Sequence record: MK482689.1
Origin: Escherichia phage vB_EcoM_LMP33
Reading direction: 5' to 3' (one strand)
DNA: 64,000 bases
Shown here: one piece after another, positions 1 to 64,000 of the stretch
Layout of the letters: each line of letters begins with the position of its first letter
Numbering within the stretch: the stretch's first letter is position 1
The notes under the pieces: generated by a model
The model's database searches: none
What the model was told of the DNA's origin: nothing
What the model saw: only the letters and a program-made list of their open reading frames with translations
Made by a program: the position numbers and the translations under genes

Positions 1-1786
1 CAGAGACGACGTTAGTACCTTCTTCACAAATCCACACTGCCCTCATTGGTTCCCCATAGACAGCAGCACCAGACGGTACGTTTACAATACCATATTGTGT
101 CATACGTCCAGTTGAAGTACCAAACACCATTGCACCAGCACTAAGGCGACCATCAGGACGAATCTGGTTCAACCAACCTTTTTCATCATCCTTTGAGTTC
201 TCAATAGTTCTACGTCGGTGCATCAAAGTATAGTATTTAGCAATCTTCTGTCCAAGCTCGCCTTCAATCGTATCATAAGATGATTCAGTAAGTTTTGGTG
301 AAGTACGGATTAAGCAAGGCTCAAGCAAATCTGTGTACTTCTTCACAGACCAGTTATGCTCAATGTACTGGACACCTTCATGTTCAACATAACTCAAGCC
401 ACACCGTTCAACCATCTCCTGCCACTTAGGATGCTTTGTAATCATCTTTTTGTTGTCTTTGAAACGACAAACTTTGACAGGGCGACCATCTGAGTCTTTC
501 TTGTAGTTCCAGTCATCTGGAATCCAACCAACTGATTTCAAGTAGTCTTTAACAACTGCTACCTGAGTCATACGAGAAACTTCGAACTCAATTGGTGTAT
601 ATGGTGCATCAATCAAACCTGTATAGCGACTTGACTCAAGTTCAAAGTGGTTAACAACATGACTGTTGTAGTACTTCACAGTTTTGACTGTTTTTACTGG
701 CTTCCAGTCTTTGCATTTCTTACCAATCTTTGCATTCAACTCATTGCAAATTGCACGAGCATCCTTCATTGCTACAAAGCCTTCCTTGTACTCTTCACCA
801 GTTACAGAGTTGGTTGGTGTATAGCAATTTCTCTTTTCAATGTTAAAAATCTTTGTAGTTGGCTTACCAAATGGCTTGATTTCATATGTCTGCATCTCAC
901 CGTTACGTACCTGCTGACGGTACTTTGTCTTAGGGTACTTGGTAATTCTCTTCAGTCCATCTGCATGACCGAACGATTCAACATACTCATTCCAAGCTTT
1001 TGCAAACTCTTCTCCAGTGACTTTACCTTTAGTCTTAATAGTTGGAGGTAGATGTGGTTCAACCTCTGAAGCAAGCTCATTAGTCAACTTGTCAAGTTCC
1101 TTTACATGGAACTCCATAAGCTCTTTATCAGCTTTCCAGCCATTGATAGCTTGTTGACTCATCCAGAAAGATGTTTCTTTAGCTCGCATGTAGGTTTCAT
1201 AAGTGTCTATGCCACACTTCTTAAGCTTGAGATATTCATTATCAAGTGCCCGTTTAGTTTTGGCGTTAATACGGATATCTTCTACAACACGAGTGAAGAT
1301 TTCTGCATTCCACACACCCCAATGTTCAATCTCTGGTTTACGAACACCAACACGAGCACCCCATGCAGCCAAACCATGAGCACCTTTATAACCCTTTGGA
1401 GTTGGTCTATCCATCCACTGAACACGAGACTGGATAAGAGAATCCTGAAAGAAATTACTCCACGGTTTACACTTTGGATTATCAAAGTTCCATAAATCAG
1501 GTGCAATGTGATTGAAAACCCACCAGTCATAACCGAGGCCGTTATGGATGCAAAGTCGTTTTGCCTTTAACGCAAACTCAACACCTTCACGTAAACCACC
1601 CTTGATGTACTTAGTGTACTTGTGACCGAGGATAGGCTCATCTGTAAAGACCCATACAGGTGGCTCTTCATCGTCAGATTTATAGTCTGCGAAAGCCATT
1701 ACGTGCACTTTAGTGAACTCAAGGAGTAAACCATCAGTTTCTGTATCACCAACTAAATGTAAGTTTTTAAAATCTACGTTTTCCAT
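1..1786 (-). CDS. DNA polymerase, family A (T7 gp5-like), N-terminal exonuclease domain plus start of polymerase domain; partial, continues beyond window start
   Basis: Minus-strand ORF from ATG (plus-strand CAT at 1784-1786) with upstream GAGGGAG RBS and no stop before the window edge. Translation has DTETDG (Exo I), HNGLGYDWWVF (Exo II-like) and segments resembling T7 gp5 (GAHGLAAWGARVG; PDGRLSAGAMVFGTSTGRMT). Confidence 0.85.
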   Translation of the reverse strand, partial: MENVDFKNLHLVGDTETDGLLLEFTKVHVMAFADYKSDDEEPPVWVFTDEPILGHKYTKYIKGGLREGVEFALKAKRLCIHNGLGYDWWVFNHIAPDLWNFDNPKCKPWSNFFQDSLIQSRVQWMDRPTPKGYKGAHGLAAWGARVGVRKPEIEHWGVWNAEIFTRVVEDIRINAKTKRALDNEYLKLKKCGIDTYETYMRAKETSFWMSQQAINGWKADKELMEFHVKELDKLTNELASEVEPHLPPTIKTKGKVTGEEFAKAWNEYVESFGHADGLKRITKYPKTKYRQQVRNGEMQTYEIKPFGKPTTKIFNIEKRNCYTPTNSVTGEEYKEGFVAMKDARAICNELNAKIGKKCKDWKPVKTVKTVKYYNSHVVNHFELESSRYTGLIDAPYTPIEFEVSRMTQVAVVKDYLKSVGWIPDDWNYKKDSDGRPVKVCRFKDNKKMITKHPKWQEMVERCGLSYVEHEGVQYIEHNWSVKKYTDLLEPCLIRTSPKLTESSYDTIEGELGQKIAKYYTLMHRRRTIENSKDDEKGWLNQIRPDGRLSAGAMVFGTSTGRMTQYGIVNVPSGAAVYGEPMRAVWICEEGTNVVS

Positions 1787-1845
1787 TTTTACTCCCTCTA
1801 AAATCATTAACCTCATACATTACTGCAAAAAATTATAAAAAGCAA

Positions 1846-1871
1846 GTTGACAATGTACTTGACAAGGTGTT
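1846..1871. promoter_or_regulatory. conserved 24-bp dual-TTGACA motif (TTGACAATGTACTTGACAAGGTGT), copy 1
   Basis: In the divergent intergenic region between the DNA polymerase gene and the plus-strand cluster; near-identical copy at 47687-47710. Confidence 0.5.
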
Positions 1872-2043
1872 AATCTTTGCGAAGTGGGTTTTTACTTAAA
1901 AGGTTACTTAACAGTTTAACTATACAGATACTTTAAAACTCTTAAAAGATTATTTAATAGCTTTTAAAAAGCTTTAAAGTATAACGTATAGAATACGTTA
2001 AGATAAAAGATTAAAACTTAATAGTTACTTAAAAGAGGCTTAC

Positions 2044-2466
2044 ATGCAGAAAATGTTTGTTCACCCAGACATAGCTGACTTTGTTAGAGCTTTGCAGAAG
2101 TTGGAAGAACTTGACATTGCTGCTCAACGGGAATATGCTCACCATCACAGGAGAATGGTTGATATACAACATGAAATAGAGTTGTCTGAAAACTATGAAG
2201 ATGACTTAAAATGCTCTGTATTTGAGCATATGAAAGATGTTGCTACAGCGAGACGTAAAGCTAAAGACACAGTTGCTTTACTAGATTCTCTTAAAAAGAG
2301 GTTGCAAAGTGGTACAGACCTGTGTAATCTAGCGTCACTGATTAATGATGTTGAAACTTCTTGGGATAGACATTACTATCCACGTTCTGAAAAGACACTT
2401 GACTTTTCTTCATCCGAAAACTTAAAATGTTCTAGAAAGAAACTTAACCAACTGAGAGAGAAATAA
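2044..2466 (+). CDS. hypothetical protein
   Basis: 140-aa ORF, first gene after divergent promoter region; no recognisable motif. Confidence 0.4.
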   Translation: MQKMFVHPDIADFVRALQKLEELDIAAQREYAHHHRRMVDIQHEIELSENYEDDLKCSVFEHMKDVATARRKAKDTVALLDSLKKRLQSGTDLCNLASLINDVETSWDRHYYPRSEKTLDFSSSENLKCSRKKLNQLREK

Positions 2467-2467
2467 T

Positions 2468-3280
2468 ATGAATACTACTGTAGACCAGATGCTTGAAGAA
2501 AAAGGTATTGACGAAGCATTCTTAATCAATGCCGTAGAAAGCATGGCTATGATTCTTCGTGGAAACAACTACACAGAACAGTTTATGCCTGCAAGCTATA
2601 ACCTGCCTAAAGACAAGTCTGATAACGGTGCTTTTGCAGAACAGGTTAATATGATGCTGTGTGACAAAACACTTGCTTTAGCATCTATTGTTGTAGGTGT
2701 TGATGCTCTTGCAGAGTTCATTTTTTATGAGATGCAGAAAAATGACTATATTGCCATGACCTCTGAAGAAAAAGACTCGCTACTGCTCTTAGATAATAAT
2801 GAGCTAGTTGACCTGTTAATTTCGTCAACGAGTGCTGTTATGGCTGCTCTTGAGAAGCGAATGGAAGAGAAGCTGTCACGATATGAAAAGCTTGATTGGG
2901 GTGTAGAGGAATTAAACCCACGAATCAAAGAGATTATCCAGCAAACCAAAGATTCTCTAGAAGAAGCTGTGAAAGATGATTCTGTAGCTGATGTAGAACC
3001 ACTTCAGGTGAAAGTTGCATTGATGATTCCAGCCATCTCTACGATGATGAATATCGTTGCACTAATCCAGCTTTCACAGATGATGGGCACAAGCATTGAG
3101 TTCATTGAGAGTATGACTGGTGGTGTGAGTATGCAAGCAATCAATGATGTTCTGGTGAGCATTGGTGCTTCAATCATTGAAGAGAAGCTGCGCATTAACT
3201 TTGGTGATGATTTTGTGAAGCAAATCTCAGCTATGGCTGAAAAAGAGTATTCACAGACTAATACTGACCAACTGCACTAA
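2468..3280 (+). CDS. hypothetical protein
   Basis: 270-aa ORF tightly coupled to upstream ORF; followed by hairpin plus T-run terminator. Confidence 0.45.
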   Translation: MNTTVDQMLEEKGIDEAFLINAVESMAMILRGNNYTEQFMPASYNLPKDKSDNGAFAEQVNMMLCDKTLALASIVVGVDALAEFIFYEMQKNDYIAMTSEEKDSLLLLDNNELVDLLISSTSAVMAALEKRMEEKLSRYEKLDWGVEELNPRIKEIIQQTKDSLEEAVKDDSVADVEPLQVKVALMIPAISTMMNIVALIQLSQMMGTSIEFIESMTGGVSMQAINDVLVSIGASIIEEKLRINFGDDFVKQISAMAEKEYSQTNTDQLH

Positions 3281-3300
3281 GTCTTTATAAAAACTTACAA

Positions 3301-3323
3301 GCCTCCTTAGTTGGGGGCTTTTT
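3301..3323 (+). terminator. intrinsic terminator (GCCTCC..GGGGGC hairpin + TTTTT)
   Basis: GC hairpin followed by T-run immediately after stop of 2468..3280. Confidence 0.5.
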
Positions 3324-3342
3324 AGTAATTAAGGGAGATAGA

Positions 3343-4086
3343 ATGAGTAATATTATCGCATTTACTGGAAAGGCGCGTTCTGGAAAAGACACCTCATGTT
3401 CTATTGTTAAGAATATTCTAGAAGATGAGTATGGCTACAATGTTGCAGTAATGGCCTATGCAGACAACCTTAAACTCTCTGCATCAAAGATATTTGACTT
3501 GACTTGGAATGACCTGTACGGTGAAACTAAAGAGACTCCACAGGTTTTTGATTTATCATACCCTGAACTGATGTTCAAAGTCACAGAAGCTATGGAGTTT
3601 ACTTTCAGAGGTGAACGTTATCATACGGACTTTAAACTTATGTCAGAGTTAACCGGACGACTGATTATGGAACTAAAGAAGGTTGCTAAACCAACTTTAT
3701 TAACACGTCTGGGGTTTAGTAAAAAGTATAAATTCTCATCAAGACAGGTTCAACAGATTTGGGGTACTGAAGTTATCCGTAAAGTTATGGGTGACAAATT
3801 CTGGGCTAAAGACCTCGAAAAACGAATGGCAAATTTCTTTGACGTTTGCTCACTTAAGAATCAATACGGTGTTGTTTTAATCAGTGACTTAAGGTTTGAC
3901 TCTGAAGCTGAGTGGCTGAGCAGATTTGCACACCAAACTATCGAAGTAAAAAGAGACAATGTGGATAAGGTTTCGTCACATGTTTCAGAAAATGGGATTT
4001 CTACCAAATATGCGCGTGACATTATTCATAATAATGGTACTCTTGCAGACCTTGAGAACAAGCTAAGAGCCATCATTAAAGTTTAA
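3343..4086 (+). CDS. deoxynucleoside monophosphate kinase (T4 gp1-like)
   Basis: N-terminal P-loop FTGKARSGKDT resembling T4 dNMP kinase SGVKRSGKDT; length about 247 aa; sits in the nucleotide-metabolism module. Confidence 0.55.
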   Translation: MSNIIAFTGKARSGKDTSCSIVKNILEDEYGYNVAVMAYADNLKLSASKIFDLTWNDLYGETKETPQVFDLSYPELMFKVTEAMEFTFRGERYHTDFKLMSELTGRLIMELKKVAKPTLLTRLGFSKKYKFSSRQVQQIWGTEVIRKVMGDKFWAKDLEKRMANFFDVCSLKNQYGVVLISDLRFDSEAEWLSRFAHQTIEVKRDNVDKVSSHVSENGISTKYARDIIHNNGTLADLENKLRAIIKV

Positions 4087-4094
4087 AAGAGAGA

Positions 4095-4295
4095 ATGAAG
4101 ATGAGAGTAAAAGACAATTTTAAAGTTATTGACCACCGTTTAGTGGAACTCTCATCTCTTTCCAATGAGGTAATGATTGAACGTCTTAAGAGAGTTGAAT
4201 CAAGAAGGAAAGAGATTGCAGATGAAATTCATGAACTGGACAAGATTGAAAATGGATTGAAGGCAGAACTACAACGAAGAGGTGCTAATGTCTAA
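4095..4295 (+). CDS. hypothetical small protein
   Basis: 66-aa charged ORF overlapping start of primase-helicase. Confidence 0.3.
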   Translation: MKMRVKDNFKVIDHRLVELSSLSNEVMIERLKRVESRRKEIADEIHELDKIENGLKAELQRRGANV

Positions 4296-6273
4296 AGGTC
4301 GTAAATTGAAAGAGGCTGGTCAGTTTGTTGGTCATTGCGCATGTCCACGTTGTGGTTCATCAGATGCTGGTTCAATCTATCATCATGACGATGGTTCTTA
4401 TTCAATGACTTGCTTTAGTTGTAACAAAGGTTTCCCAGAGTGGGATTTTGATAAAGGACAAATCGTGAGCACTTATTCTACTGGTTCAGACAATAAAAAC
4501 CGTACTTTCCGTGGAATGGATTTAGACGATGTGAAAGAAAACCTTGAAGCAATGGACTTAAAGGACAGGAAGATTCCTGCAAAAGTTCTTGAGCGTTTGG
4601 GTATCAAGGTTGACATTGACAGTGATGGTGAAATTGACGCGCATTTCTACCCAACTTACAAACGCAATGAAGATGGCAAGCTAGAGCATGTTGGCTACCG
4701 TGTTCGTCACCGTTACCCAGAAGACCATCCAAAAGAGCACCTACGAGGTAAGTTAAAAGACTTTTCTGGTGGTGTTGGAGACATTAAAGGTGAACTGGCA
4801 ATGTTCGGTTCATGGATTGCTCCAGAAGGTGGTAACCGTCTATTCATCTGGGAAGGTGAGATGGAATGTGCGACAGCAATCTATATGACTTCTCTTGCGA
4901 TTAAGGACAAATCTCGTCGTAAGAATTACTGTCACGTATCTGTTCCATCAGGTGCAAACATCAAGTCTATCAAAGATAACTATCAGTACATTACATCATT
5001 TGATGAGATTTACTTGTGCTTTGATAACGATGAAGCAGGTGCTAAAGCCACTAAAGAGGCTGCTGGTATCCTACCTATTGAGAAGGTTCGTTTATTCCAG
5101 TATCCAGAAGGCGTAAAAGACCTTAACGAGTGGTGGACAAAGTTCTATAAAGAGAAAGATACAGTTCTGGAAGGATTTAAGCAGCGTATCTACAATGCAC
5201 CTCGTTACTGTCCTGCTGGTATCAAGAACTTTGCAGATGGTTTTGAGGCAATGAAGAATCGTGGTCAGATTCCATTGATTCCTTTCCCAGAATCTTTCGG
5301 AGATTTGAACAGGCTGACTTATGGTGGTTACGGTTTAGGTGAGATTACAACTATTGCAGCACCATCTTCAGTAGGTAAGTCAGCTTACACTCGTGAGATG
5401 ATTTACTCAGCTTGGAAAGAAACTGATTATAATATCGGTGTAATTCCTGTAGAAGATACCTATGAAGAGTTGATGGAGATGCTCTGTGCAATCCACCTGA
5501 GCAAGCAGATTTCTGAGATTCCTTATGATGAACGGGATTGGGATGAATTAAAAGGAGCACACGCAGAACTATCTAAAGGCCGTCGTATCCATATCGTTGA
5601 CCATCAAGGGGCAATTGACCAAGATAACCTGCTAGAGTTTGTTGACTATCTTGTTAACAGTTTAGACTGTAAGATTATCATTCTTGACCCTATCACGTTA
5701 GCCCTGTCACGTTCTGATACGGATGAAGAAGAAGTTTTGTCTGAGCTATTGCGTCGTTGCAAACGCTACCAGTATGCGCAGGTAAACGTATGTCACGTTC
5801 GTAAGAGTGCAGGTGGTCAGAAAGCTAACTCTGAAGGTGGAGATATCTCTGAAGAGGATATCAAAGGTTCTGGTGCGTATTTTCAGATTTCTATGAATAA
5901 CATTCTGTTAATGCGTAACAAGGTTGACCCAGACCCAGTTAAGAAAAACTTGACAAAAATCAAGTTAACTAAGTGTCGTCGTCATGGTAAGTCAACTGGT
6001 ATTGCTGGTCATACTTGGTACAATCCAGATACAGGACGTCTCATCAAAGCATCTGGTTGTGGAGTTGACATTGATGGTGCAGCAGAAAACATTCGCCAGC
6101 AGTTTGGTATTGGTGAAGCTGAAGACCATTATGATGACTCTTTGCCACATTATGAGGATGAAGTGTTTGACCGTGAGACTGGTGAAGTCTATACTGAAGA
6201 GCAGCGTCAAAGCTCAACGATTCCACCTGTATTAAGTGAGGATGCAGATGACTGCCCGTTCGAAACTGAGTGA
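4282..6273 (+). CDS. DNA primase-helicase (T7 gp4-like: zinc finger + TOPRIM + DnaB-like helicase)
   Basis: N-terminal CxxC..CxxC zinc ribbon (CACPRCG...CFSCNKG), TOPRIM-like EGEMECATA and FDNDEAG, Walker A GLGEITTIAAPSSVGKSAYT in the helicase domain. Confidence 0.85.
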   Translation: MLMSKGRKLKEAGQFVGHCACPRCGSSDAGSIYHHDDGSYSMTCFSCNKGFPEWDFDKGQIVSTYSTGSDNKNRTFRGMDLDDVKENLEAMDLKDRKIPAKVLERLGIKVDIDSDGEIDAHFYPTYKRNEDGKLEHVGYRVRHRYPEDHPKEHLRGKLKDFSGGVGDIKGELAMFGSWIAPEGGNRLFIWEGEMECATAIYMTSLAIKDKSRRKNYCHVSVPSGANIKSIKDNYQYITSFDEIYLCFDNDEAGAKATKEAAGILPIEKVRLFQYPEGVKDLNEWWTKFYKEKDTVLEGFKQRIYNAPRYCPAGIKNFADGFEAMKNRGQIPLIPFPESFGDLNRLTYGGYGLGEITTIAAPSSVGKSAYTREMIYSAWKETDYNIGVIPVEDTYEELMEMLCAIHLSKQISEIPYDERDWDELKGAHAELSKGRRIHIVDHQGAIDQDNLLEFVDYLVNSLDCKIIILDPITLALSRSDTDEEEVLSELLRRCKRYQYAQVNVCHVRKSAGGQKANSEGGDISEEDIKGSGAYFQISMNNILLMRNKVDPDPVKKNLTKIKLTKCRRHGKSTGIAGHTWYNPDTGRLIKASGCGVDIDGAAENIRQQFGIGEAEDHYDDSLPHYEDEVFDRETGEVYTEEQRQSSTIPPVLSEDADDCPFETE

Positions 6274-6526
6274 TAGCTATAAAAGAGAGGGGTTCACACC
6301 CTTCTTTGAAGAAAAAAGTTTAAATAAATTTCAGGAAGAGTGTTTGACAAAGGTTGATAGGTTCTATAGAATGCTCTACATGAAATGTGATGGAGGTGTT
6401 GAGGTAGAAGAAAAGTTCCATCACAGTATTATCACAGTCACTATTACTATACCTGAACATAATATTGGTTGGCTGTTTGTAATAAAAGAAAATGTGTTTG
6501 AATATCAAGTATATCGGAGAATATCA

Positions 6527-6676
6527 TGAAACACTCTAAAGCATTTGAAAAAGTTTTTGGGGATTCCTTAAAAGCCACTGCTGGAAAACCAGCAAAATAC
6601 TATGAAGAGAAGCGTGTAAGAACTGGAAAAACTGCACGTAAAGCAGCTTCTAAAGATAAGCACAACTTCCAGTAAT
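6527..6676 (+). CDS. hypothetical small basic protein (49 aa)
   Basis: ATG..TAA ORF (MKHSKAFEKVFGDSLKATAGKPAKYYEEKRVRTGKTARKAASKDKHNFQ) in the gap between primase-helicase and SSB; below the 60-aa track cutoff. Confidence 0.2.
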
Positions 6677-6682
6677 TAATAT

Positions 6683-6711
6683 TTGACAATAGAGTATCAA
6701 CAAATTAGAAT
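6683..6711 (+). promoter_or_regulatory. sigma70-like promoter (TTGACA-N17-TAGAAT)
   Basis: TTGACA at 6683-6688, 17-nt spacer, TAGAAT at 6706-6711, upstream of SSB gene. Confidence 0.45.
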
Positions 6712-6747
6712 TGGTACTCTTCATAAATTGAGATAGAGGTTTAAATA

Positions 6748-7605
6748 ATGTCTAAAGTTGTTAAAATGAAAGCTCCGGTAGAGAAGTACAACGGTACTGA
6801 ACGTCAAACTCTGCGTTACCTTCTGAAAGATGTCTGGTTTTATTACCTGAACACTTCACCACGTCCGGGAAAAGGCAAGTCCATTGATAAGAAATTCCCA
6901 GGCAAAGACTGTAACTACAGCGTTTCAATTCTGGCAGAAGATGGTAACAAGCTGTTTAAAGAGTTTACTAAGTCTAAGAAAAACCCAGAAGGTTGGGATA
7001 AAGTTACCACTGAAGCAGTTGATGCAGATGACTTCGAAGAGAAGTTTGGTTGCAAACCACCATTTGAAGCAGACACTTACTACATCTTGAAAGTAAGTCG
7101 TGCAGCAGCTTATAAAGATGGTGCTGTATGGACAGCTAAACAGTCATTCCCTGTAATGCTGATTGAAGAAGTAAATGGTAAGCGTGTAGCTGTTAAGCAG
7201 CCGATGAAGAAAATCAAAGCTCAAGCATCTGACAAACATGAAGATGATAAGAACTATGATGTAATTCATCCAGATATTGCAGTTGGTAACGGTTCTTTTG
7301 GTAGTGTGATTCTTTCTACTCACTTCTACACTTTTGAGAACAATGTCTTGACAAAGCCTATTCAGGAACAGTTTATCATTGATACTCTTGTACCTTACAC
7401 TGGTGGTAACGGTGCTAACGGTGAACCTGAACTGGATGAAGATGAACTGGCTATGCTTGGTCTTGATGGTGTCGAAGATAACGGTGAAATCACTGAAGAA
7501 GACGCAACAGACCATAAATCTTCGAATGATTCTGATGATGGTGACGATGAAGACTTGCCAGACCCAGATGACGAAGAAGATGAAGACTTCGATACAGAAG
7601 ACTAA
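6748..7605 (+). CDS. single-stranded DNA-binding protein (T7 gp2.5-like, acidic C-terminal tail)
   Basis: 285-aa ORF ending in a strongly acidic tail (DDGDDEDLPDPDDEEDEDFDTED) with aromatic residue; located between primase-helicase and exonuclease as in T7-like replication modules. Confidence 0.5.
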   Translation: MSKVVKMKAPVEKYNGTERQTLRYLLKDVWFYYLNTSPRPGKGKSIDKKFPGKDCNYSVSILAEDGNKLFKEFTKSKKNPEGWDKVTTEAVDADDFEEKFGCKPPFEADTYYILKVSRAAAYKDGAVWTAKQSFPVMLIEEVNGKRVAVKQPMKKIKAQASDKHEDDKNYDVIHPDIAVGNGSFGSVILSTHFYTFENNVLTKPIQEQFIIDTLVPYTGGNGANGEPELDEDELAMLGLDGVEDNGEITEEDATDHKSSNDSDDGDDEDLPDPDDEEDEDFDTED

Positions 7606-7623
7606 TCTCTAAAAGTTACTTTA

Positions 7624-7651
7624 AAGCCCTGTACTTAGTATGGGGCTTTTT
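7624..7651 (+). terminator. putative intrinsic terminator
   Basis: AAGCCC..GGGCTT hairpin followed by TTTTT after SSB stop. Confidence 0.4.
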
Positions 7652-7667
7652 CATATGGAGAGCCATA

Positions 7668-8708
7668 ATGGAGAAGTACACATTAACAAAGCTTCCCGAT
7701 TCAGTTACACATGTCTTTATTGACTCTGACAGCATTGCCTATAAAGGTGCTTGTGTAGTTGAGAAAGCAAAGTATAAATACGTTAATAAGCTCACAGCAG
7801 AAGAATCTGAATCATTTGATAATGCAAAAGATGCTGCAAGATGGTTAGCAGACCAGAGAATCCTTGTAGAAGAGCTTGGCCTAGCATTTGATGAAGATGA
7901 ATGGGAAAGACAGACTTGGAAAGAAGCTAAGAGTGAAAAAGAAGCTATCATGGCTACTCAGCAGGTTCTTCAGGAATGGCTTAAGGTTGTTGGTAAAGAA
8001 AGAACTTGGGTAGGTTATTTAACAGAGAAGGGTGTGCATAAACATAAAGATGTGAAAGGTCTTGAGCACCAATATCAAGGTAACCGTAAAGATGCTGTCA
8101 CACCAACACATTTAGTCGCTTGTCGTGAGTATCTTCTGTCAAGACCAGAGTTCAAACTCTTAAAGGGAGGATTCGAAGCCGATTCAATTGTAATTGCTAA
8201 AGCTGAAAAGATGGGTAAGAAGGCTGCTCTCATGAGTATTGACAAAGACCTTCGACAAGCTGAAGGGACTTATTGTATTGATATGACTTATGAAAAGTCA
8301 CCACTAATTTTTATTGCTGATAATAATGTTGGTGATATCTGGGATTGTCCTATCAAATCAAAACCAAAAGCTGCAAAAACAGTTGGTGTAGGTTTTAAAT
8401 TTTTGTGTTATCAGGCTGTTGCTGGAGATAATGCAGACAACTACTTCGGCCTTAAAGGTGCTGGTAAAGTAGCTGTGATGAATGCTTTAGAGGGTAAAGA
8501 GACCTATAAAGAGTGTCTTGATGCTATCTATGAACTCTATGCTAAAAAAGACTCTTACACCTATGTATCATGGGATGGACAGACTGTTACCAAAACACCA
8601 TTAGAGTTAATGGAACAGCATTTCTGGATAGCATATCAAGAGAGAAATCCAAAAGACAATTTCTCTTTCAAGAAATATAATTGGGAGCCGTGTATGAATG
8701 AAGATTAA
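7668..8708 (+). CDS. 5'-3' exonuclease (T7 gp6-like)
   Basis: Segments resembling T7 gene 6 exonuclease (MSIDKDLRQ cf. ISCDKDFKT; YQAVAGDNADNYFGLKGAG cf. FQTIKGDITDGYSGIAGWG). Confidence 0.6.
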   Translation: MEKYTLTKLPDSVTHVFIDSDSIAYKGACVVEKAKYKYVNKLTAEESESFDNAKDAARWLADQRILVEELGLAFDEDEWERQTWKEAKSEKEAIMATQQVLQEWLKVVGKERTWVGYLTEKGVHKHKDVKGLEHQYQGNRKDAVTPTHLVACREYLLSRPEFKLLKGGFEADSIVIAKAEKMGKKAALMSIDKDLRQAEGTYCIDMTYEKSPLIFIADNNVGDIWDCPIKSKPKAAKTVGVGFKFLCYQAVAGDNADNYFGLKGAGKVAVMNALEGKETYKECLDAIYELYAKKDSYTYVSWDGQTVTKTPLELMEQHFWIAYQERNPKDNFSFKKYNWEPCMNED

Positions 8709-9195
8709 AGGATTTGGCAATTGCCCTACCTACGGTCATTGGGTATCTTTATGTGGGGAAGTTGACCCCACTAAACATTTTGGCTTTGTCTATTTAGTGC
8801 ACTGTAAGAAGACTGGACAATATTATATCGGAAAGAAACAGCTTAACAGTGTGACAAAAAGAAAAGTTGCTGGGAAGACTCGGAAGAAGGTAGTCACTAA
8901 GGAGAGTGATTGGATGACTTACGAAACCTCTTCTGAGTATATTAAAAAAGATATTGAAAGCTTTGGAAAAGAATCTTTTGATTTTTACATTATTCAAACC
9001 TACTACACAAAAGGTGGTCTAGTCTATGGTGAAGCAAACCTTCAACATAAATTCGATGTAATGACAAAAAGGATTGACTCGAAGCTCAGGCTCTTCTACA
9101 ATGCCAATATTGCAGCAATTAAGTTTATTACTAAAGAAACTTATGAAGATGCTGAAAAAAGAATCCATAAGGTAATGAAAGCAAACTGTGCTTGA
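8698..9195 (+). CDS. GIY-YIG-like nuclease domain protein (putative)
   Basis: FGFVYLVHCKKTGQYYIGKK resembles the GIY-(x10)-YIG motif; basic stretch downstream. Confidence 0.3.
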   Translation: MKIKGFGNCPTYGHWVSLCGEVDPTKHFGFVYLVHCKKTGQYYIGKKQLNSVTKRKVAGKTRKKVVTKESDWMTYETSSEYIKKDIESFGKESFDFYIIQTYYTKGGLVYGEANLQHKFDVMTKRIDSKLRLFYNANIAAIKFITKETYEDAEKRIHKVMKANCA

Positions 9196-9201
9196 TAACT
9201 A

Positions 9202-9465
9202 TTGAGAGAGAATAAAATGTTTAACAAAAGTAAAGCTGTGAGTCATGTAGCAAAAGTTGACAGCAAGATTGAAGAACTTGAGCGCATTCTTGCAAATGCC
9301 AGAGAGTCAATAATTAAAGAGGTTGAAGCTGTTGAATCTCAAATGCAGCACCTAATGCTTAAACGTCAAGAGCTACGTGAACATCTGGAATATATTGAAA
9401 CACGAGAGCTAAAGGTTAACAGATATTTTAAGGAGTCCAAATGTTTAACTCAAGAGAATCAGTAA
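9202..9465 (+). CDS. hypothetical coiled-coil protein
   Basis: 87-aa charged, helical-looking ORF. Confidence 0.3.
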   Translation: MRENKMFNKSKAVSHVAKVDSKIEELERILANARESIIKEVEAVESQMQHLMLKRQELREHLEYIETRELKVNRYFKESKCLTQENQ

Positions 9466-10196
9466 AAAACTGGAATCTTCGTTGTGGAAACACTCAAAAG
9501 CAACCTTACAGTGATGAGTATTGGGAGTCTTTGAAATCTCAATCTCTATGTATGCTTGAAGAAGCAAAAGAGCTTGTAAAAGCAATTGAAGAGAAAGACC
9601 CCATTGAGACACTGGATGCTCAGGCAGATTTGCAATATGTTCTTGACGGTCTGATTTATCTGTCACAGCATGACCACAATGGCGCTATGGAAGCCGTTTG
9701 CCATAATAATGACCTGAAGTACACAGACGACTATGAAGAAGCTTTAAAACGTCTTGCAGATATTGAGAAGCGTACTGGTCAAGAGTGTATCATCAGAATG
9801 TCAGTAGTTGATGGTAAAGAGTGGTATGCAATTGTTCGCGCAGCCGATGGGAAGGTTATGAAGCAATCTAATCTCCCTAAAGTTCAGCTTGGTGAATACA
9901 TTGTAGAACTTGAAAGCCAAGAACTTTTTGTGGTAGTATCTGACACATGCGTTATCTGCAAAGGTATTGTATGTAGCTTAAAGGATTTGGGTGTAGATGG
10001 TTTTGTAGAAGTTAATCCAATTACCTCTAAAGCAGATAAAGACTTCTGTAAAGAGAATGGACTATGGATTGCAGATATTGTCTACTATGATGGTGAGCAG
10101 TTCCATGTAACCTCATACCCGAAACTGAATTATGATGCTAATAACCTGAAGTGCTGGTTAAAAGGGGTTGGTTATAATGGATTCACAGAACATTAA
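9441..10196 (+). CDS. MazG-like nucleotide pyrophosphohydrolase domain protein (putative)
   Basis: N-terminal EEAKELVKAIEEKDPIETLDAQADLQYVLDGL matches the EExxE..D..E..D helix pattern of MazG/HisE-type NTP pyrophosphohydrolases. Confidence 0.4.
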   Translation: MFNSRESVKNWNLRCGNTQKQPYSDEYWESLKSQSLCMLEEAKELVKAIEEKDPIETLDAQADLQYVLDGLIYLSQHDHNGAMEAVCHNNDLKYTDDYEEALKRLADIEKRTGQECIIRMSVVDGKEWYAIVRAADGKVMKQSNLPKVQLGEYIVELESQELFVVVSDTCVICKGIVCSLKDLGVDGFVEVNPITSKADKDFCKENGLWIADIVYYDGEQFHVTSYPKLNYDANNLKCWLKGVGYNGFTEH

Positions 10197-10500
10197 TAAA
10201 GAAGGTGTGGCTCAGAAGAGCCACTTCTCAAACTACAATATCTCTATGACGGTGTTTATGAATGACCCGTTACTTGAGAAGTATGGTGAGACTCCAGATA
10301 CACTTCTGGATAATGAACAAGTTTTAAAAGCAGTCCTGTACAAATACGGGATTGATATTGAGAAAGAGTATTCTTTTGAAATCTGTCAACACAGGAATAC
10401 TTTTGGTAAAGTTGTAATGGCTCCACTCTTCATGGGTGTAGAAAGAACTGACTATGGTTGGTTATATCTAAAAAGAAACTTGGAGAAATACCGTGTCTAA
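10168..10500 (+). CDS. hypothetical protein
   Basis: 110-aa ORF in operon context. Confidence 0.3.
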   Translation: MVIMDSQNINKEGVAQKSHFSNYNISMTVFMNDPLLEKYGETPDTLLDNEQVLKAVLYKYGIDIEKEYSFEICQHRNTFGKVVMAPLFMGVERTDYGWLYLKRNLEKYRV

Positions 10501-10828
10501 AGCAAAAAAGCTATCTTATGATGACATTATCTCAGGTGCTAAATTAGGTGTTGATAGTATCGGACAAGATGTTAAGCACGGAGACACAGTTATGTACTGT
10601 GACGACAGAAGAGGCAGAAGTGCAATCTTGTTTGGAAGAATTGTTTGCAAGATGCGAGGCAATTACGTTGTTGCAGACATGGATGTGAATGTCACACAAA
10701 AACTTGAAACAATTATGGATGCTAGTACACCGTCATGGTTCCTAAATTGTATGCACGCCTCTTCAGTCACAAAAGTAAGTGATAAGTTTTACGATATGTG
10801 GCAGAATGAGCAAATTTTCAAGATTTAA
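10493..10828 (+). CDS. hypothetical protein
   Basis: 111-aa ORF followed by a strong terminator. Confidence 0.3.
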   Translation: MSKAKKLSYDDIISGAKLGVDSIGQDVKHGDTVMYCDDRRGRSAILFGRIVCKMRGNYVVADMDVNVTQKLETIMDASTPSWFLNCMHASSVTKVSDKFYDMWQNEQIFKI

Positions 10829-10834
10829 ACTAGG

Positions 10835-10857
10835 GAGCCTCTTCGGAGGCTCTTTTC
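10835..10857 (+). terminator. intrinsic terminator (GAGCCTC-TTCG-GAGGCTC + TTTTC)
   Basis: Perfect 7-bp stem with UUCG tetraloop and T-run. Confidence 0.65.
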
Positions 10858-10874
10858 ATCTGTAGGATTCAAAA

Positions 10875-13109
10875 ATGATTAAGACAATTAAAAAATCAAA
10901 CGGTACAGTAGTAAGCTTTGACCCAGAAAGACTGAATAAGTGGGCATCATGGGCAGATAAGCGCGGAATCATCTGGTCAGAAGTCACTATGGAAGCCATG
11001 AAACGTGTCTATGAAGGTTGCACTACAAAAGAGATGCACCAAGCCATGATTGATGTTTGTGTTGATAAACAAACTCAAGAGTACTCAGATATGGCTGGAC
11101 GGCTACTTCTGGGAATTATCTACAAAGAAGCCTTTGGAGGTTTTACTAAGGTTCCTACGCTGGTTACCTTCGTTAAAAATATGGAGAGAGCAGGACTTTG
11201 GGAGAAGATGGACTATTCTCAGGAAGAGCTTGAATACCTGCAAGGGTACATTGTGCACTCAAAAGATATCTCTTATGGTTATGCAGTCCTGAAACAGTTC
11301 AGAGACAAGTATGGTATCCGTGATATTAAAACGGGAAGACTTTTTGAGTCACCACAATTTATGTTTATGGGTATGGCTATGAAAGCCTTTGAGAAGCAAC
11401 CAAAGCACCGTAGACTGCAAGATGTTATCAAGCTGTACACTTACCTATCTGACCTGAAGATTAACGCTCCTACTCCTTACCTGAATGGTTTAAGAGCCAC
11501 TAAATCAGGTTATGCGTCATGCTGTTTGATTAAGGCGAATGATACCGCTGAATCTCTCGGTATTGCTGCAAAGGTTGCTTATGATATGACTACAAAGCAA
11601 GCTGGTATCGGGATGCTGATGGAGACTCGCACTATTGGTGATGGTATCCGTCAAAATACTATTGAACACATGGGTAAGCTACCTTATTACAAGCTTGTAC
11701 GTTCATCTGTAGAGGCAAACAAACAGAAGAGTCGTGGTGGTTCAGCTAACAACTTCTACACTGCTCTAGACCCGCAGATTGAAGATTTACTGCGTTTGAA
11801 GCACCCTACAACGGTTCCTTCTAAACGTATTAATGAGATGGACTACTCATTCGGCACAAACGATTACTTCTGGCAGTGTGTTCAGTATGATACAGATTGG
11901 TTGCTATTCTCTTACAAAGATGCACCAAAACTCTATGACATGTTCTACACAGCATCTGCTGATGAGTTTGCTATGGCAGTTGGTCACGCAGTACATTCAG
12001 GAGTTAAGCACAGACGAGTCAAGGCTCGTGAAATTGCTAAGCTGTTTATTCAACAGCGTTATGCTACAGGTCGTGTGTATCCATTCTTCACTAACAATGC
12101 AAACACACATACACCATTTAAAGAACCATTGAAGATGTCAAATCTTTGTATGGAAATTGTATTGCCAGTGTATGGTTTTGAGAAAGAGACAGACCTTTAC
12201 AGAGACGATGCTGTGAAAGAGGATGGTGAGGTGGCTCTTTGCTTCCTAGCTAGTTTGGTTGCAGGGAGAATTTCAGAAGATGAATACGCTGACGTTGCTT
12301 ATTATGCTCTTGCAATGGTTGACTCCGTTATTGACCTTATGGATTATCCGTATCCGTCGATGCGTAACCATGTTCAGAAGCGTCGTTCTGTTGGGATTGG
12401 CCTTACAAATGTGGCTCATTACCTTGCGAAGAACTATGTGAACTACTCTTCACGAGCAGGTAAAACGAAACTTCATGAACTGGCAGAGATGCACTCTTAC
12501 TATCTGCATGAAGCCTCTCTGAGACTTGCTAAAGAGCGTGGCGTTCCAGAGTACATGAAGTTCACTAAGTATCCTGAAGGCTGGGTTCCTCCAAAGACAG
12601 CTAACAAGAAGATTGATGAAAAGCATGATGCAAAACTACGATATGATTGGGATGACTTAGCACAACGTATCAAAGAAAATGGTGGAATCCGAAACTCTGT
12701 ATTAGAAGCTTACATGCCTAATGAGAGTTCTTCACTAGCAACTAACACGACAAATGGCTTGTACCCAATTCGTGACTTTATTTTAACTAAAAAGTCTGCA
12801 ACTGGTAACGTACTGTTTATTGTTCCAGATTATGAAGAGTTGAAGTATGTTTATGAAATTGCTTGGGATATTGACACCTTTGACATGATTGATTGTTATG
12901 CAATTGTTCAAAAGTTCACTGGTCAAGCTATTTCTTCAGACTTCTATGTTGACTATGCAAAGTCTAAGAAGGTATCATTGGCTCAAGCTCTGAAGTACAT
13001 GATTTATGCCAACTCGGTAGGTATGAAAACCATGTACTACCTTAATAGTCGCATTGGTGTAGGTAAATCTGCACTGCAAGATGCTTATTGCGAGGGTTGT
13101 GGTGTTTAG
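10875..13109 (+). CDS. nrdA: ribonucleoside-diphosphate reductase large subunit (class Ia)
   Basis: 744 aa; N-terminal ATP-cone-like region, C-terminal CEGCGV tail typical of class I alpha subunits; followed by the small subunit. Confidence 0.9.
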   Translation: MIKTIKKSNGTVVSFDPERLNKWASWADKRGIIWSEVTMEAMKRVYEGCTTKEMHQAMIDVCVDKQTQEYSDMAGRLLLGIIYKEAFGGFTKVPTLVTFVKNMERAGLWEKMDYSQEELEYLQGYIVHSKDISYGYAVLKQFRDKYGIRDIKTGRLFESPQFMFMGMAMKAFEKQPKHRRLQDVIKLYTYLSDLKINAPTPYLNGLRATKSGYASCCLIKANDTAESLGIAAKVAYDMTTKQAGIGMLMETRTIGDGIRQNTIEHMGKLPYYKLVRSSVEANKQKSRGGSANNFYTALDPQIEDLLRLKHPTTVPSKRINEMDYSFGTNDYFWQCVQYDTDWLLFSYKDAPKLYDMFYTASADEFAMAVGHAVHSGVKHRRVKAREIAKLFIQQRYATGRVYPFFTNNANTHTPFKEPLKMSNLCMEIVLPVYGFEKETDLYRDDAVKEDGEVALCFLASLVAGRISEDEYADVAYYALAMVDSVIDLMDYPYPSMRNHVQKRRSVGIGLTNVAHYLAKNYVNYSSRAGKTKLHELAEMHSYYLHEASLRLAKERGVPEYMKFTKYPEGWVPPKTANKKIDEKHDAKLRYDWDDLAQRIKENGGIRNSVLEAYMPNESSSLATNTTNGLYPIRDFILTKKSATGNVLFIVPDYEELKYVYEIAWDIDTFDMIDCYAIVQKFTGQAISSDFYVDYAKSKKVSLAQALKYMIYANSVGMKTMYYLNSRIGVGKSALQDAYCEGCGV

Positions 13110-13165
13110 TTTTAACAACTATGGGGGGTCGTAAAAGACCCTCTAAAAATAACTTTGGAGAGACC

Positions 13166-13423
13166 ATGAAAGATTTAATAGAAAAACATGAGCGACCTAT
13201 ATACTTGCTCCATAAGCCTCGGAAAACGATGTACTATGTGAGTAGCACAGACATGATGATAAAACAAAATGATGACTCATGGGTTGCTGGTATCTCTTAC
13301 ATCTCTACAGCAGATGGTAAAATCTACGCAAGACCTTATGAGATGTTTAACAAAGAAAATTGGGAAGTTTTAGACAGAAAACAAGCCTTAGAAATGATAA
13401 AGAAAGGAGAAATCACGCTATGA
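13166..13423 (+). CDS. hypothetical protein
   Basis: ATG at 13166 with GGAGAGA RBS; the track's longer ORF from 13088 overlaps the nrdA end and is less likely. Confidence 0.3.
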   Translation: MKDLIEKHERPIYLLHKPRKTMYYVSSTDMMIKQNDDSWVAGISYISTADGKIYARPYEMFNKENWEVLDRKQALEMIKKGEITL

Positions 13424-14493
13424 TTAACCAGCACCCAATCTTTTTAGGTGGTGAGAGAAAAACTTTTGACTCACTCAATAAGCACTACCCAAAAATCTTT
13501 GAACTTTATAAACAACAAAAAGCACAAGACTGGTCAGAAGATGAGTTCCCTTTTGAACAATCACGTCTTGATTTTGAGAGTGTCCCAGCATCAATGTCAG
13601 GTGTAATGCTTGAGATTCTTAAGTGGCAATGGGAAGCAGATACTCAAGTTGCTAAGAGCTTGGCATTTGCCTTTGCACCCTTTATCTCTGATGACATCTA
13701 TGCAACTGCAATTATGAAGCAGTCTGAGATTGAAAACCTACATGCTCTTACTTACTCAGAGATTGTAAGACAATGTATTAAAAACCCTGAAACAATCTTA
13801 GATGAGATTAACCAGAATGTTGCTGTGCAAGACCGATTAAAAACTGTGAATCGTGTTCTTGAAGAATTACTGGATGAAGGTATAAACTACCGTCTGAGTT
13901 ATGTACGTGATTCACTTCTGGACAAAGACCCTTTGCACTTCCATAAAGTGATTCTGAAAGGGCTGTTTGCAGTGACTGCACTTGAAGGCATATCTTTTAT
14001 GGCATCCTTTGCATGTACTTTTGCACTTGATGCTCAAGATAAATTTCAGGGTATTGCTCAAGCTGTCCAGAAAATTATGCTTGACGAAATCCTTCACACT
14101 AAAATTGATATTGAAGTTTTAAAAGAAACTTTAAGAGATGATGAATGGCAGAAAGCTTTTCAACAAATTCTTCCAGAGATTAAAGTAATCTTAGATGAAG
14201 TAGTTGAAAGTGAAGAGAAATGGTCGTATTATATCTTCTCCGAAGGACGTGCTGTAGTTGGCTTGAATACAAAGCTTCTTCATGAGTGGGTTTACTATAA
14301 TGCTGCCCCACTGTATGATATGTTTGGCATTCCCAGAGATTTTGTAGCTCCTAAAGAACCACCTTTGAAGTACATGATTAAGAAGATGGAAATTGATAAA
14401 GAGCAGAATGCTAATCAGGAGCAACAGAACGGTGCGTACCTGTTGAATACTGTTGTAGATGATTTGAATAGTGGATTTTTAGAGGTTCCTTAA
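13421..14493 (+). CDS. nrdB: ribonucleoside-diphosphate reductase small subunit
   Basis: Start MINQHPIFLGG preceded by AAGGAG RBS; ferritin-like small-subunit sequence; adjacent to nrdA. Confidence 0.85.
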
Positions 14494-14735
14494 TGACTTA
14501 TGTAATTTACTCCAAAACTGGATGCCCTCAGTGTGAGACTGCAAAGAATTTTGCAAAAGCTCGTGGTATTGACCATGTTGTGAGAATGTTAGGGCAGGAC
14601 TATGAACTATCAGACCTGATGGATATTGCACAGATGCCAGTTCGTCAGATGCCATTCATCATGAAAACTGATGGACAAAACCTAAAACCTGTTGGAACGC
14701 TACAGAATTTTATGGCAGAGGTGAATAATGCTTAA
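14493..14735 (+). CDS. glutaredoxin-like protein (NrdH/thioredoxin fold, CPQC)
   Basis: 80 aa with redox motif TGCPQCETAK; translationally coupled to nrdB. Confidence 0.7.
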   Translation: MTYVIYSKTGCPQCETAKNFAKARGIDHVVRMLGQDYELSDLMDIAQMPVRQMPFIMKTDGQNLKPVGTLQNFMAEVNNA

Positions 14736-14934
14736 ACGCCTTTGGGAAGGTCTGGTTGTTGATGCACCAGCCATTGTGATTGGTATGCTTGTTGTTAACC
14801 TATTTACTGATTTTGAACAAGGTTCATTGTTTGGAGCCATGTTACTATGGGTTATCTTTGAAATATTAGAGATACAGTTAGGCATCACTGAAAAACTGAG
14901 AAAACTCGTTTCTAAGTTTTCTAAAAAGATTTAA
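14728..14934 (+). CDS. small membrane protein (hypothetical)
   Basis: 68 aa with two hydrophobic helices. Confidence 0.3.
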   Translation: MLKRLWEGLVVDAPAIVIGMLVVNLFTDFEQGSLFGAMLLWVIFEILEIQLGITEKLRKLVSKFSKKI

Positions 14935-14941
14935 AATGAAA

Positions 14942-14963
14942 GGGTCTCTTCGGAGACCTTTTT
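14942..14963 (+). terminator. intrinsic terminator (GGGTCTC-TTCG-GAGACC + TTTTT)
   Basis: Hairpin with UUCG loop and T-run. Confidence 0.6.
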
Positions 14964-14982
14964 AGCATGTAAAGGGGCAATA

Positions 14983-17127
14983 ATGAACAAAGTACAGATT
15001 ATTAAAAAGAATGGCTCACTTGAAGAACCTGATATCAAAAAAGTTTTAGCAGCAGTCACAAAGTCAGCTAACAGAGTTGGTTATAAAGAGCTTCCACCAG
15101 ATGTTACTCAAGCTCTTGAGTCAGCATTTATGAGGATTCTGGTAAAGTCCACTAAGCAGAATAATTTGCTAATTTCGGTAAATGATATTCACAGTATTGT
15201 TGAGGGTGCTTTGGCAGAAGTCAATCACGAGATTTATGAGTCTTACTCAACATATAGAAATTACCGTAAAGAGGTTGCTCAAAATTGGGATGAACTCTAC
15301 CAGAAGACTAAAGATACACTCTTCTTAGGTGACCGTGAAAATGCTAACTTTGACAGCAGTTTAATTTCTACGAAAGGTTCAATTATCCGTGGTTACCTGA
15401 CTAAAGAAATCTTTAAACAGTATCATCTAACACCAGAGGAACTTGAAGCCATTGAGAAAGGCTTTATCTATATCCATGATTTAAGAGACCTGATTTTTGG
15501 TGGTATTAACTGTTGCCTGTTTGACATTGGTAAAGTACTAAAAGGTGGCTTTGAAATGTCCGGCATTGAGTACTGTGAACCTAAATCTGTACTGTCAGCG
15601 TTGCAGGTTATTGGTGACGTAGTACTTTCAGCAACTGCACAGCAATTTGGTGGTTTTACTTTAGCAGAGATTGATAAGGTACTTGTACCGTATGCTAAGA
15701 AGTCTCTACGCTATCATGCTGAGAAAGCATCATCTTATGGTATTCCTAAAGAGCATTACCACAATTATGTAATGGAGCAGTTACAAATTGAACTGACTCA
15801 AGGTTTTCAGTCACTTGAGATGAAACTAAATACCGTGCCTTGTAGCCGTGGTGATTTTGCATTCACAACTTTGACATTCGGGTTACTTGACTCAGATATG
15901 TCCAATGAAGATAACCGACTGCAATATATGATTGCAAGTACTCTCCTAGATGTTCGTATGAATGGTCAAGGTAAGAGCAAGAAACCTGTTGTATTCCCTA
16001 AACTGGTTTATATTTATGACCAGAAGAGACACAATGAGAATATCTGTCAAGGTCACCTGTACAGTAAAGCTATTGAGTGTTGCTCTAAAGCAATGTATCC
16101 AGATTTCTTAAGTGTATCTGGTCATGGTGCTGTAGCAGAGGCTTTTGAGCGTTCTGGTAAGGTAATTTCACCGATGGGTTGCAGAGCCTTCTTATCTCCG
16201 TATCTTAACGAGAATGGGGAAGAGTTCTACGTTGGTCGTGCTAACATTGGTGCTGTATCTTTGAACTTACCAATGATTTACCAGTATTCTAAAGAGAGTG
16301 GTTTAGATTTCTGGAAAGAGCTTGATAAGTACCTAGAGATGATTCGCAGCTTCCACAAGAAACGCTACGAAATGATTGCTAATATGCCAGCAAGTTCTAA
16401 CCCTCTTGCATTCACACAAGGTGGTCTGTACAAAGGGACTAAGAAACCTACTGACAAGGTTGGTTGGGATATCGTGAAGTCCTTCACAGCTTCTTTTGGG
16501 GTTACTGCTCTTGATGAGCTATCTGTTCTTGCTGAGGGTAAACGACTTCATGAAGTTGGAAGCTATAGTTTTGCATACGATGTTCTGGCGTACATCAACA
16601 TGAAAACTGAAGAGTTTAAAAATGAAGATGGCTTCTTGTATGCAGTATATGGTACTCCAGCAGAGTCATTGTGTGGAACTCAGCTAAAACAGTTCAGAGA
16701 TATGTTTGGTGTTATCAAAGGCGTTTCTGACAAGGAATACTTTACAAACAGTTTCCATATGAATGTTGCAGCAAACATCTCACCATTTGAGAAGCAGGAC
16801 TTAGAAGAACCCTTCTTCCATATCTGTAGAGGCGGTAGAATCCAGTATGTAAGAGTAGCTAACCCAGAAAACTTATCAGCACTTAAGAGCTGTATTACAA
16901 GAGGAATGTTGAAAGGTTTCTATCAGGGACTTAACTTTGACTTAGCAATCTGTGAACATTGTGGTAACAGGCCAAAGGCTGATGTTGAAGAATGTGAAGT
17001 TTGTCACTCACATGATATCTCTGTGATTAACAGGGTGTGTGGGTATCTTGGATGGACTAAGATTAAAGGTGAATCCCGAATGAACGATGCAAAAATCGCT
17101 GAGATTCGTGACAGAGTTTCTATGTAA
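14983..17127 (+). CDS. nrdD: anaerobic ribonucleoside-triphosphate reductase
   Basis: 714 aa; C-terminal zinc ribbon CEHCG...CEVCHSHD and glycyl-radical motif RVCGYLG. Confidence 0.9.
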   Translation: MNKVQIIKKNGSLEEPDIKKVLAAVTKSANRVGYKELPPDVTQALESAFMRILVKSTKQNNLLISVNDIHSIVEGALAEVNHEIYESYSTYRNYRKEVAQNWDELYQKTKDTLFLGDRENANFDSSLISTKGSIIRGYLTKEIFKQYHLTPEELEAIEKGFIYIHDLRDLIFGGINCCLFDIGKVLKGGFEMSGIEYCEPKSVLSALQVIGDVVLSATAQQFGGFTLAEIDKVLVPYAKKSLRYHAEKASSYGIPKEHYHNYVMEQLQIELTQGFQSLEMKLNTVPCSRGDFAFTTLTFGLLDSDMSNEDNRLQYMIASTLLDVRMNGQGKSKKPVVFPKLVYIYDQKRHNENICQGHLYSKAIECCSKAMYPDFLSVSGHGAVAEAFERSGKVISPMGCRAFLSPYLNENGEEFYVGRANIGAVSLNLPMIYQYSKESGLDFWKELDKYLEMIRSFHKKRYEMIANMPASSNPLAFTQGGLYKGTKKPTDKVGWDIVKSFTASFGVTALDELSVLAEGKRLHEVGSYSFAYDVLAYINMKTEEFKNEDGFLYAVYGTPAESLCGTQLKQFRDMFGVIKGVSDKEYFTNSFHMNVAANISPFEKQDLEEPFFHICRGGRIQYVRVANPENLSALKSCITRGMLKGFYQGLNFDLAICEHCGNRPKADVEECEVCHSHDISVINRVCGYLGWTKIKGESRMNDAKIAEIRDRVSM

Positions 17128-17189
17128 AACTTGACATGGTGGTGTGAGTCTTGATAGGCTTACATCACCTTTTTTATTGGATGTTAGAT

Positions 17190-17306
17190 ATGGCAGAGAG
17201 TATTATTGGGTTGTTCATAGGTTCTGTCTTACTAGGGTTCTTTTTAGGACTCTCTTATTGTGAATTGAAAGGTAAGTTAAAATGTTTAAGATATCAAAAG
17301 CGTTGA
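17190..17306 (+). CDS. small hydrophobic peptide (38 aa), hypothetical
   Basis: MAESIIGLFIGSVLLGFFLGLSYCELKGKLKCLRYQKR; single transmembrane helix; between nrdD and nrdG. Confidence 0.2.
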   Translation: MAESIIGLFIGSVLLGFFLGLSYCELKGKLKCLRYQKR

Positions 17307-17482
17307 TATACATACTCCATATTCTAGTCTTCTTCTTTGGGGTTAGTGTTATGGTATGGGGTTTTTCAGACCCACAATGGAGTTTCTCATATCATGGTCA
17401 GATGGATTTATGGTCATGCTTCAAACCATTTTTAGGGTTAGTCATAGCATTCAGTGCATTACCAACTAAGGTGAAATTATGA
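17282..17482 (+). CDS. small membrane protein (hypothetical)
   Basis: 66 aa, two predicted TM helices. Confidence 0.3.
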   Translation: MFKISKALIYILHILVFFFGVSVMVWGFSDPQWSFSYHGQMDLWSCFKPFLGLVIAFSALPTKVKL

Positions 17483-17874
17483 TTAAGTTGAGCCAAAAAC
17501 AGTTAGAGTGGATTAAAGATTATGCCTCAGAGTGTGGCTCTTGTGAAAAGAATCACGTAAGATACTCAACATTCCACACGGTCTTCACATTGTATATCGG
17601 CGACAATGTTCTAAGTGATTCTGTAGAAGATGGTGTAGCATTGCCTAATGAATTGCTTGACAAATTAGCTGTAGTCACTGGAACTTGGTCTGAAGAAGAT
17701 GGTCACGAACTATCTGATGATGTTGTCTTCTACAGTCTTGAAAACATCATGAATCCAGAGTACATTATGCTAATGACTTGCGCACAAGATTGTGTACCAT
17801 TACAAAACTTCATTAAAGAGCACTGTGAAGAATTTATTACTAAACAGGTTCCTTGTCAGGTGGTGTTTGAATGA
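17479..17874 (+). CDS. hypothetical protein (Cys-rich N-terminus)
   Basis: 131-aa ORF, coupled to neighbours. Confidence 0.35.
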   Translation: MIKLSQKQLEWIKDYASECGSCEKNHVRYSTFHTVFTLYIGDNVLSDSVEDGVALPNELLDKLAVVTGTWSEEDGHELSDDVVFYSLENIMNPEYIMLMTCAQDCVPLQNFIKEHCEEFITKQVPCQVVFE

Positions 17875-18170
17875 GTAAAACAATTCGAAGAAAAGGTTTA
17901 AAGAACGTTCATGGACTCTATGAGTGGAGAAATGAGGTACGTAACAGAGAAAATGCTTCAGATGTCTACTTCCATTCTGATATGATGTCCAGAAAAGGTG
18001 GCTCTTATGACTTTACAAGTCAACCTTGTAGGGAGATTAAGAAGGCTACTAAACGTCTTACAAGAACACAAATCAGGCAGCTTTCTAAGACATCCTTCTT
18101 AGATGAAGACTTTGACATTGATAGCAAGTCTCCAAAGAAAGCCGCTAAGAACACTTATATGTATTGGTGA
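17871..18170 (+). CDS. hypothetical basic protein
   Basis: 99-aa ORF. Confidence 0.3.
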   Translation: MSKTIRRKGLKNVHGLYEWRNEVRNRENASDVYFHSDMMSRKGGSYDFTSQPCREIKKATKRLTRTQIRQLSKTSFLDEDFDIDSKSPKKAAKNTYMYW

Positions 18171-18179
18171 GGTAACTAG

Positions 18180-18665
18180 ATGAATTACATGGAGATTCGA
18201 CCATTTGACACAGCTAATGGTGAAGGGGTTCGTGTAAGCCTCTTCGTAGCTGGTTGTAAGCATCACTGCGAAGGCTGCTTTAACAGGGAGTCTTGGAAGT
18301 TTAATGCTGGTAAAGTGTTCACTTATGCAAACCTATATGGAATCATCCAGTTAATGGGTGACGATGCTGTCAGTGGGTTGTCAATACTTGGTGGAGAACC
18401 TCTGGATGATAGAAATATTCAAGAGGTTACCAATATATGTAAACGTATTAAAACTGTTTACCCAGAGAAGTCTATCTGGCTCTGGACAGGTTTTCAGTTA
18501 CACGAAAAAATTCACCTAGATGTAATGAAATATGTTGACGTGGTGATTGATGGTAAGTATGATTCATCTAAACCAACAGTTAAACCGTATCGTGGTTCTG
18601 ATAACCAAAACCTCTGGAGAAAAGAGTATGGGTGGCAAGGTGATTGTCAGTGGCGAGCCGAGTAA
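18180..18665 (+). CDS. nrdG: anaerobic ribonucleotide reductase activating protein (radical SAM)
   Basis: N-terminal FDTANGEGVRVSLFVAGCKHHCEGC (CxxxCxxC-type cluster site) as in NrdG; downstream of nrdD. Confidence 0.8.
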   Translation: MNYMEIRPFDTANGEGVRVSLFVAGCKHHCEGCFNRESWKFNAGKVFTYANLYGIIQLMGDDAVSGLSILGGEPLDDRNIQEVTNICKRIKTVYPEKSIWLWTGFQLHEKIHLDVMKYVDVVIDGKYDSSKPTVKPYRGSDNQNLWRKEYGWQGDCQWRAE

Positions 18666-18790
18666 GTCTCGTCGTAAAGTAGGTTATCGGTAAAGGCCAC
18701 TTTACAATGTTCTACAGAACAAACTTAACCGTTTGGTGTCACTGAAGAAGAACTTAAAATCTTTTGTGAAAAGATTGAGAGAGATATGAA

Positions 18791-19048
18791 ATGGGACTCT
18801 GGAATAGTTTTAAATCAAAAGTAAAAGCAGCACTAGCTTCATTAGGTATGCTCACTGGTGTTGATGTGACTCATCTTATGCAGAACTTTAAGATGGATGA
18901 GAAGCTGGCTAATGAGATTATGAAAAGTATCTATGTAGGCCGTGGCAAAGGTGGTAAGAAACAAGCCCACCGTCCGTCTGGTGCAGCAGCTATTAAACGA
19001 GCAGCTAAGAAAGCTCGTAACCGTAAACGTAATAAGAAGGCTAAATAA
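18791..19048 (+). CDS. hypothetical protein with basic C-terminus
   Basis: 85-aa ORF ending KKARNRKRNKKAK. Confidence 0.3.
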   Translation: MGLWNSFKSKVKAALASLGMLTGVDVTHLMQNFKMDEKLANEIMKSIYVGRGKGGKKQAHRPSGAAAIKRAAKKARNRKRNKKAK

Positions 19049-19050
19049 TC

Positions 19051-19371
19051 ATGAGCAAAGTTTATAACACTCGTAAATTACAGATTTTCGTACTGTGCCA
19101 GTTTATGGCTAAAGAATATAACTTCTACTATTGTGGTACAGGTTTTATTAGCGATGATGATGGCTCATACCTACCATTCAAAGAAGCTGTAAAACTCTTT
19201 AATGAAGAGAAAAGCTCTAAGAAAGATATTGAAAAGGTTAAGCTAACCTACAGCAAGAAAGATAAGAAGATTATCTGCCTAGATAACTTTGTAAAAGTTA
19301 CTGGGGAAGCAAAAGAGTTTATGGATGAGAGTGAGATTTCATTCACAAGCATCTTGAAAGTAGCTCAGTAA
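19051..19371 (+). CDS. hypothetical protein
   Basis: 106-aa ORF followed by terminator. Confidence 0.3.
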   Translation: MSKVYNTRKLQIFVLCQFMAKEYNFYYCGTGFISDDDGSYLPFKEAVKLFNEEKSSKKDIEKVKLTYSKKDKKIICLDNFVKVTGEAKEFMDESEISFTSILKVAQ

Positions 19372-19384
19372 ACAGATACTATAA

Positions 19385-19412
19385 GGGAACTGTAAAGGTT
19401 CCCTTTTATTTT
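19385..19412 (+). terminator. intrinsic terminator (GGGAAC..GTTCCC + T-run)
   Basis: Hairpin plus TTTTATTTT. Confidence 0.55.
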
Positions 19413-19421
19413 GGAGATGAT

Positions 19422-19937
19422 ATGTATCTGTCAAACCTAAAACGTTCTGCTGCAATGTCAGTTCTAAGACTCAGCTTTGATGAGCGTCAAGAGTTTATAG
19501 ACTCCCACAAATATGACCCTTCAAATTCTAATCACATGGTTCTTTGGAATCGTGATAACTTCCGTGAAAGAGCACTTGTCCGTTATTACCCACACTACAC
19601 AATAGATAACCTGTATGAATGGTGTGTTGTGAAGAACACCATTGCAACACTGAACAATCTTTGCAGGTATACGGGTAAGCAAACATTTACATTAGGTCAT
19701 CACAAACCTGTTACAAAAGGTGGTGAACACCACTGTGCAAACTGGTTTATCCAAACTAAAACTGATAACCAGAAGCAAGGAGATAGCCTCCTAAGTATCC
19801 CCAAGATGACCTATGAAGAGCAAGAGAAATATATCAAAAATAATATGCCAGATGTGCTTGACAACAACTATACAGATTTGGCAATATCTCTCCTGTTGAA
19901 GTTCGAGACAGTTTATAGGGCAACTTATAATGGCTAA
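19422..19937 (+). CDS. HNH endonuclease-like protein (putative)
   Basis: GHHKPVTKGGEHHCANWFIQTKTDN resembles the HNH core (HH...GG...N). Confidence 0.35.
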   Translation: MYLSNLKRSAAMSVLRLSFDERQEFIDSHKYDPSNSNHMVLWNRDNFRERALVRYYPHYTIDNLYEWCVVKNTIATLNNLCRYTGKQTFTLGHHKPVTKGGEHHCANWFIQTKTDNQKQGDSLLSIPKMTYEEQEKYIKNNMPDVLDNNYTDLAISLLLKFETVYRATYNG

Positions 19938-20208
19938 AGAAAAGTGGGAGATTTTACCATTAGTCAGTGAAGGAGGTAATGGTTGTGAAATGTACATGAT
20001 ACGTGGTCATGTTCCAGAGCCAATTGCACTTGAGATGGTAAACAACTTTACAGATGGTTCTTACAAAGACTTAGGCGAACCAACTGTCAAGCAACAATGG
20101 GTTAAACCTGTACCAGACAGCACAGGTAACTGTAGTGTACTTTATCACGTTGTAGACCCTGCAAAATGCAAATCTGCAATGGCAGTAACAAACGTAACTT
20201 TTGATTGA
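19930..20208 (+). CDS. hypothetical protein
   Basis: 92-aa ORF. Confidence 0.3.
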   Translation: MAKEKWEILPLVSEGGNGCEMYMIRGHVPEPIALEMVNNFTDGSYKDLGEPTVKQQWVKPVPDSTGNCSVLYHVVDPAKCKSAMAVTNVTFD

Positions 20209-21101
20209 GAGAGAAAACTATGAAAACATCTATCCGTGTTACAGTTCATTCACCAACTAAAGGAACTCATGAAGAAGAGTTTAACATCATCCAATTTCCT
20301 TCTGGTGAGATTGGTGGGCACTTTTCGCCAGAGTTTGTTGATTTCACTGCTTATGCAGCATCATCCATCAACAATGTGATTATGATTGTAAAAGGTTATG
20401 ATAAGGATACATTGTTTGCTGTGGCACTTGCTAAAGAAGCAATTGATGATTTAATTCCTCATGATTATGCTTTAAAGACTGTCATCTTTTACTACTTACC
20501 AAATGCACGTTATGACCGTCACATGTTTAAAGGCGACGCAGCAGCTTTAAAGGTTTTTGCTAAACAGGTAAATGCAATGGGATTTGGTGCAGTCTGTGCA
20601 GTTGACCCTCACAGTTACGTTCCAGATAACCTGTTTAACTGCTTCCAGAGTATTCCTCAAAAGGAGATTGCAGTTCACTACGCAAATGACCCACTGATTG
20701 ATTACTTAGTAGCCCCAGATGCAGGTGCTGCTAAGAAGATTGCAGAGACTGCTAAAGAGGTGGATAAACCATACATCACAATGTCTAAGGTGCGTAACCT
20801 TAAGACTGGTGAAATTACTGGTATGCGAATCCTTGACGATGTTGATTTGACAGATAAAACTGTCATGATTCTGGATGATATTTGTGATGGAGGTCGAACC
20901 TTCATAGAAGCAGCCAAACATCTTCGTGAAGCAGGTGCAAAACGTGTGGAACTCTATGTAACTCATGGTATTTTCTCTAAAGATGTTGAAAACTTGCTTG
21001 ACAATGGTATTGACCATATCTACACTACAAACTCTTTAGGGGAAGCTAAAGACCGTGGCTTAACACATTATAGCCAAGTTACTGTAGCAAACCTTGATTA
21101 A
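20205..21101 (+). CDS. ribose-phosphate pyrophosphokinase-like protein (PRPP synthetase family; possible ADP-ribose pyrophosphokinase)
   Basis: 298 aa with a PRTase-type nucleotide-binding motif VMILDDICDGGRTF; directly upstream of a NAMPT-like gene. Confidence 0.6.
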   Translation: MREKTMKTSIRVTVHSPTKGTHEEEFNIIQFPSGEIGGHFSPEFVDFTAYAASSINNVIMIVKGYDKDTLFAVALAKEAIDDLIPHDYALKTVIFYYLPNARYDRHMFKGDAAALKVFAKQVNAMGFGAVCAVDPHSYVPDNLFNCFQSIPQKEIAVHYANDPLIDYLVAPDAGAAKKIAETAKEVDKPYITMSKVRNLKTGEITGMRILDDVDLTDKTVMILDDICDGGRTFIEAAKHLREAGAKRVELYVTHGIFSKDVENLLDNGIDHIYTTNSLGEAKDRGLTHYSQVTVANLD

Positions 21102-21146
21102 AACTTTATAGGGGCTTCCAAGCCCCATTTTGAGAGAGATTAAAAG

Positions 21147-22928
21147 ATGACTAAATCACTTTATGCAGTACCAGCAGGTTTAAATGCAGATGCTTACAAA
21201 TCTGGTCATGTTTACCAGTATCCTAGCGCAACAGAGTACTTGATGTTCAATCTGACACCACGTAGCGACAAATGGTTTAACAGCCCCTTAGCAATTGACG
21301 GTGTAGTGGCTTTTGGTATTCAACGTTTTGTTAAAGATTACTTGATAGACCACTGGAATGCCACTTTCTTTGAACGTGATAAAAAAGAAGCCATTGATGA
21401 AATCTTAGAAGTCATGAATGGTGTTCTGGGTAAAGATGCTATCGGTCGAGAGCATTGGGAAGCACTTCACGACTTAGGTTATCTACCAGTTGAAGTATAC
21501 GCTGTAGAAGAAGGCACAGTTGTTCCAATGCGTGTCCCGATGATTGTCTTTCAGAACACTGTTTCAGGTTTTCATTGGGTAGCAGGTTATCTGGAAGATG
21601 CTTTCTCTGCTGAAATTTGGAAGGCTTGCACCATTGCAACTATTGCATTGCATTACAAACGCATCTGTAAGAAGTGGGCTGACCTTACTTGTGACAATGA
21701 CTTACATTTACCTTATCAGTGCCATGATTTTGCTATGCGTGGTATGTCCGGCTTTACTGATGACGCATTTAACGCTGTAGGTCACTTAACCAGCTTTAAA
21801 GGGACTGATAGCTTCCCTGCTGTATACACGGCTAAACGAATCTATGGACAGTCCTACCCAATCTCTGATATTGGTAGTTCTGTACCAGCCACTGAGCACT
21901 CTGTAATGTGTGCAAACATTGCTTGGGAAGGTGGTAATGAGTTGATTGAAGAAGAAAGACGCTTTAAAGGTGAGTTACAAACCTTCCGTCGTTTCTTAAC
22001 AGAAACTTACCCAACAGGTATTGCAAGCATTGTTTCAGACACTTATAACTTCTGGAGAACTGTGTCAGAAATTTTACCAGCACTCCGTAAAGAAATTATG
22101 GAACGTGATGGCAAACTGGTAATTCGTCCTGACTCTGGAGACCCTGTACATATTGTCACAGGTTATAAAGCAATCCACTTAGAATGTGCTAAGAAGGCTT
22201 ATTACGAGCACCTAAGCAAGCTGGAAGCCAGTGACACAATGTTGAATGCTGTTCTTAACATGAAGCTTGAAAACATCAACTATGGTATTGCTGGATGGCT
22301 ACTGTCAGAAGGCTACGAAATGGTTGTTGATAGAGAAGACTTTGAAGTTGCTGACACAGTGATGTTGAAGAACGCTTATATGGTTGGCTCTGCAAACGTT
22401 GTAACACGCCCTGTAGCAGAGATTGATGGAGCTATTAAGACCTTGTATAACATCTTTGGAGGAACTATCAACTCTAAAGGTTTTAAGGTACTGGATGAGC
22501 ACATTGGCCTTATCTATGGCGACTCTATCACGTTGGAACGTGCAAACGAAATCCTGAAGCGCCTGTATGAAATGGGTTTTGCAAGCTCTAACGTAGTGTT
22601 TGGCGTAGGCTCTTACACTTACCAGTACATGACTCGTGACACCTTTGCATTTGCTGTCAAAGCAACCCTTGCAAGCATTGGTGGTAAAGAGATTATGCTT
22701 GCAAAAGACCCTAAAACAGATAGTGGTGTTAAGAAGTCTGCTTTTGGTGGTGTAGCACCTATGTGGGATGGTGAAAATCTGAAAGCTGTAGATGGCTATG
22801 GGTTCCAGAGCTTTGCAGATGCACTTGAACATCCAGCTTGTGCTTTACGTCTAGTCTTTAGTGACTCTGAGCAGTTCGGCTACACAACTCTTGGTGATAT
22901 TCGAAATAATATTGACAAGCAGCTTTAA
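21147..22928 (+). CDS. nicotinamide phosphoribosyltransferase-like protein (NadV/NAMPT family)
   Basis: 593 aa; N-terminus NADAYKSGHVYQYP resembles the NAMPT TDSYKxxHxxQYP signature; length fits. Confidence 0.65.
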   Translation: MTKSLYAVPAGLNADAYKSGHVYQYPSATEYLMFNLTPRSDKWFNSPLAIDGVVAFGIQRFVKDYLIDHWNATFFERDKKEAIDEILEVMNGVLGKDAIGREHWEALHDLGYLPVEVYAVEEGTVVPMRVPMIVFQNTVSGFHWVAGYLEDAFSAEIWKACTIATIALHYKRICKKWADLTCDNDLHLPYQCHDFAMRGMSGFTDDAFNAVGHLTSFKGTDSFPAVYTAKRIYGQSYPISDIGSSVPATEHSVMCANIAWEGGNELIEEERRFKGELQTFRRFLTETYPTGIASIVSDTYNFWRTVSEILPALRKEIMERDGKLVIRPDSGDPVHIVTGYKAIHLECAKKAYYEHLSKLEASDTMLNAVLNMKLENINYGIAGWLLSEGYEMVVDREDFEVADTVMLKNAYMVGSANVVTRPVAEIDGAIKTLYNIFGGTINSKGFKVLDEHIGLIYGDSITLERANEILKRLYEMGFASSNVVFGVGSYTYQYMTRDTFAFAVKATLASIGGKEIMLAKDPKTDSGVKKSAFGGVAPMWDGENLKAVDGYGFQSFADALEHPACALRLVFSDSEQFGYTTLGDIRNNIDKQL

Positions 22929-22942
22929 AAGTATATGATAAG

Positions 22943-22965
22943 AGGCTCCTACGGGAGCCTTTTTA
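22943..22965 (+). terminator. intrinsic terminator (AGGCTCC-TACG-GGAGCCT + TTTT)
   Basis: Perfect hairpin and T-run after the NAMPT-like gene. Confidence 0.6.
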
Positions 22966-22981
22966 ATTTCTGGAGAAGATT

Positions 22982-23317
22982 ATGAAAATCAAAGAGATGA
23001 ACATCAACATCGTCTTAGAGGAACGTTGGGAGAACATCAAGAAACCTGAAAATGGTCATAAGTTCCTTAACAAAATTTTAGTAGCAGCTAAAGAAGAACT
23101 GACTGGTAAGATTGCAGCAGCAATCACAATAAAGGTCTGTGTAAAAGGTCTTCCAGACAATCACCAATTTGCACTTGACGAGTTTAAAGAAAGCTTCTAC
23201 AATCCAAATAAACAGATGCTTGAAAGTAACTTTGCAGTATCTACAAGTATCGTCCATGACAGAAGCTTTATCCTTTACAAGAATATGAGAGGTGAGTCAT
23301 GCAAGCATATTGGATAG
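22982..23317 (+). CDS. hypothetical protein
   Basis: 111-aa ORF. Confidence 0.3.
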   Translation: MKIKEMNINIVLEERWENIKKPENGHKFLNKILVAAKEELTGKIAAAITIKVCVKGLPDNHQFALDEFKESFYNPNKQMLESNFAVSTSIVHDRSFILYKNMRGESCKHIG

Positions 23318-23475
23318 AAATTTTACTGTCACTCGGTAGTGTAGCAGTTCTTGTTTATCTTCTTTGTAAGTACTTTGCAGAACACAAGAAGTGTGACTAC
23401 TGTAACGGAGAAGGGTATACAAGAGCAGGTTGTTGCCCTATGTGTGGTGGTTCTGGTAAAATGTTTAATAAGTAA
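23299..23475 (+). CDS. small membrane-anchored protein with DnaJ-type zinc-finger repeats (58 aa)
   Basis: N-terminal hydrophobic helix then two CxxCxGxG repeats (CDYCNGEG, CPMCGGSG); below track cutoff. Confidence 0.3.
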   Translation: MQAYWIEILLSLGSVAVLVYLLCKYFAEHKKCDYCNGEGYTRAGCCPMCGGSGKMFNK

Positions 23476-23503
23476 TTTAACAGTAAACTAAGAGGAAAGT
23501 ATT

Positions 23504-25870
23504 ATGCGCATGGTAAATGACCACGCAGAAGTGATTAAGAGTTCAACTTCTTTAGAGACGTCTCAAGCACAGATTACAATGACACCTGAAATGTTCAGCC
23601 TTTTGAGTTCTGGTGTATATACCTTTAAAGAAAGGGCAGTGATTCGTGAACTGTCATGTAACGCAGTAGATGCTCAGAAAGAAGCTGGAAAAGAGAATAT
23701 CCCGTTCCATGTGCATTTACCTACTCGTTTTGAACCTTACTTTGAAGTCCGTGATTTTGGAACTGGATTGACTCATGATAAAGTTATGAGTTTGTACCTA
23801 AACTACGGGGCTTCTACGAAGAATGACTCTAATGACTACATTGGTGCAATGGGTATCGGCTCAAAATCTCCATTTGCAATTGCTCAGTCATTCACAGTGT
23901 CTAGCTATGTTGACGGTGTTGTTAATAAGTACTCTGTTTATCTTGAGAATGGTATCCCTCAAGTAACTAAGCTTACCACTAACCCAACAAAAGAACCTAA
24001 TGGTTTAGCTGTACGTGTGGCAGTTGCTGACCACCGTATTTCAAAGTTCTTTGAAGAGGCTGGTAATGTATACTCATACTTTGCTGTAAAACCAGAGAGT
24101 AATGTGGAGTATAATGATATATTAGCAGATATGGATGTGATTGCTCGTGAAGAAGGTGTCTATGATGCCATGACTCATAAGCATAGCTGGCGTTCAAGCA
24201 GCAATAGAACAGAGTTTAACGTGGTTATGGGTAATATTGCCTACCCAGTTAATATGGAGGCATTACTTGGTGATGATTTCTTCAAAGTATTACCAGAATT
24301 TTTCCGCAGGAGCGTAGACCTTGTAAACATCTACATGCCTATTGGTTCAGTTGCTATTGCAGCTTCTCGTGAAGCATTGCAGATGAATGACACGACAAAA
24401 AATGTTATCATTGAGGCTACTAAAAAGATAACTGAAGCCATTACAAAGGATGTTATCAAGAAAGTTAATAGCCAACCTACACTCATGGATGCTGCACAGG
24501 CTTATGCTGAGTTACGTTTGAACTCACGAGAGATGTTTAATGCTGTGTGTCCAAAGCTAGAGTGGGGTGGTGTTAAGCTTGATTCTCTGGAAGAAGAATT
24601 ACTAAACATTCGTCGTGGAATTATCTACGCAGAAGACGGCTCAGTCATTTATGAACGTGACGGTAAAGGTAATATTAAGGTTGATAGGAACGGGAACAAT
24701 ATACCTAAAGTAGATTATCTTTATGACCCAGTTGCTTATGTCAAGTTCAACTCTTTAGAGAGTAAGATTCGTGCAACATCGCTTTCCTACACTCAAGAGG
24801 CAAGTATGTTCAATATCTTTGGCGCAATGCGTAAAAGCCAAATTGAACAGTTTTTGTTTGTTATAAATGACCGTCGCAATAAAAATGGTACTGAGAAAAC
24901 TGTAGGACGCAATCAAATCTTGCGTGGTGCATGTCGAGACTATGCCAGTGAGTCTAGTCTGTTTCACAGATACAATGGTATTGTCTTTGTATTCTCGACT
25001 GAAAAAGAGTTAGACGACCTAATCAATCTGCACAAACTTGATAAAAGCTTGTTAAAGATTGTGAAGATGTCTGATAAGGAACACCATTATCAGCGTAAAG
25101 AAGCTGTAAGAGGTGTTGTAAAACTCTGGAAAGCTGTTCCAGCAGAAGGTGTAGCTTCCTATAAAGAGGTTTCAGAGGACTTTGATACAATTGAAGAACC
25201 TCAGCTTTACATTAAGGCAGTTGGTGACACAGTTGATGGCGAATGTTTTTGCTCATCTCCAGAAGATGTAGCTAAGTCAGTTGCTAATGTTACAGGTAAG
25301 ACAGTCTATGTTTTCCGAAAAGCAAATTGGAAAAAGATACCAGAAGACTGGATTGAAGTAGATGAGAAGCTCTTGAACGACAGCTTAACTGATGTTCATT
25401 GGATTAATCATAACAGGTATATGACACGTATCTATATGAATGGTGTCCTCGACCTTACAAGCAGTTGGATTATTGCCAGAAACTTTACGTTCAATAACAG
25501 GAAGATTTCTCGTGGCTATTGTTATTCACGGGATACAAACAAAACTATCTTCTTAGAAGGCAATGAAGATGCTGTAGAGGCAATGTTTGGTAAAATCCAA
25601 TACGTTGCTGCACCGTTTGCATATACTTACACTATTAGTAGGTTGCAAACTTTGAAAGACTGCCTTGACAATGATACAAAGCTGTACAAGAAAATTAAGA
25701 AAGCTGGTGACCGTATGGTCATTAAGGTGACAAACTACCTTTCAAAAAGAAAACAAGAAAACTTCTTGCTTTCTCATTTAGATTGGAATAAAGTGTCACC
25801 CATCGAAGTGAGTAAGTTCTTAGGCTTTGATGTGAAGTGTGTTCCAGAAGGGACTACAATTTACGATTAA
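23504..25870 (+). CDS. rIIA: rIIA-like protein (GHKL/Bergerat-type ATPase N-terminal domain)
   Basis: 788 aa immediately upstream of a clear rIIB homolog; N-terminal region has GHKL-like motifs (ELSCNAVDA; RDFGTGLT; GAMGIGSKS). Confidence 0.6.
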   Translation: MRMVNDHAEVIKSSTSLETSQAQITMTPEMFSLLSSGVYTFKERAVIRELSCNAVDAQKEAGKENIPFHVHLPTRFEPYFEVRDFGTGLTHDKVMSLYLNYGASTKNDSNDYIGAMGIGSKSPFAIAQSFTVSSYVDGVVNKYSVYLENGIPQVTKLTTNPTKEPNGLAVRVAVADHRISKFFEEAGNVYSYFAVKPESNVEYNDILADMDVIAREEGVYDAMTHKHSWRSSSNRTEFNVVMGNIAYPVNMEALLGDDFFKVLPEFFRRSVDLVNIYMPIGSVAIAASREALQMNDTTKNVIIEATKKITEAITKDVIKKVNSQPTLMDAAQAYAELRLNSREMFNAVCPKLEWGGVKLDSLEEELLNIRRGIIYAEDGSVIYERDGKGNIKVDRNGNNIPKVDYLYDPVAYVKFNSLESKIRATSLSYTQEASMFNIFGAMRKSQIEQFLFVINDRRNKNGTEKTVGRNQILRGACRDYASESSLFHRYNGIVFVFSTEKELDDLINLHKLDKSLLKIVKMSDKEHHYQRKEAVRGVVKLWKAVPAEGVASYKEVSEDFDTIEEPQLYIKAVGDTVDGECFCSSPEDVAKSVANVTGKTVYVFRKANWKKIPEDWIEVDEKLLNDSLTDVHWINHNRYMTRIYMNGVLDLTSSWIIARNFTFNNRKISRGYCYSRDTNKTIFLEGNEDAVEAMFGKIQYVAAPFAYTYTISRLQTLKDCLDNDTKLYKKIKKAGDRMVIKVTNYLSKRKQENFLLSHLDWNKVSPIEVSKFLGFDVKCVPEGTTIYD

Positions 25871-25949
25871 AGTGTTTGACAAGGGGCTTCAAAGCCCCTT
25901 AGAATAGCATTACAAAATGATTTATTAACTAACAAGAGAGAGTAATAAG

Positions 25950-27059
25950 ATGACTACTAAAACTAAAGCACAGATTGACGCAGAAATTTACGAACTGGTT
26001 AAAGAAGGTAAGCTGACTAAAACAGCTATCGCACAGAAGTTCAATACTTCAACCCGTTCAGTTGGTCGTGCTGTAGAGCGTCATGAAGCAACCTTAAAAG
26101 GTAAGAAAAAGGCAACTTCTAAGCCAGCTAAGAAGACCCTAAAGCAAGTTGCTAAGTCAGTTAAAAAGAAAACTGGCAAACCAGTTGAAAAGGTTGTTAA
26201 AGAGGCTGTACAGAAAGCTCCAGTAAATAAACTGCATGAAGCTATGCAGAAAGATGACAAGATTGAGTACATGATTACTGGTGACTCTGTAATTATGACT
26301 TACGGTTCAGAGTCTGAAATTGTTGAATCTACTCATCCGAACTATCAAGAGATTGTAGTTCATGTTGTGAAAGGTGAGTTTAAGAAAGCCTTTGAACTGA
26401 TGAACATTCGTAAGTCTATCGAAAACTTCACTCAGGGTGCTATCACAATCAAAGGTGACAAGCTATTCTACGGTGCTGTTGAGATGCGTTCTACTCTGGT
26501 TGACCGTATTCTTCACATGATGAAAACTGGCGATAAAGGTTTTGAACGACTTGTAATGTTCTTCGAAAAACTGATGGAAAACCCATCTAAAGATTCTGTA
26601 GAACAACTTTGGGGATTTGTATCTCACCTTGATGTTGAGATTGATGAAGAAGGCTACATCATTGGTTGGAAGAAAGTCTCTACTCGTGAAGGCAAGCTGG
26701 TTGACTCTCACACCTACAAAGTGCCTAATGATTTGGGTAACATTGTAGAAATGCCACGTTGGATGGTTGATAATAACCGTAACGTAACTTGCTCTCAAGG
26801 TCTTCATGTTGGTGCTTGGGATTATGTTCGTTGCTTCTCAGGTGATACAATCCTGAAGGTTCGCGTACATCCACGAGATGTTGTATCTGTTCCAACTGAT
26901 TACAACGATATGAAGATGCGTTCCTCTCGTTATGAAGTTGCAGCAATCGTTGATAATCAACGTAAAGTGCTGGAAGCATGGGACGGTAAGACTGAAGCTT
27001 TGCATGTCATCGTTGGCACTGCTGGTGAACTCATCTCTCAACGTAAACGTGAAATCTAA
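25950..27059 (+). CDS. rIIB: rIIB-like protein
   Basis: Strong resemblance to T4 rIIB as recalled from memory (GLHVGAWDYVRCFSG...VRVHPRDVVSVPTDYNDMKMRSSRYEV cf. T4 VKVHPRDVVSIPIDYNDAKMRTCQYEV). Confidence 0.7.
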   Translation: MTTKTKAQIDAEIYELVKEGKLTKTAIAQKFNTSTRSVGRAVERHEATLKGKKKATSKPAKKTLKQVAKSVKKKTGKPVEKVVKEAVQKAPVNKLHEAMQKDDKIEYMITGDSVIMTYGSESEIVESTHPNYQEIVVHVVKGEFKKAFELMNIRKSIENFTQGAITIKGDKLFYGAVEMRSTLVDRILHMMKTGDKGFERLVMFFEKLMENPSKDSVEQLWGFVSHLDVEIDEEGYIIGWKKVSTREGKLVDSHTYKVPNDLGNIVEMPRWMVDNNRNVTCSQGLHVGAWDYVRCFSGDTILKVRVHPRDVVSVPTDYNDMKMRSSRYEVAAIVDNQRKVLEAWDGKTEALHVIVGTAGELISQRKREI

Positions 27060-27076
27060 TAAGTAATTTCTTAAAA

Positions 27077-27098
27077 GGCTGCTTCGGCGGCCTTTTTT
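27077..27098 (+). terminator. intrinsic terminator (GGCTGC-TTCG-GCGGCC + TTTTTT)
   Basis: Hairpin with UUCG loop and T-run after rIIB. Confidence 0.6.
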
Positions 27099-27159
27099 AT
27101 TTGTATTTTGTGCAGAGTGCTGTATAATTGTTGTCACGATAAACTAAACAGGAGAACCA

Positions 27160-27708
27160 ATGAAGAAATTGATTCTAGGTTTGTGCTTAATGTTTACAGC
27201 ACACTTATCTTATGCAGTTGACTGCCCAGAGCTATCAATTAGCCAAAAAGTAAACATGTTAAAAGCTTACCAGTATGGTGAGAATAACATGGGTAAAGGT
27301 TGGGGTATCACTCTAGCTGCTATAGCCTTACAAGAGTCAGAGTTAGGTCTGAAGGTAGAGAATAAAAAGACACATGATTATGGTATTTTCCAGAATCACT
27401 TGAAGACTGTTGTAAAGCGTAACAAAATTAGTCCTAATGTGGCTAAAAAGAAACTCTTAAGAGACTTTGACTATGCTGCAAAGGAAACGCACAAAGAACT
27501 TGAATTTTGGACAAAGGTGCATGGTCAGCCAAAGTCAAAGAAAACTTTACAAAAAGTTTTAGCATCATATAATGCTGGGTATTCGTACAGAATCCCTAAA
27601 GCTAAGAAATATTCTCAAGATGTCTATAACAACATGAAAGTTATTGCTCAATGTGAATTTGCAACAAACATTTCTAAGGTAAATCATGAAAAAATTAAGA
27701 AAGTCTGA
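27160..27708 (+). CDS. secreted protein with lytic transglycosylase (SLT)-like motif
   Basis: Signal-peptide-like N-terminus MKKLILGLCLMFTAHLSYA; AIALQESELG...DYGIFQN resembles the SLT catalytic E-S...G-x-x-Q region. Confidence 0.4.
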   Translation: MKKLILGLCLMFTAHLSYAVDCPELSISQKVNMLKAYQYGENNMGKGWGITLAAIALQESELGLKVENKKTHDYGIFQNHLKTVVKRNKISPNVAKKKLLRDFDYAAKETHKELEFWTKVHGQPKSKKTLQKVLASYNAGYSYRIPKAKKYSQDVYNNMKVIAQCEFATNISKVNHEKIKKV

Positions 27709-28381
27709 TGAAGTACTGTGTCATGCTTATGACTTACATCCTCATGAGTTAGGTCTTGATTCCTGTGTATGGACTCCAGAACAGTGTAGGGATTTTGAAG
27801 ATACCGCAAGAGAAGTTGTATGTTCACTCGAAGAGTTCCACACATTAGAGACAATTGTGAATGTTGTAGATAAAGAGACTGGACAAACTATAGGTGTAAG
27901 GCGTGACAGCTTAGTCATAGTCAATAAAGACCTTGTAGAAAAAGGTAACCTTATCTTAGCAGACATTGATGGTGTTCTTACAAATTTTAATCACGAAGAT
28001 TACTCAACGGAATTGATTGATGGGTCATTTTCACAGTACACTAATTTGCTTGACTCTGTAAGAGCAAAACCAACGTATGTTTTCAATATTATTGATGCAA
28101 TTGCTAATCATGCCGCCATTGGACTCTTGACAGCGAGAGGTGAATCTCAGAGAATACCTACTGAGATGTTTTTAAGGCATTACATAGAGCATGATTACAT
28201 GCTTTTTATGCGTGGTTTTGGGACTAACTCTATAAGTGCAGAAAGTTTGAAAGTGAGGATGATTCAGTCTTGCATTCTGCCTTACTTTAATATAGTATGT
28301 TTTATAGAAGACACAGAGAAGAATGTGCAAAAGGTGAACAGAATCCTTCCACACATTAAAACCATGTTAGTTAAACATTGA
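27686..28381 (+). CDS. HAD-superfamily-like hydrolase (putative phosphatase/nucleotidase)
   Basis: LADIDGVLTNF resembles HAD motif I (DxDG[TV]); weaker motif II/IV candidates. Confidence 0.3.
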   Translation: MKKLRKSDEVLCHAYDLHPHELGLDSCVWTPEQCRDFEDTAREVVCSLEEFHTLETIVNVVDKETGQTIGVRRDSLVIVNKDLVEKGNLILADIDGVLTNFNHEDYSTELIDGSFSQYTNLLDSVRAKPTYVFNIIDAIANHAAIGLLTARGESQRIPTEMFLRHYIEHDYMLFMRGFGTNSISAESLKVRMIQSCILPYFNIVCFIEDTEKNVQKVNRILPHIKTMLVKH

Positions 28382-28391
28382 GAGAAAACTT

Positions 28392-28856
28392 ATGAACAAT
28401 ATCATTACGGTAGCACTGGACGATACGGTAAACAAATCCGCAGTAGTTCGTAAAATGATTCAAGGTAACTTTGAAGGTAAAATTTTTCGTGCTGTTAATG
28501 TAAAAGCTGATGGCAGCATTCGTGAATATCGTGCATTGTTGAACGTTAAGAAGCACGTAAAAGGTGTTGGTTCAACGACTGCACACAAAGAAAACCTGAT
28601 GACTATCTATGATATGGGTAAGGCTTCAGAGTTAGGTGCTGAAGGTATCGTTAAAGAAGGTGCTCCGTATCGCTCTTTCAATCTGGAAACTACTCTTATG
28701 CTTTCCTTTACAAGTGGTTCCAAAACAATCACTTATCTCTTTACTGATGCTGCAACGGTATCTGCTATTAAGGATAGCACTGTCAAAGCTGGCGTAGTTG
28801 CTGCTGCAAAAGCTTCTTCGATGGCTGCGAATATCCTTGCTAAAGTCCTCGGTTAA
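28392..28856 (+). CDS. hypothetical protein
   Basis: 154-aa ORF followed by terminator. Confidence 0.35.
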   Translation: MNNIITVALDDTVNKSAVVRKMIQGNFEGKIFRAVNVKADGSIREYRALLNVKKHVKGVGSTTAHKENLMTIYDMGKASELGAEGIVKEGAPYRSFNLETTLMLSFTSGSKTITYLFTDAATVSAIKDSTVKAGVVAAAKASSMAANILAKVLG

Positions 28857-28867
28857 GGTTAAGATAC

Positions 28868-28890
28868 AGGCTCCTTCGGGAGCCTTTTTC
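28868..28890 (+). terminator. intrinsic terminator (AGGCTCC-TTCG-GGAGCCT + TTTTT)
   Basis: Perfect hairpin and T-run. Confidence 0.65.
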
Positions 28891-28908
28891 ATTTCAGGAG
28901 ATTGTTAA

Positions 28909-29256
28909 ATGACATTTAAAGAGTTCTGTCAAGCTACTTTCATAATTGTTTTCTTAGTTGGGGCGGGTGTCTGGGGAGGGTACTCTTACAGAGACTACCA
29001 AGTTGCTGAAACTGAGCTAAACAATCAAAAGCTCATAAGTGTTGCTAAAGATGCTTATCAGGAAGGATTAGTTACACTGAGCGCCAATTACAAAAATGAT
29101 TTGAAAGATGTGCTTGCTAAGAATAAGCACACAAAAGAGGTACTAACATATGAAAAAACTAAGCCAGAGTTTTATAATGTTTGTGTTACTGATAATTATG
29201 TCAGGATGTTCAACGAACAAAGTGAACAGTACATTCAAAAACTCCCAAGTAAGTGA
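28909..29256 (+). CDS. candidate i-spanin (type II inner-membrane protein)
   Basis: 115 aa, single N-terminal TM helix (FIIVFLVGAGVWGGYSY) then charged helical region; its 3' end overlaps a lipoprotein ORF in another frame. Confidence 0.35.
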   Translation: MTFKEFCQATFIIVFLVGAGVWGGYSYRDYQVAETELNNQKLISVAKDAYQEGLVTLSANYKNDLKDVLAKNKHTKEVLTYEKTKPEFYNVCVTDNYVRMFNEQSEQYIQKLPSK

Positions 29257-29419
29257 GAGTGATAAGTACACTCAAGAAGAATCACGGTATATCATCAAAG
29301 GCAACACAGGCAGTGATGTAGCAGCAGCACTTGAGTTCTACCGTGACGGCTTTTACCAGTGTACAATTAAAGCTAATAACCTTATTGACATGATTTTATT
29401 AGGGAATAAGCAGCAATGA
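29150..29419 (+). CDS. candidate o-spanin (outer-membrane lipoprotein), overlapped architecture
   Basis: 89 aa starting MKKLSQSFIMFVLLIIMSGCSTN (signal peptide with lipobox-like MSGC); starts inside the i-spanin candidate in a different frame. Confidence 0.35.
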   Translation: MKKLSQSFIMFVLLIIMSGCSTNKVNSTFKNSQVSESDKYTQEESRYIIKGNTGSDVAAALEFYRDGFYQCTIKANNLIDMILLGNKQQ

Positions 29420-29685
29420 CAGAGAATCAAGACACTTTCTATGTAGAAGGTTACTTACTGTTGCCACGACCAAAAGAAACTTATATGCGAATCGATTTCT
29501 TACCAACCATTATGGATAATGTGATGTGTCATATCTTTATGCAAGGTGTCACAGCACAGCTTAAGCATGTTGGTAAAGATTGCAAAATAAAGGTTGACAC
29601 TCATCCAGAAATCAAAGAGAATCACTACACATGGTTCTTACCAGATTCTAAAGAAATCTTAGCAGTTCTTAAAACGAGGAAGTAA
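29416..29685 (+). CDS. hypothetical protein
   Basis: 89-aa ORF. Confidence 0.3.
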   Translation: MTENQDTFYVEGYLLLPRPKETYMRIDFLPTIMDNVMCHIFMQGVTAQLKHVGKDCKIKVDTHPEIKENHYTWFLPDSKEILAVLKTRK

Positions 29686-29687
29686 CT

Positions 29688-30014
29688 ATGCAGATTAATG
29701 GAAGAGACTTTGTAGCCGTTTACTACGAGAAAGATAAAGAAGTTGGCGTAGCACAAGTAACTTACGGCAATGGTAAGTGGCTATATGGAACAATTGCAGT
29801 GGTCGGAACAAGAAGTGACACAAAAACTTTTAAAGATTGTGTTGACCTTCTTGAAGAATCCATTCAGAATCATTGGTGTCTGATATGGATGACTGACAAC
29901 GAAGTGATAGAACGCTTCAAAAAGATTGATATCAACATTGATAGTATTGAGCATGTTGATTTATATGAGCTAACTGAGAAGGTAAACTATGAAAGTAATA
30001 CTAGCCAGAGATAA
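29688..30014 (+). CDS. hypothetical protein
   Basis: 108-aa ORF. Confidence 0.3.
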   Translation: MQINGRDFVAVYYEKDKEVGVAQVTYGNGKWLYGTIAVVGTRSDTKTFKDCVDLLEESIQNHWCLIWMTDNEVIERFKKIDINIDSIEHVDLYELTEKVNYESNTSQR

Positions 30015-30216
30015 AAAGACACGAAAGCTTATCAGGTCAGCAGTGTTCATTGGACGAAATGAGGTCATCCCATTTACAGCAAATGATGTGATAGCTTACA
30101 GGAAGAACTTAGTATTCACTGACTGCTTACGTGGCTTCATCTCTGAACCATTGGAAGACTTTAAAAGTCGTTGTGGTAAAGGTATCATCATTCAAGAGGC
30201 AATTATTCATGGCTGA
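29989..30216 (+). CDS. hypothetical protein
   Basis: 75-aa ORF. Confidence 0.25.
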   Translation: MKVILARDKKTRKLIRSAVFIGRNEVIPFTANDVIAYRKNLVFTDCLRGFISEPLEDFKSRCGKGIIIQEAIIHG

Positions 30217-30409
30217 CTTCTGTAAAGATTGTTCTATCGAAATGTTCGGACGTGATACAGGTGACTTAAAAGGTCTTATCACTGAAGATGACTTTAAAGC
30301 TGGCTACGCAATGCCAGTAATCTGTGAAGGTTGTGGGTGCATCTGGGTAGACCACGAAGGGCAACGTGTAAAACCTTCAGAAGATAAAGAATCTTGGGAG
30401 AGATGTTAA
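30209..30409 (+). CDS. hypothetical Cys-rich small protein
   Basis: ATG at 30209 (MADFCKDCSIEM...CEGCGC); the track's longer version from 30131 is less likely. Confidence 0.25.
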   Translation: MADFCKDCSIEMFGRDTGDLKGLITEDDFKAGYAMPVICEGCGCIWVDHEGQRVKPSEDKESWERC

Positions 30410-31195
30410 ATGGGTATTGTAAAAATCATCAATGGCGATATCTTTGCAGCATTTGATAAAGGTAAGTTTGACATCATTGGTCACGGTTGCAACTGTATGA
30501 ATTTAATGGGTGCAGGTATCGCTGACAAGATTTCTAAACTTTACCCAAAAGCATATGAGACCGATACAGAAGTTTACCTCTATGCAGGTGGTATAGGTCA
30601 CAAACCCTGTGAAAATCTACTGGGTAATTTCTCTGTAGCACGTTTAGAACAAGGCCGTATAGCTAACCTTTACACTCAGCTTAAGACTGGTAAAGATGCC
30701 CGATACAGTGCTTTAGAGTCATCTTTGAAACAACTTAACAGATACTGTGAAGTCAATCAGTTGAAGAAAGTTGGGTTACCTATGATTGGTGCAGGTATCG
30801 GTGGACTAGACCCTCAAGCCGTCACAGTTATCATTAATCAGGTGATGAAGAGTGTAGATGTGTATCTTTATGTCTACGAAGGAGAGATGTACCACAAGTT
30901 ACGCTCAGGTTGGAAGAACTACTGTGAACCAGAATACTTTGCAGGTGTAGCAGTGTTCACAGATAACGCAGTTACCCTCTTCAGACGAAGAAAAGGTAAG
31001 ATACATCAAAGTAACCCTCCGGTTGAAAAGATGTCTCTAAGTAACGCTCTAGTTACCCACCTGTCGAAGAGCAATCACAGGATTGCAGTAACATTTGGCA
31101 GTGATGCAGATACTTATATCTATGCAAGAACTGATGAGGATATCGAGACAGTTTTCTCTTCACCAGAAGTTACCTTCTTAGACGCAAAGAACTAA
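30410..31195 (+). CDS. macro-domain protein (ADP-ribose binding/processing), putative
   Basis: N-terminus IINGDIFAAFDKGKFDIIGHGCNCMNLMGAGIA matches the macro-domain pattern (GDI...IVN.AN...G.GVA.AI). Confidence 0.45.
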   Translation: MGIVKIINGDIFAAFDKGKFDIIGHGCNCMNLMGAGIADKISKLYPKAYETDTEVYLYAGGIGHKPCENLLGNFSVARLEQGRIANLYTQLKTGKDARYSALESSLKQLNRYCEVNQLKKVGLPMIGAGIGGLDPQAVTVIINQVMKSVDVYLYVYEGEMYHKLRSGWKNYCEPEYFAGVAVFTDNAVTLFRRRKGKIHQSNPPVEKMSLSNALVTHLSKSNHRIAVTFGSDADTYIYARTDEDIETVFSSPEVTFLDAKN

Positions 31196-31264
31196 GAAAC
31201 TCTGTAGGATATTCACAATAGCCTAAGCCTTTCTTATCTGGTAAATTTTTCAGGTAAGGAGGGC

Positions 31265-31448
31265 TTTTTCATTTCAGAATTGTGCAGGTAGAGTTCTGTA
31301 GAGAAATCTGTAGAGAGAATTTTGAACTCCAAAGAGAAAATTCATTTTCAAACTGTGCAGATAATCTCCAAAGAGCTTTTTCATTTTCAAAACGTGCAGA
31401 CCACACTCAGGTCGGGCAAGAAAAATCATTTTAGATTTGTGCAGGTAG
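31265..31448. repeat. four direct repeats (A/T-run)TCATTT(T)CA(A/G)A(A/C)(T/C)(T/G)GTGCAG, plus interleaved TCTGTAGAGA and CTCCAAAGAG duplicates
   Basis: Copies ending in GTGCAG at about 31287, 31360, 31400 and 31446; no credible ORF in the region. Confidence 0.6.
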
Positions 31449-31460
31449 GTTTTTATAGAG

Positions 31461-31503
31461 AGCCAGACCAACCCCTCTCCCCCTCTTACTCCCCCTCTCC
31501 CCA
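31461..31503. other. polypyrimidine C-rich tract (CCCCTCTCCCCCTCTTACTCCCCCTCTCCCC)
   Basis: Unusual C-rich low-complexity run in an AT-rich genome, immediately after the repeat cluster. Confidence 0.5.
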
Positions 31504-31654
31504 AAAGTCAAGAGAAAAATTTGTAGCGGATTGAAAAATAATTCTTGATTTGTGTTCTGTTTTGTGGTAGTTGTGTGCGCCCGTTTCATTACAGTTTTGC
31601 CAAAAATATTTTTAAAATTTTTTCTTGACTCTTTGAACGTGGTTATCTAGTATT

Positions 31655-31716
31655 TGCATCAACGGGGAGGGAATGACCTTCCCCACTAAATAAAGTCCTA
31701 AACTGGAGATTCAAAA
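31655..31716 (+). promoter_or_regulatory. type A leader element (hairpin GGGGAGGG-AATGA-CCTTCCCC + conserved RBS), preceded by TTGACT-N17-TAGTAT
   Basis: Conserved CAACGGGGAGGGAATGACCTTCCCCACTAAATAAAGTCCTAAACTGGAGATTCAAAAATG; one of 7 copies. Confidence 0.55.
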
Positions 31717-32100
31717 ATGGCATATCGTGCACCTAAATTCATCAACAAAGACAACTTTCGCAACGCACTGGAGAAGTCACTTGATGAGAATTTTAAAGGT
31801 AACATTATCGTTGTTCACGCATTCAATTTTAAGTATGATGTAAACGGGAATAGAATCAACCATTACACGGCAACCATGTTAGATGGTACACTTTCAAGTG
31901 AAAAAGCCGTACTAAATGCACTGGCAGGACGTGGAAAGGTATTAGTAAGATGTGATAAGAGACGTTATCAGGGCGGCGCATATGGTTATGATGATGCTGT
32001 TTACCATCTTGAAAATATGGGCTATCAAGTAGAAAAAGCTGGAGCATCACAAATCATCGGCAGCGATGGTTATGTAACTATCTTCAAAATTAACAAATAA
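31717..32100 (+). CDS. hypothetical protein (cassette ORF 1)
   Basis: 127 aa; ATG 7-8 nt after conserved GGAG RBS of a type A leader. Confidence 0.45.
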   Translation: MAYRAPKFINKDNFRNALEKSLDENFKGNIIVVHAFNFKYDVNGNRINHYTATMLDGTLSSEKAVLNALAGRGKVLVRCDKRRYQGGAYGYDDAVYHLENMGYQVEKAGASQIIGSDGYVTIFKINK

Positions 32101-32186
32101 AGTACTTTACAAGGGGCTTATAGTTCGATAAAGTAAGCCCCAGATAAAGAGCTTTACCACTCAATCCTAAATTGGAGAACTTAAAA
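32101..32186 (+). promoter_or_regulatory. type B leader element (hairpin GGGGCTTA..TAAGCCCC + AGATAAAGAGCTTTACCACT + conserved RBS)
   Basis: Begins within the stop region (..AATAAAGTACTTTACA) of the upstream ORF; possible TTTACA-N17-TAAAGT promoter overlapping the hairpin; one of 6 copies. Confidence 0.5.
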
Positions 32187-32480
32187 ATGGCTATTATCAA
32201 AAACGTTGTAATTACTGCAAAGACTCGTGATGACGCTCGCGTTATGGCTAAAAAGTTATGCGGGAAAGTGGTTGACAACGGAAAACAATCTGCTGTAAGG
32301 TGGGGCGTGAAGGTTGATAAACAGTTGAAGTTAAAAAATTCACCGATAAACCTTTTTACATGTGTAAACACTATCGGGAAGACAAATGTATACACGAAAA
32401 AGGCATACATTAGACGCGTAGCATTAACATCCCCCATTCGTACAATGAGAAGTTATGCAAAGCTGAAAATTAACAAATAA
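32187..32480 (+). CDS. hypothetical basic protein (cassette ORF 2)
   Basis: 97 aa from ATG at 32187 (MAIIKN...), the start conserved within the leader repeat; track start at 32172 is a TTG. Confidence 0.45.
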   Translation: MAIIKNVVITAKTRDDARVMAKKLCGKVVDNGKQSAVRWGVKVDKQLKLKNSPINLFTCVNTIGKTNVYTKKAYIRRVALTSPIRTMRSYAKLKINK

Positions 32481-32565
32481 AGTACTTTACAGGGGGCTTA
32501 AAAGCTGATATCTTAAGCCCCAGATAAAGAGCTTTACCACTAAATCCTAAACTGGAGATTCAAAA
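32481..32565 (+). promoter_or_regulatory. type B leader element
   Basis: AGTACTTTACAGGGGGCTTAAAAGCTGATATCTTAAGCCCCAGATAAAGAGCTTTACCACTAAATCCTAAACTGGAGATTCAAAAATG. Confidence 0.5.
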
Positions 32566-33078
32566 ATGAAAACTGTAGACGCTACCTTTGAAGTTGTAAA
32601 AGAAAAATTTTCCATCATTTACGAAGCAGTTAATTGCTTTGAAGCAAGCCATAATCTTGATAATTGGGAATTTACAGATGACCATCAAGGCGGTGTGACG
32701 ATTAAAAATCCTAGCTGTCAGCGTAATGAATTTAAATATGCAATCCCTTTACATTACAGCCTTAAACAGCTTTCAAGTGACTATGCAAAACAAGGCCGGG
32801 AAAACCCATCAAAAGAGGCTTACATCAGCTTACAGAAAGAACTAGAAAGAGATTTAGAGGCTTCAGAATATAACATCGCCGCGAAAGTTGTAGATGCAAA
32901 CGGTAGCACGGTTTTAGAGAGTTTTTATATTGGTTATGCTTTCGATTGGTGCTATCGTGACGGCGATGATTTAGAGGATAGACTAAAAGAAGAGGTGAAC
33001 AACGCAGACGCAGAATCTGAAGTATTAGAACGTTTGGAATCGTTGAAAGACTCAGTGATGAATATCTTTAAGAACTAA
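32566..33078 (+). CDS. hypothetical acidic protein (cassette ORF 3)
   Basis: 170-aa ORF after type B leader. Confidence 0.45.
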   Translation: MKTVDATFEVVKEKFSIIYEAVNCFEASHNLDNWEFTDDHQGGVTIKNPSCQRNEFKYAIPLHYSLKQLSSDYAKQGRENPSKEAYISLQKELERDLEASEYNIAAKVVDANGSTVLESFYIGYAFDWCYRDGDDLEDRLKEEVNNADAESEVLERLESLKDSVMNIFKN

Positions 33079-33170
33079 ATAGATTTCTTTACACGGGGTT
33101 ACCAGACTGATAAGATAGCCCCAGATAAAGAGCTTTATTCAAATCAACCCTTAAACTAGGAGATTCTAAA
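33079..33170 (+). promoter_or_regulatory. type B leader element (divergent variant)
   Basis: ..CACGGGGTTACCAGACTGATAAGATAGCCCCAGATAAAGAGCTTTATTCAAATCAACCCTTAAACTAGGAGATTCTAAAATG. Confidence 0.45.
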
Positions 33171-33467
33171 ATGAAATTATCAAATAAAGTCCGTGAAAAT
33201 TTAAGCAAGTTACTTAATAAAATTGATTTCATTGAAACATCAAGGAATAGTCATGATGTTATGGAATGGTTACACGGAAAAATCAAAGGCCGTCGTGTAG
33301 TGATTTGCTTATGGAACAGTTGCAGGGAGTATAAAAAACCTGTATTGCAAGTCAATATTTATGATGATACTTTTAAAAGTCCTGTAAAGTCTAAAAGCGA
33401 TTTATTAGAATCCTATGAGATAACTGTAAATGGCAAAGTATCACGTAAAGAGGAAACACCATGTTAA
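33171..33467 (+). CDS. hypothetical protein (cassette ORF 4)
   Basis: 98-aa ORF. Confidence 0.4.
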   Translation: MKLSNKVRENLSKLLNKIDFIETSRNSHDVMEWLHGKIKGRRVVICLWNSCREYKKPVLQVNIYDDTFKSPVKSKSDLLESYEITVNGKVSRKEETPC

Positions 33468-33793
33468 TGACTGGTATCACTGCAATCATTGCCATTTTCG
33501 CGCTATATAAGGCATATAAAGCCTATAATCTGGCAAGTAAGGCAATCACACAACAGGTTAATAATAACCTTGTAATGAGCTTTCTAGAGCGTTTAAGTGA
33601 TGAACAATTAAAACGGCTAGAAATGAGCTTTAGATTCAGGGCGAGAACTTATCAAATCAGTGACATTTTCAAAGATAATTTTCAATTAGTCGATGATTAT
33701 AATTCTCTGATAAATGCTTTAAATATTAGTGACTTAAAAGATTATCACGCTGTAATTGTTCAAGAATTGAGCAAACGAAAACAAAACTGTTGA
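33461..33793 (+). CDS. hypothetical membrane protein (cassette ORF 5)
   Basis: 110 aa, N-terminal TM helix (MLMTGITAIIAIFALY); start overlaps the upstream stop; no leader repeat. Confidence 0.4.
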   Translation: MLMTGITAIIAIFALYKAYKAYNLASKAITQQVNNNLVMSFLERLSDEQLKRLEMSFRFRARTYQISDIFKDNFQLVDDYNSLINALNISDLKDYHAVIVQELSKRKQNC

Positions 33794-33882
33794 CACTGAT
33801 TTTTAGATAGATTAAATTACACATCAACGGGGAGGTAATAACCTCCCTACTAAATAAAGTCCTTAAACTAGGAGATTCAAAA
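33785..33882 (+). promoter_or_regulatory. type A leader element with sigma70-like promoter (TTGACA-N17-TAAATT) + hairpin + RBS
   Basis: TTGACA 33790-33795, TAAATT 33813-33818, hairpin GGGGAGGTAATAACCTCCC, then conserved TAAACTAGGAGATTCAAAAATG. Confidence 0.6.
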
Positions 33883-34155
33883 ATGTATACTACTAACAAC
33901 GGTCGTACTTTAAATGTCACTCTACGTCACTATGTTGATGGTGTAATGTGCTTTGATGATTTACAAGCTGAGCAACACATCTTAGATTGGCAAGTAGCAG
34001 GACTCCAAAAAACTGCTACCGGATACGGGAAAAAGATTCCAACTAGCTGGAAAGTACACTATGAAGGCCGTTTGCGCAGAATTTATCAAGATGTGCAAAG
34101 CAATAGCGCATCGAGTTACATTATAGTAAAAGGCAAAAAACTGCATTTAATGTAA
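33883..34155 (+). CDS. hypothetical protein (cassette ORF 6)
   Basis: 90-aa ORF. Confidence 0.4.
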   Translation: MYTTNNGRTLNVTLRHYVDGVMCFDDLQAEQHILDWQVAGLQKTATGYGKKIPTSWKVHYEGRLRRIYQDVQSNSASSYIIVKGKKLHLM

Positions 34156-34241
34156 AGTACTTTACAAGGGGCTTATAGTTCGATAAAGTAAGCCCCAGAT
34201 AAAGAGCTTTACCACTAAATCCTAAATTGGAGAACTTAAAA
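34156..34241 (+). promoter_or_regulatory. type B leader element
   Basis: Near-identical to the copy at 32101-32186. Confidence 0.5.
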
Positions 34242-34646
34242 ATGGCTATTAATAACCGTGAATTATCAATTTTAAAAGCACGTTTGACCGTTAACCGGAT
34301 TAATGTTATCACGTCATCAGCACCAGATGAAACACTGCAAAACATTATTGGGAAGATTCAAAGTGTTATCTTAGACGTTGAAAGCGTAAAAAATTCATTG
34401 GCTGACGTTGCAGCAGGTATCACACTAGACGGTGCGCAATATGAAATGTCCGACATGTTAGGCAAATCTAAGGTAATGAATAAAGAGTTAGATTTGAAAA
34501 TGTTCCGATTTGCTGTTAAAGTGTGGCTATCTGTCGAGTATGATGCTAACTTTGCAATCGCTGACTTTTTCGCCACTTGGTTGCAGCGTAATTTGACTAA
34601 TCATGACTTCCGCGATATCTGTGATGCAATTTATGCAGAACTCTAA
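34242..34646 (+). CDS. hypothetical protein (cassette ORF 7)
   Basis: ATG at 34242 (MAINNREL...); track start at 34227 is a TTG. Confidence 0.45.
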   Translation: MAINNRELSILKARLTVNRINVITSSAPDETLQNIIGKIQSVILDVESVKNSLADVAAGITLDGAQYEMSDMLGKSKVMNKELDLKMFRFAVKVWLSVEYDANFAIADFFATWLQRNLTNHDFRDICDAIYAEL

Positions 34647-34655
34647 AAAATTTTG

Positions 34656-34747
34656 TTGACACTGGTTTTTAGATAGATTAAATTACACATCAACGGGGAG
34701 GGAATGACCTTCCCCACTAAATAAAGTCCTAAACTGGAGATTCAAAA
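34656..34747 (+). promoter_or_regulatory. type A leader element with sigma70-like promoter (TTGACA-N17-TAAATT)
   Basis: TTGACACTGGTTTTTAGATAGATTAAATTACACATCAACGGGGAGGGAATGACCTTCCCC... Confidence 0.6.
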
Positions 34748-34951
34748 ATGGCTATTATTAATGGTTTAACCATTGAAACTACACACATCAAAGATATCAA
34801 AGTTGGTGATATAGTCCTTTCCCACGGCGTAGAAAAAACTGTCACTGCAAAGGATATCAAAGAGGATTCTTTCATGGGTAGGACTCTCTTCGGTGATTCT
34901 TATTGCTTAGGCTATCTTGCAGTTTTAAAAGTTGTCAAAAATAACAAATAA
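34748..34951 (+). CDS. hypothetical small protein (cassette ORF 8)
   Basis: 67 aa (MAIINGLTIE...). Confidence 0.4.
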   Translation: MAIINGLTIETTHIKDIKVGDIVLSHGVEKTVTAKDIKEDSFMGRTLFGDSYCLGYLAVLKVVKNNK

Positions 34952-35037
34952 AGTACTTTACAAGGGGCTTAAAAGTTGATAACTTAAGCCTCAGATAAAG
35001 AGCTTTACCACTAAATCCTAAACTGGAGATTCTAAAA
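34952..35037 (+). promoter_or_regulatory. type B leader element
   Basis: AGTACTTTACAAGGGGCTTAAAAGTTGATAACTTAAGCCTCAGATAAAGAGCTTTACCACTAAATCC... Confidence 0.5.
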
Positions 35038-35286
35038 ATGATGAACTACTTTAACATTCCCGATACCTGTAGATTATTGACACAAGAAGAAAATTTGGGT
35101 AAACCTTTCATTTACCACATGCCAGATAACACGGCAAAAACTTATAGTTACAATGTTAACCGTTTCACCGCATACGCTGCAAAGAACGGCTATAGGTTGG
35201 TTACTCAAAAAGTGATGCTGGTTACAATCGCTGACGAGGTTCCTACGGTTGCAGTTAAACTAATTTTCTCAAAGAAAGTTAAATAA
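35038..35286 (+). CDS. hypothetical protein (cassette ORF 9)
   Basis: 82-aa ORF. Confidence 0.4.
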   Translation: MMNYFNIPDTCRLLTQEENLGKPFIYHMPDNTAKTYSYNVNRFTAYAAKNGYRLVTQKVMLVTIADEVPTVAVKLIFSKKVK

Positions 35287-35373
35287 AGTACTTTACAAGG
35301 GGCTTATAGTTCGATAAAGTAAGCCCCAGATAAAGAGCTTTACCACTAAATCCTTAAACTAGGAGATTCAAAA
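35287..35373 (+). promoter_or_regulatory. type B leader element
   Basis: Near-identical to 32101-32186 and 34156-34241. Confidence 0.5.
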
Positions 35374-35916
35374 ATGAAATGCTATCACGGAACTACTCAA
35401 GAAAATTTCCTCAACCTGATTAATAACGGTGATAAACCATCAGGCGCATGGAATTGTTCGGATATGGACGGCAATTTTTACGTGTATCCAGAAAATAAAA
35501 TCTATGGCGACGATGAGGAAGAAATAGCATCAGAGGGCATTCAGCAAGCTCTAGGCAATGCCACTATCACCGCAGCTTTTCAGATGAAGACTCAAAATAT
35601 TGTTATCTTAGAACTCGATATTCCAGAGGATGAGCTAAATGATGATTATTCTTGTGATAATATGTCGAGTGTAGCAAGTTTTACAGAGTACTTTGATGTA
35701 AATTGGATTAAAAAGGTCTATACAACAGAGTTTAATGCGATGTTTTCGCCTTTTTGTCTTCCTTCATTGGATAACCCAAATTTAAACTATCTTGACGAGT
35801 CTCTGGAGCTTCTTGCTAAAAGTGTACAACAGTCGGACAGTATTCATGTTTTTTGTGACATCATGGATACACTGACAGGAAACATTGCAGAAGAGGATTT
35901 AAAGAGCTTTTTCTAA
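35374..35916 (+). CDS. hypothetical acidic protein (cassette ORF 10)
   Basis: 180-aa ORF. Confidence 0.45.
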   Translation: MKCYHGTTQENFLNLINNGDKPSGAWNCSDMDGNFYVYPENKIYGDDEEEIASEGIQQALGNATITAAFQMKTQNIVILELDIPEDELNDDYSCDNMSSVASFTEYFDVNWIKKVYTTEFNAMFSPFCLPSLDNPNLNYLDESLELLAKSVQQSDSIHVFCDIMDTLTGNIAEEDLKSFF

Positions 35917-35982
35917 AAACCTATGCAATCACCTTATAAACACTAATCAGCCCCTTGTAGGGGCTTTTAGAGGGCTTAAATC

Positions 35983-36216
35983 ATGCTTACAACCGTTTAT
36001 CTCATCCTCTCAATTTGTAATGGCCATTCATGTGACTTTAAAGGGCTTGAAGAGTTTACAGGAAGTAAAGAAAATGCTATTCAAGTTTGCCAGATAGCAA
36101 GGAAAGACTATCCCGCTAGTGATGATATACAATGTTACTTTAAGACAGAAGATGACGACGGAATCTATTTCGACAGTGTTGACGGTCAGTATGAAATTAT
36201 CATTGAAAAAGACTAG
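35983..36216 (+). CDS. hypothetical small protein (cassette ORF 11)
   Basis: 77 aa; preceded by a different hairpin (AGCCCCTTGTAGGGGCT), not a type A/B leader. Confidence 0.35.
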   Translation: MLTTVYLILSICNGHSCDFKGLEEFTGSKENAIQVCQIARKDYPASDDIQCYFKTEDDDGIYFDSVDGQYEIIIEKD

Positions 36217-36229
36217 ACAAGCCTGATAA

Positions 36230-36308
36230 AAATCTGTAAATTGTCAATCAACGGGGAGGGAATGACCTTCCCCACTAAATAAAGTCCTTAAACTAGGAGA
36301 TTCAAAAA
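36230..36308 (+). promoter_or_regulatory. type A leader element
   Basis: CTGTAAATTGTCAATCAACGGGGAGGGAATGACCTTCCCCACTAAATAAAGTCCTTAAACTAGGAGATTCAAAAAATG. Confidence 0.55.
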
Positions 36309-36650
36309 ATGGCTTATGTAACCGTAATTACCGATAAAGCTGGCGCATCTTGGTCAACTCAGGTTAGTGATAAGATGTCACCTATGCAGTGCCTAAAATA
36401 CTTTGAACAGTGGAACAAAGGCGAGGACACAAGCCCCTTTCAAGTGATGCAGATTATCCATGTAGACAACGAAGGGAATAAAACGACGCTGAATAGTGAG
36501 TACTATGCAAGCCGTTTTGAAACGAGAAGTAAAACAATGAAACTTTTACGTGAATCCGGTTATGCCCATATCGCCGCGTTAATCTGGGATGACCTGCTAA
36601 AAAGTCAGCGTATCAGCTATGTAAAACCTGAAAAAATATTCATCAGTTAA
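36309..36650 (+). CDS. hypothetical protein (cassette ORF 12)
   Basis: 113-aa ORF. Confidence 0.45.
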   Translation: MAYVTVITDKAGASWSTQVSDKMSPMQCLKYFEQWNKGEDTSPFQVMQIIHVDNEGNKTTLNSEYYASRFETRSKTMKLLRESGYAHIAALIWDDLLKSQRISYVKPEKIFIS

Positions 36651-36805
36651 TCAATAACTTACAAAAAAACTTTTAAAAAAGTGTTGACAATACCCATTGA
36701 CATTGGTAACTTTGTTCGAGGGGGTTATCTAAAAGGGATTCACTTAAAAGATTCTTTATAGATAAGCTCAAAAAATTACTTGCAATCAACTATCAAAACA
36801 AGTAA

Positions 36806-36870
36806 ATTACTAATCAACGGGAAGGCAATAACCTCCCCACTAAATAAAGTCCTAAACTGGAGATTCTAAA
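36806..36870 (+). promoter_or_regulatory. type A leader element (variant hairpin GGGAAGGCAATAACCTCCCC)
   Basis: Preceded at 36685-36710 by tandem TTGACA boxes (TTGACAATACCCATTGACA). Confidence 0.5.
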
Positions 36871-37401
36871 ATGAACAAATTTCAAGCTATCAACTTCATT
36901 CGTTCAAATGCTGTAATGTCTAAGCCTGTAAAAGATACATACGAATTCCGTTGTAATGGGGTACATTTCGCAACAATCACCAAATCAGAAAACGGGGCTT
37001 ATTACGTTCATCGTCGTAATGTTTCAACCGTTGTAGTCTCTCACTTTATGCAAGCTGTAGCGGAATTATTACCGTTATTCTTAGAGATTTACTTAGATGA
37101 GTGTAAAAACGTTCACAACCACGTTAAAAGCCTTTTAAACGGTTATAAAATGGCTTATGAACGCTCTATCAAGTCCTTAAACAAGTTTTACAATGCACCT
37201 GCAAATACTGTTTCAATGGCTTATGATGTAAACGGTGAGTTAGTTAGTCTCTTTAAAGTGGAAGAAATTAAGCTGTATAATTTACGTCCTAGTGGTTACT
37301 CTAAGACTCTTGGTGAAGGTTTATCCTTTAATATCAAGAACTTAGAAAAAACTTTAAAAGACATTGAAAAAGATATTGACGAGACAATCAAAAGTCTGTA
37401 A
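36871..37401 (+). CDS. hypothetical protein (cassette ORF 13)
   Basis: 176-aa ORF. Confidence 0.45.
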   Translation: MNKFQAINFIRSNAVMSKPVKDTYEFRCNGVHFATITKSENGAYYVHRRNVSTVVVSHFMQAVAELLPLFLEIYLDECKNVHNHVKSLLNGYKMAYERSIKSLNKFYNAPANTVSMAYDVNGELVSLFKVEEIKLYNLRPSGYSKTLGEGLSFNIKNLEKTLKDIEKDIDETIKSL

Positions 37402-37467
37402 ATTGTCAATCAACGGGGAGGGAATGACCTTCCCCACTAAATAAAATCCTAAACTGGAGTTATCAAG
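37400..37467 (+). promoter_or_regulatory. type A leader element
   Basis: CTGTAAATTGTCAATCAACGGGGAGGGAATGACCTTCCCCACTAAATAAAATCCTAAACTGGAG... Confidence 0.55.
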
Positions 37468-37731
37468 ATGGAAAACGTAGAATTAACCACACTTTTACAA
37501 ATTGCAACCGACAAAGAAGATGTAGCATTATTTCACCGTATCGAAAGTGATTTGTTCAATGGTGAAATCATCAAAGAATCTTACGAAGTTGTCGGATTCA
37601 AAGATGGTAAAGCGTTTGGCTTTTTTGACCTCGATAAAGGCAACGCTGTTACAAAGTATGATGTTGTATCTTGTGAGATTCTTACAAAATACAACGAAAA
37701 AAGGCTTGCAACATACGCCAATATGCAGTAA
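37468..37731 (+). CDS. hypothetical protein (cassette ORF 14)
   Basis: 87-aa ORF. Confidence 0.4.
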   Translation: MENVELTTLLQIATDKEDVALFHRIESDLFNGEIIKESYEVVGFKDGKAFGFFDLDKGNAVTKYDVVSCEILTKYNEKRLATYANMQ

Positions 37732-37797
37732 ATTACTAATCAACGGGGGATGACCTCCCCCCCACTAAGTAAAGTCCTAAACTGGAGAATCTAAATT
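37731..37797 (+). promoter_or_regulatory. type A leader element (variant hairpin GGGGGATGACCTCCCCC)
   Basis: TAAATTACTAATCAACGGGGGATGACCTCCCCCCCACTAAGTAAAGTCCTAAACTGGAGAATCTAAATTATG. Confidence 0.5.
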
Positions 37798-38046
37798 ATG
37801 TCAACTATCCGCGTAACTGTTAATGCTTATGGCTGCCACGAACTTGATGCAAAATTCGATATCGGTGGAACAGATAACACCTTTGACCTTATCAAAATGC
37901 TGATTCAGCAGGTGCTACCAGATTATAACCCTACCGATGACTTTTGGAAGGACGCTGTAAAAGAAGCCATAAACGAGGAATATCACTACCACTACTGGGG
38001 AGAAAAAATCGTCTCCCTATACTACAGCAAACAAGGTTACAACTAA
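37798..38046 (+). CDS. hypothetical protein (cassette ORF 15)
   Basis: 82-aa ORF; last gene before the long noncoding region. Confidence 0.4.
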   Translation: MSTIRVTVNAYGCHELDAKFDIGGTDNTFDLIKMLIQQVLPDYNPTDDFWKDAVKEAINEEYHYHYWGEKIVSLYYSKQGYN

Positions 38047-39694
38047 TCGACGCAACGGGGCTAAATAGCCCCAGATACCTGAAAAGCTCCTTCTCATAGG
38101 GGCTTTTTTACGTCTATGTAATAGCCTCTATACAACCCTTTCCCTTTCCTTCCTAGAATCTATCCCACTAATTCGATAGAATCTATCTCATACCTTAAAA
38201 AGCAATAACTCTATAGTCTACTCTATAACCTTTTATCAAATCAACTTAAATAAAAGCCAATAACCCCAGAAAGGGGATGGCCCATTTAAATGCTCTATAA
38301 AGCTCTATAACAGCCTTATCAACCTAACTTAAGGGATTGCATTAACCAACCTTAAAAAGCTCTTTACAGGGCTTTATAGAGGCTTAAAAGAATCTTATAA
38401 GGTTATAAGCTTTATTATCTCGTTAGCTATCTTGTGAATATCTAAAAAGGGCTTGTTAGTGTCTTAAAAGTATGTTATAGGGGCTATAAAGTTACTTTGA
38501 AGTTGCTTAAAAGTTACGTAAATGCTAGCCCCCTTAACATTTTCTTAACAATTTCTTAACAATCCCTACATAGTTATGCTTGTTAGCAACTTGTTAGCCC
38601 CTTGTTAAATCTCTGTTAAGACAACGTAAAAGCCTTGTAAGAACCTTTGACATAGCCTTTAAAGCCCCTGTAAAGCCTTATAAAGAGGTATCTGTACAGT
38701 TGGGGTGTAATTACTAGGAAGAGGCTTAAAAGAGCTTATAAAGAGCTATAGAGAGCTTTTAAGAGGTATGTTTAGAGAATCACTAAGAGGGAAAGGGAAC
38801 GATAAGAAAAGAGTAGTGACCATGTTAATAGCTTGTTAAAAAGATTAAACACTTGTTAGAAACTTGTTAATTATCTTAACAAAATAACTCTTAAAAATTA
38901 ACTTGTTAGCTCTTGTTAGTCATCTGTTAAGATTCTGTAAAGCCTATGTATCAACTGTTAAGAACTTGTTACAACCTTGTTAGTTCTGTTAAGAATCTGT
39001 TAAGACCTCTGAAGAGATGTTAAGAACTTGAGAGAGTTGTTAAGGAATTGTTAATGATATTTAAAATTTTGCAAAGTACTTGTAAGGGAGTTGTTAAGGG
39101 CTACCAAGCAGATATACATCTTCTACAGATATTTTTCAGTTCCTTCAAAGACCCTAAAAAATGACTTGATAGTCCTATTTTATAAAAATTTTAAGATTCT
39201 GAATAATTACCTATACAGCCTTTCTAAAATACAGGTAATAACAGGCTTATAAGATACCTTGTTAGTACCGTGTTAGACCTTGTGAGATAAGGTCTGTGAA
39301 GATATTCCTGTTAAGTTTGTTAAAACAGTCTATATAGAGGCTTAGTAATACCTAGTGAACACCTATAGAGAGTGTCATAGCTAACCTAGAGATTAAGAGG
39401 TGTATAGGAGCTTCTAAGAGGGTATAGAGAGGTGGTTAAGGTGATTGTATAGGTTGTTAAGAAGGCTTGTTAGAGGGCTTGTTAGAAGGGTTATACAGAG
39501 GGCTATTAAGACCACTAGATAGATACTAAGATACTATATAGTACTATATAACTATATATAGAGAGTAAGCTTAAGAAGGTTGTTAAGAAGGGTAGATATT
39601 TTGTTCACATATGATGGTGACCCAGAGGTTGGGACAACCGATAAAATTTTATAAAAATTAAAAAGCCCCCAATTAAGGAGGCTCTTAAGATATT
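38047..39694. repeat. about 1.65-kb ORF-free region dense in short degenerate repeats ((C)TTGTTA(G/A), CTGTTAAG, TATAAAG, CTTAAAAG; tandem TTCTTAACAA x2 near 38543-38564)
   Basis: No ORF of 60 aa or more on either strand; dozens of TTGTTA(A/G)-type motifs; lies between convergent plus and minus gene clusters. Confidence 0.7.
39661..39686 (-). terminator. intrinsic terminator for minus-strand cluster
   Basis: On minus strand: AGCCTCC..GGGGGCT hairpin + TTTT just downstream of the stop at 39695. Confidence 0.45.
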
Positions 39695-40288
39695 TTAAAT
39701 CAGTGTTTCCAGAACTGTCTTCAGTGATGACTTGGTTGTCTGATAAAAATGAGTAAATCCATTGTTGTTATCGAATACCTGCATCATGATATCATCTCCC
39801 TTGATTGGGTACACTCGGATATCATAGTGAAAACCATTAAAGACACAAGAACCACTACAGAATGCTCTAAAGTCATCCACTGAGATATACTCTTCGTGAC
39901 CTGTGATTTTTATACAAACACCTTTACTCGGTCTCTTAGGGTTGATATCTTCCATCACAGACATACTCTGTCCACCAAGAGATACCATAGTGACCACTTT
40001 ACGGTTCTTCTGTCTAAAGTACATCTTAACTTTCTGCAAAGTATCTTCATAGAACGGATAAGACCTTTCTACAAAGATTCCTTCAAGCGGCTCTTTACCA
40101 TTTTCAACTTCTCTGTTATGCCGTACTGCAAAGATAATTTGTTCGAACCAGTCAAGATTTTCTTCGGAGAGTGCTTCCCGAATATCACTCCAGTCAAGGA
40201 CTAGATAGTTACCTTCAACTTCTTTTAAGTTATCTTTTCCCATAGTTATCACACCATTATCGTAAAACTTGGTAAGCTGGAACTGCAA
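39695..40288 (-). CDS. hypothetical protein
   Basis: 197-aa ORF, last gene of minus-strand cluster. Confidence 0.45.
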   Translation of the reverse strand: MQFQLTKFYDNGVITMGKDNLKEVEGNYLVLDWSDIREALSEENLDWFEQIIFAVRHNREVENGKEPLEGIFVERSYPFYEDTLQKVKMYFRQKNRKVVTMVSLGGQSMSVMEDINPKRPSKGVCIKITGHEEYISVDDFRAFCSGSCVFNGFHYDIRVYPIKGDDIMMQVFDNNNGFTHFYQTTKSSLKTVLETLI

Positions 40289-40721
40289 ACTTGTTGCCGT
40301 TGTTCTTAATGAGGTCTTCTTCTGTTACTAAGAATGTAATCCCACATAAGTGTGTGTAGTGGCTATCATACTCAAATATTTTAAGTAAGTATTTACCATC
40401 GTGATAAACAGATTCTACTACACCTTTTGCAACAATCTTTCCAGTCTTGAAGTCTTTAAGACGGTATACATTACCAACTTTGGGGACTGTTTTCACTTCA
40501 GGTTCTTTTAGCTTCTCACCAACTTCTACATCACCTAGTAAGTGAGAACTCTCAAACGCTACATATTGCATATAAGCTTCTGAGCATTCCCAGATAAAAC
40601 AATGTACAAGAACCTTAGCAGCATGTCTTGAGCAATTCAGCTTATCACAAATTTCTTTGTACATTTCATCTTTAGTTGAGTTGTCAAGCATTGCTTTTCG
40701 AACTGTTTCTTTAATTTTCAT
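40257..40721 (-). CDS. hypothetical protein
   Basis: 154-aa ORF. Confidence 0.4.
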   Translation of the reverse strand: MKIKETVRKAMLDNSTKDEMYKEICDKLNCSRHAAKVLVHCFIWECSEAYMQYVAFESSHLLGDVEVGEKLKEPEVKTVPKVGNVYRLKDFKTGKIVAKGVVESVYHDGKYLLKIFEYDSHYTHLCGITFLVTEEDLIKNNGNKFAVPAYQVLR

Positions 40722-41139
40722 AAGCTCTCCGAATAACCCTATTAAGCATCTCTAAAGTCAGCTTTCCAGATTCTAAATGTGGCATAACAAGCTTTAAAGC
40801 TTTTTCAACATCATGCACAACATCTATTATACCTTCTGCATAGGCTTCTACAAGGATATCTTTTACATTTTGTGATTTACCTTTTTGTGGTATCACTAGA
40901 CGCATATCAAACTCATTTGCTTGAGGATGGTTCTTACCACGCCAGAGACCGTCCTTATCAAAGCTTATAAAGTTATCCTCATTAAAATTAATACCACAAG
41001 CAACAAACTTATCTAGCACTATGCAGTTGAGAGGGTAATCATCATTTGCATCATTCATTCCGAGAAACTTAACAGTAGAGATATATCTCTGTGTCTTTGC
41101 ATCTACAACGTCAAGTTCTTTACCTATGTACTCTTTCAT
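40711..41139 (-). CDS. hypothetical protein
   Basis: 142-aa ORF. Confidence 0.4.
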   Translation of the reverse strand: MKEYIGKELDVVDAKTQRYISTVKFLGMNDANDDYPLNCIVLDKFVACGINFNEDNFISFDKDGLWRGKNHPQANEFDMRLVIPQKGKSQNVKDILVEAYAEGIIDVVHDVEKALKLVMPHLESGKLTLEMLNRVIRRAYEN

Positions 41140-41142
41140 CTC

Positions 41143-41415
41143 TTAAATCCTATCAATTTGAAATTCTTCAGGCAACTCAGCCACCACTTTTAAATAGTAA
41201 GCATCAGAGATTGTATGCTTTGTCTCATAGCTACCATTCTTAATCCAGTTATAGTTTTCTGGTATTCCATCATCATTACAAAAACCTGAGTACATAATTG
41301 CTCTGTGGATTATATTTTTATTAGAGTATGCAACATCTACAATATAGTATGTTTTTTCTTTCCAACCACCTTCAGGCTTACAGATACCTGAGATACCCTC
41401 TAATTCTGGTGTCAT
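41143..41415 (-). CDS. hypothetical protein
   Basis: 90-aa ORF. Confidence 0.35.
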   Translation of the reverse strand: MTPELEGISGICKPEGGWKEKTYYIVDVAYSNKNIIHRAIMYSGFCNDDGIPENYNWIKNGSYETKHTISDAYYLKVVAELPEEFQIDRI

Positions 41416-41468
41416 TTCGCTACCTTTTAAGTTTCTACAAAGGGGCTATCAAATAACCCCTCAAGCTA

Positions 41469-41693
41469 CTACTCAGACTTTTCAGTCTTTTTATCGGATT
41501 TCTTACTAGTCTTCTTCTCAGCTTTCTGCTCAGGTTCCTTCTCAGAAGTTGCCTTGATAACCATATCAAGAAGCTCTGATAAGTCACTCTTCAGCAAAGT
41601 AACAGGCTGCTCATTGTAGAAGTTTTTGTCAAGATAAACTTTGAACTCTTCAATAGAAGGAAATCCAAAAATTGGTACAGGTGTCTTAATCAT
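41469..41693 (-). CDS. hypothetical protein with lysine-rich C-terminus
   Basis: 74-aa ORF ending EQKAEKKTSKKSDKKTEKSE. Confidence 0.35.
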   Translation of the reverse strand: MIKTPVPIFGFPSIEEFKVYLDKNFYNEQPVTLLKSDLSELLDMVIKATSEKEPEQKAEKKTSKKSDKKTEKSE

Positions 41694-41769
41694 TACTTAG
41701 TTTCTCCATAGGCATCTTTCAAGATTGCCTTGTTAATCATTTCAGCGATTGCAAAACGAACACATACAG

Positions 41770-42273
41770 CTATAATTGTAGGTTGCATTCTTTACTTACC
41801 TCTTCAAGTTTAACCTCAGAGTCCTTAAGTCGTTTCTTATGAACTCTGAATCTTAGTAGTGAGATGATGATACCAGCTAAAGGAACAGCATACAAGTACC
41901 AAACATCATATACCTTTGCAGTAATCTGTGTGATAGTCAAGTCTTGAGCTATGTAGCTGATTGCTGATACGGCTAGTAATGTTGCTAAGAAAAAAACCAG
42001 TATCATAGCAATATTCAGACAACCTCTAGCATGGTATTCATGCTTAATGCACTTATTCTTCTCTTCAACAACACTGTTGTAGTCATTTGTAAAGTCTCTG
42101 TAGAAAGCTTTCAAGTATTCTTGAGTGTAGCCCTCAAAGCAACCTGTACCGTACCAATAATCACCACCAAAGTGTGCTATGATACCGGTATCCCCATTTG
42201 GTTTGGTTACTCTCAAAGAGGTGTGATGACGAGTATCCTGATAATCTATCTTATATCTTTCTTCGTAAATCAT
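41770..42273 (-). CDS. membrane protein, two TM helices (hypothetical; holin candidate not excluded)
   Basis: 167 aa with hydrophobic segments LNIAMILVFFLATLLAVSAISYI and LYAVPLAGIIISLL. Confidence 0.35.
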   Translation of the reverse strand: MIYEERYKIDYQDTRHHTSLRVTKPNGDTGIIAHFGGDYWYGTGCFEGYTQEYLKAFYRDFTNDYNSVVEEKNKCIKHEYHARGCLNIAMILVFFLATLLAVSAISYIAQDLTITQITAKVYDVWYLYAVPLAGIIISLLRFRVHKKRLKDSEVKLEEVSKECNLQL

Positions 42274-42503
42274 TTTCCAATCCCTCTCAATCGTTTATTC
42301 CACTCAAGGTCAACAAGTCTTTGCAGGACTCTCCCTCTAGGTGTTACGCCTTTTAAATCTGCATCGTAGCAACGGTAAAAGTCACCTTCAGCGTGTTTAC
42401 CATAGCACTTTCTTATATTCTGACTTCTACGATATTGCTCTAACAGGGACAGTTTGTAGTAATCTTCAACTGTAGTTAGTTTTTTCATTCTTTCACCACG
42501 CAT
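42270..42503 (-). CDS. hypothetical basic protein
   Basis: 77-aa ORF. Confidence 0.3.
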   Translation of the reverse strand: MRGERMKKLTTVEDYYKLSLLEQYRRSQNIRKCYGKHAEGDFYRCYDADLKGVTPRGRVLQRLVDLEWNKRLRGIGK

Positions 42504-42571
42504 CTTCTTGAGAAACTAAAAAGGGAACTACCTCTCGATAGCTCCCATCATAGTTAACATTGTATATTCGG

Positions 42572-43153
42572 TCAAGAGTATTTTTTAGGCAGTAATGCGC
42601 TACGTTTGTTACTCTCTTCACTCAATAGTGCGATAAAATCGTCACCTTTGCCTTTCCACGGGCTGAATGAAGGGATATGTTCACGAATAGCTTCAATAAC
42701 CGTCTTAAGTGCTGTATTCTTCATCCACCAACCAGAATCTGCTGATGCTACAACATAGTACCCGCCATCATCAGTAAGGATTGGCTCTGAGATACACGGT
42801 GAAATCAGAGTGGTTATAATTGAACCATTGTTCATGTAGTATGTACGCTTAATAACCTTTTCAAGAAGCTTGTGAAGGTCACCAAACAGTGTTACAAGCT
42901 CTTTATGGTCAATGTCTTTTTCAAGATTGGCTCGATACTTCAAAAGTGCAGCATCAACTTCTCTATCATTAAACTTGAAGTACTGGACTTCCTCAACAAG
43001 ACAAACACTGATGTTGTTGACATTCATAGTCAACTTACAGACTTTTGCAGGAGAATTGATACTTGGTTGAAAAAGTGCAATACACCCTTCGATGTTTCCA
43101 AAATGTTGTACTAAGGTCACTTGTGGAGTGATACTCTGTTGCTCTTCGGACAT
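42572..43153 (-). CDS. hypothetical protein
   Basis: 193-aa ORF. Confidence 0.4.
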   Translation of the reverse strand: MSEEQQSITPQVTLVQHFGNIEGCIALFQPSINSPAKVCKLTMNVNNISVCLVEEVQYFKFNDREVDAALLKYRANLEKDIDHKELVTLFGDLHKLLEKVIKRTYYMNNGSIITTLISPCISEPILTDDGGYYVVASADSGWWMKNTALKTVIEAIREHIPSFSPWKGKGDDFIALLSEESNKRSALLPKKYS

Positions 43154-43497
43154 TACAGTTTCCTCATTAAATACTTTTTAAGTTGTGTGTTAGGTTTCTC
43201 AAAAACTTCTACAGAAGATATCTTGACAGACTCACCACGCATACCAGTATGTTTGAATATGTAGTACTCTAACATCCCTATATACTTTGCTGGTAAGTCA
43301 TATTTTACATACACCGTCACAGAATCTTCAAACTCAACAACCTTTGTACCATCTTTGTAGTTAAACTCTTTAGGATGGTTGTAGTTGTCTATGTCATACA
43401 TTAAAAAGAGTCTTTTCCGTTGCATATCAAGCTTGTTTGTTAAAGACTCTTTGATATCTGAGAAGTTTTTGTACACTGTGACATGGAGCTTACTCAT
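43153..43497 (-). CDS. hypothetical protein
   Basis: 114-aa ORF. Confidence 0.35.
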   Translation of the reverse strand: MSKLHVTVYKNFSDIKESLTNKLDMQRKRLFLMYDIDNYNHPKEFNYKDGTKVVEFEDSVTVYVKYDLPAKYIGMLEYYIFKHTGMRGESVKISSVEVFEKPNTQLKKYLMRKL

Positions 43498-43783
43498 CGT
43501 TAAACTCTCTGACGAAGAAATAGTTGACTTTGTTATTACCTACCATAAGGTCAAAGCAGGTATTTTCAAAAGGTTTGTTATAGGCATCATATGAAACGTA
43601 TGTATCAGCTACTTGCTTAGTGCTTAACTTCTTACTTGATGGGTTTAAGAGGCCACCATACAGCTTCTTGATAGCCTCTTCTACAACAGACCAGATAATT
43701 TCGTCAGTAATTTCTTCGTACAGGTCAAGTTCACGCTCTAGTGAGAAGTCACAAATAGGGAAAACAACCTGTACTTTACTCAT
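43490..43783 (-). CDS. hypothetical protein
   Basis: 97-aa ORF. Confidence 0.35.
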   Translation of the reverse strand: MSKVQVVFPICDFSLERELDLYEEITDEIIWSVVEEAIKKLYGGLLNPSSKKLSTKQVADTYVSYDAYNKPFENTCFDLMVGNNKVNYFFVREFNDE

Positions 43784-44172
43784 TAACGAATAACCTGTGA
43801 GACTTGAATTGCTTCAGTTACAGACAAATCACCAACTTTCTCTTCTTTGATAAAAGTGAATGTGAGTTCAACAGGCTCTTGCTCTTCTTGCTCAACTGGA
43901 ATGCCATTAAGCTCATCTCGGATTGATTGAGTTGTCCAGTCTTCTCCACCATCTGGATAATGGATGGCGTAAAGAGGAAACTCCATGTCATACCAGCCAA
44001 ATACAGGGCAACCATCTGCATCATCTCGCATTCTGCGAAGGGTGCTACCTGAGCCTGTAAAGCGAAGACTAATATTTCCATTACACTCAAAAATCACTGC
44101 GTCAGCAAGTCCAGCATCTTCTCGACCATCATGGCCAAAGGTGTCAACTTTTACTTGAATCTCTTTATTCAT
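43783..44172 (-). CDS. hypothetical protein
   Basis: 129-aa ORF. Confidence 0.35.
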   Translation of the reverse strand: MNKEIQVKVDTFGHDGREDAGLADAVIFECNGNISLRFTGSGSTLRRMRDDADGCPVFGWYDMEFPLYAIHYPDGGEDWTTQSIRDELNGIPVEQEEQEPVELTFTFIKEEKVGDLSVTEAIQVSQVIR

Positions 44173-44563
44173 AAAAACCTCTCTCTGCTTGTTCTATTTT
44201 TGCTCTTAAAGCTTCGCAATGTTGTAAATGATAGTTAGCTTCTTGTTCATGTGTTGCTAACTGCCTTTCCAGAACAGTTTTATAATAACTTGCGAGTTGC
44301 TCTTTTGTCAATGGGTGCTCTGAAATAATATCAAGTCCACTTTCACCAAGAGGGTTGAATTGTCCATGTTCGTTGACATTGTAAGTCTCAAACTTAAACA
44401 GGCCATTGTTCACAGACTCAATAGGTGACAGCTCAACAAGCTCTACAGTAAACCGTGTATATACCTTGTCACCTCTTGAAACCACATTGTTCCCGACAAT
44501 GCGTACAAGCGAGCCATTACGAGTGTACTTAAAAGTTCCAAAGTCACTAGCCCAAAGTTTCAT
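44165..44563 (-). CDS. hypothetical protein
   Basis: 132-aa ORF. Confidence 0.35.
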   Translation of the reverse strand: MKLWASDFGTFKYTRNGSLVRIVGNNVVSRGDKVYTRFTVELVELSPIESVNNGLFKFETYNVNEHGQFNPLGESGLDIISEHPLTKEQLASYYKTVLERQLATHEQEANYHLQHCEALRAKIEQAERGFYE

Positions 44564-44582
44564 AGCTTTCTCCTTAGAAAAT

Positions 44583-44604
44583 AAAAAAGGCTCCCGAAGG
44601 AGCC
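44583..44604 (-). terminator. intrinsic terminator (GGCTCC-TTCG-GGAGCC + TTTTTT on minus strand)
   Basis: Perfect hairpin with UUCG loop downstream of the lysozyme gene. Confidence 0.55.
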
Positions 44605-44614
44605 TATGAAGATA

Positions 44615-45079
44615 TTACTTTGGGTATACACTGTCAAGATAAATGTCAGCTTCCATTCTACGTCTGTTTTTCAGACCGTTTGAAGTGACCTTCTTACCTT
44701 TGACTGTAACCTTGTTCCACCACTGCATAGCTTCTGCACAACCTACCTTATTACCAGCATTGTGGCGCTTGATAAATGTGGAATCCTGCATAGCTGTGAT
44801 ACCGATGTTGTATGTTTCACTTACAAGTGCATCGAACTCATTCTGAGTAGTTGGAACCTTGATAGCTTTGTTCACTGCTGCAACAAACTTCTCAACATCC
44901 GCGAGAAGATACTGTTCAGCTTGTTCAGCAGTAATTTTCATACCCATCTTAACAGGTTTTCCGTCAATACGGATTGTCCCATACCCGATTGTTGGGATTC
45001 CGGCAGAATCTTCGTAAGCCTCTAACTCCAGACCTTCGAAGAACTTAATAGCATCTAAACCTTTTCTTGAGAGTTGCAT
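44615..45079 (-). CDS. endolysin, lysozyme (glycoside hydrolase family 24-like)
   Basis: 154 aa; N-terminus GLDAIKFFEGLELEAYEDSAGIPTIGYGT is the T4/lambda-type lysozyme catalytic region. Confidence 0.75.
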   Translation of the reverse strand: MQLSRKGLDAIKFFEGLELEAYEDSAGIPTIGYGTIRIDGKPVKMGMKITAEQAEQYLLADVEKFVAAVNKAIKVPTTQNEFDALVSETYNIGITAMQDSTFIKRHNAGNKVGCAEAMQWWNKVTVKGKKVTSNGLKNRRRMEADIYLDSVYPK

Positions 45080-46212
45080 TACGCCTCCCCTGCTGGGTTA
45101 ACTGTAACTGTTGCTGCATTGGATGTTACAGAGCCACCTGCACCAGTAACTACACAGGTGTAGCTTCCTGCATCAGCAGCGGTTGCACCTTCTTTGGTGT
45201 AAGTTGCAGTAGTTGCATCGAGGATGTCTTCCTCACCTTTCTTCCATTGGTAACCTGTCGCACCTGTTGCCACAACATTCAGCGTTAAGGTCTCACCTTC
45301 AGTGATTTCTTGATTGGTTGGCTGTTGAGTGATAACTGGTAAAGCTTTCACAGTAACGGTTGCAGGGTTAGAAGTGACAGAACCACCTGCACCTGTTACA
45401 ACGCAAGTGTATGAACCTGCATCTGCTGGCAGAGCACCAGACTTACTATAGGTTGCATCTGTAGCCGAAGGAATGTCAGAGCCATCTTTCTTCCACTGAT
45501 AACCTGTTGCACCTGTTGCAGTCACTTCCAAGTTGATGTTTCCACCCTCATTGACGGTCTGGCTAGAAGGTTGTTGTGTAATCACAGGCAGTGTGTTGAC
45601 AGTAACTGTTGCCGCATCTGAGGTAACGCTTGTCCCAGCCTCTCCAGATACAACACAAGTGTATGAACCGGCATCAGAAGGTTCTACAGACTGTTTTGTG
45701 TAGGTTGCAGATGTGGCGCTAGTGATATCCTCACCATCCTTTTTCCATTGATATCCAGTGGCATTAGTTGCAATAACGCTTAGGGTAAGTGTACCACCTT
45801 CATTTACTGTTTGATTGGTTGGTTGCTGAGTGATTGATGGTGGCTTGATAGCGCCCTTCAACTTAGCATTCAACATTGAGAATGGTTTAACTCTTGCCAG
45901 CCATTCACAATAAACTGTATCAACGTCTTTACCATTGATAATTGCATATTGTAAGTCCATGAAGAAGTCAGAAGTTCTCATTTGAGCACCAACACTGTAA
46001 AGCAACTCATCACTAAATGGAACTTTGTAGTCTGGTTTATAGTCAAACTTCTCAACTTCTGCAATATCAGCTTCAGGCCAATACGAGCTATAGGTAAGTG
46101 GTAAAATAGCCTCTTGATATGTTCTAAAATCATATCTCTTACCAGCCTTTACGTTTGCAATGAAGCCCTTCACAAACTCTTTGAAGTCTGGGTAAGTCTT
46201 TGCTTTAATCAT
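45079..46212 (-). CDS. protein with N-terminal domain plus three tandem Ig-like domains
   Basis: Three repeats of about 85 aa (ITQQP..Q.VNEGG...ATGYQWKKDG...AGSYTCVVTGAGGSVTS..ATVTV), immunoglobulin-like; N-terminal 120 aa paralogous to the adjacent 123-aa protein. Confidence 0.55.
   Translation of the reverse strand: MIKAKTYPDFKEFVKGFIANVKAGKRYDFRTYQEAILPLTYSSYWPEADIAEVEKFDYKPDYKVPFSDELLYSVGAQMRTSDFFMDLQYAIINGKDVDTVYCEWLARVKPFSMLNAKLKGAIKPPSITQQPTNQTVNEGGTLTLSVIATNATGYQWKKDGEDITSATSATYTKQSVEPSDAGSYTCVVSGEAGTSVTSDAATVTVNTLPVITQQPSSQTVNEGGNINLEVTATGATGYQWKKDGSDIPSATDATYSKSGALPADAGSYTCVVTGAGGSVTSNPATVTVKALPVITQQPTNQEITEGETLTLNVVATGATGYQWKKGEEDILDATTATYTKEGATAADAGSYTCVVTGAGGSVTSNAATVTVNPAGEA
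45100..45850. repeat. three tandem DNA repeats of about 250 bp encoding the Ig-like domains
   Basis: Nucleotide-level repetition underlying the three Ig-like units. Confidence 0.55.
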
Positions 46213-46580
46213 TTCTTTTCAGCCTCTAAATGTGCGTTTAGTCTAAAATAACCTTTGTGATTCGGAGATACATCACCAACGACAATACCTTTAACCTTAT
46301 AGCCTTTACCAATTACATACTGGATATCCATAAGGAATCTTCCAAGACCAACAATATGGAACATTGGGTATAATAGATTCTCAGAGTCTGGAATATTGAT
46401 TTCAGGTTTGTAGGTACGCTGTTCGCTTGTTGGTGTAATATCTTCTTCAGGCCATTTACTGAGTCTCCATGTCAAAGGTGTTGGGATAACATCATTAAGG
46501 TTGTACCTTTCACCATTTTGCACGGAATTGATATAGGATTGTAGGAAGCAATAAAAGTCTTTTGCACTCTTAGCTTTCAT
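46209..46580 (-). CDS. hypothetical protein, paralog of N-terminal domain of the Ig-like protein
   Basis: Shared motifs with the downstream protein N-terminus (DF..F...I..V..G.RY; Y.W.....L...E....YKP...P.S..LLY; MD(L/I)QY(A/V)I..GK.V). Confidence 0.4.
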   Translation of the reverse strand: MKAKSAKDFYCFLQSYINSVQNGERYNLNDVIPTPLTWRLSKWPEEDITPTSEQRTYKPEINIPDSENLLYPMFHIVGLGRFLMDIQYVIGKGYKVKGIVVGDVSPNHKGYFRLNAHLEAEKK

Positions 46581-46627
46581 TAAATATCCTTATAAATAGT
46601 TAAAGGGGCATAAGCCCCTATTCACAC

Positions 46628-47218
46628 TTAAGCTTTGGTCTTAAGTAGGTTCTTAAGTTTTTTAAGATTCATACTCTCATCAAACTTAAAACCAAATCCA
46701 TTGACATAATCAATGAACTCGGATTTCTTACTGAGTGACAATGCGTAACTCATATCAAAGTTCTTACTTGTTTCTGCGTCTGGACTAGAGTTCACATCAA
46801 ATGAAATTTCCGTAGGCTCTTGCTTACTTTTTCTCATATTATCAACCAACAAACATGTATAGTTTGCTGGATAGAAATTTACACTACCATCAACGTAGCT
46901 GTACTTATTATTATGGATAAGGTTGGAAAATACCTTAAGGAATGTTTCTGAGTCGTGGCAAACAAGTTTGAATTGGCTGCTCTCTCCAAGCGCAACTAAT
47001 GAATACGGACTTTCACTATCAAAGTCATAATTTGGATTCGATGCCGTTACTGTTACACGCATCAAGTTATTAGCAATAGTCTTCTGTTTAAAAGAATTTT
47101 GAACATAGTGAAGACCTCTACCACACTGATTGACTAGCTCTTTAAGTAGGTCATTTGCATATGGTGAATTAATTGATACAGAGCCATCACTATTGTAATT
47201 AAAACTTACTGTTAACAT
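46628..47218 (-). CDS. hypothetical protein
   Basis: 196-aa ORF. Confidence 0.4.
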   Translation of the reverse strand: MLTVSFNYNSDGSVSINSPYANDLLKELVNQCGRGLHYVQNSFKQKTIANNLMRVTVTASNPNYDFDSESPYSLVALGESSQFKLVCHDSETFLKVFSNLIHNNKYSYVDGSVNFYPANYTCLLVDNMRKSKQEPTEISFDVNSSPDAETSKNFDMSYALSLSKKSEFIDYVNGFGFKFDESMNLKKLKNLLKTKA

Positions 47219-47445
47219 TTTTCAGTTCTCCTGCGATTTATAATTTTGCTGCAATAGAGAAACGAAGTAAACTCACTGGAAGAAACCATTAAGTGTTGTT
47301 CACTAGATTGAGCCATTGCCCTGAAATACATTCCAGTCAAAGCATCGTAGTGACTATTCTTTCCAATTGAGGTTATATAGCCATGACTCTTTGCAGTTTT
47401 ATATAAATCTATAATATCTGCGATTTCTAATTGGGAACTACACAT
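47212..47445 (-). CDS. hypothetical protein
   Basis: 77-aa ORF. Confidence 0.3.
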   Translation of the reverse strand: MCSSQLEIADIIDLYKTAKSHGYITSIGKNSHYDALTGMYFRAMAQSSEQHLMVSSSEFTSFLYCSKIINRRRTEKC

Positions 47446-47609
47446 AGATAATCCTCTTGTCTTCTGTAATTTTGAAAGAACAGGTACAGACCAATTTCAG
47501 AGGATGAATAGTAGAGTAACTCTACCCTTTTTGATTCCTTACAGTGATTGGTATTTTTACCTTTCTTCGGGTTGTTTGATTTTCTCATTAAGTCTCCTTT
47601 GTAGAACAA
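47427..47609 (-). CDS. hypothetical small basic protein
   Basis: 60-aa ORF, first gene of minus-strand cluster. Confidence 0.3.
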   Translation of the reverse strand: MFYKGDLMRKSNNPKKGKNTNHCKESKRVELLYYSSSEIGLYLFFQNYRRQEDYLCVVPN

Positions 47610-47686
47610 GGCAGACCTACAGCTTAAGTAAGATGGTACAGTAATCCATACAACAAGTCAAGAACTATTGCAAGTTAAAAAAGTTG

Positions 47687-47710
47687 TTGACAAAGTACTT
47701 GACAAGGTGT
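47687..47710. promoter_or_regulatory. conserved 24-bp dual-TTGACA motif (TTGACAAAGTACTTGACAAGGTGT), copy 2
   Basis: In the divergent intergenic region between the minus-strand cluster start and 47837; 23/24 identity with copy 1. Confidence 0.5.
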
Positions 47711-47836
47711 AGGCTTATAAATACTTAGAAGATAACTTAAAAGGTTCCTCTAAAAAGGCTATTTAAACAGATATCTTTCTGGATATCTATCTTTTATCTT
47801 AAAAGCCTTTTAAGAGGTCTTATAAGAGGCATACCA

Positions 47837-54036: not shown

Positions 54037-54771
54037 ATGAAAGAGATGACAGAACAAGGTAAGGAGATTTTTAATCTCTTAAAAACCGGTAAAGGGTTTT
54101 CTAACCCACTTATTACTGGTGCAGCAGTTCTCGGTGGAACCGTAGCTGCCTCTACATCACTTGTAAGCTCTATTAGCTCTGTAACAGACCCTACAATGAA
54201 GGAGAAACTTGTTGCTGCTGGACTTACAACAGTCCTTCTAAACAGCTTTACAACAAGCCTTACAAGCACTACAGCAACTACTAAAACTCTGACAGACTAC
54301 GGTCAAAAGTCTATTGATGAGTTTTCATCACGTATGCAGGTAGCAAAGGGGTATTCCAATGTTATGGGTGCAGCAGGAGAACAAGTTGGTTGTACACCAT
54401 TCAGTGGTATCATGGGTGTTGCTACAGAGTATGGTCAAAAAGCTATTGACATGATGAACAGTACACTAGATAGTGTTAATGGTGTGTTAAGTGACTTACA
54501 AGATGCTATTGATAAGGGTCTTGATACTGTTTCTGATTTAGCTAATCAGGCTGTTAGTAAGATTAATGAAGGTATTTCAAAGATTACAGCTTATGCAGAT
54601 GAAGTTGTGCAGATGATTGAAGAAGAAGCTTCCCTTATTGCAGAGTACCTTAAAACGAATATCAATGGGTTCTTAGCAGGTATCTTACCAGACTGGTTTG
54701 ATGATGCCTGTAAAACTGGTGTGATTGACACTATTGCAACACCAGAAATGAAGAGCGCATTACAGAAATAA
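54037..54771 (+). CDS. hypothetical Ser/Thr-rich protein
   Basis: Start placed at ATG 54037 (MKEMTEQG..., after AAAGG) because the track start at 53974 overlaps tRNA-Phe; about 244 aa. Confidence 0.4.
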   Translation: MKEMTEQGKEIFNLLKTGKGFSNPLITGAAVLGGTVAASTSLVSSISSVTDPTMKEKLVAAGLTTVLLNSFTTSLTSTTATTKTLTDYGQKSIDEFSSRMQVAKGYSNVMGAAGEQVGCTPFSGIMGVATEYGQKAIDMMNSTLDSVNGVLSDLQDAIDKGLDTVSDLANQAVSKINEGISKITAYADEVVQMIEEEASLIAEYLKTNINGFLAGILPDWFDDACKTGVIDTIATPEMKSALQK

Positions 54772-54773
54772 AT

Positions 54774-54866
54774 GGAAGATTAACCCTAAAAGGTAAGGGA
54801 GCAGTTTGCTAAACTGCCAGTAGCTGAGAAATCGGTGTACCAGTTCAAGTCTGGTATCTTCCTCCA
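54774..54866 (+). tRNA. tRNA-Ser (anticodon GCU), long variable arm
   Basis: Acceptor GGAAGAT/ATCTTCC, anticodon arm GCAGT-TTGCTAA-ACTGC, long variable arm, T-arm ACCAG-TTCAAGT-CTGGT, CCA. Confidence 0.6.
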
Positions 54867-54870
54867 ATTT

Positions 54871-54946
54871 GAATCCGTGACAGAAATGGCTATGTGCCTG
54901 TCTGCAAAACAGGTTTATAAGGGTTCGAGTCCCTTCGGATTCTCCA
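54871..54946 (+). tRNA. tRNA-Cys (anticodon GCA)
   Basis: Acceptor GAATCCG/CGGATTC, anticodon arm CCTGT-CTGCAAA-ACAGG, T-arm AAGGG-TTCGAGT-CCCTT, CCA. Confidence 0.65.
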
Positions 54947-55168
54947 AGTTATTTTACTCTCTCTCAATTAAAATAATAATAATGCCCTGCTATAAGTATT
55001 CTTCCTTTCGCTACCGAAGAGTATTTTTAGACAGGGCTTTTTTACAGAGTTATACTTTATAAGAAGACTTATACAGTATGTCTCTGACGTACATTGTGGT
55101 TTCTCCTTGACGGTCTCTGTACCGTCTTTTTTAAGGGGAAACATGGTTAACTATTTGGAGAAAACATA

Positions 55169-55369
55169 ATGAGCGAGACCGTTTATAAAGAACTTTATGA
55201 AGCTAATAAGAAGCTAGAATTTATGCAGAACACTATCATGGCAATTGCAGACAGATTATCTGTAGCAACAGGTATTGATATTAAAGAAGCATCTATGGAT
55301 GCACTTCTTGATGCTGTTGATGCAAAGTTCGAAGTTAAGAAAGAAGAGACTGCTACAGACTCTGAATAA
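55169..55369 (+). CDS. hypothetical small protein (possible small terminase subunit by position)
   Basis: 66-aa acidic helical ORF directly upstream of the large terminase; positional inference only. Confidence 0.25.
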   Translation: MSETVYKELYEANKKLEFMQNTIMAIADRLSVATGIDIKEASMDALLDAVDAKFEVKKEETATDSE

Positions 55370-55375
55370 TTCTAT

Positions 55376-56992
55376 TTGCGGAGGTGCTTAATGGACTTAA
55401 ATGCTGTTAAGCAGAAGCGAGTGGAAGATGTTAGGAAAGTCCTAGCTGGAGAGTTGGGGCTTTCTGATGAAGTAAAAGAAATTATCAAATCATTCGGTAA
55501 AGACCCCTCTAAATTCCTTCCAACTCAAATTCTGACTTTATTAAGATACACACCAGACCAAGTTAGACTTATCTTCAAATTGATGACTGATAAGAACTAT
55601 GTAGCCCCTCAGCCGGGTTCTCAAGAGGTCTTTTTAAATACTAATGCTGACTTGGTTCTCTATGGTGGTGCTGCGGGTGCTGGTAAGACTGCTGCATTGT
55701 TAATGGACTCTTTAAGGTTTATTGACGACCCTAATTATAACGCTGTATATTTCCGTCGAAATACAACACAGTTACAAGGTGGTTTGTGGCCTGCTGCAAA
55801 GAAACTATTTGGTAAGTTTGGTGGGGTTCCTCACGAGCAGAAGATGACTATCACATTCCCTTCTGGGGCAACTATCAAGTTTACCTATCTAGAACTTGAA
55901 AAGCACGCTGAAGGTCATCAGGGTATTGAATACTCAGCTATTTACTTTGACGAAGGTACACACTTCTCTGCTTCACAGATTTCATACCTACAAACCCGTC
56001 TACGTTCTGGTGCTGAAGGTGATTCATACATGAAGATTTCCATGAACCCAGACAGAGACCACTTTATTTACGATTGGGTAGAGCCATTCTTAGATGAAGA
56101 AGGCTATCCAGACCCTGAAAAATGTGGTCGTATTCGTTGGTATGTAATGAACGATGGTGTGATGGTTTCTGATTGGGAGAGAGACAAGATTCTTGAAATG
56201 TTCCCTCTTGAGATTCCTCAAACATACACCTTTATCTCTGGTACGATTGATGATAACCCAATCCTTGACTTCTTAGAGCCTAAGTACCGTGGTAAGTTGG
56301 AAAACAACACCCCTGTAAACGTTGCAAGACTTCGTTTCGGTAACTGGAAGGCTCGTGCAGAAGGTTCAAACTATTGGCAAAGGCAATGGTGTGAGATTGT
56401 TGATTCACTCCCAGAAGATGTATTTGATGTTAGAGCATGGGACTTAGCAGCAACTTTACCATCTGAGATTAACCCTAATCCAGACTGGACAGCAGGTGTT
56501 AAGATGGGTAAATCTAAAAAAGACGGTTGCTATTATATCATTGATGTAGTAAGATTTAGAGATAGACCCTCTGGAGTCGAAACACAAATTAATTTGACTG
56601 CTGAAAGTGACGGTAAGCGAACTGGTATTTTTATCCCTCAAGACCCAGGCGCTGCTGGTAAATCCTACGCAACATCCCTCATCAGGAAACTTGCCGAGAA
56701 AGGTTATCGAGCAAGAGCCAAACCAACAAATAAAGATAAAGTTACCCGCTTTGCGGGATTTTCTGCTGCTTCTGAAGCTGGACTTGTAAAAGTCTTGAGA
56801 GGTAGTTGGAATGAAGCTTACTTTCAAGAACTTGAAGGTTTTTGTGGTGACGGCAAAACTAAAGATGACCAAGTGGATGCTACCAGTGATGCTTTCAACA
56901 GTCTTAACGAAGTTAAATTATTCAAGCCACCATCAATGGGTGCTCACACAGACTTAGTGAGAGGAAACCCATATGAGGGGCTTAGACGTTGA
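55376..56992 (+). CDS. terminase large subunit
   Basis: Walker A LVLYGGAAGAGKTAALL; Walker B-like AIYFDEGTH; C-terminal nuclease-like acidic motifs; size and position before portal. Confidence 0.8.
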   Translation: MRRCLMDLNAVKQKRVEDVRKVLAGELGLSDEVKEIIKSFGKDPSKFLPTQILTLLRYTPDQVRLIFKLMTDKNYVAPQPGSQEVFLNTNADLVLYGGAAGAGKTAALLMDSLRFIDDPNYNAVYFRRNTTQLQGGLWPAAKKLFGKFGGVPHEQKMTITFPSGATIKFTYLELEKHAEGHQGIEYSAIYFDEGTHFSASQISYLQTRLRSGAEGDSYMKISMNPDRDHFIYDWVEPFLDEEGYPDPEKCGRIRWYVMNDGVMVSDWERDKILEMFPLEIPQTYTFISGTIDDNPILDFLEPKYRGKLENNTPVNVARLRFGNWKARAEGSNYWQRQWCEIVDSLPEDVFDVRAWDLAATLPSEINPNPDWTAGVKMGKSKKDGCYYIIDVVRFRDRPSGVETQINLTAESDGKRTGIFIPQDPGAAGKSYATSLIRKLAEKGYRARAKPTNKDKVTRFAGFSAASEAGLVKVLRGSWNEAYFQELEGFCGDGKTKDDQVDATSDAFNSLNEVKLFKPPSMGAHTDLVRGNPYEGLRR

Positions 56993-56999
56993 TAGCTAG

Positions 57000-58475
57000 G
57001 TGAGAAGAATGGCAGATATTACAGAAACACAAGAAAGCTTACCACCATTTAGAATGGGTGAAGTAGGTTCTTTGGGTCTGAAGGTTAAGAATGGAAGAAT
57101 CTATGAAGAACCTCGTCAGGCACTAAGGTTCCCTGAAAGTATTAAAACTTTCCAATTAATGATGCGTGACCCTGCTGTAGCAGCATCTGTAAATATTATT
57201 AAGATGTTTGTCAGAAAAGTCAACTGGAGATTCGTACCTCCAAAGGGAAAAGAGCAAGACCCTAAAATGCTTGAAAGAGCAGACTTCTTTAATTCTTTAA
57301 TGGATGACATGGAGCATGATTGGGCAGATTTTATTAACTCTGTAATGTCATTCTGCACTTATGGGTTCTGTGTTAACGAAAAGGTTTATAAGAAACGTCA
57401 GGGTAAAAAAGGAAAGTACCAGTCAAAATTTGATGATGGTCTAATTGGATGGGCTAAATTACCAATCAGAAACCAATCAACACTTGATAAGTGGTATTTT
57501 GACGAAGACTTTAGAAAAGTTACTGGTGTCAGACAGAATCTGAGAAATGTTTCACATATTGCTGGAGCAATTAATCTTGGAGAAAGACCACTAACAAGAA
57601 AACTTCCACGAGCTAAATTCATGCTGTTTAAGTATGATGATGAATATGGAAACCCAGAAGGTCGTTCACCATTACTTAATGCTTATGTACCGTGGAAGTA
57701 TAAAGTCCAGATTGAAGAGTACGAAGCTGTTGGTGTTTCAAGAGACTTGGTAGGTATGCCAAAGATTGGTTTGCCACCAGATTATCTGGATGAAAATGCA
57801 GAACCTGAAAAGAAAGCTTTCGTACAATACTGCAAAACTGTTGTTAATGATATGATTGCTAATGATAGAGCAGGTTTAATCTGGCCTAGATATATCGACC
57901 CAGATACTAAAGAGGATATTTTCGAGTTCTCATTAGTTTCTAGACAGGGTGCTAAAGCATACGATACAGGTTCTATTATTGACAGATATTCCAAGCAGAT
58001 TATGATGGCATTTATGTCAGATGTTCTTGCTATGGGTCAGTCAAAATACGGTTCATTCTCTCTTGCAGATTCTAAGACGAGTTTACTAGCAATGTCAGTA
58101 GATATTCTGCTGAAGCAAATTAAGAACGTAATTAACCGTGACTTAGTTGCACAGACTTATGCTCTTAATATGTGGGATGATGAAGAACATGTGCAAATCA
58201 CATATGATGATATCGAAACTCCAGACCTTGAAGCAATTGGTTCTTATATTCAGAAGACTGTTGCAGTAGGTGCTTTGGAAGTTGACAAAGAGCTATCTAA
58301 CAAACTTAGAGAGCATATTGGTCTCCCTCCTGCTGATGAGTCTCAGCCAGTATCTGAAAAGCTTTCTCCAAATAGCCAAAGCCGCTCAGGAGATGGTTAT
58401 AAGACCGCTGGGGAAGGCACTGCAAAGACACCTTCAGCGAAAGACCCAAGCACAGCAAATAAGGCAAATAAATAA
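57000..58475 (+). CDS. portal protein (putative)
   Basis: 491-aa ORF directly after the large terminase and before the protease/scaffold; assigned by synteny and size. Confidence 0.55.
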   Translation: MRRMADITETQESLPPFRMGEVGSLGLKVKNGRIYEEPRQALRFPESIKTFQLMMRDPAVAASVNIIKMFVRKVNWRFVPPKGKEQDPKMLERADFFNSLMDDMEHDWADFINSVMSFCTYGFCVNEKVYKKRQGKKGKYQSKFDDGLIGWAKLPIRNQSTLDKWYFDEDFRKVTGVRQNLRNVSHIAGAINLGERPLTRKLPRAKFMLFKYDDEYGNPEGRSPLLNAYVPWKYKVQIEEYEAVGVSRDLVGMPKIGLPPDYLDENAEPEKKAFVQYCKTVVNDMIANDRAGLIWPRYIDPDTKEDIFEFSLVSRQGAKAYDTGSIIDRYSKQIMMAFMSDVLAMGQSKYGSFSLADSKTSLLAMSVDILLKQIKNVINRDLVAQTYALNMWDDEEHVQITYDDIETPDLEAIGSYIQKTVAVGALEVDKELSNKLREHIGLPPADESQPVSEKLSPNSQSRSGDGYKTAGEGTAKTPSAKDPSTANKANK

Positions 58476-58975
58476 TGGCTGAAGTTATCTCTATTTCAAA
58501 TGCTACACGAGTGCATTCGTATAGAGGTGTTCTTATTATCACTGACAAATTATCTGTAGGGGCTGGCTCAAGGGTCAGCCTTTCAGGTTATGTAAGTGAT
58601 GGTGGAACCTCTGACGTTTTCACTATTTGTAGGTTACTTGATGCTCCAATGAGTGGAAAACCGTTTATTTCAGGAAATTGTAGTGAAATTGTTAAAATTC
58701 CATTTGACAGTTCATGCCTTTTGGGTGTAAAGTTATATAACTGCGAGAATAAACGTATCAATGTTAATAGCATTGAAGCCGCTTTCATTACCCTCGACAC
58801 TGCATTTCAATCTCCAATGACAGTTAATAAAGAAACAAACAGACTTGAATACATTTTTTCACAAAATGATTACAAAGTACTTGTCAAAGGTAAAGTATAT
58901 GATATGATTGTAAATGTGGTAGATGAATCTGGTAACCATTCAACAGTCCTTAAACAAAAAGTAAGGTTTAATTAA
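58475..58975 (+). CDS. hypothetical protein (head module)
   Basis: 166-aa ORF. Confidence 0.35.
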   Translation: MAEVISISNATRVHSYRGVLIITDKLSVGAGSRVSLSGYVSDGGTSDVFTICRLLDAPMSGKPFISGNCSEIVKIPFDSSCLLGVKLYNCENKRINVNSIEAAFITLDTAFQSPMTVNKETNRLEYIFSQNDYKVLVKGKVYDMIVNVVDESGNHSTVLKQKVRFN

Positions 58976-59307
58976 TGGGAACATTAACTATTGATGGTAA
59001 GAATAAAATCCTCGCCACGCTAACCCCAACGACTATTATTTTACACAATGTAGACCCAACGGCAGACCCTACAGCAAATAAGGTTACTCAGCCAGTGGCT
59101 ATTTATTTTTCTGAACCGGATAATGGCTTAATTGCCTCAGAAGATACAGTTAATATTACTGTTCCAGCTTCTGCAACGGTCTCACACTATAGCTTGTGGG
59201 ATGCTAACGATAAATGCGTGGCAACTGGTGCTCTTAGCAAACCTCAATTCTTCGCTGAAGAAGGTATCTATGTTATCTCTTCAGTCTCTGTAGATTTAAA
59301 CAAATAG
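58975..59307 (+). CDS. hypothetical protein (head module)
   Basis: 110-aa ORF. Confidence 0.35.
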   Translation: MGTLTIDGKNKILATLTPTTIILHNVDPTADPTANKVTQPVAIYFSEPDNGLIASEDTVNITVPASATVSHYSLWDANDKCVATGALSKPQFFAEEGIYVISSVSVDLNK

Positions 59308-59318
59308 GGTGAGTAAAA

Positions 59319-60665
59319 ATGAGTTCGAATATCTTCAGACTTGCTGATAGATTATTCAACCAACCTTTACTAGCCACTGAATCATTAGCTCACTCAGCAG
59401 CAACTTATGTGAATAACAGATTGCTGGGTGATGTCCAAGCAGCAGTAAACTTTGATAAACCCAAAGGTGAAGCAAGAAGTCTTTTAAAAGTGAAAGATGA
59501 CATTGCTATTATCCCTATTATGGGTGGTTTAACCCATCGTATGACATTCATTGATGCAATGTGTACAGGTGGATTAAGCTCTTATGAAGGTTTGCGTAGA
59601 GGCTTTGACGAAGCTTTAGCAGATGAGTCAATTAAGACTATCGTTCTGCATATTGATTCTGGTGGTGGTGAAGCTTCAGGTTGCTTTGAATTAGCACGTC
59701 ACATCATGGCTTCAAGAGGCCAAAAGAAAATTATTGCTTATGTAGATGAGTTCGCTTGTTCCGCTGCATATGCTCTTGCATCTTCTGCTGAAGAAATTAT
59801 TGCATCACCAGATGCAGATGTTGGTTCTATCGGTGTAATCATGGTTCATCAGGAATTAACTAAGGCATTTGAAAAGAATGGCGTAACAATTAACGTCATT
59901 AAAGCTGGTGAATTTAAAGGGATGGGTTCACCATTCCAAGCACTCTCAGAAGAAAGCAAAGAAAGACTTCAAAAGAGAATTAATGATACCTACGCAACCT
60001 TTACAGGTTTTGTAGCCGAATCTCGTAATCTCTCTGAAGAAGCTGTAAAGAATACTGAGGCGAATGTTTATTCTGCTCAGGAAGCTCTTGAACTTGGTTT
60101 AATTAACTCAATCATGTCTCAAGATGATTTCTTAAATTACTTACAAGGTTCTGAAGAGGCTCCTGTAAGTTTAAACGTTAACAATTCAGGTGAAGAAATG
60201 ACTGAACAAGAAAAGCAAGAACTAGAAGCTTTGCGTCTTCAGGTTGCTCAAATGAAAGCTAAAGAACAGGAAGCTGCTTTGTCAGATTTGACTAATAAGA
60301 TTTCTGCTTCTGCTGAAGCTTTTGGATTTGATGCAAAAGAAGCTGCAACGACTATTTTAGGTGCTGGTCTTGATAACCCTCTGAGTGTTCTGTTTATGAA
60401 TGCTATGGAAGGTGCTAACCAGAAACTTAATGAAACTATCGCGTCCCATGCTTCTGCAATGGAAGAAAAAGAATCAGAAATTACCAAGCTGAAAGAAACT
60501 GCTGGTGCTGTCCTTGAACATTCTAATGCTATGGAAGAAATGGGTAATGACGGCGAAGCTGATTTGGTTGAAGAAGAAAAAGAACCAGCTAAGAATGCTT
60601 CCGAAGACACCGCTGAACAACGCAAACTGGCTCTCCAGAATGCTCTCAAATCTCTTATCAAATAA
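59319..60665 (+). CDS. prohead protease (S49/SppA-ClpP-like) fused to scaffold-like coiled-coil C-terminus
   Basis: IAIIPIMGGL...TIVLHIDSGGGEASG...VDEFACSAAYALASSAEEI...GSIGVIM resembles S49 head-maturation proteases; C-terminal 150 aa is Ala/Glu-rich coiled coil. Confidence 0.6.
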   Translation: MSSNIFRLADRLFNQPLLATESLAHSAATYVNNRLLGDVQAAVNFDKPKGEARSLLKVKDDIAIIPIMGGLTHRMTFIDAMCTGGLSSYEGLRRGFDEALADESIKTIVLHIDSGGGEASGCFELARHIMASRGQKKIIAYVDEFACSAAYALASSAEEIIASPDADVGSIGVIMVHQELTKAFEKNGVTINVIKAGEFKGMGSPFQALSEESKERLQKRINDTYATFTGFVAESRNLSEEAVKNTEANVYSAQEALELGLINSIMSQDDFLNYLQGSEEAPVSLNVNNSGEEMTEQEKQELEALRLQVAQMKAKEQEAALSDLTNKISASAEAFGFDAKEAATTILGAGLDNPLSVLFMNAMEGANQKLNETIASHASAMEEKESEITKLKETAGAVLEHSNAMEEMGNDGEADLVEEEKEPAKNASEDTAEQRKLALQNALKSLIK

Positions 60666-60676
60666 GGAACACAATA

Positions 60677-61054
60677 ATGGCATATCAAGGTTTTACTAAG
60701 TTAGGTAACAGAGAACCTCTGAATGATATCATTCTTTGGGAACAGATTACCCCAACAGGTCACTCTCGTAAAGAGTACACTCCAGTTGCTTCAACAGAAT
60801 ACCGTGTAGGTGAAGTTCTGAAAGCAGACGGTACTAAAGTTGCAGCAGGGGAAGAAGCTCAGGCTGACTCTGTGTGTATCGTTAACTTCTACGCAGACTC
60901 ACAACTGTCTTATCATGGTCAGTTGAAAGTGGTAGGCATCTACCGTGATGCAGAACTGAAAGACATGCTTACTCTTGAAGCAAGTGTTAATGCTGAGAGT
61001 GTTAAGGCAGCTCTGGCTGCTAAAGGTATTGATTTCGTACCAACTGGCCTGTAA
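60677..61054 (+). CDS. head decoration protein (lambda gpD-like), putative
   Basis: 125-aa ORF between protease/scaffold and major capsid gene; size and position as for gpD-type decoration proteins. Confidence 0.35.
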   Translation: MAYQGFTKLGNREPLNDIILWEQITPTGHSRKEYTPVASTEYRVGEVLKADGTKVAAGEEAQADSVCIVNFYADSQLSYHGQLKVVGIYRDAELKDMLTLEASVNAESVKAALAAKGIDFVPTGL

Positions 61055-61087
61055 TAACAATAATAAGACATTCTGGAGAATTTTACA

Positions 61088-62197
61088 ATGTTGACTAATT
61101 CTGAAAAAAGCAGATTTTTCCTTGCTGACCTGACTGGTGAAGTCCAGTCTATCCCAAATACTTATGGGTATATTTCCAACTTAGGTCTGTTCCGTTCAGC
61201 ACCAATTACCCAAACTACTTTCCTTATGGACTTGACTGATTGGGATGTTAGTTTGCTTGATGCGGTAGACCGTGATAGCCGTAAAGCAGAGACTAGCGCA
61301 CCTGAGCGTGTTCGTCAAATCAGCTTCCCAATGATGTACTTCAAAGAAGTTGAAAGCATTACTCCTGATGAGATTCAGGGTGTACGTCAGCCAGGCACTG
61401 CAAACGAACTGACTACTGAAGCTGTAGTACGTGCTAAGAAGCTGATGAAGATTCGTACCAAGTTCGATATTACTCGTGAGTTCTTGTTTATGCAAGCTCT
61501 GAAGGGTAAAGTTGTTGATGCTCGTGGTACTCTGTATGCTGACCTGTACAAGCAGTTCGACGTTGAGAAGAAGACTGTTTACTTCGACCTTGACAACCCT
61601 AATGCTGACATTGACGCTTCTATTGAAGAACTGCGTATGCACATGGAAGACGAAGCTAAGACTGGCACTGTAATCAACGGTGAAGAAATTCACGTAGTTG
61701 TTGACCGTGTATTCTTCAGCAAACTGACCAAGCATCCTAAGATTCGTGACGCTTATCTTGCACAGCAGACTCCACTGGCTTGGCAACAGATTACTGGTTC
61801 TCTGAGAACTGGTGGTACTGACGGCGTTCAGGCTCATATGAACACCTTCTACTACGGTGGTGTTAAGTTTGTCCAGTACAACGGTAAGTTCAAAGACAAG
61901 CGTGGTAAAGTTCACACTCTGGTTAGCATTGATGGTGTTACTCAGGATGGAACTGTAGGTGTAGGACATGCTTTCCCTAACGTTTCTATGCTGGGTGAAG
62001 CAAACAACATCTTCGAAGTGGCATATGGCCCATGTCCTAAGATGGGTTATGCGAATACACTTGGTCAGGAACTATACGTATTCGAATACGAAAAAGACCG
62101 TGACGAAGGTATCGACTTTGAAGCTCACTCTTACATGCTGCCATACTGTACTCGTCCTCAGTTGCTGGTAGATGTTCGTTCTGACGCTAAAGACTAA
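61088..62197 (+). CDS. major capsid protein
   Basis: 369-aa ORF after protease/scaffold and decoration gene; strong RBS; canonical head-module order. Confidence 0.6.
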   Translation: MLTNSEKSRFFLADLTGEVQSIPNTYGYISNLGLFRSAPITQTTFLMDLTDWDVSLLDAVDRDSRKAETSAPERVRQISFPMMYFKEVESITPDEIQGVRQPGTANELTTEAVVRAKKLMKIRTKFDITREFLFMQALKGKVVDARGTLYADLYKQFDVEKKTVYFDLDNPNADIDASIEELRMHMEDEAKTGTVINGEEIHVVVDRVFFSKLTKHPKIRDAYLAQQTPLAWQQITGSLRTGGTDGVQAHMNTFYYGGVKFVQYNGKFKDKRGKVHTLVSIDGVTQDGTVGVGHAFPNVSMLGEANNIFEVAYGPCPKMGYANTLGQELYVFEYEKDRDEGIDFEAHSYMLPYCTRPQLLVDVRSDAKD

Positions 62198-62218
62198 TAT
62201 TCTTAAGGAGGGTTATGA

Positions 62219-62668
62219 ATGTGTTATACAGGCGACCCAGCCAATAACCCTCTTGATAGAGTAAGAATCCTCTGCACAGACACCAATAATGACGAAATTC
62301 TTATTGAACAGTCTGTGCTAGAGTGGTTCTACCTAGAATCTGGAAAGGATGAAAAGAAAGCAGCCATCAAAGCTCTTAAATATTTACTCTTTCAAGTAGC
62401 CAAGATGGGAGATGAGAAAGTTGGTGGTGTTTACTTACGTAACTCTTCCAGATTCAAATCTCTGAAAGCTGTTTATGACGACCTTGTTAAAAGCTCTGTT
62501 TCAGGACTACCCTATGCAGGTGGTATTAATCAGTGTGATATTGACATGCGTCGTCATAATCCTTGCTCTGTCAAGAAATACACAGAATATGGTGATGCTG
62601 CCAGATACGAAGGCAGAGATTACTGCAACCGTGTTAATGGCGTATTTATTATCGAGCGAGATGAATAA
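62219..62668 (+). CDS. hypothetical protein (head completion/connector region)
   Basis: 149-aa ORF after the capsid gene. Confidence 0.35.
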   Translation: MCYTGDPANNPLDRVRILCTDTNNDEILIEQSVLEWFYLESGKDEKKAAIKALKYLLFQVAKMGDEKVGGVYLRNSSRFKSLKAVYDDLVKSSVSGLPYAGGINQCDIDMRRHNPCSVKKYTEYGDAARYEGRDYCNRVNGVFIIERDE

Positions 62669-63150
62669 TGGTTAAAAGGGTTATTCACCCCGCTAGAGCA
62701 AAATTAGTCGGGGCTATGAAGAACTTGCAAACGGCTAATGCTCAAGTTGGGTATTTTCAAGAACAAGGTCAACATAGCTCTGGTTTTTCTTATCCTGCTT
62801 TAATGTATTTACAAGAAGTTATTGGGGTTCCTTCAGCTTCTGGTAAAGTATATCGTAGGTTGTTTGAAATCACTATGATGCTAAACAAACAGACCTTGTT
62901 AGAGCAGACTAAGAAGAATCTATATAAGCAACTTAGCAGTCTCAACACAGACCCTTCAAATACCTTAGAAGCATTTGCAAAGAATACTCAAAAGGCAATT
63001 AAAAGGGGTTTTGGTAATTCTGCTATCCTCCCTCCTAACGCACCTTCCACAGTCAAGAAAAAAGGCTTTAACGCACCTCTTGTTGAGACAGGTGACTTAA
63101 GAGATAACCTTGCTTATAAAATTTCTACTAAGAAGGGTATTAAAAAATGA
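62668..63150 (+). CDS. hypothetical protein (head-tail joining region)
   Basis: 160-aa ORF, overlapping start/stop. Confidence 0.35.
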   Translation: MVKRVIHPARAKLVGAMKNLQTANAQVGYFQEQGQHSSGFSYPALMYLQEVIGVPSASGKVYRRLFEITMMLNKQTLLEQTKKNLYKQLSSLNTDPSNTLEAFAKNTQKAIKRGFGNSAILPPNAPSTVKKKGFNAPLVETGDLRDNLAYKISTKKGIKK

Positions 63151-63548
63151 GACTCTTAAACAGACACAGCTTTGTAGTAAAGCGTAAAGTCTCTGAAGAC
63201 GGTTATTATAATGATGATGGTGATTGGGTAGCTTCACAAGATATTGTAGAGGTTAACTGCAAAGGTAATATCCAGCCATATATCAAAGGTTCTGTAAAGA
63301 ATGGTACACAGATTGCTTTACCGGAAGGTATTAGGCTTACCGATACAAGAATCCTGTATACCACATATAAGCTTAGAACTTCAGATGATGTAGAGTGGAA
63401 TGAGTCTGATATTGTTATGATTGATGGTCATGAGTATGAAGTATTTATGACTATGGATTGGTCACAGCAATTAGCCCATACATCCCATTATGAATATATC
63501 ATTATTAGAAGGGATAAAATGAATGCAGTTAGAAACAGCAGAACTTGA
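63147..63548 (+). CDS. hypothetical protein (head-tail joining region)
   Basis: 133-aa ORF. Confidence 0.35.
   Translation: MRLLNRHSFVVKRKVSEDGYYNDDGDWVASQDIVEVNCKGNIQPYIKGSVKNGTQIALPEGIRLTDTRILYTTYKLRTSDDVEWNESDIVMIDGHEYEVFMTMDWSQQLAHTSHYEYIIIRRDKMNAVRNSRT

Positions 63549-64000: not shown

Follow-up and report, generated by a model that had tools for sequence, protein, structure and literature searches.

A predicted overlapped spanin pair and a predicted secreted Vs.1-family transglycosylase, two separate Felix O1-type functions, in an Escherichia phage

Introduction

The lysis genes of Felix O1-like phages have been described as scattered over the genome (PMC4319497; PMC3185647, section 2.8), and the same has been stated for T4 (PMC6139136). 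In the 2010 table of Felix O1 genes, the 154-aa lysin is gp35, and ORF3 was entered as ‘Vs.1 CHP’, with Vs.1 as its closest homologue (PMC3185647). The similarity of Vs.1 to SLT proteins had been pointed out in 2006, in a comparative-genomics note (PMC1524935), and this note was all that our literature search for functional work on Vs.1 returned. The literature searched contained no experimental test of any Vs.1 homologue or of any Felix O1-type spanin.

Here we analyzed a window of 64,000 nucleotides, the whole stretch of DNA under study, from Escherichia phage vB_EcoM_LMP33 (MK482689.1). Its DNA is 100% identical to that of Escherichia phage vB_EcoM_LMP34/LMP25 and 96-98% identical to that of other Felixounavirus members, and by this measure the phage is a Felixounavirus. 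The part of interest was previously read from the sequence only, as an envelope-directed gene set formed by a secreted SLT-like protein, a TM protein and a lipoprotein ORF overlapped by the latter. All three were found again at the same positions (Table 1), the TM protein gene starting 1,201 nt past the SLT stop codon, in agreement with the 1.2 kb noted before. We propose, with a probability of about 85%, that the stretch carries two unrelated and already described Felix O1-type functions, namely a spanin pair and a Vs.1-family transglycosylase.

Table 1. Positions of the genes, protein segments and transcription signals discussed in the text
Feature	Position	Strand	Basis or remark
Intrinsic terminator after rIIB (Felix O1 ‘t2’)	27073..27096	+	10-bp stem with 5 GC pairs, then T-run
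Perfect TATAAT -10 hexamer	27123..27128	+	read from sequence
GH23/SLT lytic transglycosylase (predicted Sec-exported), 182 aa, Felix O1 ORF3 homologue	27160..27708	+	motifs, homology, fold
Signal peptide of SLT protein (predicted), aa 1-19	27160-27216	+	
Catalytic Glu59 of SLT protein (predicted)	27334-27336	+	
Pnkp-like HAD phosphatase, 231 aa, Felix O1 ORF4	27686..28381	+	phrog_3970, E 1.6e-133
Conserved 154-aa protein, Felix O1 ORF5	28392..28856	+	phrog_2267, unknown function
Intrinsic terminator (Felix O1 ‘t5’)	28868..28885	+	terminator scan; Felix O1 Table 2
i-spanin (predicted), 115 aa, Felix O1 ORF6/p014 family	28909..29256	+	phrog_1152, spanin database, conservation
i-spanin TM segment (predicted), aa ~6-24	28924-28980	+	hydrophobicity
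o-spanin (predicted), 89 aa, Felix O1 ORF7	29150..29419	+	lipobox, conservation, spanin database, Moogle start
o-spanin lipobox MSGC	29198-29209	+	predicted lipidated Cys20 at 29207-29209
Intrinsic terminator (Felix O1 ‘t13’) after Macro/Tk.4-like gene	31225..31266	+	terminator scan; PMC3185647
GH24 endolysin, canonical soluble, 154 aa, Felix O1 gp35 homologue	44615..45079	-	Pfam Phage_lysozyme, E 4.5e-41

Results

Gene organization

The terminator that follows rIIB has the sequence given for t2 in Table 2 of the Felix O1 report (PMC3185647), and it ends the rIIA-rIIB unit that precedes the SLT gene. Between this terminator and the SLT gene lies a TATAAT hexamer, with TTGTAT 16 nt upstream of it (27101-27106) and an AGGAG ribosome-binding site further on (27150-27154). 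This hexamer may tentatively be regarded as a host-type promoter for the SLT operon; it was missed by the consensus scan because its -35 element agrees at only three of six positions. The next gene shares 23 nt with the end of the SLT gene and encodes a phosphatase that carries the DIDGV HAD motif and lacks the P-loop, and its match to phrog_505 is limited to profile positions 157-282 of 295, which is the phosphatase half. This Pnkp-like phosphatase is cytoplasmic and is not the product of an envelope gene. The 154-aa protein that follows, which has a homologue in a distant phage contig (L008), shows neither a signal peptide nor a transmembrane or other hydrophobic segment.

The terminator t5, listed as ggctccttcgggagcctttttcattt in Table 2 of the Felix O1 report (PMC3185647), ends 23 nt ahead of the i-spanin start and forms the border between the SLT operon and that of the spanins, which is closed by t13. 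As predicted from these signals, the SLT gene thus stands in an operon with the Pnkp-type phosphatase and the 154-aa gene, bounded by t2 and t5. The idea of a single envelope-directed gene set therefore has to be given up, because the SLT gene appears to be co-transcribed with two non-envelope genes and the spanins open the next unit. Because t5 lies directly ahead of the i-spanin ribosome-binding site, there is no space for a promoter between them; how the spanins are expressed behind t5 is a question posed likewise in the Felix O1 report (PMC3185647).

A single cassette of SLT gene and spanins was also considered and was rejected, because a terminator and two cytoplasmic genes intervene and because the genes are unlinked both in T4-type phages and in contig L008. 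In the former, vs.1 adjoins regB, away from the spanin genes pseT.3/pseT.2; in the latter, the order rIIB-SLT-phosphatase is seen, and the 5 kb of contig downstream contain no lipobox ORF. A Pfam check gave no support for a Macro-domain gene beside the spanins of Kuravirus.

The spanin pair

The TM protein and the overlapped lipoprotein were previously taken as candidate spanins, and this is borne out by their architecture, by family matches and by an entry in the spanin database. The hydrophobic N-terminal segment of the i-spanin (Kyte-Doolittle 19-residue mean of 1.75) is kept in five lineages, and the protein is predicted to have a single N-terminal TM segment (type II, N-in/C-out) followed by a periplasmic C-terminal domain. 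It matches phrog_1152 (‘Rz-like spanin’) at E 1e-41, and the records of relatives label its homologue i-spanin. A single-sequence AlphaFold2 model was all-helical at low confidence (pLDDT 60). In the spanin database, as we interpret its columns, 58 of 88 periplasmic residues of the Felix O1 i-spanin are helical, and its row in what appears to be the coiled-coil table consists of zeros throughout.

The N-terminus of the o-spanin is MKKLSQSFIMFVLLIIMSG, followed directly by C-S-T, and it fits the PROSITE PS51257 pattern. The lipobox and the Cys-Ser-Thr are invariant in five lineages, one of them a podovirus, and are retained even in relatives at 26-28% identity. Since the residue at +2 is Ser and not Asp, sorting to the outer membrane is predicted. 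The o-spanin matches phrog_4180, of unknown function, and weakly (E 2e-4) phrog_456, a spanin PHROG. In the five-lineage comparison, Cys92 in the periplasmic domain of the i-spanin and Cys71 of the o-spanin are both invariant, in agreement with the near-universal periplasmic Cys of spanins, reported for 507 of 528 pairs (PMC6139136). Taken together, the two predicted proteins show the N-terminal TM segment, the lipobox with a residue other than Asp at +2 and the gene overlap expected of two-component spanins. A Pfam search with both gave no Rz or Rz1 match at E ≤ 0.1, so that the pair is best described as predicted functional analogues of Rz/Rz1 outside the Pfam Rz/Rz1 families. The mature o-spanin is without proline, unlike lambda Rz1. 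The pair lies in an early/middle block beside the rII genes, not near the endolysin gene.

The overlap of the two genes is itself informative. The o-spanin ORF covers, in the +1 frame, the final 107 nt of the i-spanin gene (29150-29256), and of the 544 off-frame ATG ORFs that start within the 72 long ORFs of the window, no other has an N-terminus of the lipoprotein type. A +1-frame lipobox ORF recurs in Moogle, Zyzzx, Kuravirus ES17 and Erwinia vEam_PM_6. In a comparison with Moogle, 10.3% of sites have changed in the overlap as against 27.2% in the flanks (Fisher p = 1.8e-4), a 2.6-fold slower divergence, and in the part that encodes the o-spanin only, 27 of the 50 differences are silent in the o-spanin frame. 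The overlap is under dual-coding constraint. In the annotation of Moogle, the o-spanin starts at the position identical to ATG 29150, and this start is supported here. Several GenBank records of Felixounavirus, Zyzzx and Kuravirus, however, begin the o-spanin past its signal peptide and lipobox, or call both genes ‘hypothetical’; the record of the window itself has both as ‘hypothetical’ and the o-spanin truncated. Correcting this start in several GenBank records is the sole new point of the present analysis.

The predicted secreted SLT-like protein

We also examined the protein encoded beside rIIB, whose assignment to the SLT family by the sequence-only reading is now supported by motifs, by Pfam matches of homologues and by fold. 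Its N-terminus is MKKLILGLCLMFTAHLSYA, followed directly by VD, with a KK n-region, a 13-residue h-region and S-x-A at -3/-1, and the predicted signal peptide is retained across homologues. A SAR (signal-arrest-release) anchor was considered and rejected, because the h-region is only ~13 residues long and is followed by an A/S-x-A cleavage motif that is conserved in homologues. The motifs E59-S60, G75-x-x-Q78 and S-Y137-N138-A-G140 are present; across 14 homologues, down to 30% identity, E59, Q78, Y137, N138 and G140 are invariant, and S60, G75 and S136 show a conservation of at least 90%. Each of the 14 has either the pair Cys22 and Cys165 or neither of them, and the two probably form a disulfide.

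The Pfam SLT score of the protein alone was 18.9 bits, below the gathering cutoff of 21.3, but every one of the 14 aligned homologues matched the family at E ≤ 0.01 (best, 8.2e-12). The best PDB profile match was the specialised transglycosylase EtgA (E 2.4e-4). With Foldseek, the 40 best matches of the AlphaFold2 model (pLDDT 84) were exclusively GH23 enzymes; those in the PDB were g-type lysozymes, MltE, MltF, MltD, Cj0843, a Ralstonia chitinase and phiKZ gp144, mostly with probabilities of 0.85-1.0 and with best query-normalised TM-scores of 0.5-0.57. In BFVD, small phage SLT proteins matched the model with TM-scores of 0.66-0.80 and E-values down to 1e-9. The model indicates a goose-lysozyme-like fold, and by motifs and homology the protein is assigned to the GH23/SLT lytic transglycosylases. 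BLASTP against Vs.1 of RB68 gave 32% identity (E 2e-16) in an alignment that spans both N-termini, and tblastn returned 2,140 phage records, among which were Tequatrovirus, Mosigvirus and the ‘vs.1’ of 44RR2.8t. The protein is called ‘putative lysin’ in some records.

Endolysin and holin

The GH24 endolysin, which is the main muralytic lysis enzyme, is encoded on the strand opposite to the spanins, 15.2 kb beyond position 29419; the earlier figure of about 16 kb was a fair one. In RT-PCR of Felix O1, the SLT gene (ORF3), the phosphatase gene (ORF4), the i-spanin gene (ORF6) and the lysin gene (ORF35) share a peak at 25 min. A search of the holin PHROGs with eight small membrane ORFs of the window gave no match, and the holin annotated in relatives (Andreotti_64) had no match within the window, its gene lying outside. 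The lysis genes are thus scattered in this phage as in T4. Their dispersal, which the sequence-only reading had suspected, was already in print for Felix O1-like phages and T4, as cited in the Introduction.

Discussion

Alternative explanations

Could the SLT protein be a true second endolysin? In that case it would be an endolysin of the signal-peptide type that waits in the periplasm, is activated by holin depolarisation and joins the spanins in the lysis pathway. There is a precedent in the Campylobacter Fletchervirus F352, whose endolysin is a 188-aa SLT protein with a signal peptide, Sec-dependent and holin-activated (PMC7692668), and the name ‘putative lysin’ would suit this role. The timing would suit it as well, as ORF3 falls into the 25-min class together with the lysin ORF35 and the i-spanin ORF6. 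However, this class does not discriminate because it includes most of the tested Felix O1 ORFs. In addition, the phage already has a canonical cytoplasmic GH24 endolysin, and the SLT gene appears to be co-transcribed with the Pnkp-type phosphatase and not with lysis genes. Searching a phage collection gave no sequence link to the Campylobacter phage endolysins: with the SLT homologue P0020, neither the summary by organism nor the 25 matches listed included a Campylobacter phage, and therefore F352 can be used solely as a mechanistic precedent. T4 e mutants do not lyse despite the presence of vs.1, which suggests that a Vs.1-type enzyme is insufficient for lysis. We therefore regard a second endolysin as doubtful. 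Still less credible is a virion-borne enzyme that pierces the wall during entry, even though many phage SLT domains are carried in virions, and examples such as PRD1 P7 and tape-measure or internal-core fusions were seen among the weaker structural matches. Homologues retain the predicted cleavable Sec signal peptide, which would be incompatible with assembly in the cytoplasm, and ORF3 was absent from the virion proteome of Felix O1 as determined by mass spectrometry (PMC3185647). Moreover, the Bas63 cryo-EM paper mentions a transglycosylase only for hub proteins of a C. difficile bacteriocin and not for Bas63. We consider such an entry function extremely unlikely.

The TM protein and the lipoprotein might instead have a different task in the envelope, for example in superinfection exclusion or in masking the receptor as the T5 lipoprotein Llp does. 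Their location among early/middle genes beside rII and away from the endolysin would fit this, and so would the lack of proline in the o-spanin and of a recorded coiled coil in the i-spanin (in the database table as we interpret it). Nevertheless, the predicted architecture, with TM segment, lipobox and gene overlap, is that of two-component spanins, the family is curated as spanins in phrog_1152 and in the spanin database, and the window offers no other lipoprotein-type off-frame ORF that could take the role. The spanins of T4 are also distant from its holin and endolysin genes, yet they complement lambda Rz/Rz1 (PMC6139136), and the family of the window pair is found in Kuravirus podophages too, with other gene neighbours, as one would expect of a self-contained lysis module. 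Superinfection exclusion, which had been raised earlier as an alternative role, found no support of any kind, and we judge a non-spanin function of the pair very improbable.

Proposed mechanism and meaning

Our model for the spanin pair and the Vs.1-family enzyme starts from what was observed above, namely the features of the sequences, their homology and fold, the operon boundaries and the dual-coding constraint, and it further assumes export, lipidation, disulfides, enzymatic activity and a role in lysis. The i-spanin would be held in the inner membrane by its N-terminal TM segment, while the o-spanin would be synthesised as a prolipoprotein, receive its lipid on Cys20 and be sent to the outer membrane owing to Ser at +2. 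Their periplasmic domains may then bind to give a complex across the periplasm, in which the invariant Cys of each spanin is probably engaged in Dsb-dependent intermolecular disulfides. After removal of the murein mesh by the GH24 endolysin, lysis would end with the fusion or disruption of the outer membrane by the spanin complexes. The SLT protein would be exported by Sec, cleaved by signal peptidase I after Ala19 and stabilised by the Cys22-Cys165 disulfide. It would cut MurNAc-GlcNAc bonds in the periplasm, presumably as an accessory enzyme that remodels the wall or assists lysis and not as the main endolysin.

A more speculative view is that the Vs.1-family transglycosylase provides a fourth envelope function, which either thins or opens the murein before holin triggering or takes part in periplasmic signalling of lysis inhibition or superinfection. 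If thinning occurred, endolysin and spanins would act faster, and if the function were real, the positions of the SLT gene beside rIIB and of vs.1 upstream of rI (by ~2.4 kb in a T4-type genome) would carry meaning. At present we hold this to be quite unlikely.

Earlier work on Felix O1 and its relatives already covers the Vs.1/SLT homology, the spanin pair, the terminators and the dispersal of the lysis genes, and there is little discovery value in this stretch. Its practical value lies in the o-spanin annotation and in pointing out the Vs.1-type enzyme. A predicted secreted transglycosylase of this family occurs in ~2,100 genomes of virulent phages (T4-like, Vi1-like and Felix O1-like), which would place it among the most widespread uncharacterised phage envelope proteins.

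Comparison with known systems

T4 Vs.1, a 20.7-kDa ORF product of ~181 aa encoded between regB and vs, is a full-length homologue of the SLT protein, with which it has the signal peptide and the QES, FQ and SYN-G motifs in common. The neighbourhoods differ, as the SLT gene stands beside rIIB and the Pnkp-type phosphatase whereas vs.1 of T4-type phages stands between regB and vs. In addition, the Cys22/Cys165 pair is found in the Ounavirinae branch, and more distant members of the Vs.1 family are without it. The small transglycosylases of secretion systems of the EtgA type are also ~150-190 aa long, with a Sec signal peptide, a single GH23 domain and the E-S/GxxQ/AYNxG motifs. IagB, IpgF, VirB1 and P19 are further specialised small lytic transglycosylases of such systems. 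The SLT protein, in contrast to EtgA, is from a virulent phage with no secretion-system partner nearby, and the similarity between the two is weak (the profile match given above). The F352 endolysin (PMC7692668) resembles it in having a signal peptide and an SLT domain, and in F352, as in the window, the lysis genes do not form a cassette and the spanins overlap. There, however, the SLT protein is the only endolysin of the phage and has been tested, whereas the window phage has a GH24 endolysin besides.

As for the spanins, T4 PseT.3/PseT.2, lambda Rz/Rz1 and P2 LysB/LysC likewise consist of an inner-membrane type II protein and an outer-membrane lipoprotein with conserved periplasmic Cys. The number of Cys per partner (i, o) is 1 + 1 in the window pair, 0 + 2 in T4 and 2 + 1 in lambda. 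The overlapped architecture is that of P2 LysB/LysC, whereas the lambda genes are embedded and the T4 genes separated; in T4, as in the window, the spanin genes lie away from holin and endolysin and near a pseT-like gene. The closest system is Felix O1 ORF6/ORF7, which is entered as ‘ovl’ in the spanin database of Kongari et al. (2018), with a 348-nt i-spanin gene and products of 115 and 89 aa. Its genes likewise overlap by 107 nt in the +1 frame and are preceded by the same tttttcatttcAGGAGattgttaa, and the i-spanin sequence in the database differs from that of the window at 2 of 115 residues. The Felix O1 pair and the pair described here show no difference of substance.

Overlapped spanin pair

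The overlapped gene pair is, on its sequence features, a real spanin, and one that is already catalogued. The 115-aa protein has a single, N-terminal hydrophobic segment and hits PHROG 1152 ('Rz-like spanin') with E 1e-41, and the 89-aa ORF, in the +1 frame, shares the final 107 nt of the i-spanin gene and begins with MKKLSQSFIMFVLLIIMSG followed by CST. Many relatives' records name these two genes i-spanin and o-spanin. The spanin database supplement (Kongari et al. 2018) lists Felix O1 with 'ovl' architecture, an i-spanin gene of 348 nt, an overlap of 107 nt and products of 115 and 89 aa, and the sequence upstream of the spanins, tttttcatttcAGGAGattgttaa, is identical in the window and the Felix O1 entry (PMC6139136).

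We also examined whether the second ORF might have arisen by chance. Among 544 off-frame ATG ORFs starting inside the 72 long ORFs of the window, the o-spanin ORF alone has a lipoprotein-type N-terminus. A +1-frame ORF with a signal peptide, lipobox and Cys-Ser-Thr recurs in four other lineages: Citrobacter phage Moogle (i-spanin 77% identical to that of the window), and Hafnia phage Zyzzx, podovirus Kuravirus ES17 and Erwinia phage vEam_PM_6 (26-36%). Between the window and Moogle, 10.3% of sites differ in the overlapped 107 nt and 27.2% in the non-overlapped parts (Fisher p = 1.8e-4), and 27 of the 50 differences in the o-spanin-only part are silent in the o-spanin frame; both frames are therefore under selection.

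Residue +2 of a lipoprotein governs its sorting by the Lol system, with Ser at this position directing it to the outer membrane, as is predicted for this o-spanin. Each partner carries one invariant periplasmic cysteine (i-spanin Cys92, in F-x-N-x-C; o-spanin Cys71), in line with the periplasmic cysteines that nearly all spanins have, and for which intermolecular disulfides have been shown in lambda and T4 (PMC6139136). With a probability of roughly 0.9, the i-spanin in the inner membrane and the lipoprotein o-spanin in the outer membrane would bridge the periplasm, be held back by the murein mesh and destroy the outer membrane once the GH24 endolysin has degraded the wall.

In several public records the o-spanin CDS starts 3' of the signal peptide or lipobox: at window 29222 in LMP34, at window 29198 in Andreotti, and likewise shortened in Zyzzx and ES17 (o-spanin ORFs at L005 3188-3484 and L006 3212-3472). 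The sequence evidence supports the ATG at 29150, the start of Felix O1 ORF7 and of Moogle. Such misplaced starts are described in the spanin paper itself (PMC6139136). In ES17 (2977-3472; 26% identity) both genes are recorded as 'hypothetical'. The same family sits among different neighbour genes in phiEco32-like podoviruses, an indication that the pair has moved horizontally as a self-contained module.

Gene order and operon limits

The 5-kb stretch around the SLT and spanin genes is 100% identical to Escherichia phages vB_EcoM_LMP34 and LMP25, and shares 96-98% identity with many further Felixounavirus genomes. The gene order from rIIA to Macro is that of Felix O1 ORFs 1-13, and the Felix O1 gene table gives 182 aa for ORF3, 231 for ORF4, 154 for ORF5, 115 for ORF6 ('membrane protein') and 89 for ORF7 (PMC3185647 supplement).

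Positions of the genes and terminators in the window
Feature	Position	Strand	Remarks
68-aa membrane protein	14728-14934	+	conserved; two hydrophobic segments; phrog_4532
rIIA	23504-25870	+	
rIIB	25950-27059	+	
Strong intrinsic terminator	27073-27096		Felix O1 t2; after rIIB
Secreted 182-aa protein (SLT)	27160-27708	+	
231-aa protein	27686-28381	+	
154-aa protein	28392-28856	+	
Strong intrinsic terminator	28868-28885		Felix O1 t5; before i-spanin start
115-aa membrane protein (i-spanin)	28909-29256	+	
89-aa ORF (o-spanin)	29150-29419	+	+1 frame relative to i-spanin gene
Macro-domain protein, Tk.4-like	30410-31195	+	last of several small genes after spanins
Strong intrinsic terminator	31225-31266		Felix O1 t13; after Macro gene
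167-aa membrane protein	41770-42273	-	conserved; two hydrophobic segments; phrog_4343
GH24 endolysin	44615-45079	-	Pfam Phage_lysozyme, E 4.5e-41
377-aa protein	45079-46212	-	three tandem Ig-like domains; abuts endolysin

The three terminators have been published for Felix O1 (PMC3185647). Terminators t2 and t5 place the SLT gene in an operon with the 231-aa phosphatase-like gene and the 154-aa gene, and the spanins open the following operon, whose last gene encodes the Macro protein. Only 23 nt lie between t5 and the i-spanin start codon (region 28868-28908), too few for a sigma-70 promoter, so that the spanins would have to be expressed by read-through or from a promoter that precedes the terminator; the same question is posed in the Felix O1 paper. 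In its RT-PCR, ORFs 3, 4 and 6 and lysin ORF35 all belong to the 25-min class, as do most tested genes, and ORF7 was outside the tested set (PMC3185647).

Relatives' records call the 231-aa gene 'polynucleotide kinase'. Its matches to Pnkp profiles are confined to the phosphatase half, a DIDGV HAD motif is present and a P-loop absent, so that the protein probably has phosphatase activity alone; no match was obtained for residues 1-82. The SLT-phosphatase synteny is kept in Moogle, Zyzzx, Erwinia Kolesnikvirus and L008, a distant metagenomic phage contig (SLT protein 37% identical), and is, judged from these comparisons, old. In L008, rIIB and the SLT gene are separated by a 75-aa ORF with two hydrophobic segments (5678-5905), which resembles a holin or a membrane protein and has no counterpart in the window.

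Secreted SLT protein

The SLT protein begins with MKKLILGLCLMFTAHLSYA followed by VD and carries E59-S60, G75-x-x-Q78 and S-Y-N-A-G140. By itself it scored 18.9 bits against Pfam SLT, slightly below the threshold of 21.3. A database search yielded 21 homologues, and in an alignment of the protein with 13 of these, all 14 sequences matched Pfam SLT (best E 8e-12), with E59, G63, Q78, Y137, N138, G140 and Y151 invariant. The profile of this alignment matched EtgA, a type III secretion transglycosylase, best among solved structures, followed by goose-type lysozymes. The AlphaFold2 model (pLDDT 84; residues 1-18 disordered) retrieved only GH23 enzymes among its 40 best PDB matches, and gave TM 0.66-0.80 with small SLT proteins of other phages. 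The homologues share the signal peptide and its small-x-small cleavage motif. Of the 14 sequences, 10 have both Cys22 and Cys165 and the other four have neither, as expected of a periplasmic disulfide. The protein is thus very probably a Sec-exported GH23 lytic transglycosylase in its predicted biochemical identity.

By tblastn, 2,140 phage records contain relatives; among them are T4-type phages, where the relative is vs.1, between regB and vs (RB68 Vs.1: pairwise 32% identity, E 2e-16). Vs.1 is the closest homologue of Felix O1 ORF3 (PMC3185647), and Nolan et al. 2006, who reported its SLT similarity, proposed 'some role in cell lysis' (PMC1524935). Our literature search found no paper assigning a phenotype to a Vs.1-type protein. 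A 214-kb Campylobacter coli assembly contig also encodes a 193-aa homologue (L009 6001-6582), 1.4 kb from a gene matching the phiKZ chimallin family (PF25677; 8019-9953); this region may represent a nucleus-forming jumbo phage, either whole or as a remnant.

We favour an accessory function in wall remodelling or assistance of lysis. That the protein is a second endolysin of signal-peptide type is unlikely, and ranks lower because a canonical endolysin coexists in the same phage and because T4 e mutants fail to lyse although vs.1 is present. A precedent for this type is the SLT endolysin of Campylobacter phage F352, which depends on Sec and is activated by the holin (PMC7692668). A virion-borne entry enzyme is very unlikely, given the signal peptide and the absence of the protein from the Felix O1 virion proteome (PMC3185647).

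Dispersed lysis genes

The GH24 endolysin lies 15.2 kb from the spanins, in the late region, adjoining the Ig-domain protein. The Felix O1 counterpart of the latter, gp36 ('tail protein'), has a listed length of 294 aa, and Ig repeat number may therefore differ between the two phages. The holin annotated in relatives (Andreotti_64) is a protein of 123 aa in which a single N-terminal transmembrane segment precedes a long polar tail. Nothing in the window matches it, and it must therefore be located outside. The 167-aa and 68-aa membrane proteins of the window matched no holin families. Scattered lysis genes are explicitly stated for Felix O1-like phages (PMC4319497; PMC3185647), and likewise in a T4 spanin figure legend (PMC6139136).

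The observations of the sequence-only reading, namely a secreted protein with an SLT-like ES...GxxQ motif, a TM protein overlapped by a lipoprotein ORF in another frame, and a distant endolysin on the opposite strand, were confirmed, and its interpretation was partly right. Spanins and dispersal hold. A single envelope-directed gene set does not, as t5 separates the SLT operon from the spanins and the two are not linked in L008, which has no lipobox ORF within 5 kb after its SLT gene, or in T4-type genomes. Nothing supports its alternative of superinfection exclusion. All of the findings on SLT, spanins and dispersal are already known for this phage group; what remains is the correction of the o-spanin start codon in several public records, and a reminder that Vs.1-type secreted transglycosylases have only a predicted role.

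Comparison with T4 and lambda

Window 23504-31266 resembles a compact T4 early-region set (rIIA, rIIB, vs.1-like SLT, pseT-like phosphatase, spanins, tk.4-like Macro), and in the T4-type phage RB68 vs.1, tk.4 and rI are likewise no more than about 3 kb apart. In T4 the analogues of the spanins are pseT.3/pseT.2, whereas vs.1 adjoins regB, apart from them. A Pfam search found no membership of the pair in the lambda Rz/Rz1 families, the mature o-spanin contains zero proline, and the Felix O1 i-spanin row in what we read as the coiled-coil table of the spanin database is all zeros (PMC6139136); a single-sequence AlphaFold2 model of the i-spanin is all-helical, with low confidence. The window spanins are thus a separate sequence family, with the same predicted function as lambda Rz/Rz1.

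Follow-up and report, generated by a model that had tools for sequence, protein, structure and literature searches.

A two-domain macrodomain gene of a Felix O1-like phage and its possible role in counter-defence

Which host defence, if any, would a Felix O1-like phage answer with a macrodomain protein when it also carries genes for rebuilding NAD+? The gene that raises this question lies in a 64,000-nucleotide stretch of Escherichia phage vB_EcoM_LMP33 (hereafter the window), which belongs to Felixounavirus, the Felix O1-like myoviruses of E. coli, Salmonella and Shigella. The original prediction for this gene offered two options, an eraser of ADP-ribosylation or a component of a strategy against NAD+- or ADP-ribose-based immunity, and it placed an NAD+ salvage pair in the same window. 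That pair can now be named. It is NARP1, consisting of Adps and Namat, as identified by NCBIfam models (PRPS-like, 123.6 bits; Nampt-like, 469 bits) and by homology to the validated NARP1-AP operon of Vibrio phage Gary, with 38% identity for Adps and 37% for Namat. In the ORF list, TTG is given as the start codon of Adps. NARP1 was first described on genes 79-80 of Bas63, also a Felixounavirus.

The gene and its genomic setting

The open reading frame and the macro motif originally quoted for it are present as described (Table 1). Full-length matches to the gene were found in 257 phage records. Public annotations call it a putative phosphatase, a macro domain protein or an O-acetyl-ADP-ribose deacetylase, the last of these on an orthologue in one public record. 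The surrounding 4 kb share 99.7% DNA identity with Escherichia phage vB_EcoM_LMP25 and 92-98% with over 100 further Felixounavirus members.

The macro gene stands last in a block on one strand, in the order NARP1, rIIA, rIIB, lysin, a PNK-like gene, several small ORFs and the macro gene. The block is closed by a terminator-like hairpin that begins 30 nt past the macro stop codon. About 13 genes lie between the end of Namat (22928) and the macro start (30410), and the macro gene is outside the NARP1 operon. It would probably be expressed together with the rIIA/rIIB gene block.

Table 1. Coordinates of the macro gene, its parts and associated features in the window
Feature	Position	Strand	Details
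NARP1 pair: Adps 20205-21101, Namat 21147-22928	20205..22928	+	7.5 kb upstream of the macro gene
Shine-Dalgarno-like GGGAGAG	30396..30402	+	7 nt 5' of the macro ATG; read from sequence
Two-domain macro gene	30410..31195	+	complete, 261 codons plus TAA stop; ORF list
Macro domain, TARG1/DarG/SCO6735 (ALC1-like) class	30410..30880	+	residues 1-157
Asn28 codon (motif HGCNC)	30491..30493	+	invariant in 31 sequences
Gln90 codon (motif NLYTQ)	30677..30679	+	invariant in the family; alignments to TARG1 and PhiKZ gp104
Diphosphate-binding loop PMIGAGIGG	30779..30805	+	residues 124-132
C-terminal orphan domain	30881..31192	+	residues 158-261; predicted helix, six beta-strands and a second helix
Intrinsic-terminator-like hairpin, 17 pairs, with T-run	31225..31276	+	terminator scan, sequence

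Immediately upstream, the TAA of a small ORF (30407-30409) abuts the macro ATG. This ORF (30209-30409) encodes a zinc-ribbon-like CxxC...CxxC protein and is translationally coupled to the macro gene via the TAAATG junction. It is kept within Felixounavirus; as a conserved partner of the macro gene it was rejected, since three divergent carriers of the two-domain gene do not conserve it. The flanking ORFs examined against Pfam gave no significant match. No darT was found next to the macro gene, and its neighbours in relatives are annotated only as hypothetical proteins, spanins and PNK. The PNK label has a thin basis: ORF 27686-28381 is a polynucleotide kinase by annotation in relatives, has no Pfam match here at E<=1, and its homologues in divergent contigs give only weak or faint HAD_PNKP matches.

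The repeat region and cassette array beside which the gene had been placed were both recovered downstream by repeat search. A 520-bp non-coding stretch with short repeats lies 3' of the macro gene, followed by an array of small genes with a repeated hairpin and leader. At 31269-31461 there are three to five copies of a ~35-40-nt unit ending ...CATTTT(C/A)AA..GTGCAG (repeat families D8 and D9), after which come a C/T-rich tract (31472-31503) and a predicted sigma-70-like promoter, TTGACT-17-TAGTAT (31625-31653). Between 31657 and 37800, a repeated unit of 65-99 nt (families D1-D7) stands before every small gene of the array. The unit contains a GC-rich hairpin of two types, GGGGCTTA...TAAGCCCC or GGGGAGGGAATGACCTTCCCC, and then a conserved leader, ...AAATAAAGTCCTAAACTGGAGATTCAAAAATG, with a Shine-Dalgarno sequence and start codon. 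No Rfam families were found in 29-41 kb. The array repeats could allow cassette shuffling by recombination.

An ALC1-like macrodomain joined to an orphan C-terminal domain

The HMM search that had been proposed as a check returned a significant macro match and bore out the predicted N-terminal domain. Pfam PF01661 (Macro) scored 32.1 bits against a curated threshold of 22 (E=1.2e-7) over model positions 2-117 of 118, PHROG 335 matched end to end (2e-113), and the three-layer alpha/beta/alpha macro fold was found. A profile built from 31 homologues matched, among PDB entries, human TARG1/OARD1 (4e-17, the best PDB sequence match of the window protein), M. tuberculosis DarG (5e-16), SCO6735 (2e-15), Poa1p (4e-15), T. 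aquaticus DarG (1e-13) and BT1257; classes other than ALC1-like first appeared only at ~3e-3. In sequence and structure the protein is nearer to ALC1-like members than to the MacroD, viral Mac1 and PARG classes.

By these comparisons the macrodomain belongs to the ALC1-like class, and the protein as a whole is not a DarG. DarG was the sole PADLOC/NCBIfam match and covered the macro half only, with 48 bits where the equivalog cut-off of NF048014 is 250 (model positions 4-154 of 338) and model positions 18-146 of 329 for PADLOC. The DarG model continues for ~180 positions downstream of its macro match, whereas the C-terminal domain of the window protein is ~100 aa long and has no detectable homology to it. 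The resemblance to DarG2 is likewise limited to the macro part, with Lys80 in DarG against Gln90 here, and the window gene has no adjacent darT. SCO6735 of Streptomyces coelicolor and BT1257 are cellular stand-alone macrodomains; the loop that follows their Gln is longer and mobile, and they have no C-terminal domain. TARG1/OARD1 and Poa1p share the ALC1-like class, but they are eukaryotic housekeeping enzymes. Poa1p is the classical ADPR-1''-P phosphatase.

Far from losing all of its ligand-binding residues, the protein keeps both ADP-ribose-binding loops and Asn28. The predicted loop 1, MGAGIA (residues 33-38), aligns with the TARG1 loop and is invariant or nearly so in the 31 homologues. 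In the diphosphate-binding loop, which aligns with PRIGCGLD of TARG1, P124, G127 and G129 are invariant and I126, A128, I130 and G132 reach 90% conservation or more across the 31 sequences. Asn28 corresponds to N22 of DarG, N23 of PhiKZ AdfM (gp104), with which hhalign pairs it, and N27 of SCO6735; the role of Asn at this position has been described (PMC9411070, PMC13309987).

The catalytic Lys of the ALC1-like class is absent. Gln90 fills its position, which is K84 in TARG1, K80 in DarG and K78 in PhiKZ AdfM, and Gly131 sits at D125 of TARG1, so that Gln90/Gly131 stand in for the TARG1 Lys84/Asp125 dyad. The same position is Gln85 in SCO6735, where Gln replaces Lys in an active enzyme, is essential for hydrolysis of dT-ADPr-DNA and is kept in position by Asn27 (PMC9411070). 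The check on catalytic residues that accompanied the original prediction came out divided: Asn28 and Gln90 are invariant, as in SCO6735, and the TARG1-type Lys/Asp dyad is missing. By analogy with SCO6735, Asn28 would position Gln90, Gln90 would orient the distal ribose, and catalysis would proceed, as has been put forward for that enzyme, via an activated water and not a catalytic lysine. The SCO6735 gene itself has been described as under a RecA-NDp-type promoter (PMC9411070).

The match to TARG1 bears on a broader choice of substrates, since TARG1/OARD1 cleaves Glu-ADPr, O-acetyl-ADPR and nucleic-acid-linked ADPr. ADP-ribosylated protein is a further substrate of SCO6735 (PMC9411070), and RNA-targeting ADP-ribosylating defences exist (PMC11618068, PMC11833690). 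The window protein might then erase ADP-ribose from RNA (for instance CmdTAC-type mRNA adducts, or ADPr linked to RNA 2'-OH or phosphate) or from protein, or deacetylate O-acetyl-ADP-ribose, the activity for which the one public record is named. We regard this as quite improbable. The TARG1 dyad is the very part of the active site that has been replaced, phage homologues have been shown to have two other activities and none on these substrates, and database names are homology transfers.

The macrodomain is only part of the protein, and the earlier description, right about the N-terminal half, overlooked a C-terminal domain. Nineteen two-domain homologues, with overall identities down to 32%, conserve this region. 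The junction carries the motif W/F-x-N-[YF]-x-x-P-x-x-F-[DA]-G; P174 and G179 are invariant and Y236 is nearly so. In a confident structure prediction (whole-protein pTM 0.88) the domain packs against the macrodomain. It belongs to no Pfam family, and both BFVD and an exhaustive HMMER profile search of 1.84 billion proteins returned its own family only; within these sequence and structure libraries it is without a relative. A word-indexed search with the C-terminal 102 aa alone gave zero matches, which reflects a limitation of the index, as the exhaustive HMMER search found the family. Near relatives with the macro part only include P0020 and a protein of Erwinia phage vEam_PM_6, which shares 43.5% identity in that part, so gain or loss of the C-terminal domain took place among these phages.

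Several other interpretations of the domain were set aside. An apparent stand-alone copy (P0032, 114 aa) has its start within the last macro strand and is a two-domain protein that has been truncated. Weak multi-stretch matches of the C-terminal profile in proteins of 400-2,800 aa are spurious, the targets being repeat proteins and PQQ beta-propellers. The idea of a basic nucleic-acid binder conserved in the family is unsupported, as its members have pI values between 4.8 and 9.7. Homology to the C-terminal, DarT-binding domain of DarG was rejected because none was detected. The second domain of DarG2 binds DarT2 (PMC13309987), and the likeness of the two architectures is only an analogy.

The missing Lys and the extra domain together bring up a protein that works without catalysis, as a binder or sponge for free ADPR or for ADPR-based signals (Thoeris), or by blocking an ADP-ribosyltransferase through its C-terminal domain. 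Catalytically dead SCO6735, DarG and TARG1 still inhibit DarT by interaction (PMC9411070), phage sponges for ADPR-derived signals are known, and DarG2 might offer a precedent for the architecture, as an analogue. Even taken jointly, these possibilities seem to us very improbable. The Asn/Gln pair that is essential for SCO6735 catalysis is invariant across the window family, Adpp, a homologue with the same Gln, is an active enzyme (10.64898/2026.01.28.702374), and the C-terminal domain has no homology to that of DarG.

Two candidate roles: DNA de-ADP-ribosylation or ADPR-1''-phosphate hydrolysis

The two roles originally proposed are both supported by experiments on phage homologues, T4 Tk.4 for the eraser and Gary Adpp for the component against NAD+- or ADPR-based immunity. 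T4 Tk.4 aligns with the window protein at 35% identity (82 bits, E=2e-24) over Tk.4 residues 2-152 of 155. A transposon screen and a clean knockout have shown that tk.4 confers T4 resistance to the DNA-ADP-ribosylating DarTG2, and the gene was renamed AdfM (10.1101/2025.11.20.689424). The two proteins share HGCNC, NLYTQ, a short loop after the Gln and GAGI in column comparison, and both are encoded by single-copy genes of the phage early region. They differ in that Tk.4 consists of the macrodomain alone and the window protein continues for 104 C-terminal residues, which form a separate domain, and in that T4 lacks the NARP1 that the window phage carries. An anti-DarTG2 phenotype is on record for T4 alone.

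PhiKZ gp104, a chimallivirus DarG2-like antitoxin also named AdfM, removes DarT2-installed ADPr from DNA in biochemical assays (PMC13309987). Like the window protein it is a phage-encoded macrodomain of the DarG class, but identity is 23% (E=2e-4), Lys78 stands where the window protein has Gln90, and the single-domain protein is imported into the phage nucleus. In two papers of 2025-2026 the one name AdfM covers two non-orthologous phage macrodomains, the Gln-type T4 Tk.4 and the Lys-type PhiKZ gp104.

The reading that we consider most likely, with a probability of roughly 0.45, is that the macro gene encodes a counter-defence enzyme of the AdfM type, with DarT2-modified DNA as its substrate. 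The N-terminal macrodomain would bind ADP-ribose and hydrolyse the bond at C1'' of the distal ribose. Its likeliest substrate would be the ADP-ribose that DarT2-type toxins attach to thymidine in single-stranded phage DNA. In the manner of T4 Tk.4/AdfM, the window protein would be an orphan DarG-like antitoxin, and removal of the modification would let replication continue. The lineage-specific C-terminal domain may add specificity or a non-enzymatic function such as toxin or substrate binding.

The second relative supports a different chemistry. Gary Adpp, whose gene lies between adps and namat, turns ADPR-1''-phosphate into ADPR in vitro; it is needed for NARP1-AP to overcome the RES-domain defence aRES, and the ADPR feeds the rebuilding of NAD+ (10.64898/2026.01.28.702374). 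Over its full length Adpp (gp137) is 27% identical to the window protein (52 bits, E=4e-14). Both belong to a phage macrodomain family, both have Gln at the Gln90 position, and both come from phages with Adps and Namat. Adpp differs in having HQCNC, NVYGQY with a 7-residue insertion, and GCGL, and in lacking a C-terminal domain. The window protein might, by the same chemistry, remove the 1''-phosphate left on ADP-ribose by RES-domain NAD+ phosphorylases (aRES), with the resulting ADPR passing to NAD+ through the phage's own Adps and Namat. The macro gene would then be a distal third component of NARP1-AP. Such activity may be its sole function or may stand beside DNA de-ADP-ribosylation, as both reactions would use the same pocket to cleave a group at C1'' of the distal ribose; the two roles are not mutually exclusive.

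The genomic context also speaks for the phosphatase role. NARP1 alone fails against aRES, a defence found in E. coli, Klebsiella and Enterobacter, so a phage that carries the archetypal NARP1 would benefit from an ADPR-1''-P phosphatase. A macro gene lies in the operon in 15% of NARP1 phages, according to a screen that spanned two genes on either side (10.64898/2026.01.28.702374); since the search was limited to two genes, it would have missed the window gene. The published NARP1-AP table lists no Escherichia or Felix O1-like phage. This macro family occurs in ~2,800 of 50,697 phage records (2,804 places in 2,799 records), with one copy per phage in nearly every case, which also counts for the phosphatase role. 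In the divergent Ounavirinae phage Wc4 the order adps, namat, rIIA, rIIB, ..., macro is the same, with identities to the window of 45% for Adps, 51% for Namat and 42% for the two-domain macro protein. The order rIIA-rIIB-...-macro is also kept in metagenomic relatives at 33-36% identity, where it was compared from rIIA onward only. A functional link and vertical inheritance of a conserved backbone explain the co-occurrence of NARP1 and the macro gene in Ounavirinae equally well.

We nevertheless rank the phosphatase role below the AdfM-type role, as a serious but less likely rival. The rIIA, rIIB, lysin and PNK-like genes and several small ORFs intervene between NARP1 and the macro gene, and the window protein is less similar to Adpp than to AdfM of T4, a phage without NARP1. 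It also lacks a signature that we observed ourselves on ~12 sequences and that has no published definition: the validated Adpp and most NARP1-adjacent macrodomains have HQxNC, N[LV]YGQY with an insertion of 5-7 residues, and G[CA]GL, whereas the window protein has HGCNC, NLYTQ without the insertion, and GAGI.

These discrete characters weakly favour the T4 type for the window family, and each has a counterweight. The short loop after the Gln is also the state of the TARG1 outgroup and is for this reason ancestral, and SCO6735, a DNA-ADPr hydrolase, has a longer loop (PMC9411070). The NARP1-adjacent lineage of Acinetobacter phiAbaA1 is intermediate, with HGCNC and TQ. In a neighbour-joining tree with 300 bootstraps the two-domain family was monophyletic at 80% and had no supported attachment to either the T4 clade (bootstrap value 1%) or the Gary clade; the NARP1-adjacent macrodomains were scattered.

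Two further points weigh against the AdfM-type reading. The T4 evidence for it is genetic only and comes from a preprint, and the NARP1 of the phage gives an obvious use for a phosphatase. Moreover, Adpp, a phosphatase with the same Gln, is as near to T4 AdfM (35% identity) as the window protein is. Because Adpp and AdfM are equally related to each other, Adpp, T4 AdfM and the window protein form one family. Ranking of PDB matches was rejected as a discriminator, as the validated phosphatase Adpp also places TARG1 (1.7e-7), SCO6735 (7e-7) and DarG (5e-4) above Poa1p (0.79); similarity to DarG consequently does not exclude phosphatase activity.

Given the 35% identity between Adpp and Tk.4, one may ask whether phage enzymes of this kind are bifunctional. 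One enzyme carrying out both reactions would be chemically plausible, as both cleave a C1'' substituent of the distal ribose. A bolder proposal builds on this: a two-module counter-defence factor, of an origin independent of DarG and convergent in its logic, that acts on both thymidine-ADPr and ADPR-1''-phosphate and passes the freed ADPR to NARP1, with the orphan C-terminal domain as a new binding module. That module might capture and block a host ADP-ribosyltransferase or NADase, or tether the enzyme to single-stranded DNA or the replisome. We think the whole combination improbable. If true, one gene would link the answers to DarTG2-type and aRES-type immunity.

Novelty and meaning for Felix O1-like phages

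Part of this picture is already known, as the macro annotation is public and papers of 2025-2026 reported counter-defence roles of the family. Two features seem not to have been described before: the Ounavirinae version has two domains with an orphan C-terminal module, and the macro gene lies in the genome type in which NARP1 was discovered and yet outside the operon. We found no paper in the literature that links Felixounavirus or Ounavirinae with macro domains or DarTG2, and no data on the macro gene in the text of the Bas63 PhageMaP preprint.

Felix O1-like phages are widely used in typing, biocontrol and therapy of Salmonella and E. coli, and Bas63 is a model for phage counter-defence through NARP1. 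The C-terminal domain, with its compact and confidently predicted fold on an enzyme of known class, may offer a tractable route to a new protein module. Two homologues with 35% identity have been assigned different activities, and a member outside the operon in a NARP1 genome provides a natural test of dual use. If the macro gene is an anti-DarTG2 factor, an aRES/NARP1 helper or both, it would explain part of the host range of these phages and would supply an extra predictor for phage-host matching.

Follow-up and report, generated by a model that had tools for sequence, protein, structure and literature searches.

Conserved direct repeats between two transcription units of a Felix O1-type phage as candidate docking sites for a DNA-binding protein

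Features of the region between the rIIA-macro operon and the early cassettes

Among the classic phages for typing Salmonella are those of the Felix O1 type, which also find wide use in biocontrol and count the BASEL model phage Bas63 among their members. The window analyzed here is a stretch of 64,000 nt from Escherichia phage vB_EcoM_LMP33 (MK482689.1), a Felixounavirus genome whose closest complete relative is LMP25 (99% identity; 88,409 bp). Within it, 520 nt without genes extend from the macro-domain gene to the first small cassette gene, and the coding share of the genome is 90.6% (PMC3185647). In 5′–3′ order the region holds a strong + strand terminator, four direct repeats (the array), a C-rich mirror repeat, a back-to-back pair of −35 boxes, and the early sigma-70 promoter P1. 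The repeats and the C-rich tract were found where a reading of the letters alone (the sequence-only reading) had placed them, upstream of the cassettes. Two transcription units meet exactly at the array, the rIIA-macro operon upstream and the early cassettes downstream, and the gene that follows the region varies between relatives. The features are as follows.

31225..31266, + strand: rho-independent terminator of the macro-domain gene, with a T-tail that reaches into repeat 1
31261..31292, + strand: repeat 1, core TCATTTCAGAATTGTGCAG at 31269-31287, 45.4 bits, present in all clades
31295..31336, + strand: wide gap between repeats 1 and 2, containing TCTGTAGAGA twice and the first CTCCAAAGAG
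31334..31365, + strand: repeat 2, core at 31342-31360, 41.0 bits, with CTCCAAAGAG just before it
31373..31404, + strand: repeat 3, core at 31381-31399, 36.4 bits, with CTCCAAAGAG just before it
31418..31449, + strand: repeat 4, core at 31426-31444, 38.4 bits
31472..31502, no strand assigned: C-rich mirror repeat CCCCTCTCCCCCTC-TTA-CTCCCCCTCTCCCC, arms at 31472-31485 and 31489-31502
31503..31551, no strand assigned: highly conserved block AAAAGTCAAGAGAAAAATTTGTAGCGGATTGAAAAATAATTCTTGAT with two back-to-back −35-like boxes
31511-31506, − strand: −35-like box TTGACT
31544-31549, + strand: −35-like box TTGATT
31596..31653, + strand: AT-rich upstream element and early sigma-70 promoter P1 (TTGACT-17-TAGTAT), serving the first cassette gene
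31664..31684, + strand: 5′-UTR hairpin GGGGAGGG-AATGA-CCTTCCCC, followed by the ribosome-binding site and by the ATG at 31717

The terminator scan returned a stem of 17 pairs followed by TTTCATTT, and the RNA fold reached −23.6 kcal/mol (z = −4.6) on the + strand versus just −10.8 kcal/mol (z = −1.4) on the − strand. The same terminator is annotated in the records of wV8, KhF2, and ASO1A, and its T-tail is shared with repeat 1 in four genera; no clear terminator precedes the array in the L062 clade. At the other edge of the region, P1 is marked as a promoter in the ASO1A record and carries the label DR_6 in that of wV8, and its layout, including the ...ATCAACGG start region, recurs in the cassette promoters at 33790, 34656, and 37376. 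The 5′-UTR hairpin behind it folded at −15.2 kcal/mol (z = −3.8). Between 31,500 and 31,640 the AT content rises to 85% over 40 nt (top 0.1% of the window) and to only the 97th percentile over 60 to 100 nt, and this AT-rich stretch doubles as the upstream element of P1.

The four repeats and their conservation in relatives

The repeat core is TCATTTY-N6-GTGCAG, the unit with its flanks spans about 32 nt, and the two conserved blocks lie ~12 bp apart. Upstream of them come a brief run of A or T and a G that is likewise conserved. The pattern TCATTTYNNANNTGTGCAG was matched on the + strand at 31269, 31342, 31381, and 31426, and outside the array it occurred once in 64 kb, at 16607 with 2 mismatches; 0.62 matches were expected by chance, and none of 100 shuffles gave at least 5. 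An independent repeat search recovered the same families (D1-D3), and a 32-nt weight matrix run over the complete LMP25 genome assigned 36 to 45 bits to the four copies and 6.6 bits to the runner-up. Pattern, repeat-search, and weight-matrix scans thus confirmed the four copies ending in GTGCAG that had been described from the sequence alone, and the interleaved short duplicates described with them are present as well (TCTGTAGAGA at 31295-31304 and 31307-31316; CTCCAAAGAG at 31327-31336 and 31366-31375). Repeats 1 and 2 are spaced by 73 nt and the other neighboring copies by 37 to 45 nt; the gap at 31295..31336 is conserved in Felixounavirus only and is probably a decayed repeat unit.

The units are 66 to 83% alike and separated by spacers of 13 to 24 nt, which does not match a CRISPR-like array of identical 28- to 37-nt repeats with unique spacers of similar length, and the sole Rfam CRISPR match falls within the macro gene, at 18.6 bits versus a threshold of 39 bits. 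That each repeat is a sigma-70 promoter was likewise rejected, as no conserved −10 box stands at the right distance in either direction; the best promoter-like copy, repeat 3 read leftward, matches at 9/12 positions and is not conserved.

The array was found in five clades, namely Felixounavirus, Suspvirus, Mooglevirus, Kolesnikvirus, and L062/L098/L099, always after the macro-domain gene and in the same orientation, with 3 to 5 copies in the relatives. Compared with SUSP1, core identity was 87%, versus 74%, 77%, and 57% at codon positions 1, 2, and 3 of the macro gene and 64% in the spacers; compared with Erwinia phage phiEa104, the corresponding values were 73% for the cores, 49%, 65%, and 35% for the codon positions, and 33% for the spacers. 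When the whole intergenic region was used as a BLAST query, Erwinia phages aligned at the repeats alone. These results showed that the repeats are under strong purifying selection across the five clades, and the array is the best-conserved noncoding element found here in the subfamily. Conservation in related phages was the check that the sequence-only reading had proposed, and the repeats came through it, being retained to a higher degree than the adjacent gene. Beyond these phages, a search of 185,579 bacterial and archaeal species genomes gave unrelated chance matches only, plasmids gave none, and analogous arrays were absent behind distant macro-domain genes (0 in 2 + 77 loci). The array offers a precise 190-bp target for functional work on Felix O1-type phages.

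Several GenBank records draw open reading frames over the array (wV8 gene 13 on the + strand; Mordin, 3HA14, and ESh21 on the − strand), as for a small protein gene with internal repeats, and frames of 45 to 110 codons are indeed open on both strands. Their strand and phase shift between relatives, however, no ribosome-binding site serves them, and annotators either disagree over the strand or leave the region blank. Since 2-nt differences in repeat spacing separate the clades (73/75/77, 39/41, and 45/43), no reading frame is common to the relatives. We thus give a protein-coding role next to no credence, in agreement with the earlier judgment that the region holds no credible ORF, and the annotated frames are almost certainly not genes.

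The C-rich tract behind repeat 4 behaves differently from the repeats. Its 14-nt arms are exact mirror images, a feature that the sequence-only reading had missed, and make a homopurine/homopyrimidine H-DNA motif, and its − strand carries a G-quadruplex motif, G4-N3-G5-N7-G5-N3-G4, in which all four runs have at least 4 G (the definition asks for four runs of at least 3 with loops of 1 to 7 nt); the 88-kb genome contains two such motifs in all. With 26 C per 40 nt, the tract is the window maximum of C density (mean, 7.2; SD, 2.5), so the compositional anomaly reported for it was borne out. The + strand is free of G for 40 nt from 31467; the 43-nt polypyrimidine run claimed earlier holds as a C-rich tract and not as a strict run, the pyrimidine runs being 16 and 14 nt long, parted by one A and flanked by A-containing sequence. 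The tract is present in one form of Felixounavirus (form A), in Suspvirus, and in Mooglevirus, and is weak in Kolesnikvirus; the Felixounavirus sequences covering this site number 21, and 11 of them have an unrelated segment (form B) in its place. The C-rich tract is therefore dispensable, and the element does not require it. Inside the tract several contigs and one record terminate, which marks the mirror repeat as a place where assemblies break. Homology with many relatives stops just past P1, at window position ~31,667 (query position 471/472). A recombination hotspot, as had been suggested, thus fits the neighboring parts, where this break and the swapped tract segment lie, and does not fit the repeats, which are the stable part.

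Next to the tract, the conserved block at 31503..31551 contains the two −35-like boxes, and from its sequence we infer that it may act as a promoter. The leftward box TTGACT is followed by a 17-nt spacer and TA in both form A (TAAGAG) and form B (TAGCCT), the − strand of Kolesnikvirus offers a good promoter match (TTGACC-N18-TATACT), and the box with its A/T-rich upstream element mirrors that of P1, forming the inverted repeat I1 (20 nt, 85% complementary). A leftward noncoding RNA could start here, run through the G-rich tract, and carry the four motifs, for example as a sponge or primer RNA. Against such a transcript, the form A −10 box TAAGAG lacks the key final T, and the terminator forms only a weak hairpin when read from the − strand, so that a leftward RNA would have no defined 3′ end. 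An Rfam search of the region gave no family at E ≤ 1, and RNAalifold detected no conserved structure on the − strand (z = −0.7); on the + strand z was −4.1, yet the energy was just −11.3 kcal/mol and the terminator was not recovered, and single-sequence folds gave z values of −0.04 and −0.99. A known RNA family or conserved RNA fold was rejected on these grounds, and we regard the leftward RNA as very unlikely.

Transcription, packaging, and DNA entry as possible alternative roles

The position of the array exactly between two transcription units, together with the T-tail that repeat 1 shares with the terminator in four genera, raises the possibility that a protein bound to the four sites past the terminator blocks or regulates RNA polymerase, and thereby insulates the rIIA-macro operon from the cassettes and/or controls the nearby promoters. 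In the same scheme, the C-rich, G-free + strand RNA would be a Rho loading site for read-through transcripts; its 40-nt stretch has the composition of such a site, and promoter-like boxes lie 60 to 180 nt off the array. The fit is poor in several respects, however. The conserved −35 and −10 boxes do not overlap the repeats (~60 nt separate repeat 4 from the nearest conserved −35 box and ~180 nt from P1), whereas repressor operators lie on or flank promoter boxes and are usually dyads, and the units have no dyad symmetry. A degenerate fifth copy at 31533-31554 is not conserved in relatives, cassette promoters of the same type elsewhere do without such sites, form B phages lack the C-rich tract, and the L062 clade has the array with no clear terminator before it. 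We consider a barrier or operator array unlikely, though deserving of some weight.

The terminal repeat of the genome was located at window positions 38,528-39,105, from PhageTerm in Pr103Blw and from the Bal31/SpeI fragments of UAB_Phi87. It is ~0.6 kb long and starts 7.1 kb downstream of the array, which leaves ~7.6 kb (8.7% of the genome) between the array and the right end; this interval holds small early cassettes only, all oriented towards that end. The published SpeI fragments of UAB_Phi87 (4,322 and 2,819 bp) fit ends in the 38.5- to 39.1-kb field, and a YTGTTAR-rich field at 38.1-39.5 kb encloses the terminal repeat. Ends in the tRNA cluster, as implied by the 542-bp terminal duplication of the UAB_Phi87 RefSeq record, were rejected because the predicted 1,134-bp SpeI end fragment was not observed. 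A genome end or pac site at the array was also rejected, given the 7.1 kb to the terminal repeat. In the L062 clade the array stands ~20 nt from a TTAACA-rich, terminus-like stretch, and so no cassette block intervenes there; within the window, this stretch is matched best by the beginning of the terminal repeat.

Such proximity in the L062 clade would suit a packaging signal in which the repeats are sites for the small terminase subunit that guide the cutting of the ends. The cosB of phage lambda consists of a few direct sites of ~16 to 20 bp (R1-R3) at a spacing of 30 to 50 bp, with bendable DNA between them, and the 3 to 5 sites of ~20 bp with A/T tracts and 30- to 50-bp spacing recall this arrangement. 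The small terminase has not been identified in these phages (PMC4837284). On the other hand, cosB lies <200 bp from its cut site, and terminase sites are looked for within a few hundred base pairs of the cut or terminal repeat; outside the L062 clade, where such closeness is assumed from the terminus-like stretch, the terminal repeat starts 7.1 kb from the array in the window and lies 5 to 7 kb from it across four genera, more than a role like that of cosB would allow. A packaging function appears highly improbable to us.

The distance from the right end invites comparison with the injection stop signal of T5, which lies at 7.9% of that genome in a large untranslated, repeat-rich region conserved above its flanking genes (Davison 2020 preprint, 10.1101/866236) and contains DnaA-like boxes in pairs 3 bp apart (10.1101/866236). 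The array resembles this region in being untranslated and rich in repeats, in lying ~8% from one end of the genome where a block of small, poorly conserved early genes begins, and in being better conserved than those genes. The T5 signal borders the ~8% of its genome that enters first, and the position of the array would fit such a place if the right end leads. DnaA-box-like motifs occur in the Erwinia-phage relatives; every unit of the Kolesnikvirus array has a right block that is 1 mismatch from a DnaA box, against a background of 0.14%. By analogy, the array could mark the inner edge of a terminal early-gene segment and act as a pause or anchoring site in DNA entry. It would then be the inner boundary of the right-hand 8.7% with its sigma-70-driven cassettes and may once have formed one terminal control region with the YTGTTAR-rich field, and array and terminus-like field would still be adjacent in the divergent L062 clade. 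Should this be true, the repeats would be a cis signal by which Felix O1-type phages, like T5, pause or anchor their DNA while it enters or while its ends are processed.

The likeness to T5 nevertheless fails at several points. In the window, the right blocks differ from the DnaA box TTWTNCACA by 2 or 3 mismatches and the left blocks by 3 to 5, which is not distinctive, as 6.8% of 9-mers have 3 or fewer; host DnaA boxes, which fit in the Erwinia phages, were thus rejected for the window (2 to 5 mismatches), and the DnaA model for T5 is a hypothesis itself. Paired DnaA-like boxes 3 bp apart and large inverted repeats, both features of T5, were not found: the T5 region is full of inverted repeats and palindromes, whereas the repeats of the array are direct only and the terminator hairpin and I1 are the only inverted ones nearby. 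The T5 region moreover lies inside a 10-kb terminal repeat, while here the terminal repeat is ~0.6 kb long and 7 kb off, and Felix O1-type phages give no sign of two-step injection. The L062 clade, with no cassette block between array and terminus-like stretch, also speaks against such a boundary. We judge both the pause or anchoring site and the boundary with its T5-like cis signal to be distinctly unlikely.

Probable protein docking sites, a candidate origin, and likeness to known systems

On the features of the sequence, a single sequence-specific DNA-binding protein, of the phage or of the host, most likely docks at the four repeats. When the motifs for CRP, FNR, IHF, OmpR, Chi, KOPS, and Tus-Ter were compared by eye, none matched both conserved blocks across the clades. 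The units together would assemble a single nucleoprotein complex at one locus of the genome. In the origin model, the protein-loaded array would adjoin DNA that opens readily or is unusual in form, namely the AT-rich block and the mirror-repeat/G-rich tract. Its neighbors would also include promoters, of which P1 is strong, the rightward one weak, and the leftward one putative; transcripts begun at them could aid duplex opening or provide a primer for the phage primase-helicase and family-A polymerase. Of the three roles named at the outset by the sequence-only reading (operator, origin, or recombination hotspot), the conserved array fits protein-binding sites, which covers operator and origin, and the computed evidence does not separate these two.

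Among the roles for such a complex, we rank a replication origin most likely, and put it forward tentatively, as a possibility in which doubt prevails. Tandem two-block sites in the same orientation are the classic iteron form, known from lambda, P1, and plasmid origins, and in phage T7, whose replisome is similar, replication begins at promoters and AT-rich DNA on the inner margin of the early region. An initiator gene beside the repeats was not found by Pfam in ten neighboring proteins, where the Macro domain was the sole match; it may lie elsewhere in the genome. GC skew showed neither a minimum nor an upward step at 31.4 kb and falls there from 0.15 to 0.03-0.09, a change confounded by transcription direction. 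A rival origin site lies between the operons for the polymerase and the primase-helicase, where the cumulative-skew minimum and the AT-richest 60 to 100 nt of the window both fall (1.8-2.05 kb). A further point against the origin model is that about half of the sampled Felixounavirus sequences have another segment where the unusual-DNA tract would adjoin the array. A literature search returned no experiment mapping an origin or any function here, and no description of the repeats or start-site maps in the group.

Two known systems resemble the edges of the element. The tract has the sequence features of H-DNA and G-quadruplex motifs; its folding is predicted from sequence, and it is replaced in many close relatives. 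In T4-type phages, promoter-plus-stem-loop (PeSL) cassettes reportedly shuffle small early genes, a description attributed to Arbiol, Comeau, and Krisch in 2010. P1 and its hairpin (31,596-31,684) likewise belong to a repeated promoter family around exchangeable small genes, with homology breakpoints there; this likeness covers the right-hand edge only, and the four repeats stand outside that repeated family.

For the repeats themselves, the comparison is with the iteron origins of lambda (ori), P1 (oriR), F, R6K, and pPS10. Classical iterons recur with a regular period of ~22 bp, whereas the array has an atypical period of 37 to 45 bp and one 73-bp gap, and in the window it differs further in having no adjacent initiator gene, DnaA or IHF sites, or skew signal. 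Like those origins, it comprises at least three direct repeats of an asymmetric site, each a two-block sequence of ~20 bp, clustered in the same orientation at one noncoding locus. Promoters and AT-rich DNA, the latter a possible counterpart of the unwinding element of such origins, adjoin the sites, and the sites are conserved while the spacers drift.

Setting and uniqueness of the repeat array

Across 30,400-32,500, the window was found to share 99.4% identity with Escherichia phage vB_EcoM_LMP25 and 92-98% with many Felix O1/wV8-like phages (236 matching records). The window carries 25 tRNA genes, and its G+C content is about 39%. The repeats occupy a gene-free gap of 521 nt, extending from a macro-domain 'phosphatase' gene to a 127-codon gene, with the following layout.

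Features of the array locus, in 5' to 3' order
30,410-31,195: macro-domain 'phosphatase' gene (Pfam Macro), upstream of the gap
31,225-31,266: terminator with a 17-pair stem, strong on the + strand only; repeat 1 begins with its T-tail
31269, 31342, 31381, 31426: + strand, cores of repeats 1-4; start-to-start spacings 73, 39 and 45 nt
31,472-31,502: mirror-repeat C-rich tract
3' of the mirror repeat: highly conserved 49-nt block with back-to-back -35-like boxes, TTGACT (- strand) and TTGATT (+ strand)
Thereafter: + strand, AT-rich stretch and the early promoter P1 (TTGACT-17-TAGTAT), a member of the family to which the other cassette promoters belong
3' of P1: 5'-UTR hairpin, then ribosome-binding site, then start codon
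31,717: start of the 127-codon gene, downstream of the gap, the first in a run of small genes with their own promoter each

Four repeats, two pairs of 10-mers and a C-rich tract had been described in the sequence-only reading, and all were recovered at the positions assigned to them. The long gap between repeats 1 and 2 contains TCTGTAGAGA twice and looks like a decayed repeat unit. A pattern scan of the 64 kb with the degenerate core TCATTTYNNANNTGTGCAG returned + strand matches at the four listed positions and, elsewhere, one unrelated site with 2 mismatches (0.62 expected by chance). Using a 32-nt weight matrix built from 39 distinct copies in 11 phages, we scanned the complete LMP25 genome, and this revealed that the four array sites scored 36-45 bits and the next best site 6.6 bits. 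Most of the matrix information resides in a G six bases upstream, TCATTTY and GTGCAG, the main blocks lying about 12 bp apart. Borrowing from hosts or plasmids was rejected, as searches of bacterial and archaeal genomes gave chance hits only and searches of plasmids gave none.

A lone repeat-like TTTTTTATTTGTATTTTGTGCAG (6.6 bits) was noted at 27,078-27,130, 3' of the rIIB terminator; it overlaps a promoter whose TATAAT box is perfect, and several Felixounavirus loci retain it about 4.2 kb 5' of the array. An unrelated viral contig of 10 kb (L054, IMGVR_UViG_3300018080_002802) carries at about 3,890-3,990, just 5' of a promoter and gene, two 50-nt tandem repeats with the same two blocks, AATCATTTTAACATAGTGCAG, which may be due to chance or a distant analogue of the array. 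The 3' end of the macro gene (30,970-31,179) itself contains in-frame internal repeats, with three AGTTACC copies (spacings 81 and 117 nt) and a 27-nt repeat pair 30 nt apart; the C-terminal ~100 residues of its product are missing from the 148-residue macro protein of the clade that includes L062.

Conservation and non-coding nature of the array

When related phages were searched, four copies were found in the same single orientation, directly 3' of the macro gene, in four genera, Felixounavirus, Suspvirus, Mooglevirus and Kolesnikvirus. A sensitive BLAST of the 521 nt matched 291 phage records, the Erwinia phages (Kolesnikvirus) matching query positions 146-248 only, that is, repeats 2-4. 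Spacings read from representatives of each group were 73/39/45 for Felixounavirus (73/39/43 in wV8), 75/41/45, 77/39/45 or 73/39/45 for Suspvirus and Mooglevirus, and 37/37/39 for Kolesnikvirus, whose units end in TGTGCATAG. In a second locus set, fetched via the macro protein and independent of the repeats, the array was present in 27/27 Ounavirinae loci and absent from those of two distant macro homologues. A pattern scan of IMG/VR revealed a three-copy variant (Si3 type) and, in contigs 063805 and 048813, a fifth clade that is more divergent and has about five copies of TCATTTTAAAAACGTGCATAGG after a 148-residue macro gene; 77 other macro-gene loci in IMG/VR contained no array.

Core identity to the window was 73% in the Erwinia phage and 86-87% in Suspvirus and Mooglevirus, compared with 49/65/35% and 74/77-79/54-57% for codon positions 1/2/3 of the adjacent gene and 33% and 63-64% for the spacers, respectively. 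Since core identity exceeds that at every codon position of the adjacent gene, the repeat cores are more constrained than protein-coding sequence.

Two variations were also observed. The Si3-type loci L052 and L076 have only three repeats, with spacings of 75 and 45, and an inverted repeat ATCTGT...ACAGAT at the expected place of repeat 2; their upstream macro gene is a divergent allele. In the Kolesnikvirus arrays (L003, L012, L014 and L061, from Erwinia and Salmonella phages), the right block reads CTATGCACA or TTATGCACG on the other strand and is, in every repeat, one mismatch from the DnaA-box consensus TTWTNCACA, a closeness reached by only 0.14% of the window's 9-mers; the Felixounavirus copies of E. 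coli and Salmonella phages are 2-3 mismatches from it.

The earlier statement that no credible ORF exists here was borne out: the relatives share no frame, because 2-nt spacing differences break any common one, the longest open frame switches strand and phase between them, and GenBank annotators differ on the strand or annotate nothing. A small gene is therefore a very improbable explanation of the array. 'Hypothetical protein' ORFs over 31,269-31,534 in wV8, LMP25, Mordin, 3HA14, ESh21, SeKF_13 and UAB_Phi87, on strands that differ by record, are almost certainly annotation artefacts; the wV8 record places a 54-codon gene over the repeats and marks nearby a promoter repeat (DR_6) alone. A structured RNA was likewise rejected, as the consensus fold of 11 sequences gave z = -0.7 for the - strand and, for the + strand, an energy of only -11 kcal/mol, single-sequence folds gave z = -0.04 and -0.99, and Rfam had no match at the array. 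The repeats do not qualify as promoters, since none of them has a conserved -10 box at a usable distance.

Thus, the array is a real, strongly conserved, genome-unique and non-coding element of a familiar rather than a new kind. The Felix O1 genome paper (PMC3185647) lists twelve direct repeats of 24 bp or longer, along with several promoters; the array's imperfect repeats are not among them, and no origin is given. No description of the array was found in the Felixounavirus literature searchable here, within which it is previously undescribed.

The C-rich tract, the genome ends and the YTGTTAR field

The C-rich tract is compositionally anomalous, as had been proposed, with 26 C in 40 nt versus a window mean of 7.2 (SD 2.5), but rather than a strict 43-nt pyrimidine run it forms a perfect mirror repeat, CCCCTCTCCCCCTC-TTA-CTCCCCCTCTCCCC. 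It is also a G-quadruplex motif, of which the genome has just one other, GGGGCGGGTGTCTGGGGAGGG, on the + strand at 28,960-28,980, inside an ORF at 28,909-29,256. The tract was present in 10 of the 21 unique Felixounavirus sequences spanning the site (form A); the other 11 (form B) have in its place an unrelated 55-nt segment whose + strand is G-rich at its start. An approximate mirror repeat persists around CTCTTAC in Suspvirus and Mooglevirus, and Kolesnikvirus has cccaccctcccctc only. The tract is a swappable, dispensable module. A role of the locus as a transcription barrier or operator array, in which the C-rich RNA would serve for Rho loading, is considered unlikely. Both forms share, on the - strand, TTGACT with TA after a 17-nt spacer, so that a leftward promoter may exist; its putative -10 box in form A, TAAGAG, is poor. 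A leftward RNA as the product of the locus seems highly unlikely.

Contig breaks were located at the mirror repeat: two IMG/VR contigs end in ...CTCTTACTCC (31,492), one of them continuing into a Nextera adapter, and LMP34 ends at 31,481. Ends inside or just after the tract (31,481-31,492) were seen in several independent contigs (loci L022, L023, L028 and L037) and in one GenBank record, MK482690.1, and the L028 contig is joined at repeat 4 to an apparent E. coli mukB, identified by eye only. Sequencing or assembly dropout at unusual DNA is the most economical reading of these breaks; mis-assembly at the tract is a further possibility.

Because several records and contigs end inside the region, it was tested as a physical end. 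The 581-bp terminal repeat of Pr103Blw, derived with PhageTerm (PMC8303462), maps to window 38,528-39,105 at 90% identity, where REP10 and SPT-1 likewise have a start or an end. The homologous 614 nt of UAB_Phi87 are flanked by SpeI sites separated by 6,568 bp, and the 608-bp repeat brings this to 7,176 bp; Bardina et al. reported two Bal31-sensitive fragments of 4,322 and 2,819 bp, 7,141 bp together (PMC4837284). Ends in the tRNA cluster were suggested by identical 542-bp sequences at both ends of the UAB_Phi87 RefSeq record (NC_027360.1, L006/L007; window 53,253-53,794), but the 1,134-bp fragment that this duplication would predict does not agree with the end fragments in the paper. The duplication resembles an assembly overlap rather than the published 608-bp terminal repeat. 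Thus, 38,528-39,105 is probably the direct terminal repeat of virion DNA, which places the array 7.1 kb inside the terminal-repeat boundary. The distance from the array to the right end is about 7.6 kb, and between them lie cassette genes only, all oriented towards that end; that the array is a packaging signal is hardly probable.

The terminal repeat, whose start is GCCCCCTTAACATTTTCTTAACAATTTCTTAACAA, belongs to a field of about 1.4 kb without a credible gene (38,100-39,500), where the + strand cassettes meet a - strand block. This field is conserved in 256 phage records and rich in YTGTTAR, with 28 + strand TGTTA[AG] copies in 2 kb (at most 3 per kb elsewhere) and 14 CTTGTTA copies versus 0.11 expected. 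Three TTAACA copies were also located at 38,535-38,560, as was a polypyrimidine run at 38,136, to which a purine run at 38,785 corresponds. In the four genera, array and field are 5-7 kb apart. The fifth clade has, within about 20 nt 3' of its array, an AT-rich stretch with about 11 TTAACA/TAACA copies, which, across the whole window, best matches the start of the terminal repeat (38,534-38,640) and, in inverted orientation, this field; the similarity is weak (alignment score 28 versus 14.2 ± 2.7 for shuffles). Judged from this resemblance, array and field may once have been a single control region, later split by cassette genes.

Possible functions and comparison with T5 and T7

The array very likely comprises cis-acting, putative binding sites for one sequence-specific protein, since it is a single locus of two-block units in one orientation, under strong purifying selection, non-coding and without RNA structure. 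Its form is unsurprising to a phage specialist, and it offers a well-defined handle on the replication and entry of an important group of phages.

As to entry, an entry-pause or anchoring boundary like that of T5 is a doubtful prospect. The array lies 8.7% of the genome from the end versus 7.9% in T5, the conservation pattern parallels that of T5, and the arrays of Erwinia phages contain DnaA-like boxes; however, such boxes fail in the window, palindromes are absent, and two-step injection is not known for Felix O1-type phages.

The most likely role, which we propose with low confidence, is that of a candidate replication origin, in which an iteron-like array would act together with adjacent AT-rich or unusual DNA and promoters in a gene-free setting. 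A Pfam scan of ten neighbouring proteins found no initiator near the array, and GC skew at 31 kb falls rather than rises, which counts against an origin there. On composition, 1.8-2.05 kb is a better, rival candidate. The AT-richest 60-100 nt of the window lie at 1,816-2,044, in the gap from which the DNA polymerase and primase-helicase operons diverge, and coincide with the cumulative GC-skew minimum. An origin at the array would also fit the analogy with T7, whose origin consists of promoters and AT-rich DNA where the early region has its inner edge.

What the first reader, a model, noticed from the sequence alone, without database searches (positions are those of the whole stretch)
31655..38046. 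Array of 15 small ORFs, 13 of them each preceded by one of two conserved leader elements
Seven type A elements (sigma70-like promoter in several copies, hairpin GGGGAGGG..CCTTCCCC, conserved RBS) and six type B elements (hairpin GGGGCTTA..TAAGCCCC, AGATAAAGAGCTTTACCACT, same RBS) alternate in front of unrelated 67-180-aa ORFs. The repeats extend into the stop of the upstream ORF (..AA(C/T)AAATAAAGTACTTTACA) and the first codons of the downstream one (ATGGCTATT..). This looks like cassette shuffling by recombination between regulatory repeats, as described for promoter-stem-loop elements in hyperplastic regions of T4-type phages. Such regions typically hold host-takeover and anti-defense genes; none of the 15 products is recognisable.
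Basis: partly seen in the sequence, partly recalled or inferred. Interest (0 to 1): 0.75.

Follow-up and report, generated by a model that had tools for sequence, protein, structure and literature searches.

The report
Promoter-hairpin gene cassettes in FelixO1-like phage
An early-gene region of a Felix O1-like coliphage is built from small genes of unknown function, each carrying one of two repeated promoter-hairpin-ribosome-site leaders, and recombination between these leaders has shuffled the gene set so that almost every related phage has a different one; this mechanism was previously described only for T4-like phages.

Summary
The window is Escherichia phage vB_EcoM_LMP25 (Felixounavirus). 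In detail: 15 small same-strand ORFs at 31.7-38.0 kb, 13 preceded by a type A (7) or type B (6) element. The elements occur nowhere else in the 88-kb genome.

All seven A copies, not just several, carry TTGACA-like/N17/TAAATT promoters 10 nt upstream of a 6-8-bp hairpin. Type B is also a promoter (TTTACA-N17-TAnnnT in 183/184 distinct copies). Its spacer and -10 lie inside a hairpin that, in read-through RNA, extends to about 20 bp and shows strong covariation and many G.U pairs.

Across 66 related loci there are more than 30 array architectures. The same ORFs sit behind A or B leaders, junctions are in register, and junction elements are two-parent mosaics with crossovers spread along the repeat. 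Copies evolve partly in concert.

Promoter activity and hairpin function are inferred, not shown. RNase III processing is geometrically plausible only for type B.

All 15 products are distinct PHROGs of unknown function; o10 models as an ADP-ribosyltransferase fold.

Verdict: a real and well-supported new member of a known kind, of moderate interest.

The parts
31625..31716 (+). Type A element A1 (leader of o1): -35 TTGACT 31625-31630, -10 TAGTAT 31648-31653, hairpin 31664-31684, SD 31705-31708
31717..32100 (+). o1, 127 aa, PHROG 4495, unknown function; variable (present in 7/10 compared loci)
32098..32186 (+). Type B element B1 (leader of o2): upstream stop TAA 32098-32100 = start of extended hairpin 32098-32156; -35 TTTACA 32106-32111; -10 TAAAGT 32129-32134; SD 32174-32177
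32187..32480 (+). o2, 97 aa, PHROG 5089; variable (6/10)
32478..32565 (+). Type B element B2 (leader of o3): hairpin 32478-32536, -35 32486-32491, -10 TATCTT 32509-32514
32566..33078 (+). o3, 170 aa, PHROG 4190; core (10/10); Felix O1 ORF16, maximal at 5 min
33080..33170 (+). Type B element B3 (leader of o4-o5), variant stem GGGGTTACC/GATAGCCCC: hairpin 33080-33137, -35 33088-33093, -10 TAAGAT 33111-33116
33171..33793 (+). o4 (98 aa, 33171-33467) and o5 (110 aa, 33461-33793), overlapping, one two-gene cassette; PHROGs 4401 and 4375
33790..33882 (+). Type A element A2 (leader of o6): -35 TTGACA 33790-33795 contains the TGA stop of o5; -10 TAAATT 33813-33818; hairpin 33829-33848
33883..34155 (+). 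o6, 90 aa, PHROG 3436; core
34153..34241 (+). Type B element B4 (leader of o7): hairpin 34153-34211, -35 34161-34166, -10 TAAAGT 34184-34189; 99% identical to B1 over 99 nt
34242..34646 (+). o7, 134 aa, PHROG 4327; core; Felix O1 ORF20, maximal at 5 min
34656..34747 (+). Type A element A3 (leader of o8): -35 TTGACA, -10 TAAATT 34679-34684, hairpin 34695-34715; 5' parent of Felix O1's chimeric o7|o12 leader
34748..34951 (+). o8, 67 aa, PHROG 3623; variable (5/10)
34949..35037 (+). Type B element B5 (leader of o9): hairpin 34949-35007, -35 34957-34962, -10 TAACTT 34980-34985
35038..35286 (+). o9, 82 aa, PHROG 9030; most variable (2/10); absent by B-B exchange in many phages
35284..35373 (+). Type B element B6 (leader of o10-o11): hairpin 35284-35342, -35 35292-35297, -10 TAAAGT 35315-35320
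35374..36216 (+). o10 (180 aa, 35374-35916; ADP-ribosyltransferase-like fold) then conventional hairpin + T-run (35949-35969), then o11 (77 aa, 35983-36216)
36214..36308 (+). Type A element A4 (leader of o12): -35 TAGACA 36214-36219 contains the TAG stop of o11; -10 TAAATT 36237-36242; hairpin 36253-36273
36309..36650 (+). o12, 113 aa, PHROG 4318; core; Felix O1 ORF21, maximal at 5 min
36780..36870 (+). Type A element A5 (leader of o13): -35 TTGCAA, -10 TAAATT 36803-36808, weaker hairpin 36819-36838; preceded at 36684-36770 by an extra promoter-like site and an 18-bp hairpin
36871..37401 (+). o13, 176 aa, PHROG 4725 (homologues carry PF26821)
37376..37467 (+). Type A element A6 (leader of o14): -35 TTGACG lies inside o13; -10 TAAATT 37399-37404 contains the TAA stop of o13; hairpin 37415-37435
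37468..37731 (+). o14, 87 aa, PHROG 7022; variable (4/10)
37706..37797 (+). Type A element A7 (leader of o15): -35 TTGCAA inside o14; -10 TAAATT 37729-37734 contains the stop of o14; variant hairpin 37745-37763
37798..38046 (+). o15, 82 aa, PHROG 4559
38053..38110 (+). End of the array: relic A/B-hybrid hairpin CAACGGGGCTAAATAGCCCCAGATACC, then a conventional terminator (AGGGGCTTTTTT)
   Evidence: homologous to Felix O1 terminator t23

Best explanation
What it is: the region is the early accessory-gene array of a Felix O1-like phage (Felix O1 genes 14-23). It is organised as self-contained expression cassettes. Each cassette is one small ORF, or a coupled pair, preceded by a repeated leader of about 90 nt that runs from the previous gene's stop codon to the ATG.

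Both leader families contain a host sigma70-type promoter with an A/T-rich upstream stretch, a G/C-clamped hairpin, and a shared ribosome-binding module (ACTAAAT..CCT(T)AAACT(A)GGAGATTCAAAAATG).

Type A: the hairpin starts 10 nt after the -10 box, so it should be the 5'-terminal stem-loop of the cassette's own mRNA. I infer that it protects the 5' end.

Type B: the -35 (TTTACA), spacer and -10 are embedded in a hairpin that can form only in RNA reading through from the upstream gene. It begins at that gene's stop codon and reaches about 20 bp. I infer that it attenuates, terminates or processes upstream transcripts and insulates cassettes, as was shown for T4-type PeSL stem-loops.

How it evolves: the leaders are long direct repeats, so the general homologous recombination machinery crosses over between them. 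This deletes, inserts or swaps whole cassettes in register and partly homogenises the leaders. Each Felix O1-like phage therefore carries a different subset of these genes without loss of expression signals.

Shown here: the anatomy, conservation pattern, covariation, mosaic junctions and concerted evolution. Inferred: promoter activity, transcription start sites, the RNA role of the hairpins, and the biological role of the ORFs.
For: Identity and confinement.

Type A promoter: 161 of 163 distinct copies have a -35 within 2 mismatches of TTGACA at a 17-nt spacer. All 163 have TAnnnT exactly 10 nt before the stem. 45 hairpin variants nearly all still fold.

Type B promoter: TTTACA-N16-18-TAnnnT is present in 183 of 184 distinct copies. 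The TA is invariant and the three middle bases are free. The TA keeps its distance to the -35 even when the 3' arm shifts by 1 nt. An independent scanner finds 5 of 7 A and 5 of 6 B promoters.

Type B hairpin:
- Upper stem: 97.9% paired, 5 of 9 pairs compensatory, 0 of 500 shuffles reach the observed score.
- Whole 20-bp three-tier helix: 96.8% paired, 7 of 20 pairs compensatory, 0 of 500 shuffles.
- Energy: dG about -24 kcal/mol, z about -3.1.
- Frequent G.U pairs make this a sense-strand RNA structure.

Type A transcript: the predicted mRNA has the hairpin at +4 to +24 and leaves the SD essentially free.

Recombination:
- Chimeric Felix O1 o7|o12 leader, and in-register o14, o9, o2 and x12 differences.
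- Alternative neighbours and leader types for the same ORF.
- More than 30 architectures.
- Junction spacer lengths equal canonical ones.
- Mosaic fits of 0-4 mismatches against 13-58 for a single parent, with crossover zones in at least 4 parts of the element for the same o8-B-o10 junction.
- Concerted evolution: all four ESCO45 B copies carry the compensated GGTGC/GCACC stem and are 91-96% identical to each other, against 81-93% to their orthologues.
- Gene content is twice as variable as in the flank.

Conservation of the design: the same arrangement is present in Erwinia phage phiEa21-4, including a third sequence family whose hairpin also straddles the spacer and -10.

Timing: Felix O1 ORFs 16, 20, 21 and 22 (= o3, o7, o12, o13) are maximal at 5 min.

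Precedent: PeSLs with a stem-loop between -35 and -10 are strong promoters, and their stem-loop reduces downstream lacZ like a strong terminator (PMC2839356).
Against: - No transcript data exist for these phages in the searchable literature, so promoter use and start sites are inferred.
- The raw count of promoter-like sites in this AT-rich region is not above shuffled expectation (29 vs 23.5). The argument rests on conservation pattern, not on matches alone.
- Neither hairpin is followed by a T-run, so classical intrinsic termination is not predicted.
- The type A stem is G-run/C-run with little true covariation.
- The final T of the type B -10 is also part of the stem in most copies.
- Copies from related phages are not independent samples.
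- Every intergenic space here is an element, so any viable whole-gene indel would look 'bounded'. Only the register, the mosaics and the concerted evolution discriminate.
- Some losses are not repeat-mediated (o4 and o11 in ESCO45).
- The excess plasticity over the flank is modest (0.186 vs 0.088).
- Short-read assemblies can mis-join at repeats. However, Sanger-sequenced Felix O1 shows the same kind of junction.
Confidence: 0.78

Rival explanations
1. The hairpins are ordinary rho-independent terminators and the repeats are simply terminator-promoter pairs, as several GenBank records annotate them. Gene-content variation arises by unrelated illegitimate recombination, and selection leaves only intergenic junctions.
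For: ASO1A, KhF1 and XTG1 records annotate the type A hairpins as terminators. A PeSL stem-loop behaved like a strong terminator in a lacZ assay. The o4 and o11 losses in ESCO45 are not repeat-bounded.
Against: No T-run follows either hairpin. The type A hairpin lies downstream of its own promoter, so an efficient terminator there would abort its own transcript. KhF1 and XTG1 place the 'terminators' on the wrong strand. Junctions are in register and are two-parent mosaics, and copies evolve in concert. Random illegitimate joins in ~86-nt spacers would not produce this.
Confidence: 0.12
2. The hairpins are RNase III processing sites that cut a long early polycistronic transcript into monocistronic mRNAs, as in the T7 early region. 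The promoter-like hexamers are incidental.
For: Type B in read-through RNA forms a ~20-bp helix with a 3x3 internal loop. From my knowledge of T7 R1.1-type sites, not checked in a paper here, that geometry resembles an RNase III substrate. The sites lie between genes and are followed by no terminator tail.
Against: Type A stems are only 6-8 bp, which to my knowledge is far below the roughly two helical turns RNase III needs. The TA...T of the type B hexamer is kept at a fixed distance from TTTACA independently of the stem register, and RNA processing does not explain this. The lower-stem covariation rests on one pair. Processing and promoter roles are not mutually exclusive for type B.
Confidence: 0.2
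3. The repeats are selfish mobile DNA (MITE-like or REP-like, or targets of a site-specific recombinase or homing enzyme) that spread into the intergenic spaces, and are not regulatory elements maintained for expression.
For: Many near-identical copies exist (99-100% over 65-99 nt within one genome). The PeSL authors speculated about a protein that recognises GGGG...CCCC.
Against: All copies have one orientation. They always span exactly from a stop codon to an ATG and always end in an SD at the correct spacing. They are confined to one 6.4-kb region of an 88-kb genome. There are no target-site duplications or terminal inverted repeats. Crossover points are spread over the whole element and not at one site. 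No recombinase was recognised among the array ORFs.
Confidence: 0.05

Closest known systems
PeSLs (promoter-early stem-loops) of T4-like phages RB49/phi1, PST/T4 and nt-1/KVP40 (Arbiol et al. 2010, PMC2839356; Comeau et al. 2014, PMC4122927)
   Same: Both are composite intergenic repeats of ~100 bp. Both begin at the upstream stop codon in an A/T-rich stretch and contain a sigma70-like promoter with a 17-nt spacer and a GGGG...CCCC stem-loop. In PeSLs the stem-loop is most often between -35 and -10 or overlapping -10, exactly as in type B. Both end with an SD and an ATG. Both are clustered in a region of small, dispensable ORFs of unknown function. In both, indels and replacements between relatives are bounded by the elements, with chimeric junction elements and crossovers anywhere between the -10 and the ATG.
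   Different: The host phage belongs to another subfamily (Ounavirinae, 88 kb, not a T4-like phage). BLAST searches with A and B returned Escherichia, Salmonella, Shigella, Citrobacter and Erwinia phages, and every record listed was 41-90 kb. So these are analogues, not demonstrable homologues. Here there are two sharply defined sequence families that share one RBS module (plus a third family in Erwinia phages), not one loose consensus. All copies sit in a single array. The type A stem-loop lies after the inferred start site, inside the mRNA. The type B stem extends to ~20 bp and includes the upstream stop codon. Promoter and terminator activity and mini-circles have been shown for PeSLs but not here.
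The '57-bp and 39-bp direct repeats' listed in the Felix O1 genome paper (Whichard et al. 2010, PMC3185647)
   Same: They are the same sequences. The 57-bp repeat is the type B core and the 39-bp repeat is the type A promoter, located between genes 15/16, 19/20 and 18/19, 20/21.
   Different: That paper reports them only as direct repeats. They appear neither in its promoter list nor in its terminator table, and no link to gene-content variation is made.
5'-terminal stabilising stem-loops of E. coli mRNAs (ompA type) and RNase III sites of the T7 early region
   Same: Type A places a stable hairpin an inferred 1-4 nt from the mRNA 5' end. Type B has the intergenic position and the ~20-bp interrupted helix of the T7 sites.
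   Different: These are resemblances by geometry only, recalled from general knowledge and not from a paper read here. No start sites, half-lives or cleavage data exist for these phages.
Integron gene cassettes
   Same: Both are arrays of small promoterless-looking ORFs separated by structured repeats, with cassette gain and loss.
   Different: Here there is no integrase and no attC-type imperfect palindrome. Each cassette brings its own promoter. Exchange looks like general homologous recombination.

Membership tests
PeSL-type regulatory cassettes | Composite intergenic repeat (~100 bp) running from the upstream stop codon, in an A/T-rich stretch, to the downstream start codon | tested here: met
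   13 of 13 elements. Stop codons lie inside the repeat: TAA opens the type B hairpin, and stops lie inside the -35 or -10 of A2, A4, A6 and A7.
PeSL-type regulatory cassettes | sigma70-like promoter hexamers with a ~17-nt spacer | tested here: met
   Sequence level only. A: 161 of 163 copies. B: 183 of 184 copies, with TA...T conserved and the middle bases free.
PeSL-type regulatory cassettes | Promoter is active early in infection | not testable with these tools
   Indirect only: Felix O1 ORFs 16, 20, 21 and 22 are maximal at 5 min by RT-PCR.
PeSL-type regulatory cassettes | Stable G-run/C-run stem-loop at a defined position relative to the promoter (between or overlapping -35 and -10, or downstream of -10) | tested here: met
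   In B the stem arms lie in the spacer and over the -10, with covariation 0 of 500 shuffles. In A the stem starts 10 nt after the -10 in 163 of 163 copies.
PeSL-type regulatory cassettes | Stem-loop acts as a terminator or attenuator of upstream transcription | not testable with these tools
   No T-run follows either hairpin. The function is inferred from the PeSL lacZ assay.
PeSL-type regulatory cassettes | Shine-Dalgarno and ATG at the 3' end of the repeat | tested here: met
   GGAG lies 9-13 nt before the ATG in all 13 elements, within a shared ~30-nt module.
PeSL-type regulatory cassettes | Copies clustered in a variable region of small dispensable ORFs | tested here: met
   All copies are in one 6.4-kb array. 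More than 30 architectures exist. Gene content is ~2x more variable than in the flank.
PeSL-type regulatory cassettes | Indels and replacements between relatives bounded by the repeats, with chimeric junction repeats | tested here: met
   Exceptions: the o4 and o11 losses in ESCO45.
PeSL-type regulatory cassettes | Excised cassette mini-circles detectable by inverse PCR | not testable with these tools
   Experimental.
PeSL-type regulatory cassettes | Described scope: T4-like myoviruses; sequence relatedness to the RB49/phi1 elements | tested here: not met
   The host is Ounavirinae. Sensitive BLAST of A and B listed only Felix O1-like and phiEa21-4-like records. I therefore file it as an analogue that works like a PeSL, not as a homologue.
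Rho-independent terminator | G+C-rich hairpin immediately followed by a T-run | tested here: not met
   Not met for the A or B hairpins. Met only by the hairpins after the phosphatase gene, o10 and o15.
RNase III processing site (T7 early type) | About two turns of dsRNA, often with an internal loop, in an intercistronic position | tested here: inconclusive
   Type B: 20 bp with a 3x3 loop, with moderate covariation support. Type A: 6-8 bp, which is too short. Cleavage is untestable here.
5'-terminal stabilising stem-loop | Hairpin within a few unpaired nucleotides of the mRNA 5' end | tested here: inconclusive
   The fixed 10-nt gap between the -10 and the stem implies 1-4 unpaired nt if the start lies 6-9 nt after the -10. 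No start site has been mapped.

The most novel reading that the evidence does not exclude
The two leader families may be two different RNA-fate devices, not interchangeable promoter-terminator units.

Type B would be one ~60-nt sequence with two readings. In DNA it is a promoter. In read-through RNA it is a 20-bp processing or stabilising hairpin whose lower stem contains the upstream stop codon. A terminating ribosome would then transiently melt it, coupling upstream translation to transcript processing or attenuation.

Type A would give its mRNA a protective 5' stem-loop.

The exchange of leader types in front of the same ORF (o1, o8, o9, o10, o12) would then be a way to re-tune the dose and timing of accessory genes. 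Cassette mini-circles could move such genes between co-infecting Ounavirinae. That would show PeSL-style modular exchange to be a general strategy of virulent phages, not a T4 peculiarity.
Probability: 0.25. Interest if true: 0.65.

Novelty: new member of a known kind. Interest (0 to 1): 0.5.

Why it matters
- The PeSL authors stated in 2010 that there was no evidence yet for this kind of plasticity outside the T4-like phages. This array shows the same solution in an unrelated subfamily of virulent myoviruses: self-sufficient promoter-hairpin-RBS cassettes that recombine in register. It is conserved from Felix O1-like coliphages and Salmonella phages to Erwinia phages. That supports the idea that it is a general route by which lytic phages turn over accessory genes.
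- Practically, Felix O1-like phages are used for Salmonella typing, biocontrol and therapy. This region is where otherwise near-identical isolates differ, and it is a place where assemblies break.
- The roughly 25 cassette families seen here are a defined pool of early, dispensable genes of unknown function to screen for host-takeover or anti-defence activity. One of them is an ADP-ribosyltransferase-like protein.
- The compact leaders may also serve as portable strong expression signals.

Tried and rejected
- Rfam, with permissive E-value search, over 31.0-39.8 kb: nothing relevant.
- Pfam on all 15 ORFs: no hit above threshold.
- PDB sequence search with o10: nothing.
- Literature searches for stem-loop or intergenic descriptions of these elements, or for transcriptome or start-site data in Felix O1-like phages: nothing. 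Genome papers give only generic promoter and terminator predictions.
- PhageMaP paper on Bas63: describes large essential and nonessential segments but gives nothing specific to this array in the main text. I did not search the supplements.
- o6/o8 paralogy suggested by my first clustering: rejected as a single-linkage artefact.
- First plasticity control (Jaccard on ORF families): too noisy (0.35 vs 0.30). Replaced by homologue presence/absence.
- Apparent tandem duplication of o2 in IMG/VR locus L013: a perfect 430-bp repeat joined out of register at ATG|CTTTACA. It may be an assembly artefact and is not used as evidence.
- Raw promoter-consensus counts: not significant in this AT-rich DNA, so I did not rely on them.
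- True covariation in the type A stem: not assessable, because the stem is made of G-runs and C-runs with slippage.

Full report
**Identity and observation**

The window matches Escherichia phage vB_EcoM_LMP25 (MK482688.1, Ounavirinae, Felixounavirus) at 100% identity, and 261 related phage records share the region. At 31717-38046 there are 15 + strand ORFs of 67-180 aa. Each hits a different PHROG of unknown function at E<=2e-32, and none has a Pfam hit above threshold. They are therefore real, conserved, mutually unrelated genes. An initial hint that o6 and o8 are paralogues was a clustering artefact.

Thirteen ORFs are preceded by a repeat: seven by type A and six by type B. The diagnostic cores occur 6-7 times where chance expects 0.02-0.5. 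The shared RBS module is also array-specific. None of the motifs occurs in the rest of the window or in the remaining 24 kb of the genome. The two exceptions are o5, which overlaps o4, and o11, which follows a conventional hairpin plus T-run.

**Anatomy of type A**

I harvested 174 distinct copies from 66 loci, taken from GenBank relatives and from IMG/VR contigs of 44-94 kb. Of the 163 with an RBS module, 161 have a -35 within two mismatches of TTGACA at a 17-nt spacer. All 163 have a TAnnnT hexamer (TAAATT in 124) exactly 4 nt before ATCAAC, which is 10 nt before the stem.

In LMP25 the stop codon of the upstream gene lies inside the -35 (A2, A4) or inside the -10 (A6, A7). The -35 boxes of A6 and A7 lie within coding sequence.

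The hairpin exists in 45 sequence variants, nearly all of which still fold at -7 to -16 kcal/mol. Because the stems are G-runs and C-runs, this is structure-preserving variation and not classical covariation. A transcript started 6-9 nt after the -10 would carry the hairpin at about +4 to +24 and leave the SD essentially free. An efficient terminator at that position would abort the cassette's own mRNA. No T-run follows the hairpin. I therefore infer a 5'-terminal stabilising stem-loop. This is an inference from geometry and from general knowledge of 5'-end-dependent decay in E. coli.

**Anatomy of type B**

Anchoring 184 distinct copies on CTTTACA shows TTTACA-N16-18-TAnnnT in 183 of them. 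T, A and the final T are conserved, and the three middle positions are free (TAAAGT, TATCTT, TAAGAT, TATGAT, TAGTAT and others). The TA is invariant in 67 of 67 distinct hairpin sequences. It keeps its distance from the -35 even in the class whose 3' arm is shifted by one base. This is the signature of a -10 box and not of the stem. An independent scanner also reports 5 of 6 copies.

The 9-bp upper stem (GGGGCTTAT/GTAAGCCCC and variants) is 97.9% paired. Compensatory changes occur in 5 of 9 pairs, and 0 of 500 shuffles reach the observed score. Folding the read-through RNA shows that the two near-palindromic flanks, TAAAGTACTTTA and TAAAGAGCTTTA, pair with each other. The result is a 59-nt, ~20-bp three-tier hairpin (6 + 5 + 9 bp, with a 1x1 mismatch and a 3x3 internal loop). 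Its dG is about -24 kcal/mol and its z-score about -3.1. Over all 20 pairs, 96.8% of cells are paired, 7 pairs show double changes, and 0 of 500 shuffles reach the score. The lower helix has one clear G-C<->U-A exchange, and the middle tier is invariant because it is also the -35.

Abundant G.U pairs would be A.C on the other strand, so this is a sense-strand RNA structure. It can exist only in transcripts that come from upstream, because a type B-initiated RNA starts inside or after the 3' arm and is unstructured at its 5' end (last sequence). In 5 of 6 copies the hairpin begins with the upstream TAA.

**Comparative evidence for cassette exchange**

- In eleven annotated relatives, gene order is colinear but content differs.
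- Felix O1 lacks o8-o11, and its o7|o12 leader has the 5' half of LMP25's A3 and the 3' half of A4.
- The presence or absence of o14 is joined at GTAAATT (stop plus -10).
- o9 and o2 are lost by B-B joins.
- The extra ORF x12 is flanked by two copies of the RBS module.
- Across all loci, o1, o8, o9, o10, o12 and y5 each occur behind both A and B leaders and next to different neighbours.
- About 37 long loci show more than 30 architectures.
- Spacer lengths at non-canonical junctions equal canonical ones (B: median 87 vs 86 nt), so the joins are in register.
- Junction elements are reproduced by two-parent mosaics with 0-4 mismatches in 135 nt, where either parent alone gives 13-58 mismatches.
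- For the same o8-B-o10 join, crossover zones lie in at least four different parts of the element. This points to several independent events and to general homologous recombination, not to a site-specific enzyme.
- Leaders evolve partly in concert. All four B copies of ESCO45 carry the compensated GGTGC/GCACC stem and are 91-96% identical to each other, against 81-93% to their LMP25 orthologues. In PC79-13 the 'o4-type' hairpin also occupies the o7 and o10 sites.

As a control, the fraction of genes without a homologue in another phage's locus is 0.186 in the array and 0.088 in the adjacent repeat-free block of small genes (array larger in 73 of 110 comparisons). That is a real but modest excess. 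o3-o7 and o12 are core genes, while o1, o2, o8-o11, o14 and o15 are variable.

Not everything is repeat-mediated. The o4 deletion and the o11 decay in ESCO45 have other breakpoints.

**Distribution**

Type B is found in 288 GenBank phage records at about 4.7 places each, including 29 Erwinia phages. Type A is found in 251 records, none of them from Erwinia. In phiEa21-4 the array sits at the same place, after the phosphatase gene. It contains type B copies and a third family (TTGCAA-N17-GATTAT, with stem GGGGTTAT/ATAACCCC) whose hairpin again straddles the spacer and -10. The design is therefore conserved even where the sequence is replaced.

**Comparison with what is known**

The Felix O1 genome paper lists the type B core and the type A promoter only as 57-bp and 39-bp 'direct repeats'. 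They appear in neither its promoter list nor its terminator table. Later records annotate fragments as 'promoter' or 'terminator', sometimes on the wrong strand. I found no paper that treats them as composite elements or links them to gene turnover.

The closest system is the PeSL of T4-like phages. [quoted passage not shown] It ends with an SD and an ATG. PeSLs have demonstrated strong promoter activity, terminator-like activity of the stem-loop, chimeric junctions, and excised mini-circles.

Every sequence-level defining feature is met here. The activities and the mini-circles cannot be tested with these tools. The host lineage and the sequences are unrelated, so this is an analogue. I classify it as a new member of a known kind. 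The PeSL authors noted that no evidence existed for such plasticity outside T4-like phages.

**Function of the genes**

Felix O1 RT-PCR puts ORFs 16, 20, 21 and 22 (= o3, o7, o12, o13) at maximal expression 5 min after infection, which is consistent with host-polymerase early promoters.

**Verdict**

The hairpin mechanisms are my inferences: type A as a 5' protective stem-loop, and type B as a promoter overlapped by an attenuating or processing hairpin for upstream transcripts. The RNase III idea is possible only for type B. Interest is moderate. The finding is solid and extends a known principle to a new phage lineage, with some new anatomical detail, but it is not a new kind of system.

Noticed in passing
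window 38400-39600: About 1.6 kb without ORFs lies between the end of the array and the convergent minus-strand genes. It holds 25 copies of YTGTTAR (CTTGTTAG, CTGTTAAG, TTGTTAAG) on the + strand, against 0-2 per kb anywhere else in the window. The copies are often spaced 10-11 nt apart (38580/38591/38602/38613; 38903/38913/38924). This looks like a helically phased array of protein-binding sites (origin, packaging or terminal-repeat region?). Several relatives' linear records begin or end near here.
   Followed up: partly
window 31225-31510: Between the phosphatase gene and the first type A element there is a strong terminator (31225-31266). It is followed by four copies of TCATTTTnnAnnTGTGCA (31269, 31342, 31381, 31426) and a CT-rich tract (31470-31504). 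The same repeat, also in four copies, is conserved at the same place in Erwinia phage phiEa21-4. Function unknown.
   Followed up: partly
[not shown]
   Followed up: partly
window 30410-31195: The 261-aa 'phosphatase' just upstream of the array carries a Macro domain (Pfam E 1e-7), which is an ADP-ribose-binding or -removing module. This is of interest given the ART-like o10 about 4 kb downstream.
   Followed up: no
window 36684-36770: A near-consensus promoter-like site (TTGACA-N17-TAACTT) is followed by an 18-bp hairpin (dG -16 kcal/mol, z -2.6). It lies upstream of element A5 and is a unique extra leader in the o12-o13 spacer. GenBank calls a 29-aa ORF here.
   Followed up: partly
window 38053-38080: A relic hybrid element, CAACGGGGCTAAATAGCCCCAGATACC, has a type A 5' context fused to a type B 3' context. 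It has no promoter or RBS and sits just before the terminator that closes the array. It may be a decayed leader.
   Followed up: no
related loci (BPS17L1, D1-2, LMP34, ULIM8 records); L013 7000-7800: Several GenBank records start or end inside this array, and one IMG/VR contig has a perfect out-of-register 430-bp duplication of o2. This suggests that the repeats break or confuse short-read assemblies.
   Followed up: partly
proteins P0043-P0102 (homologues of o13, window 36871-37401): Homologues of o13 carry a precomputed Pfam family, PF26821, which the local Pfam copy did not report for o13 itself. I could not look up its description.
   Followed up: no
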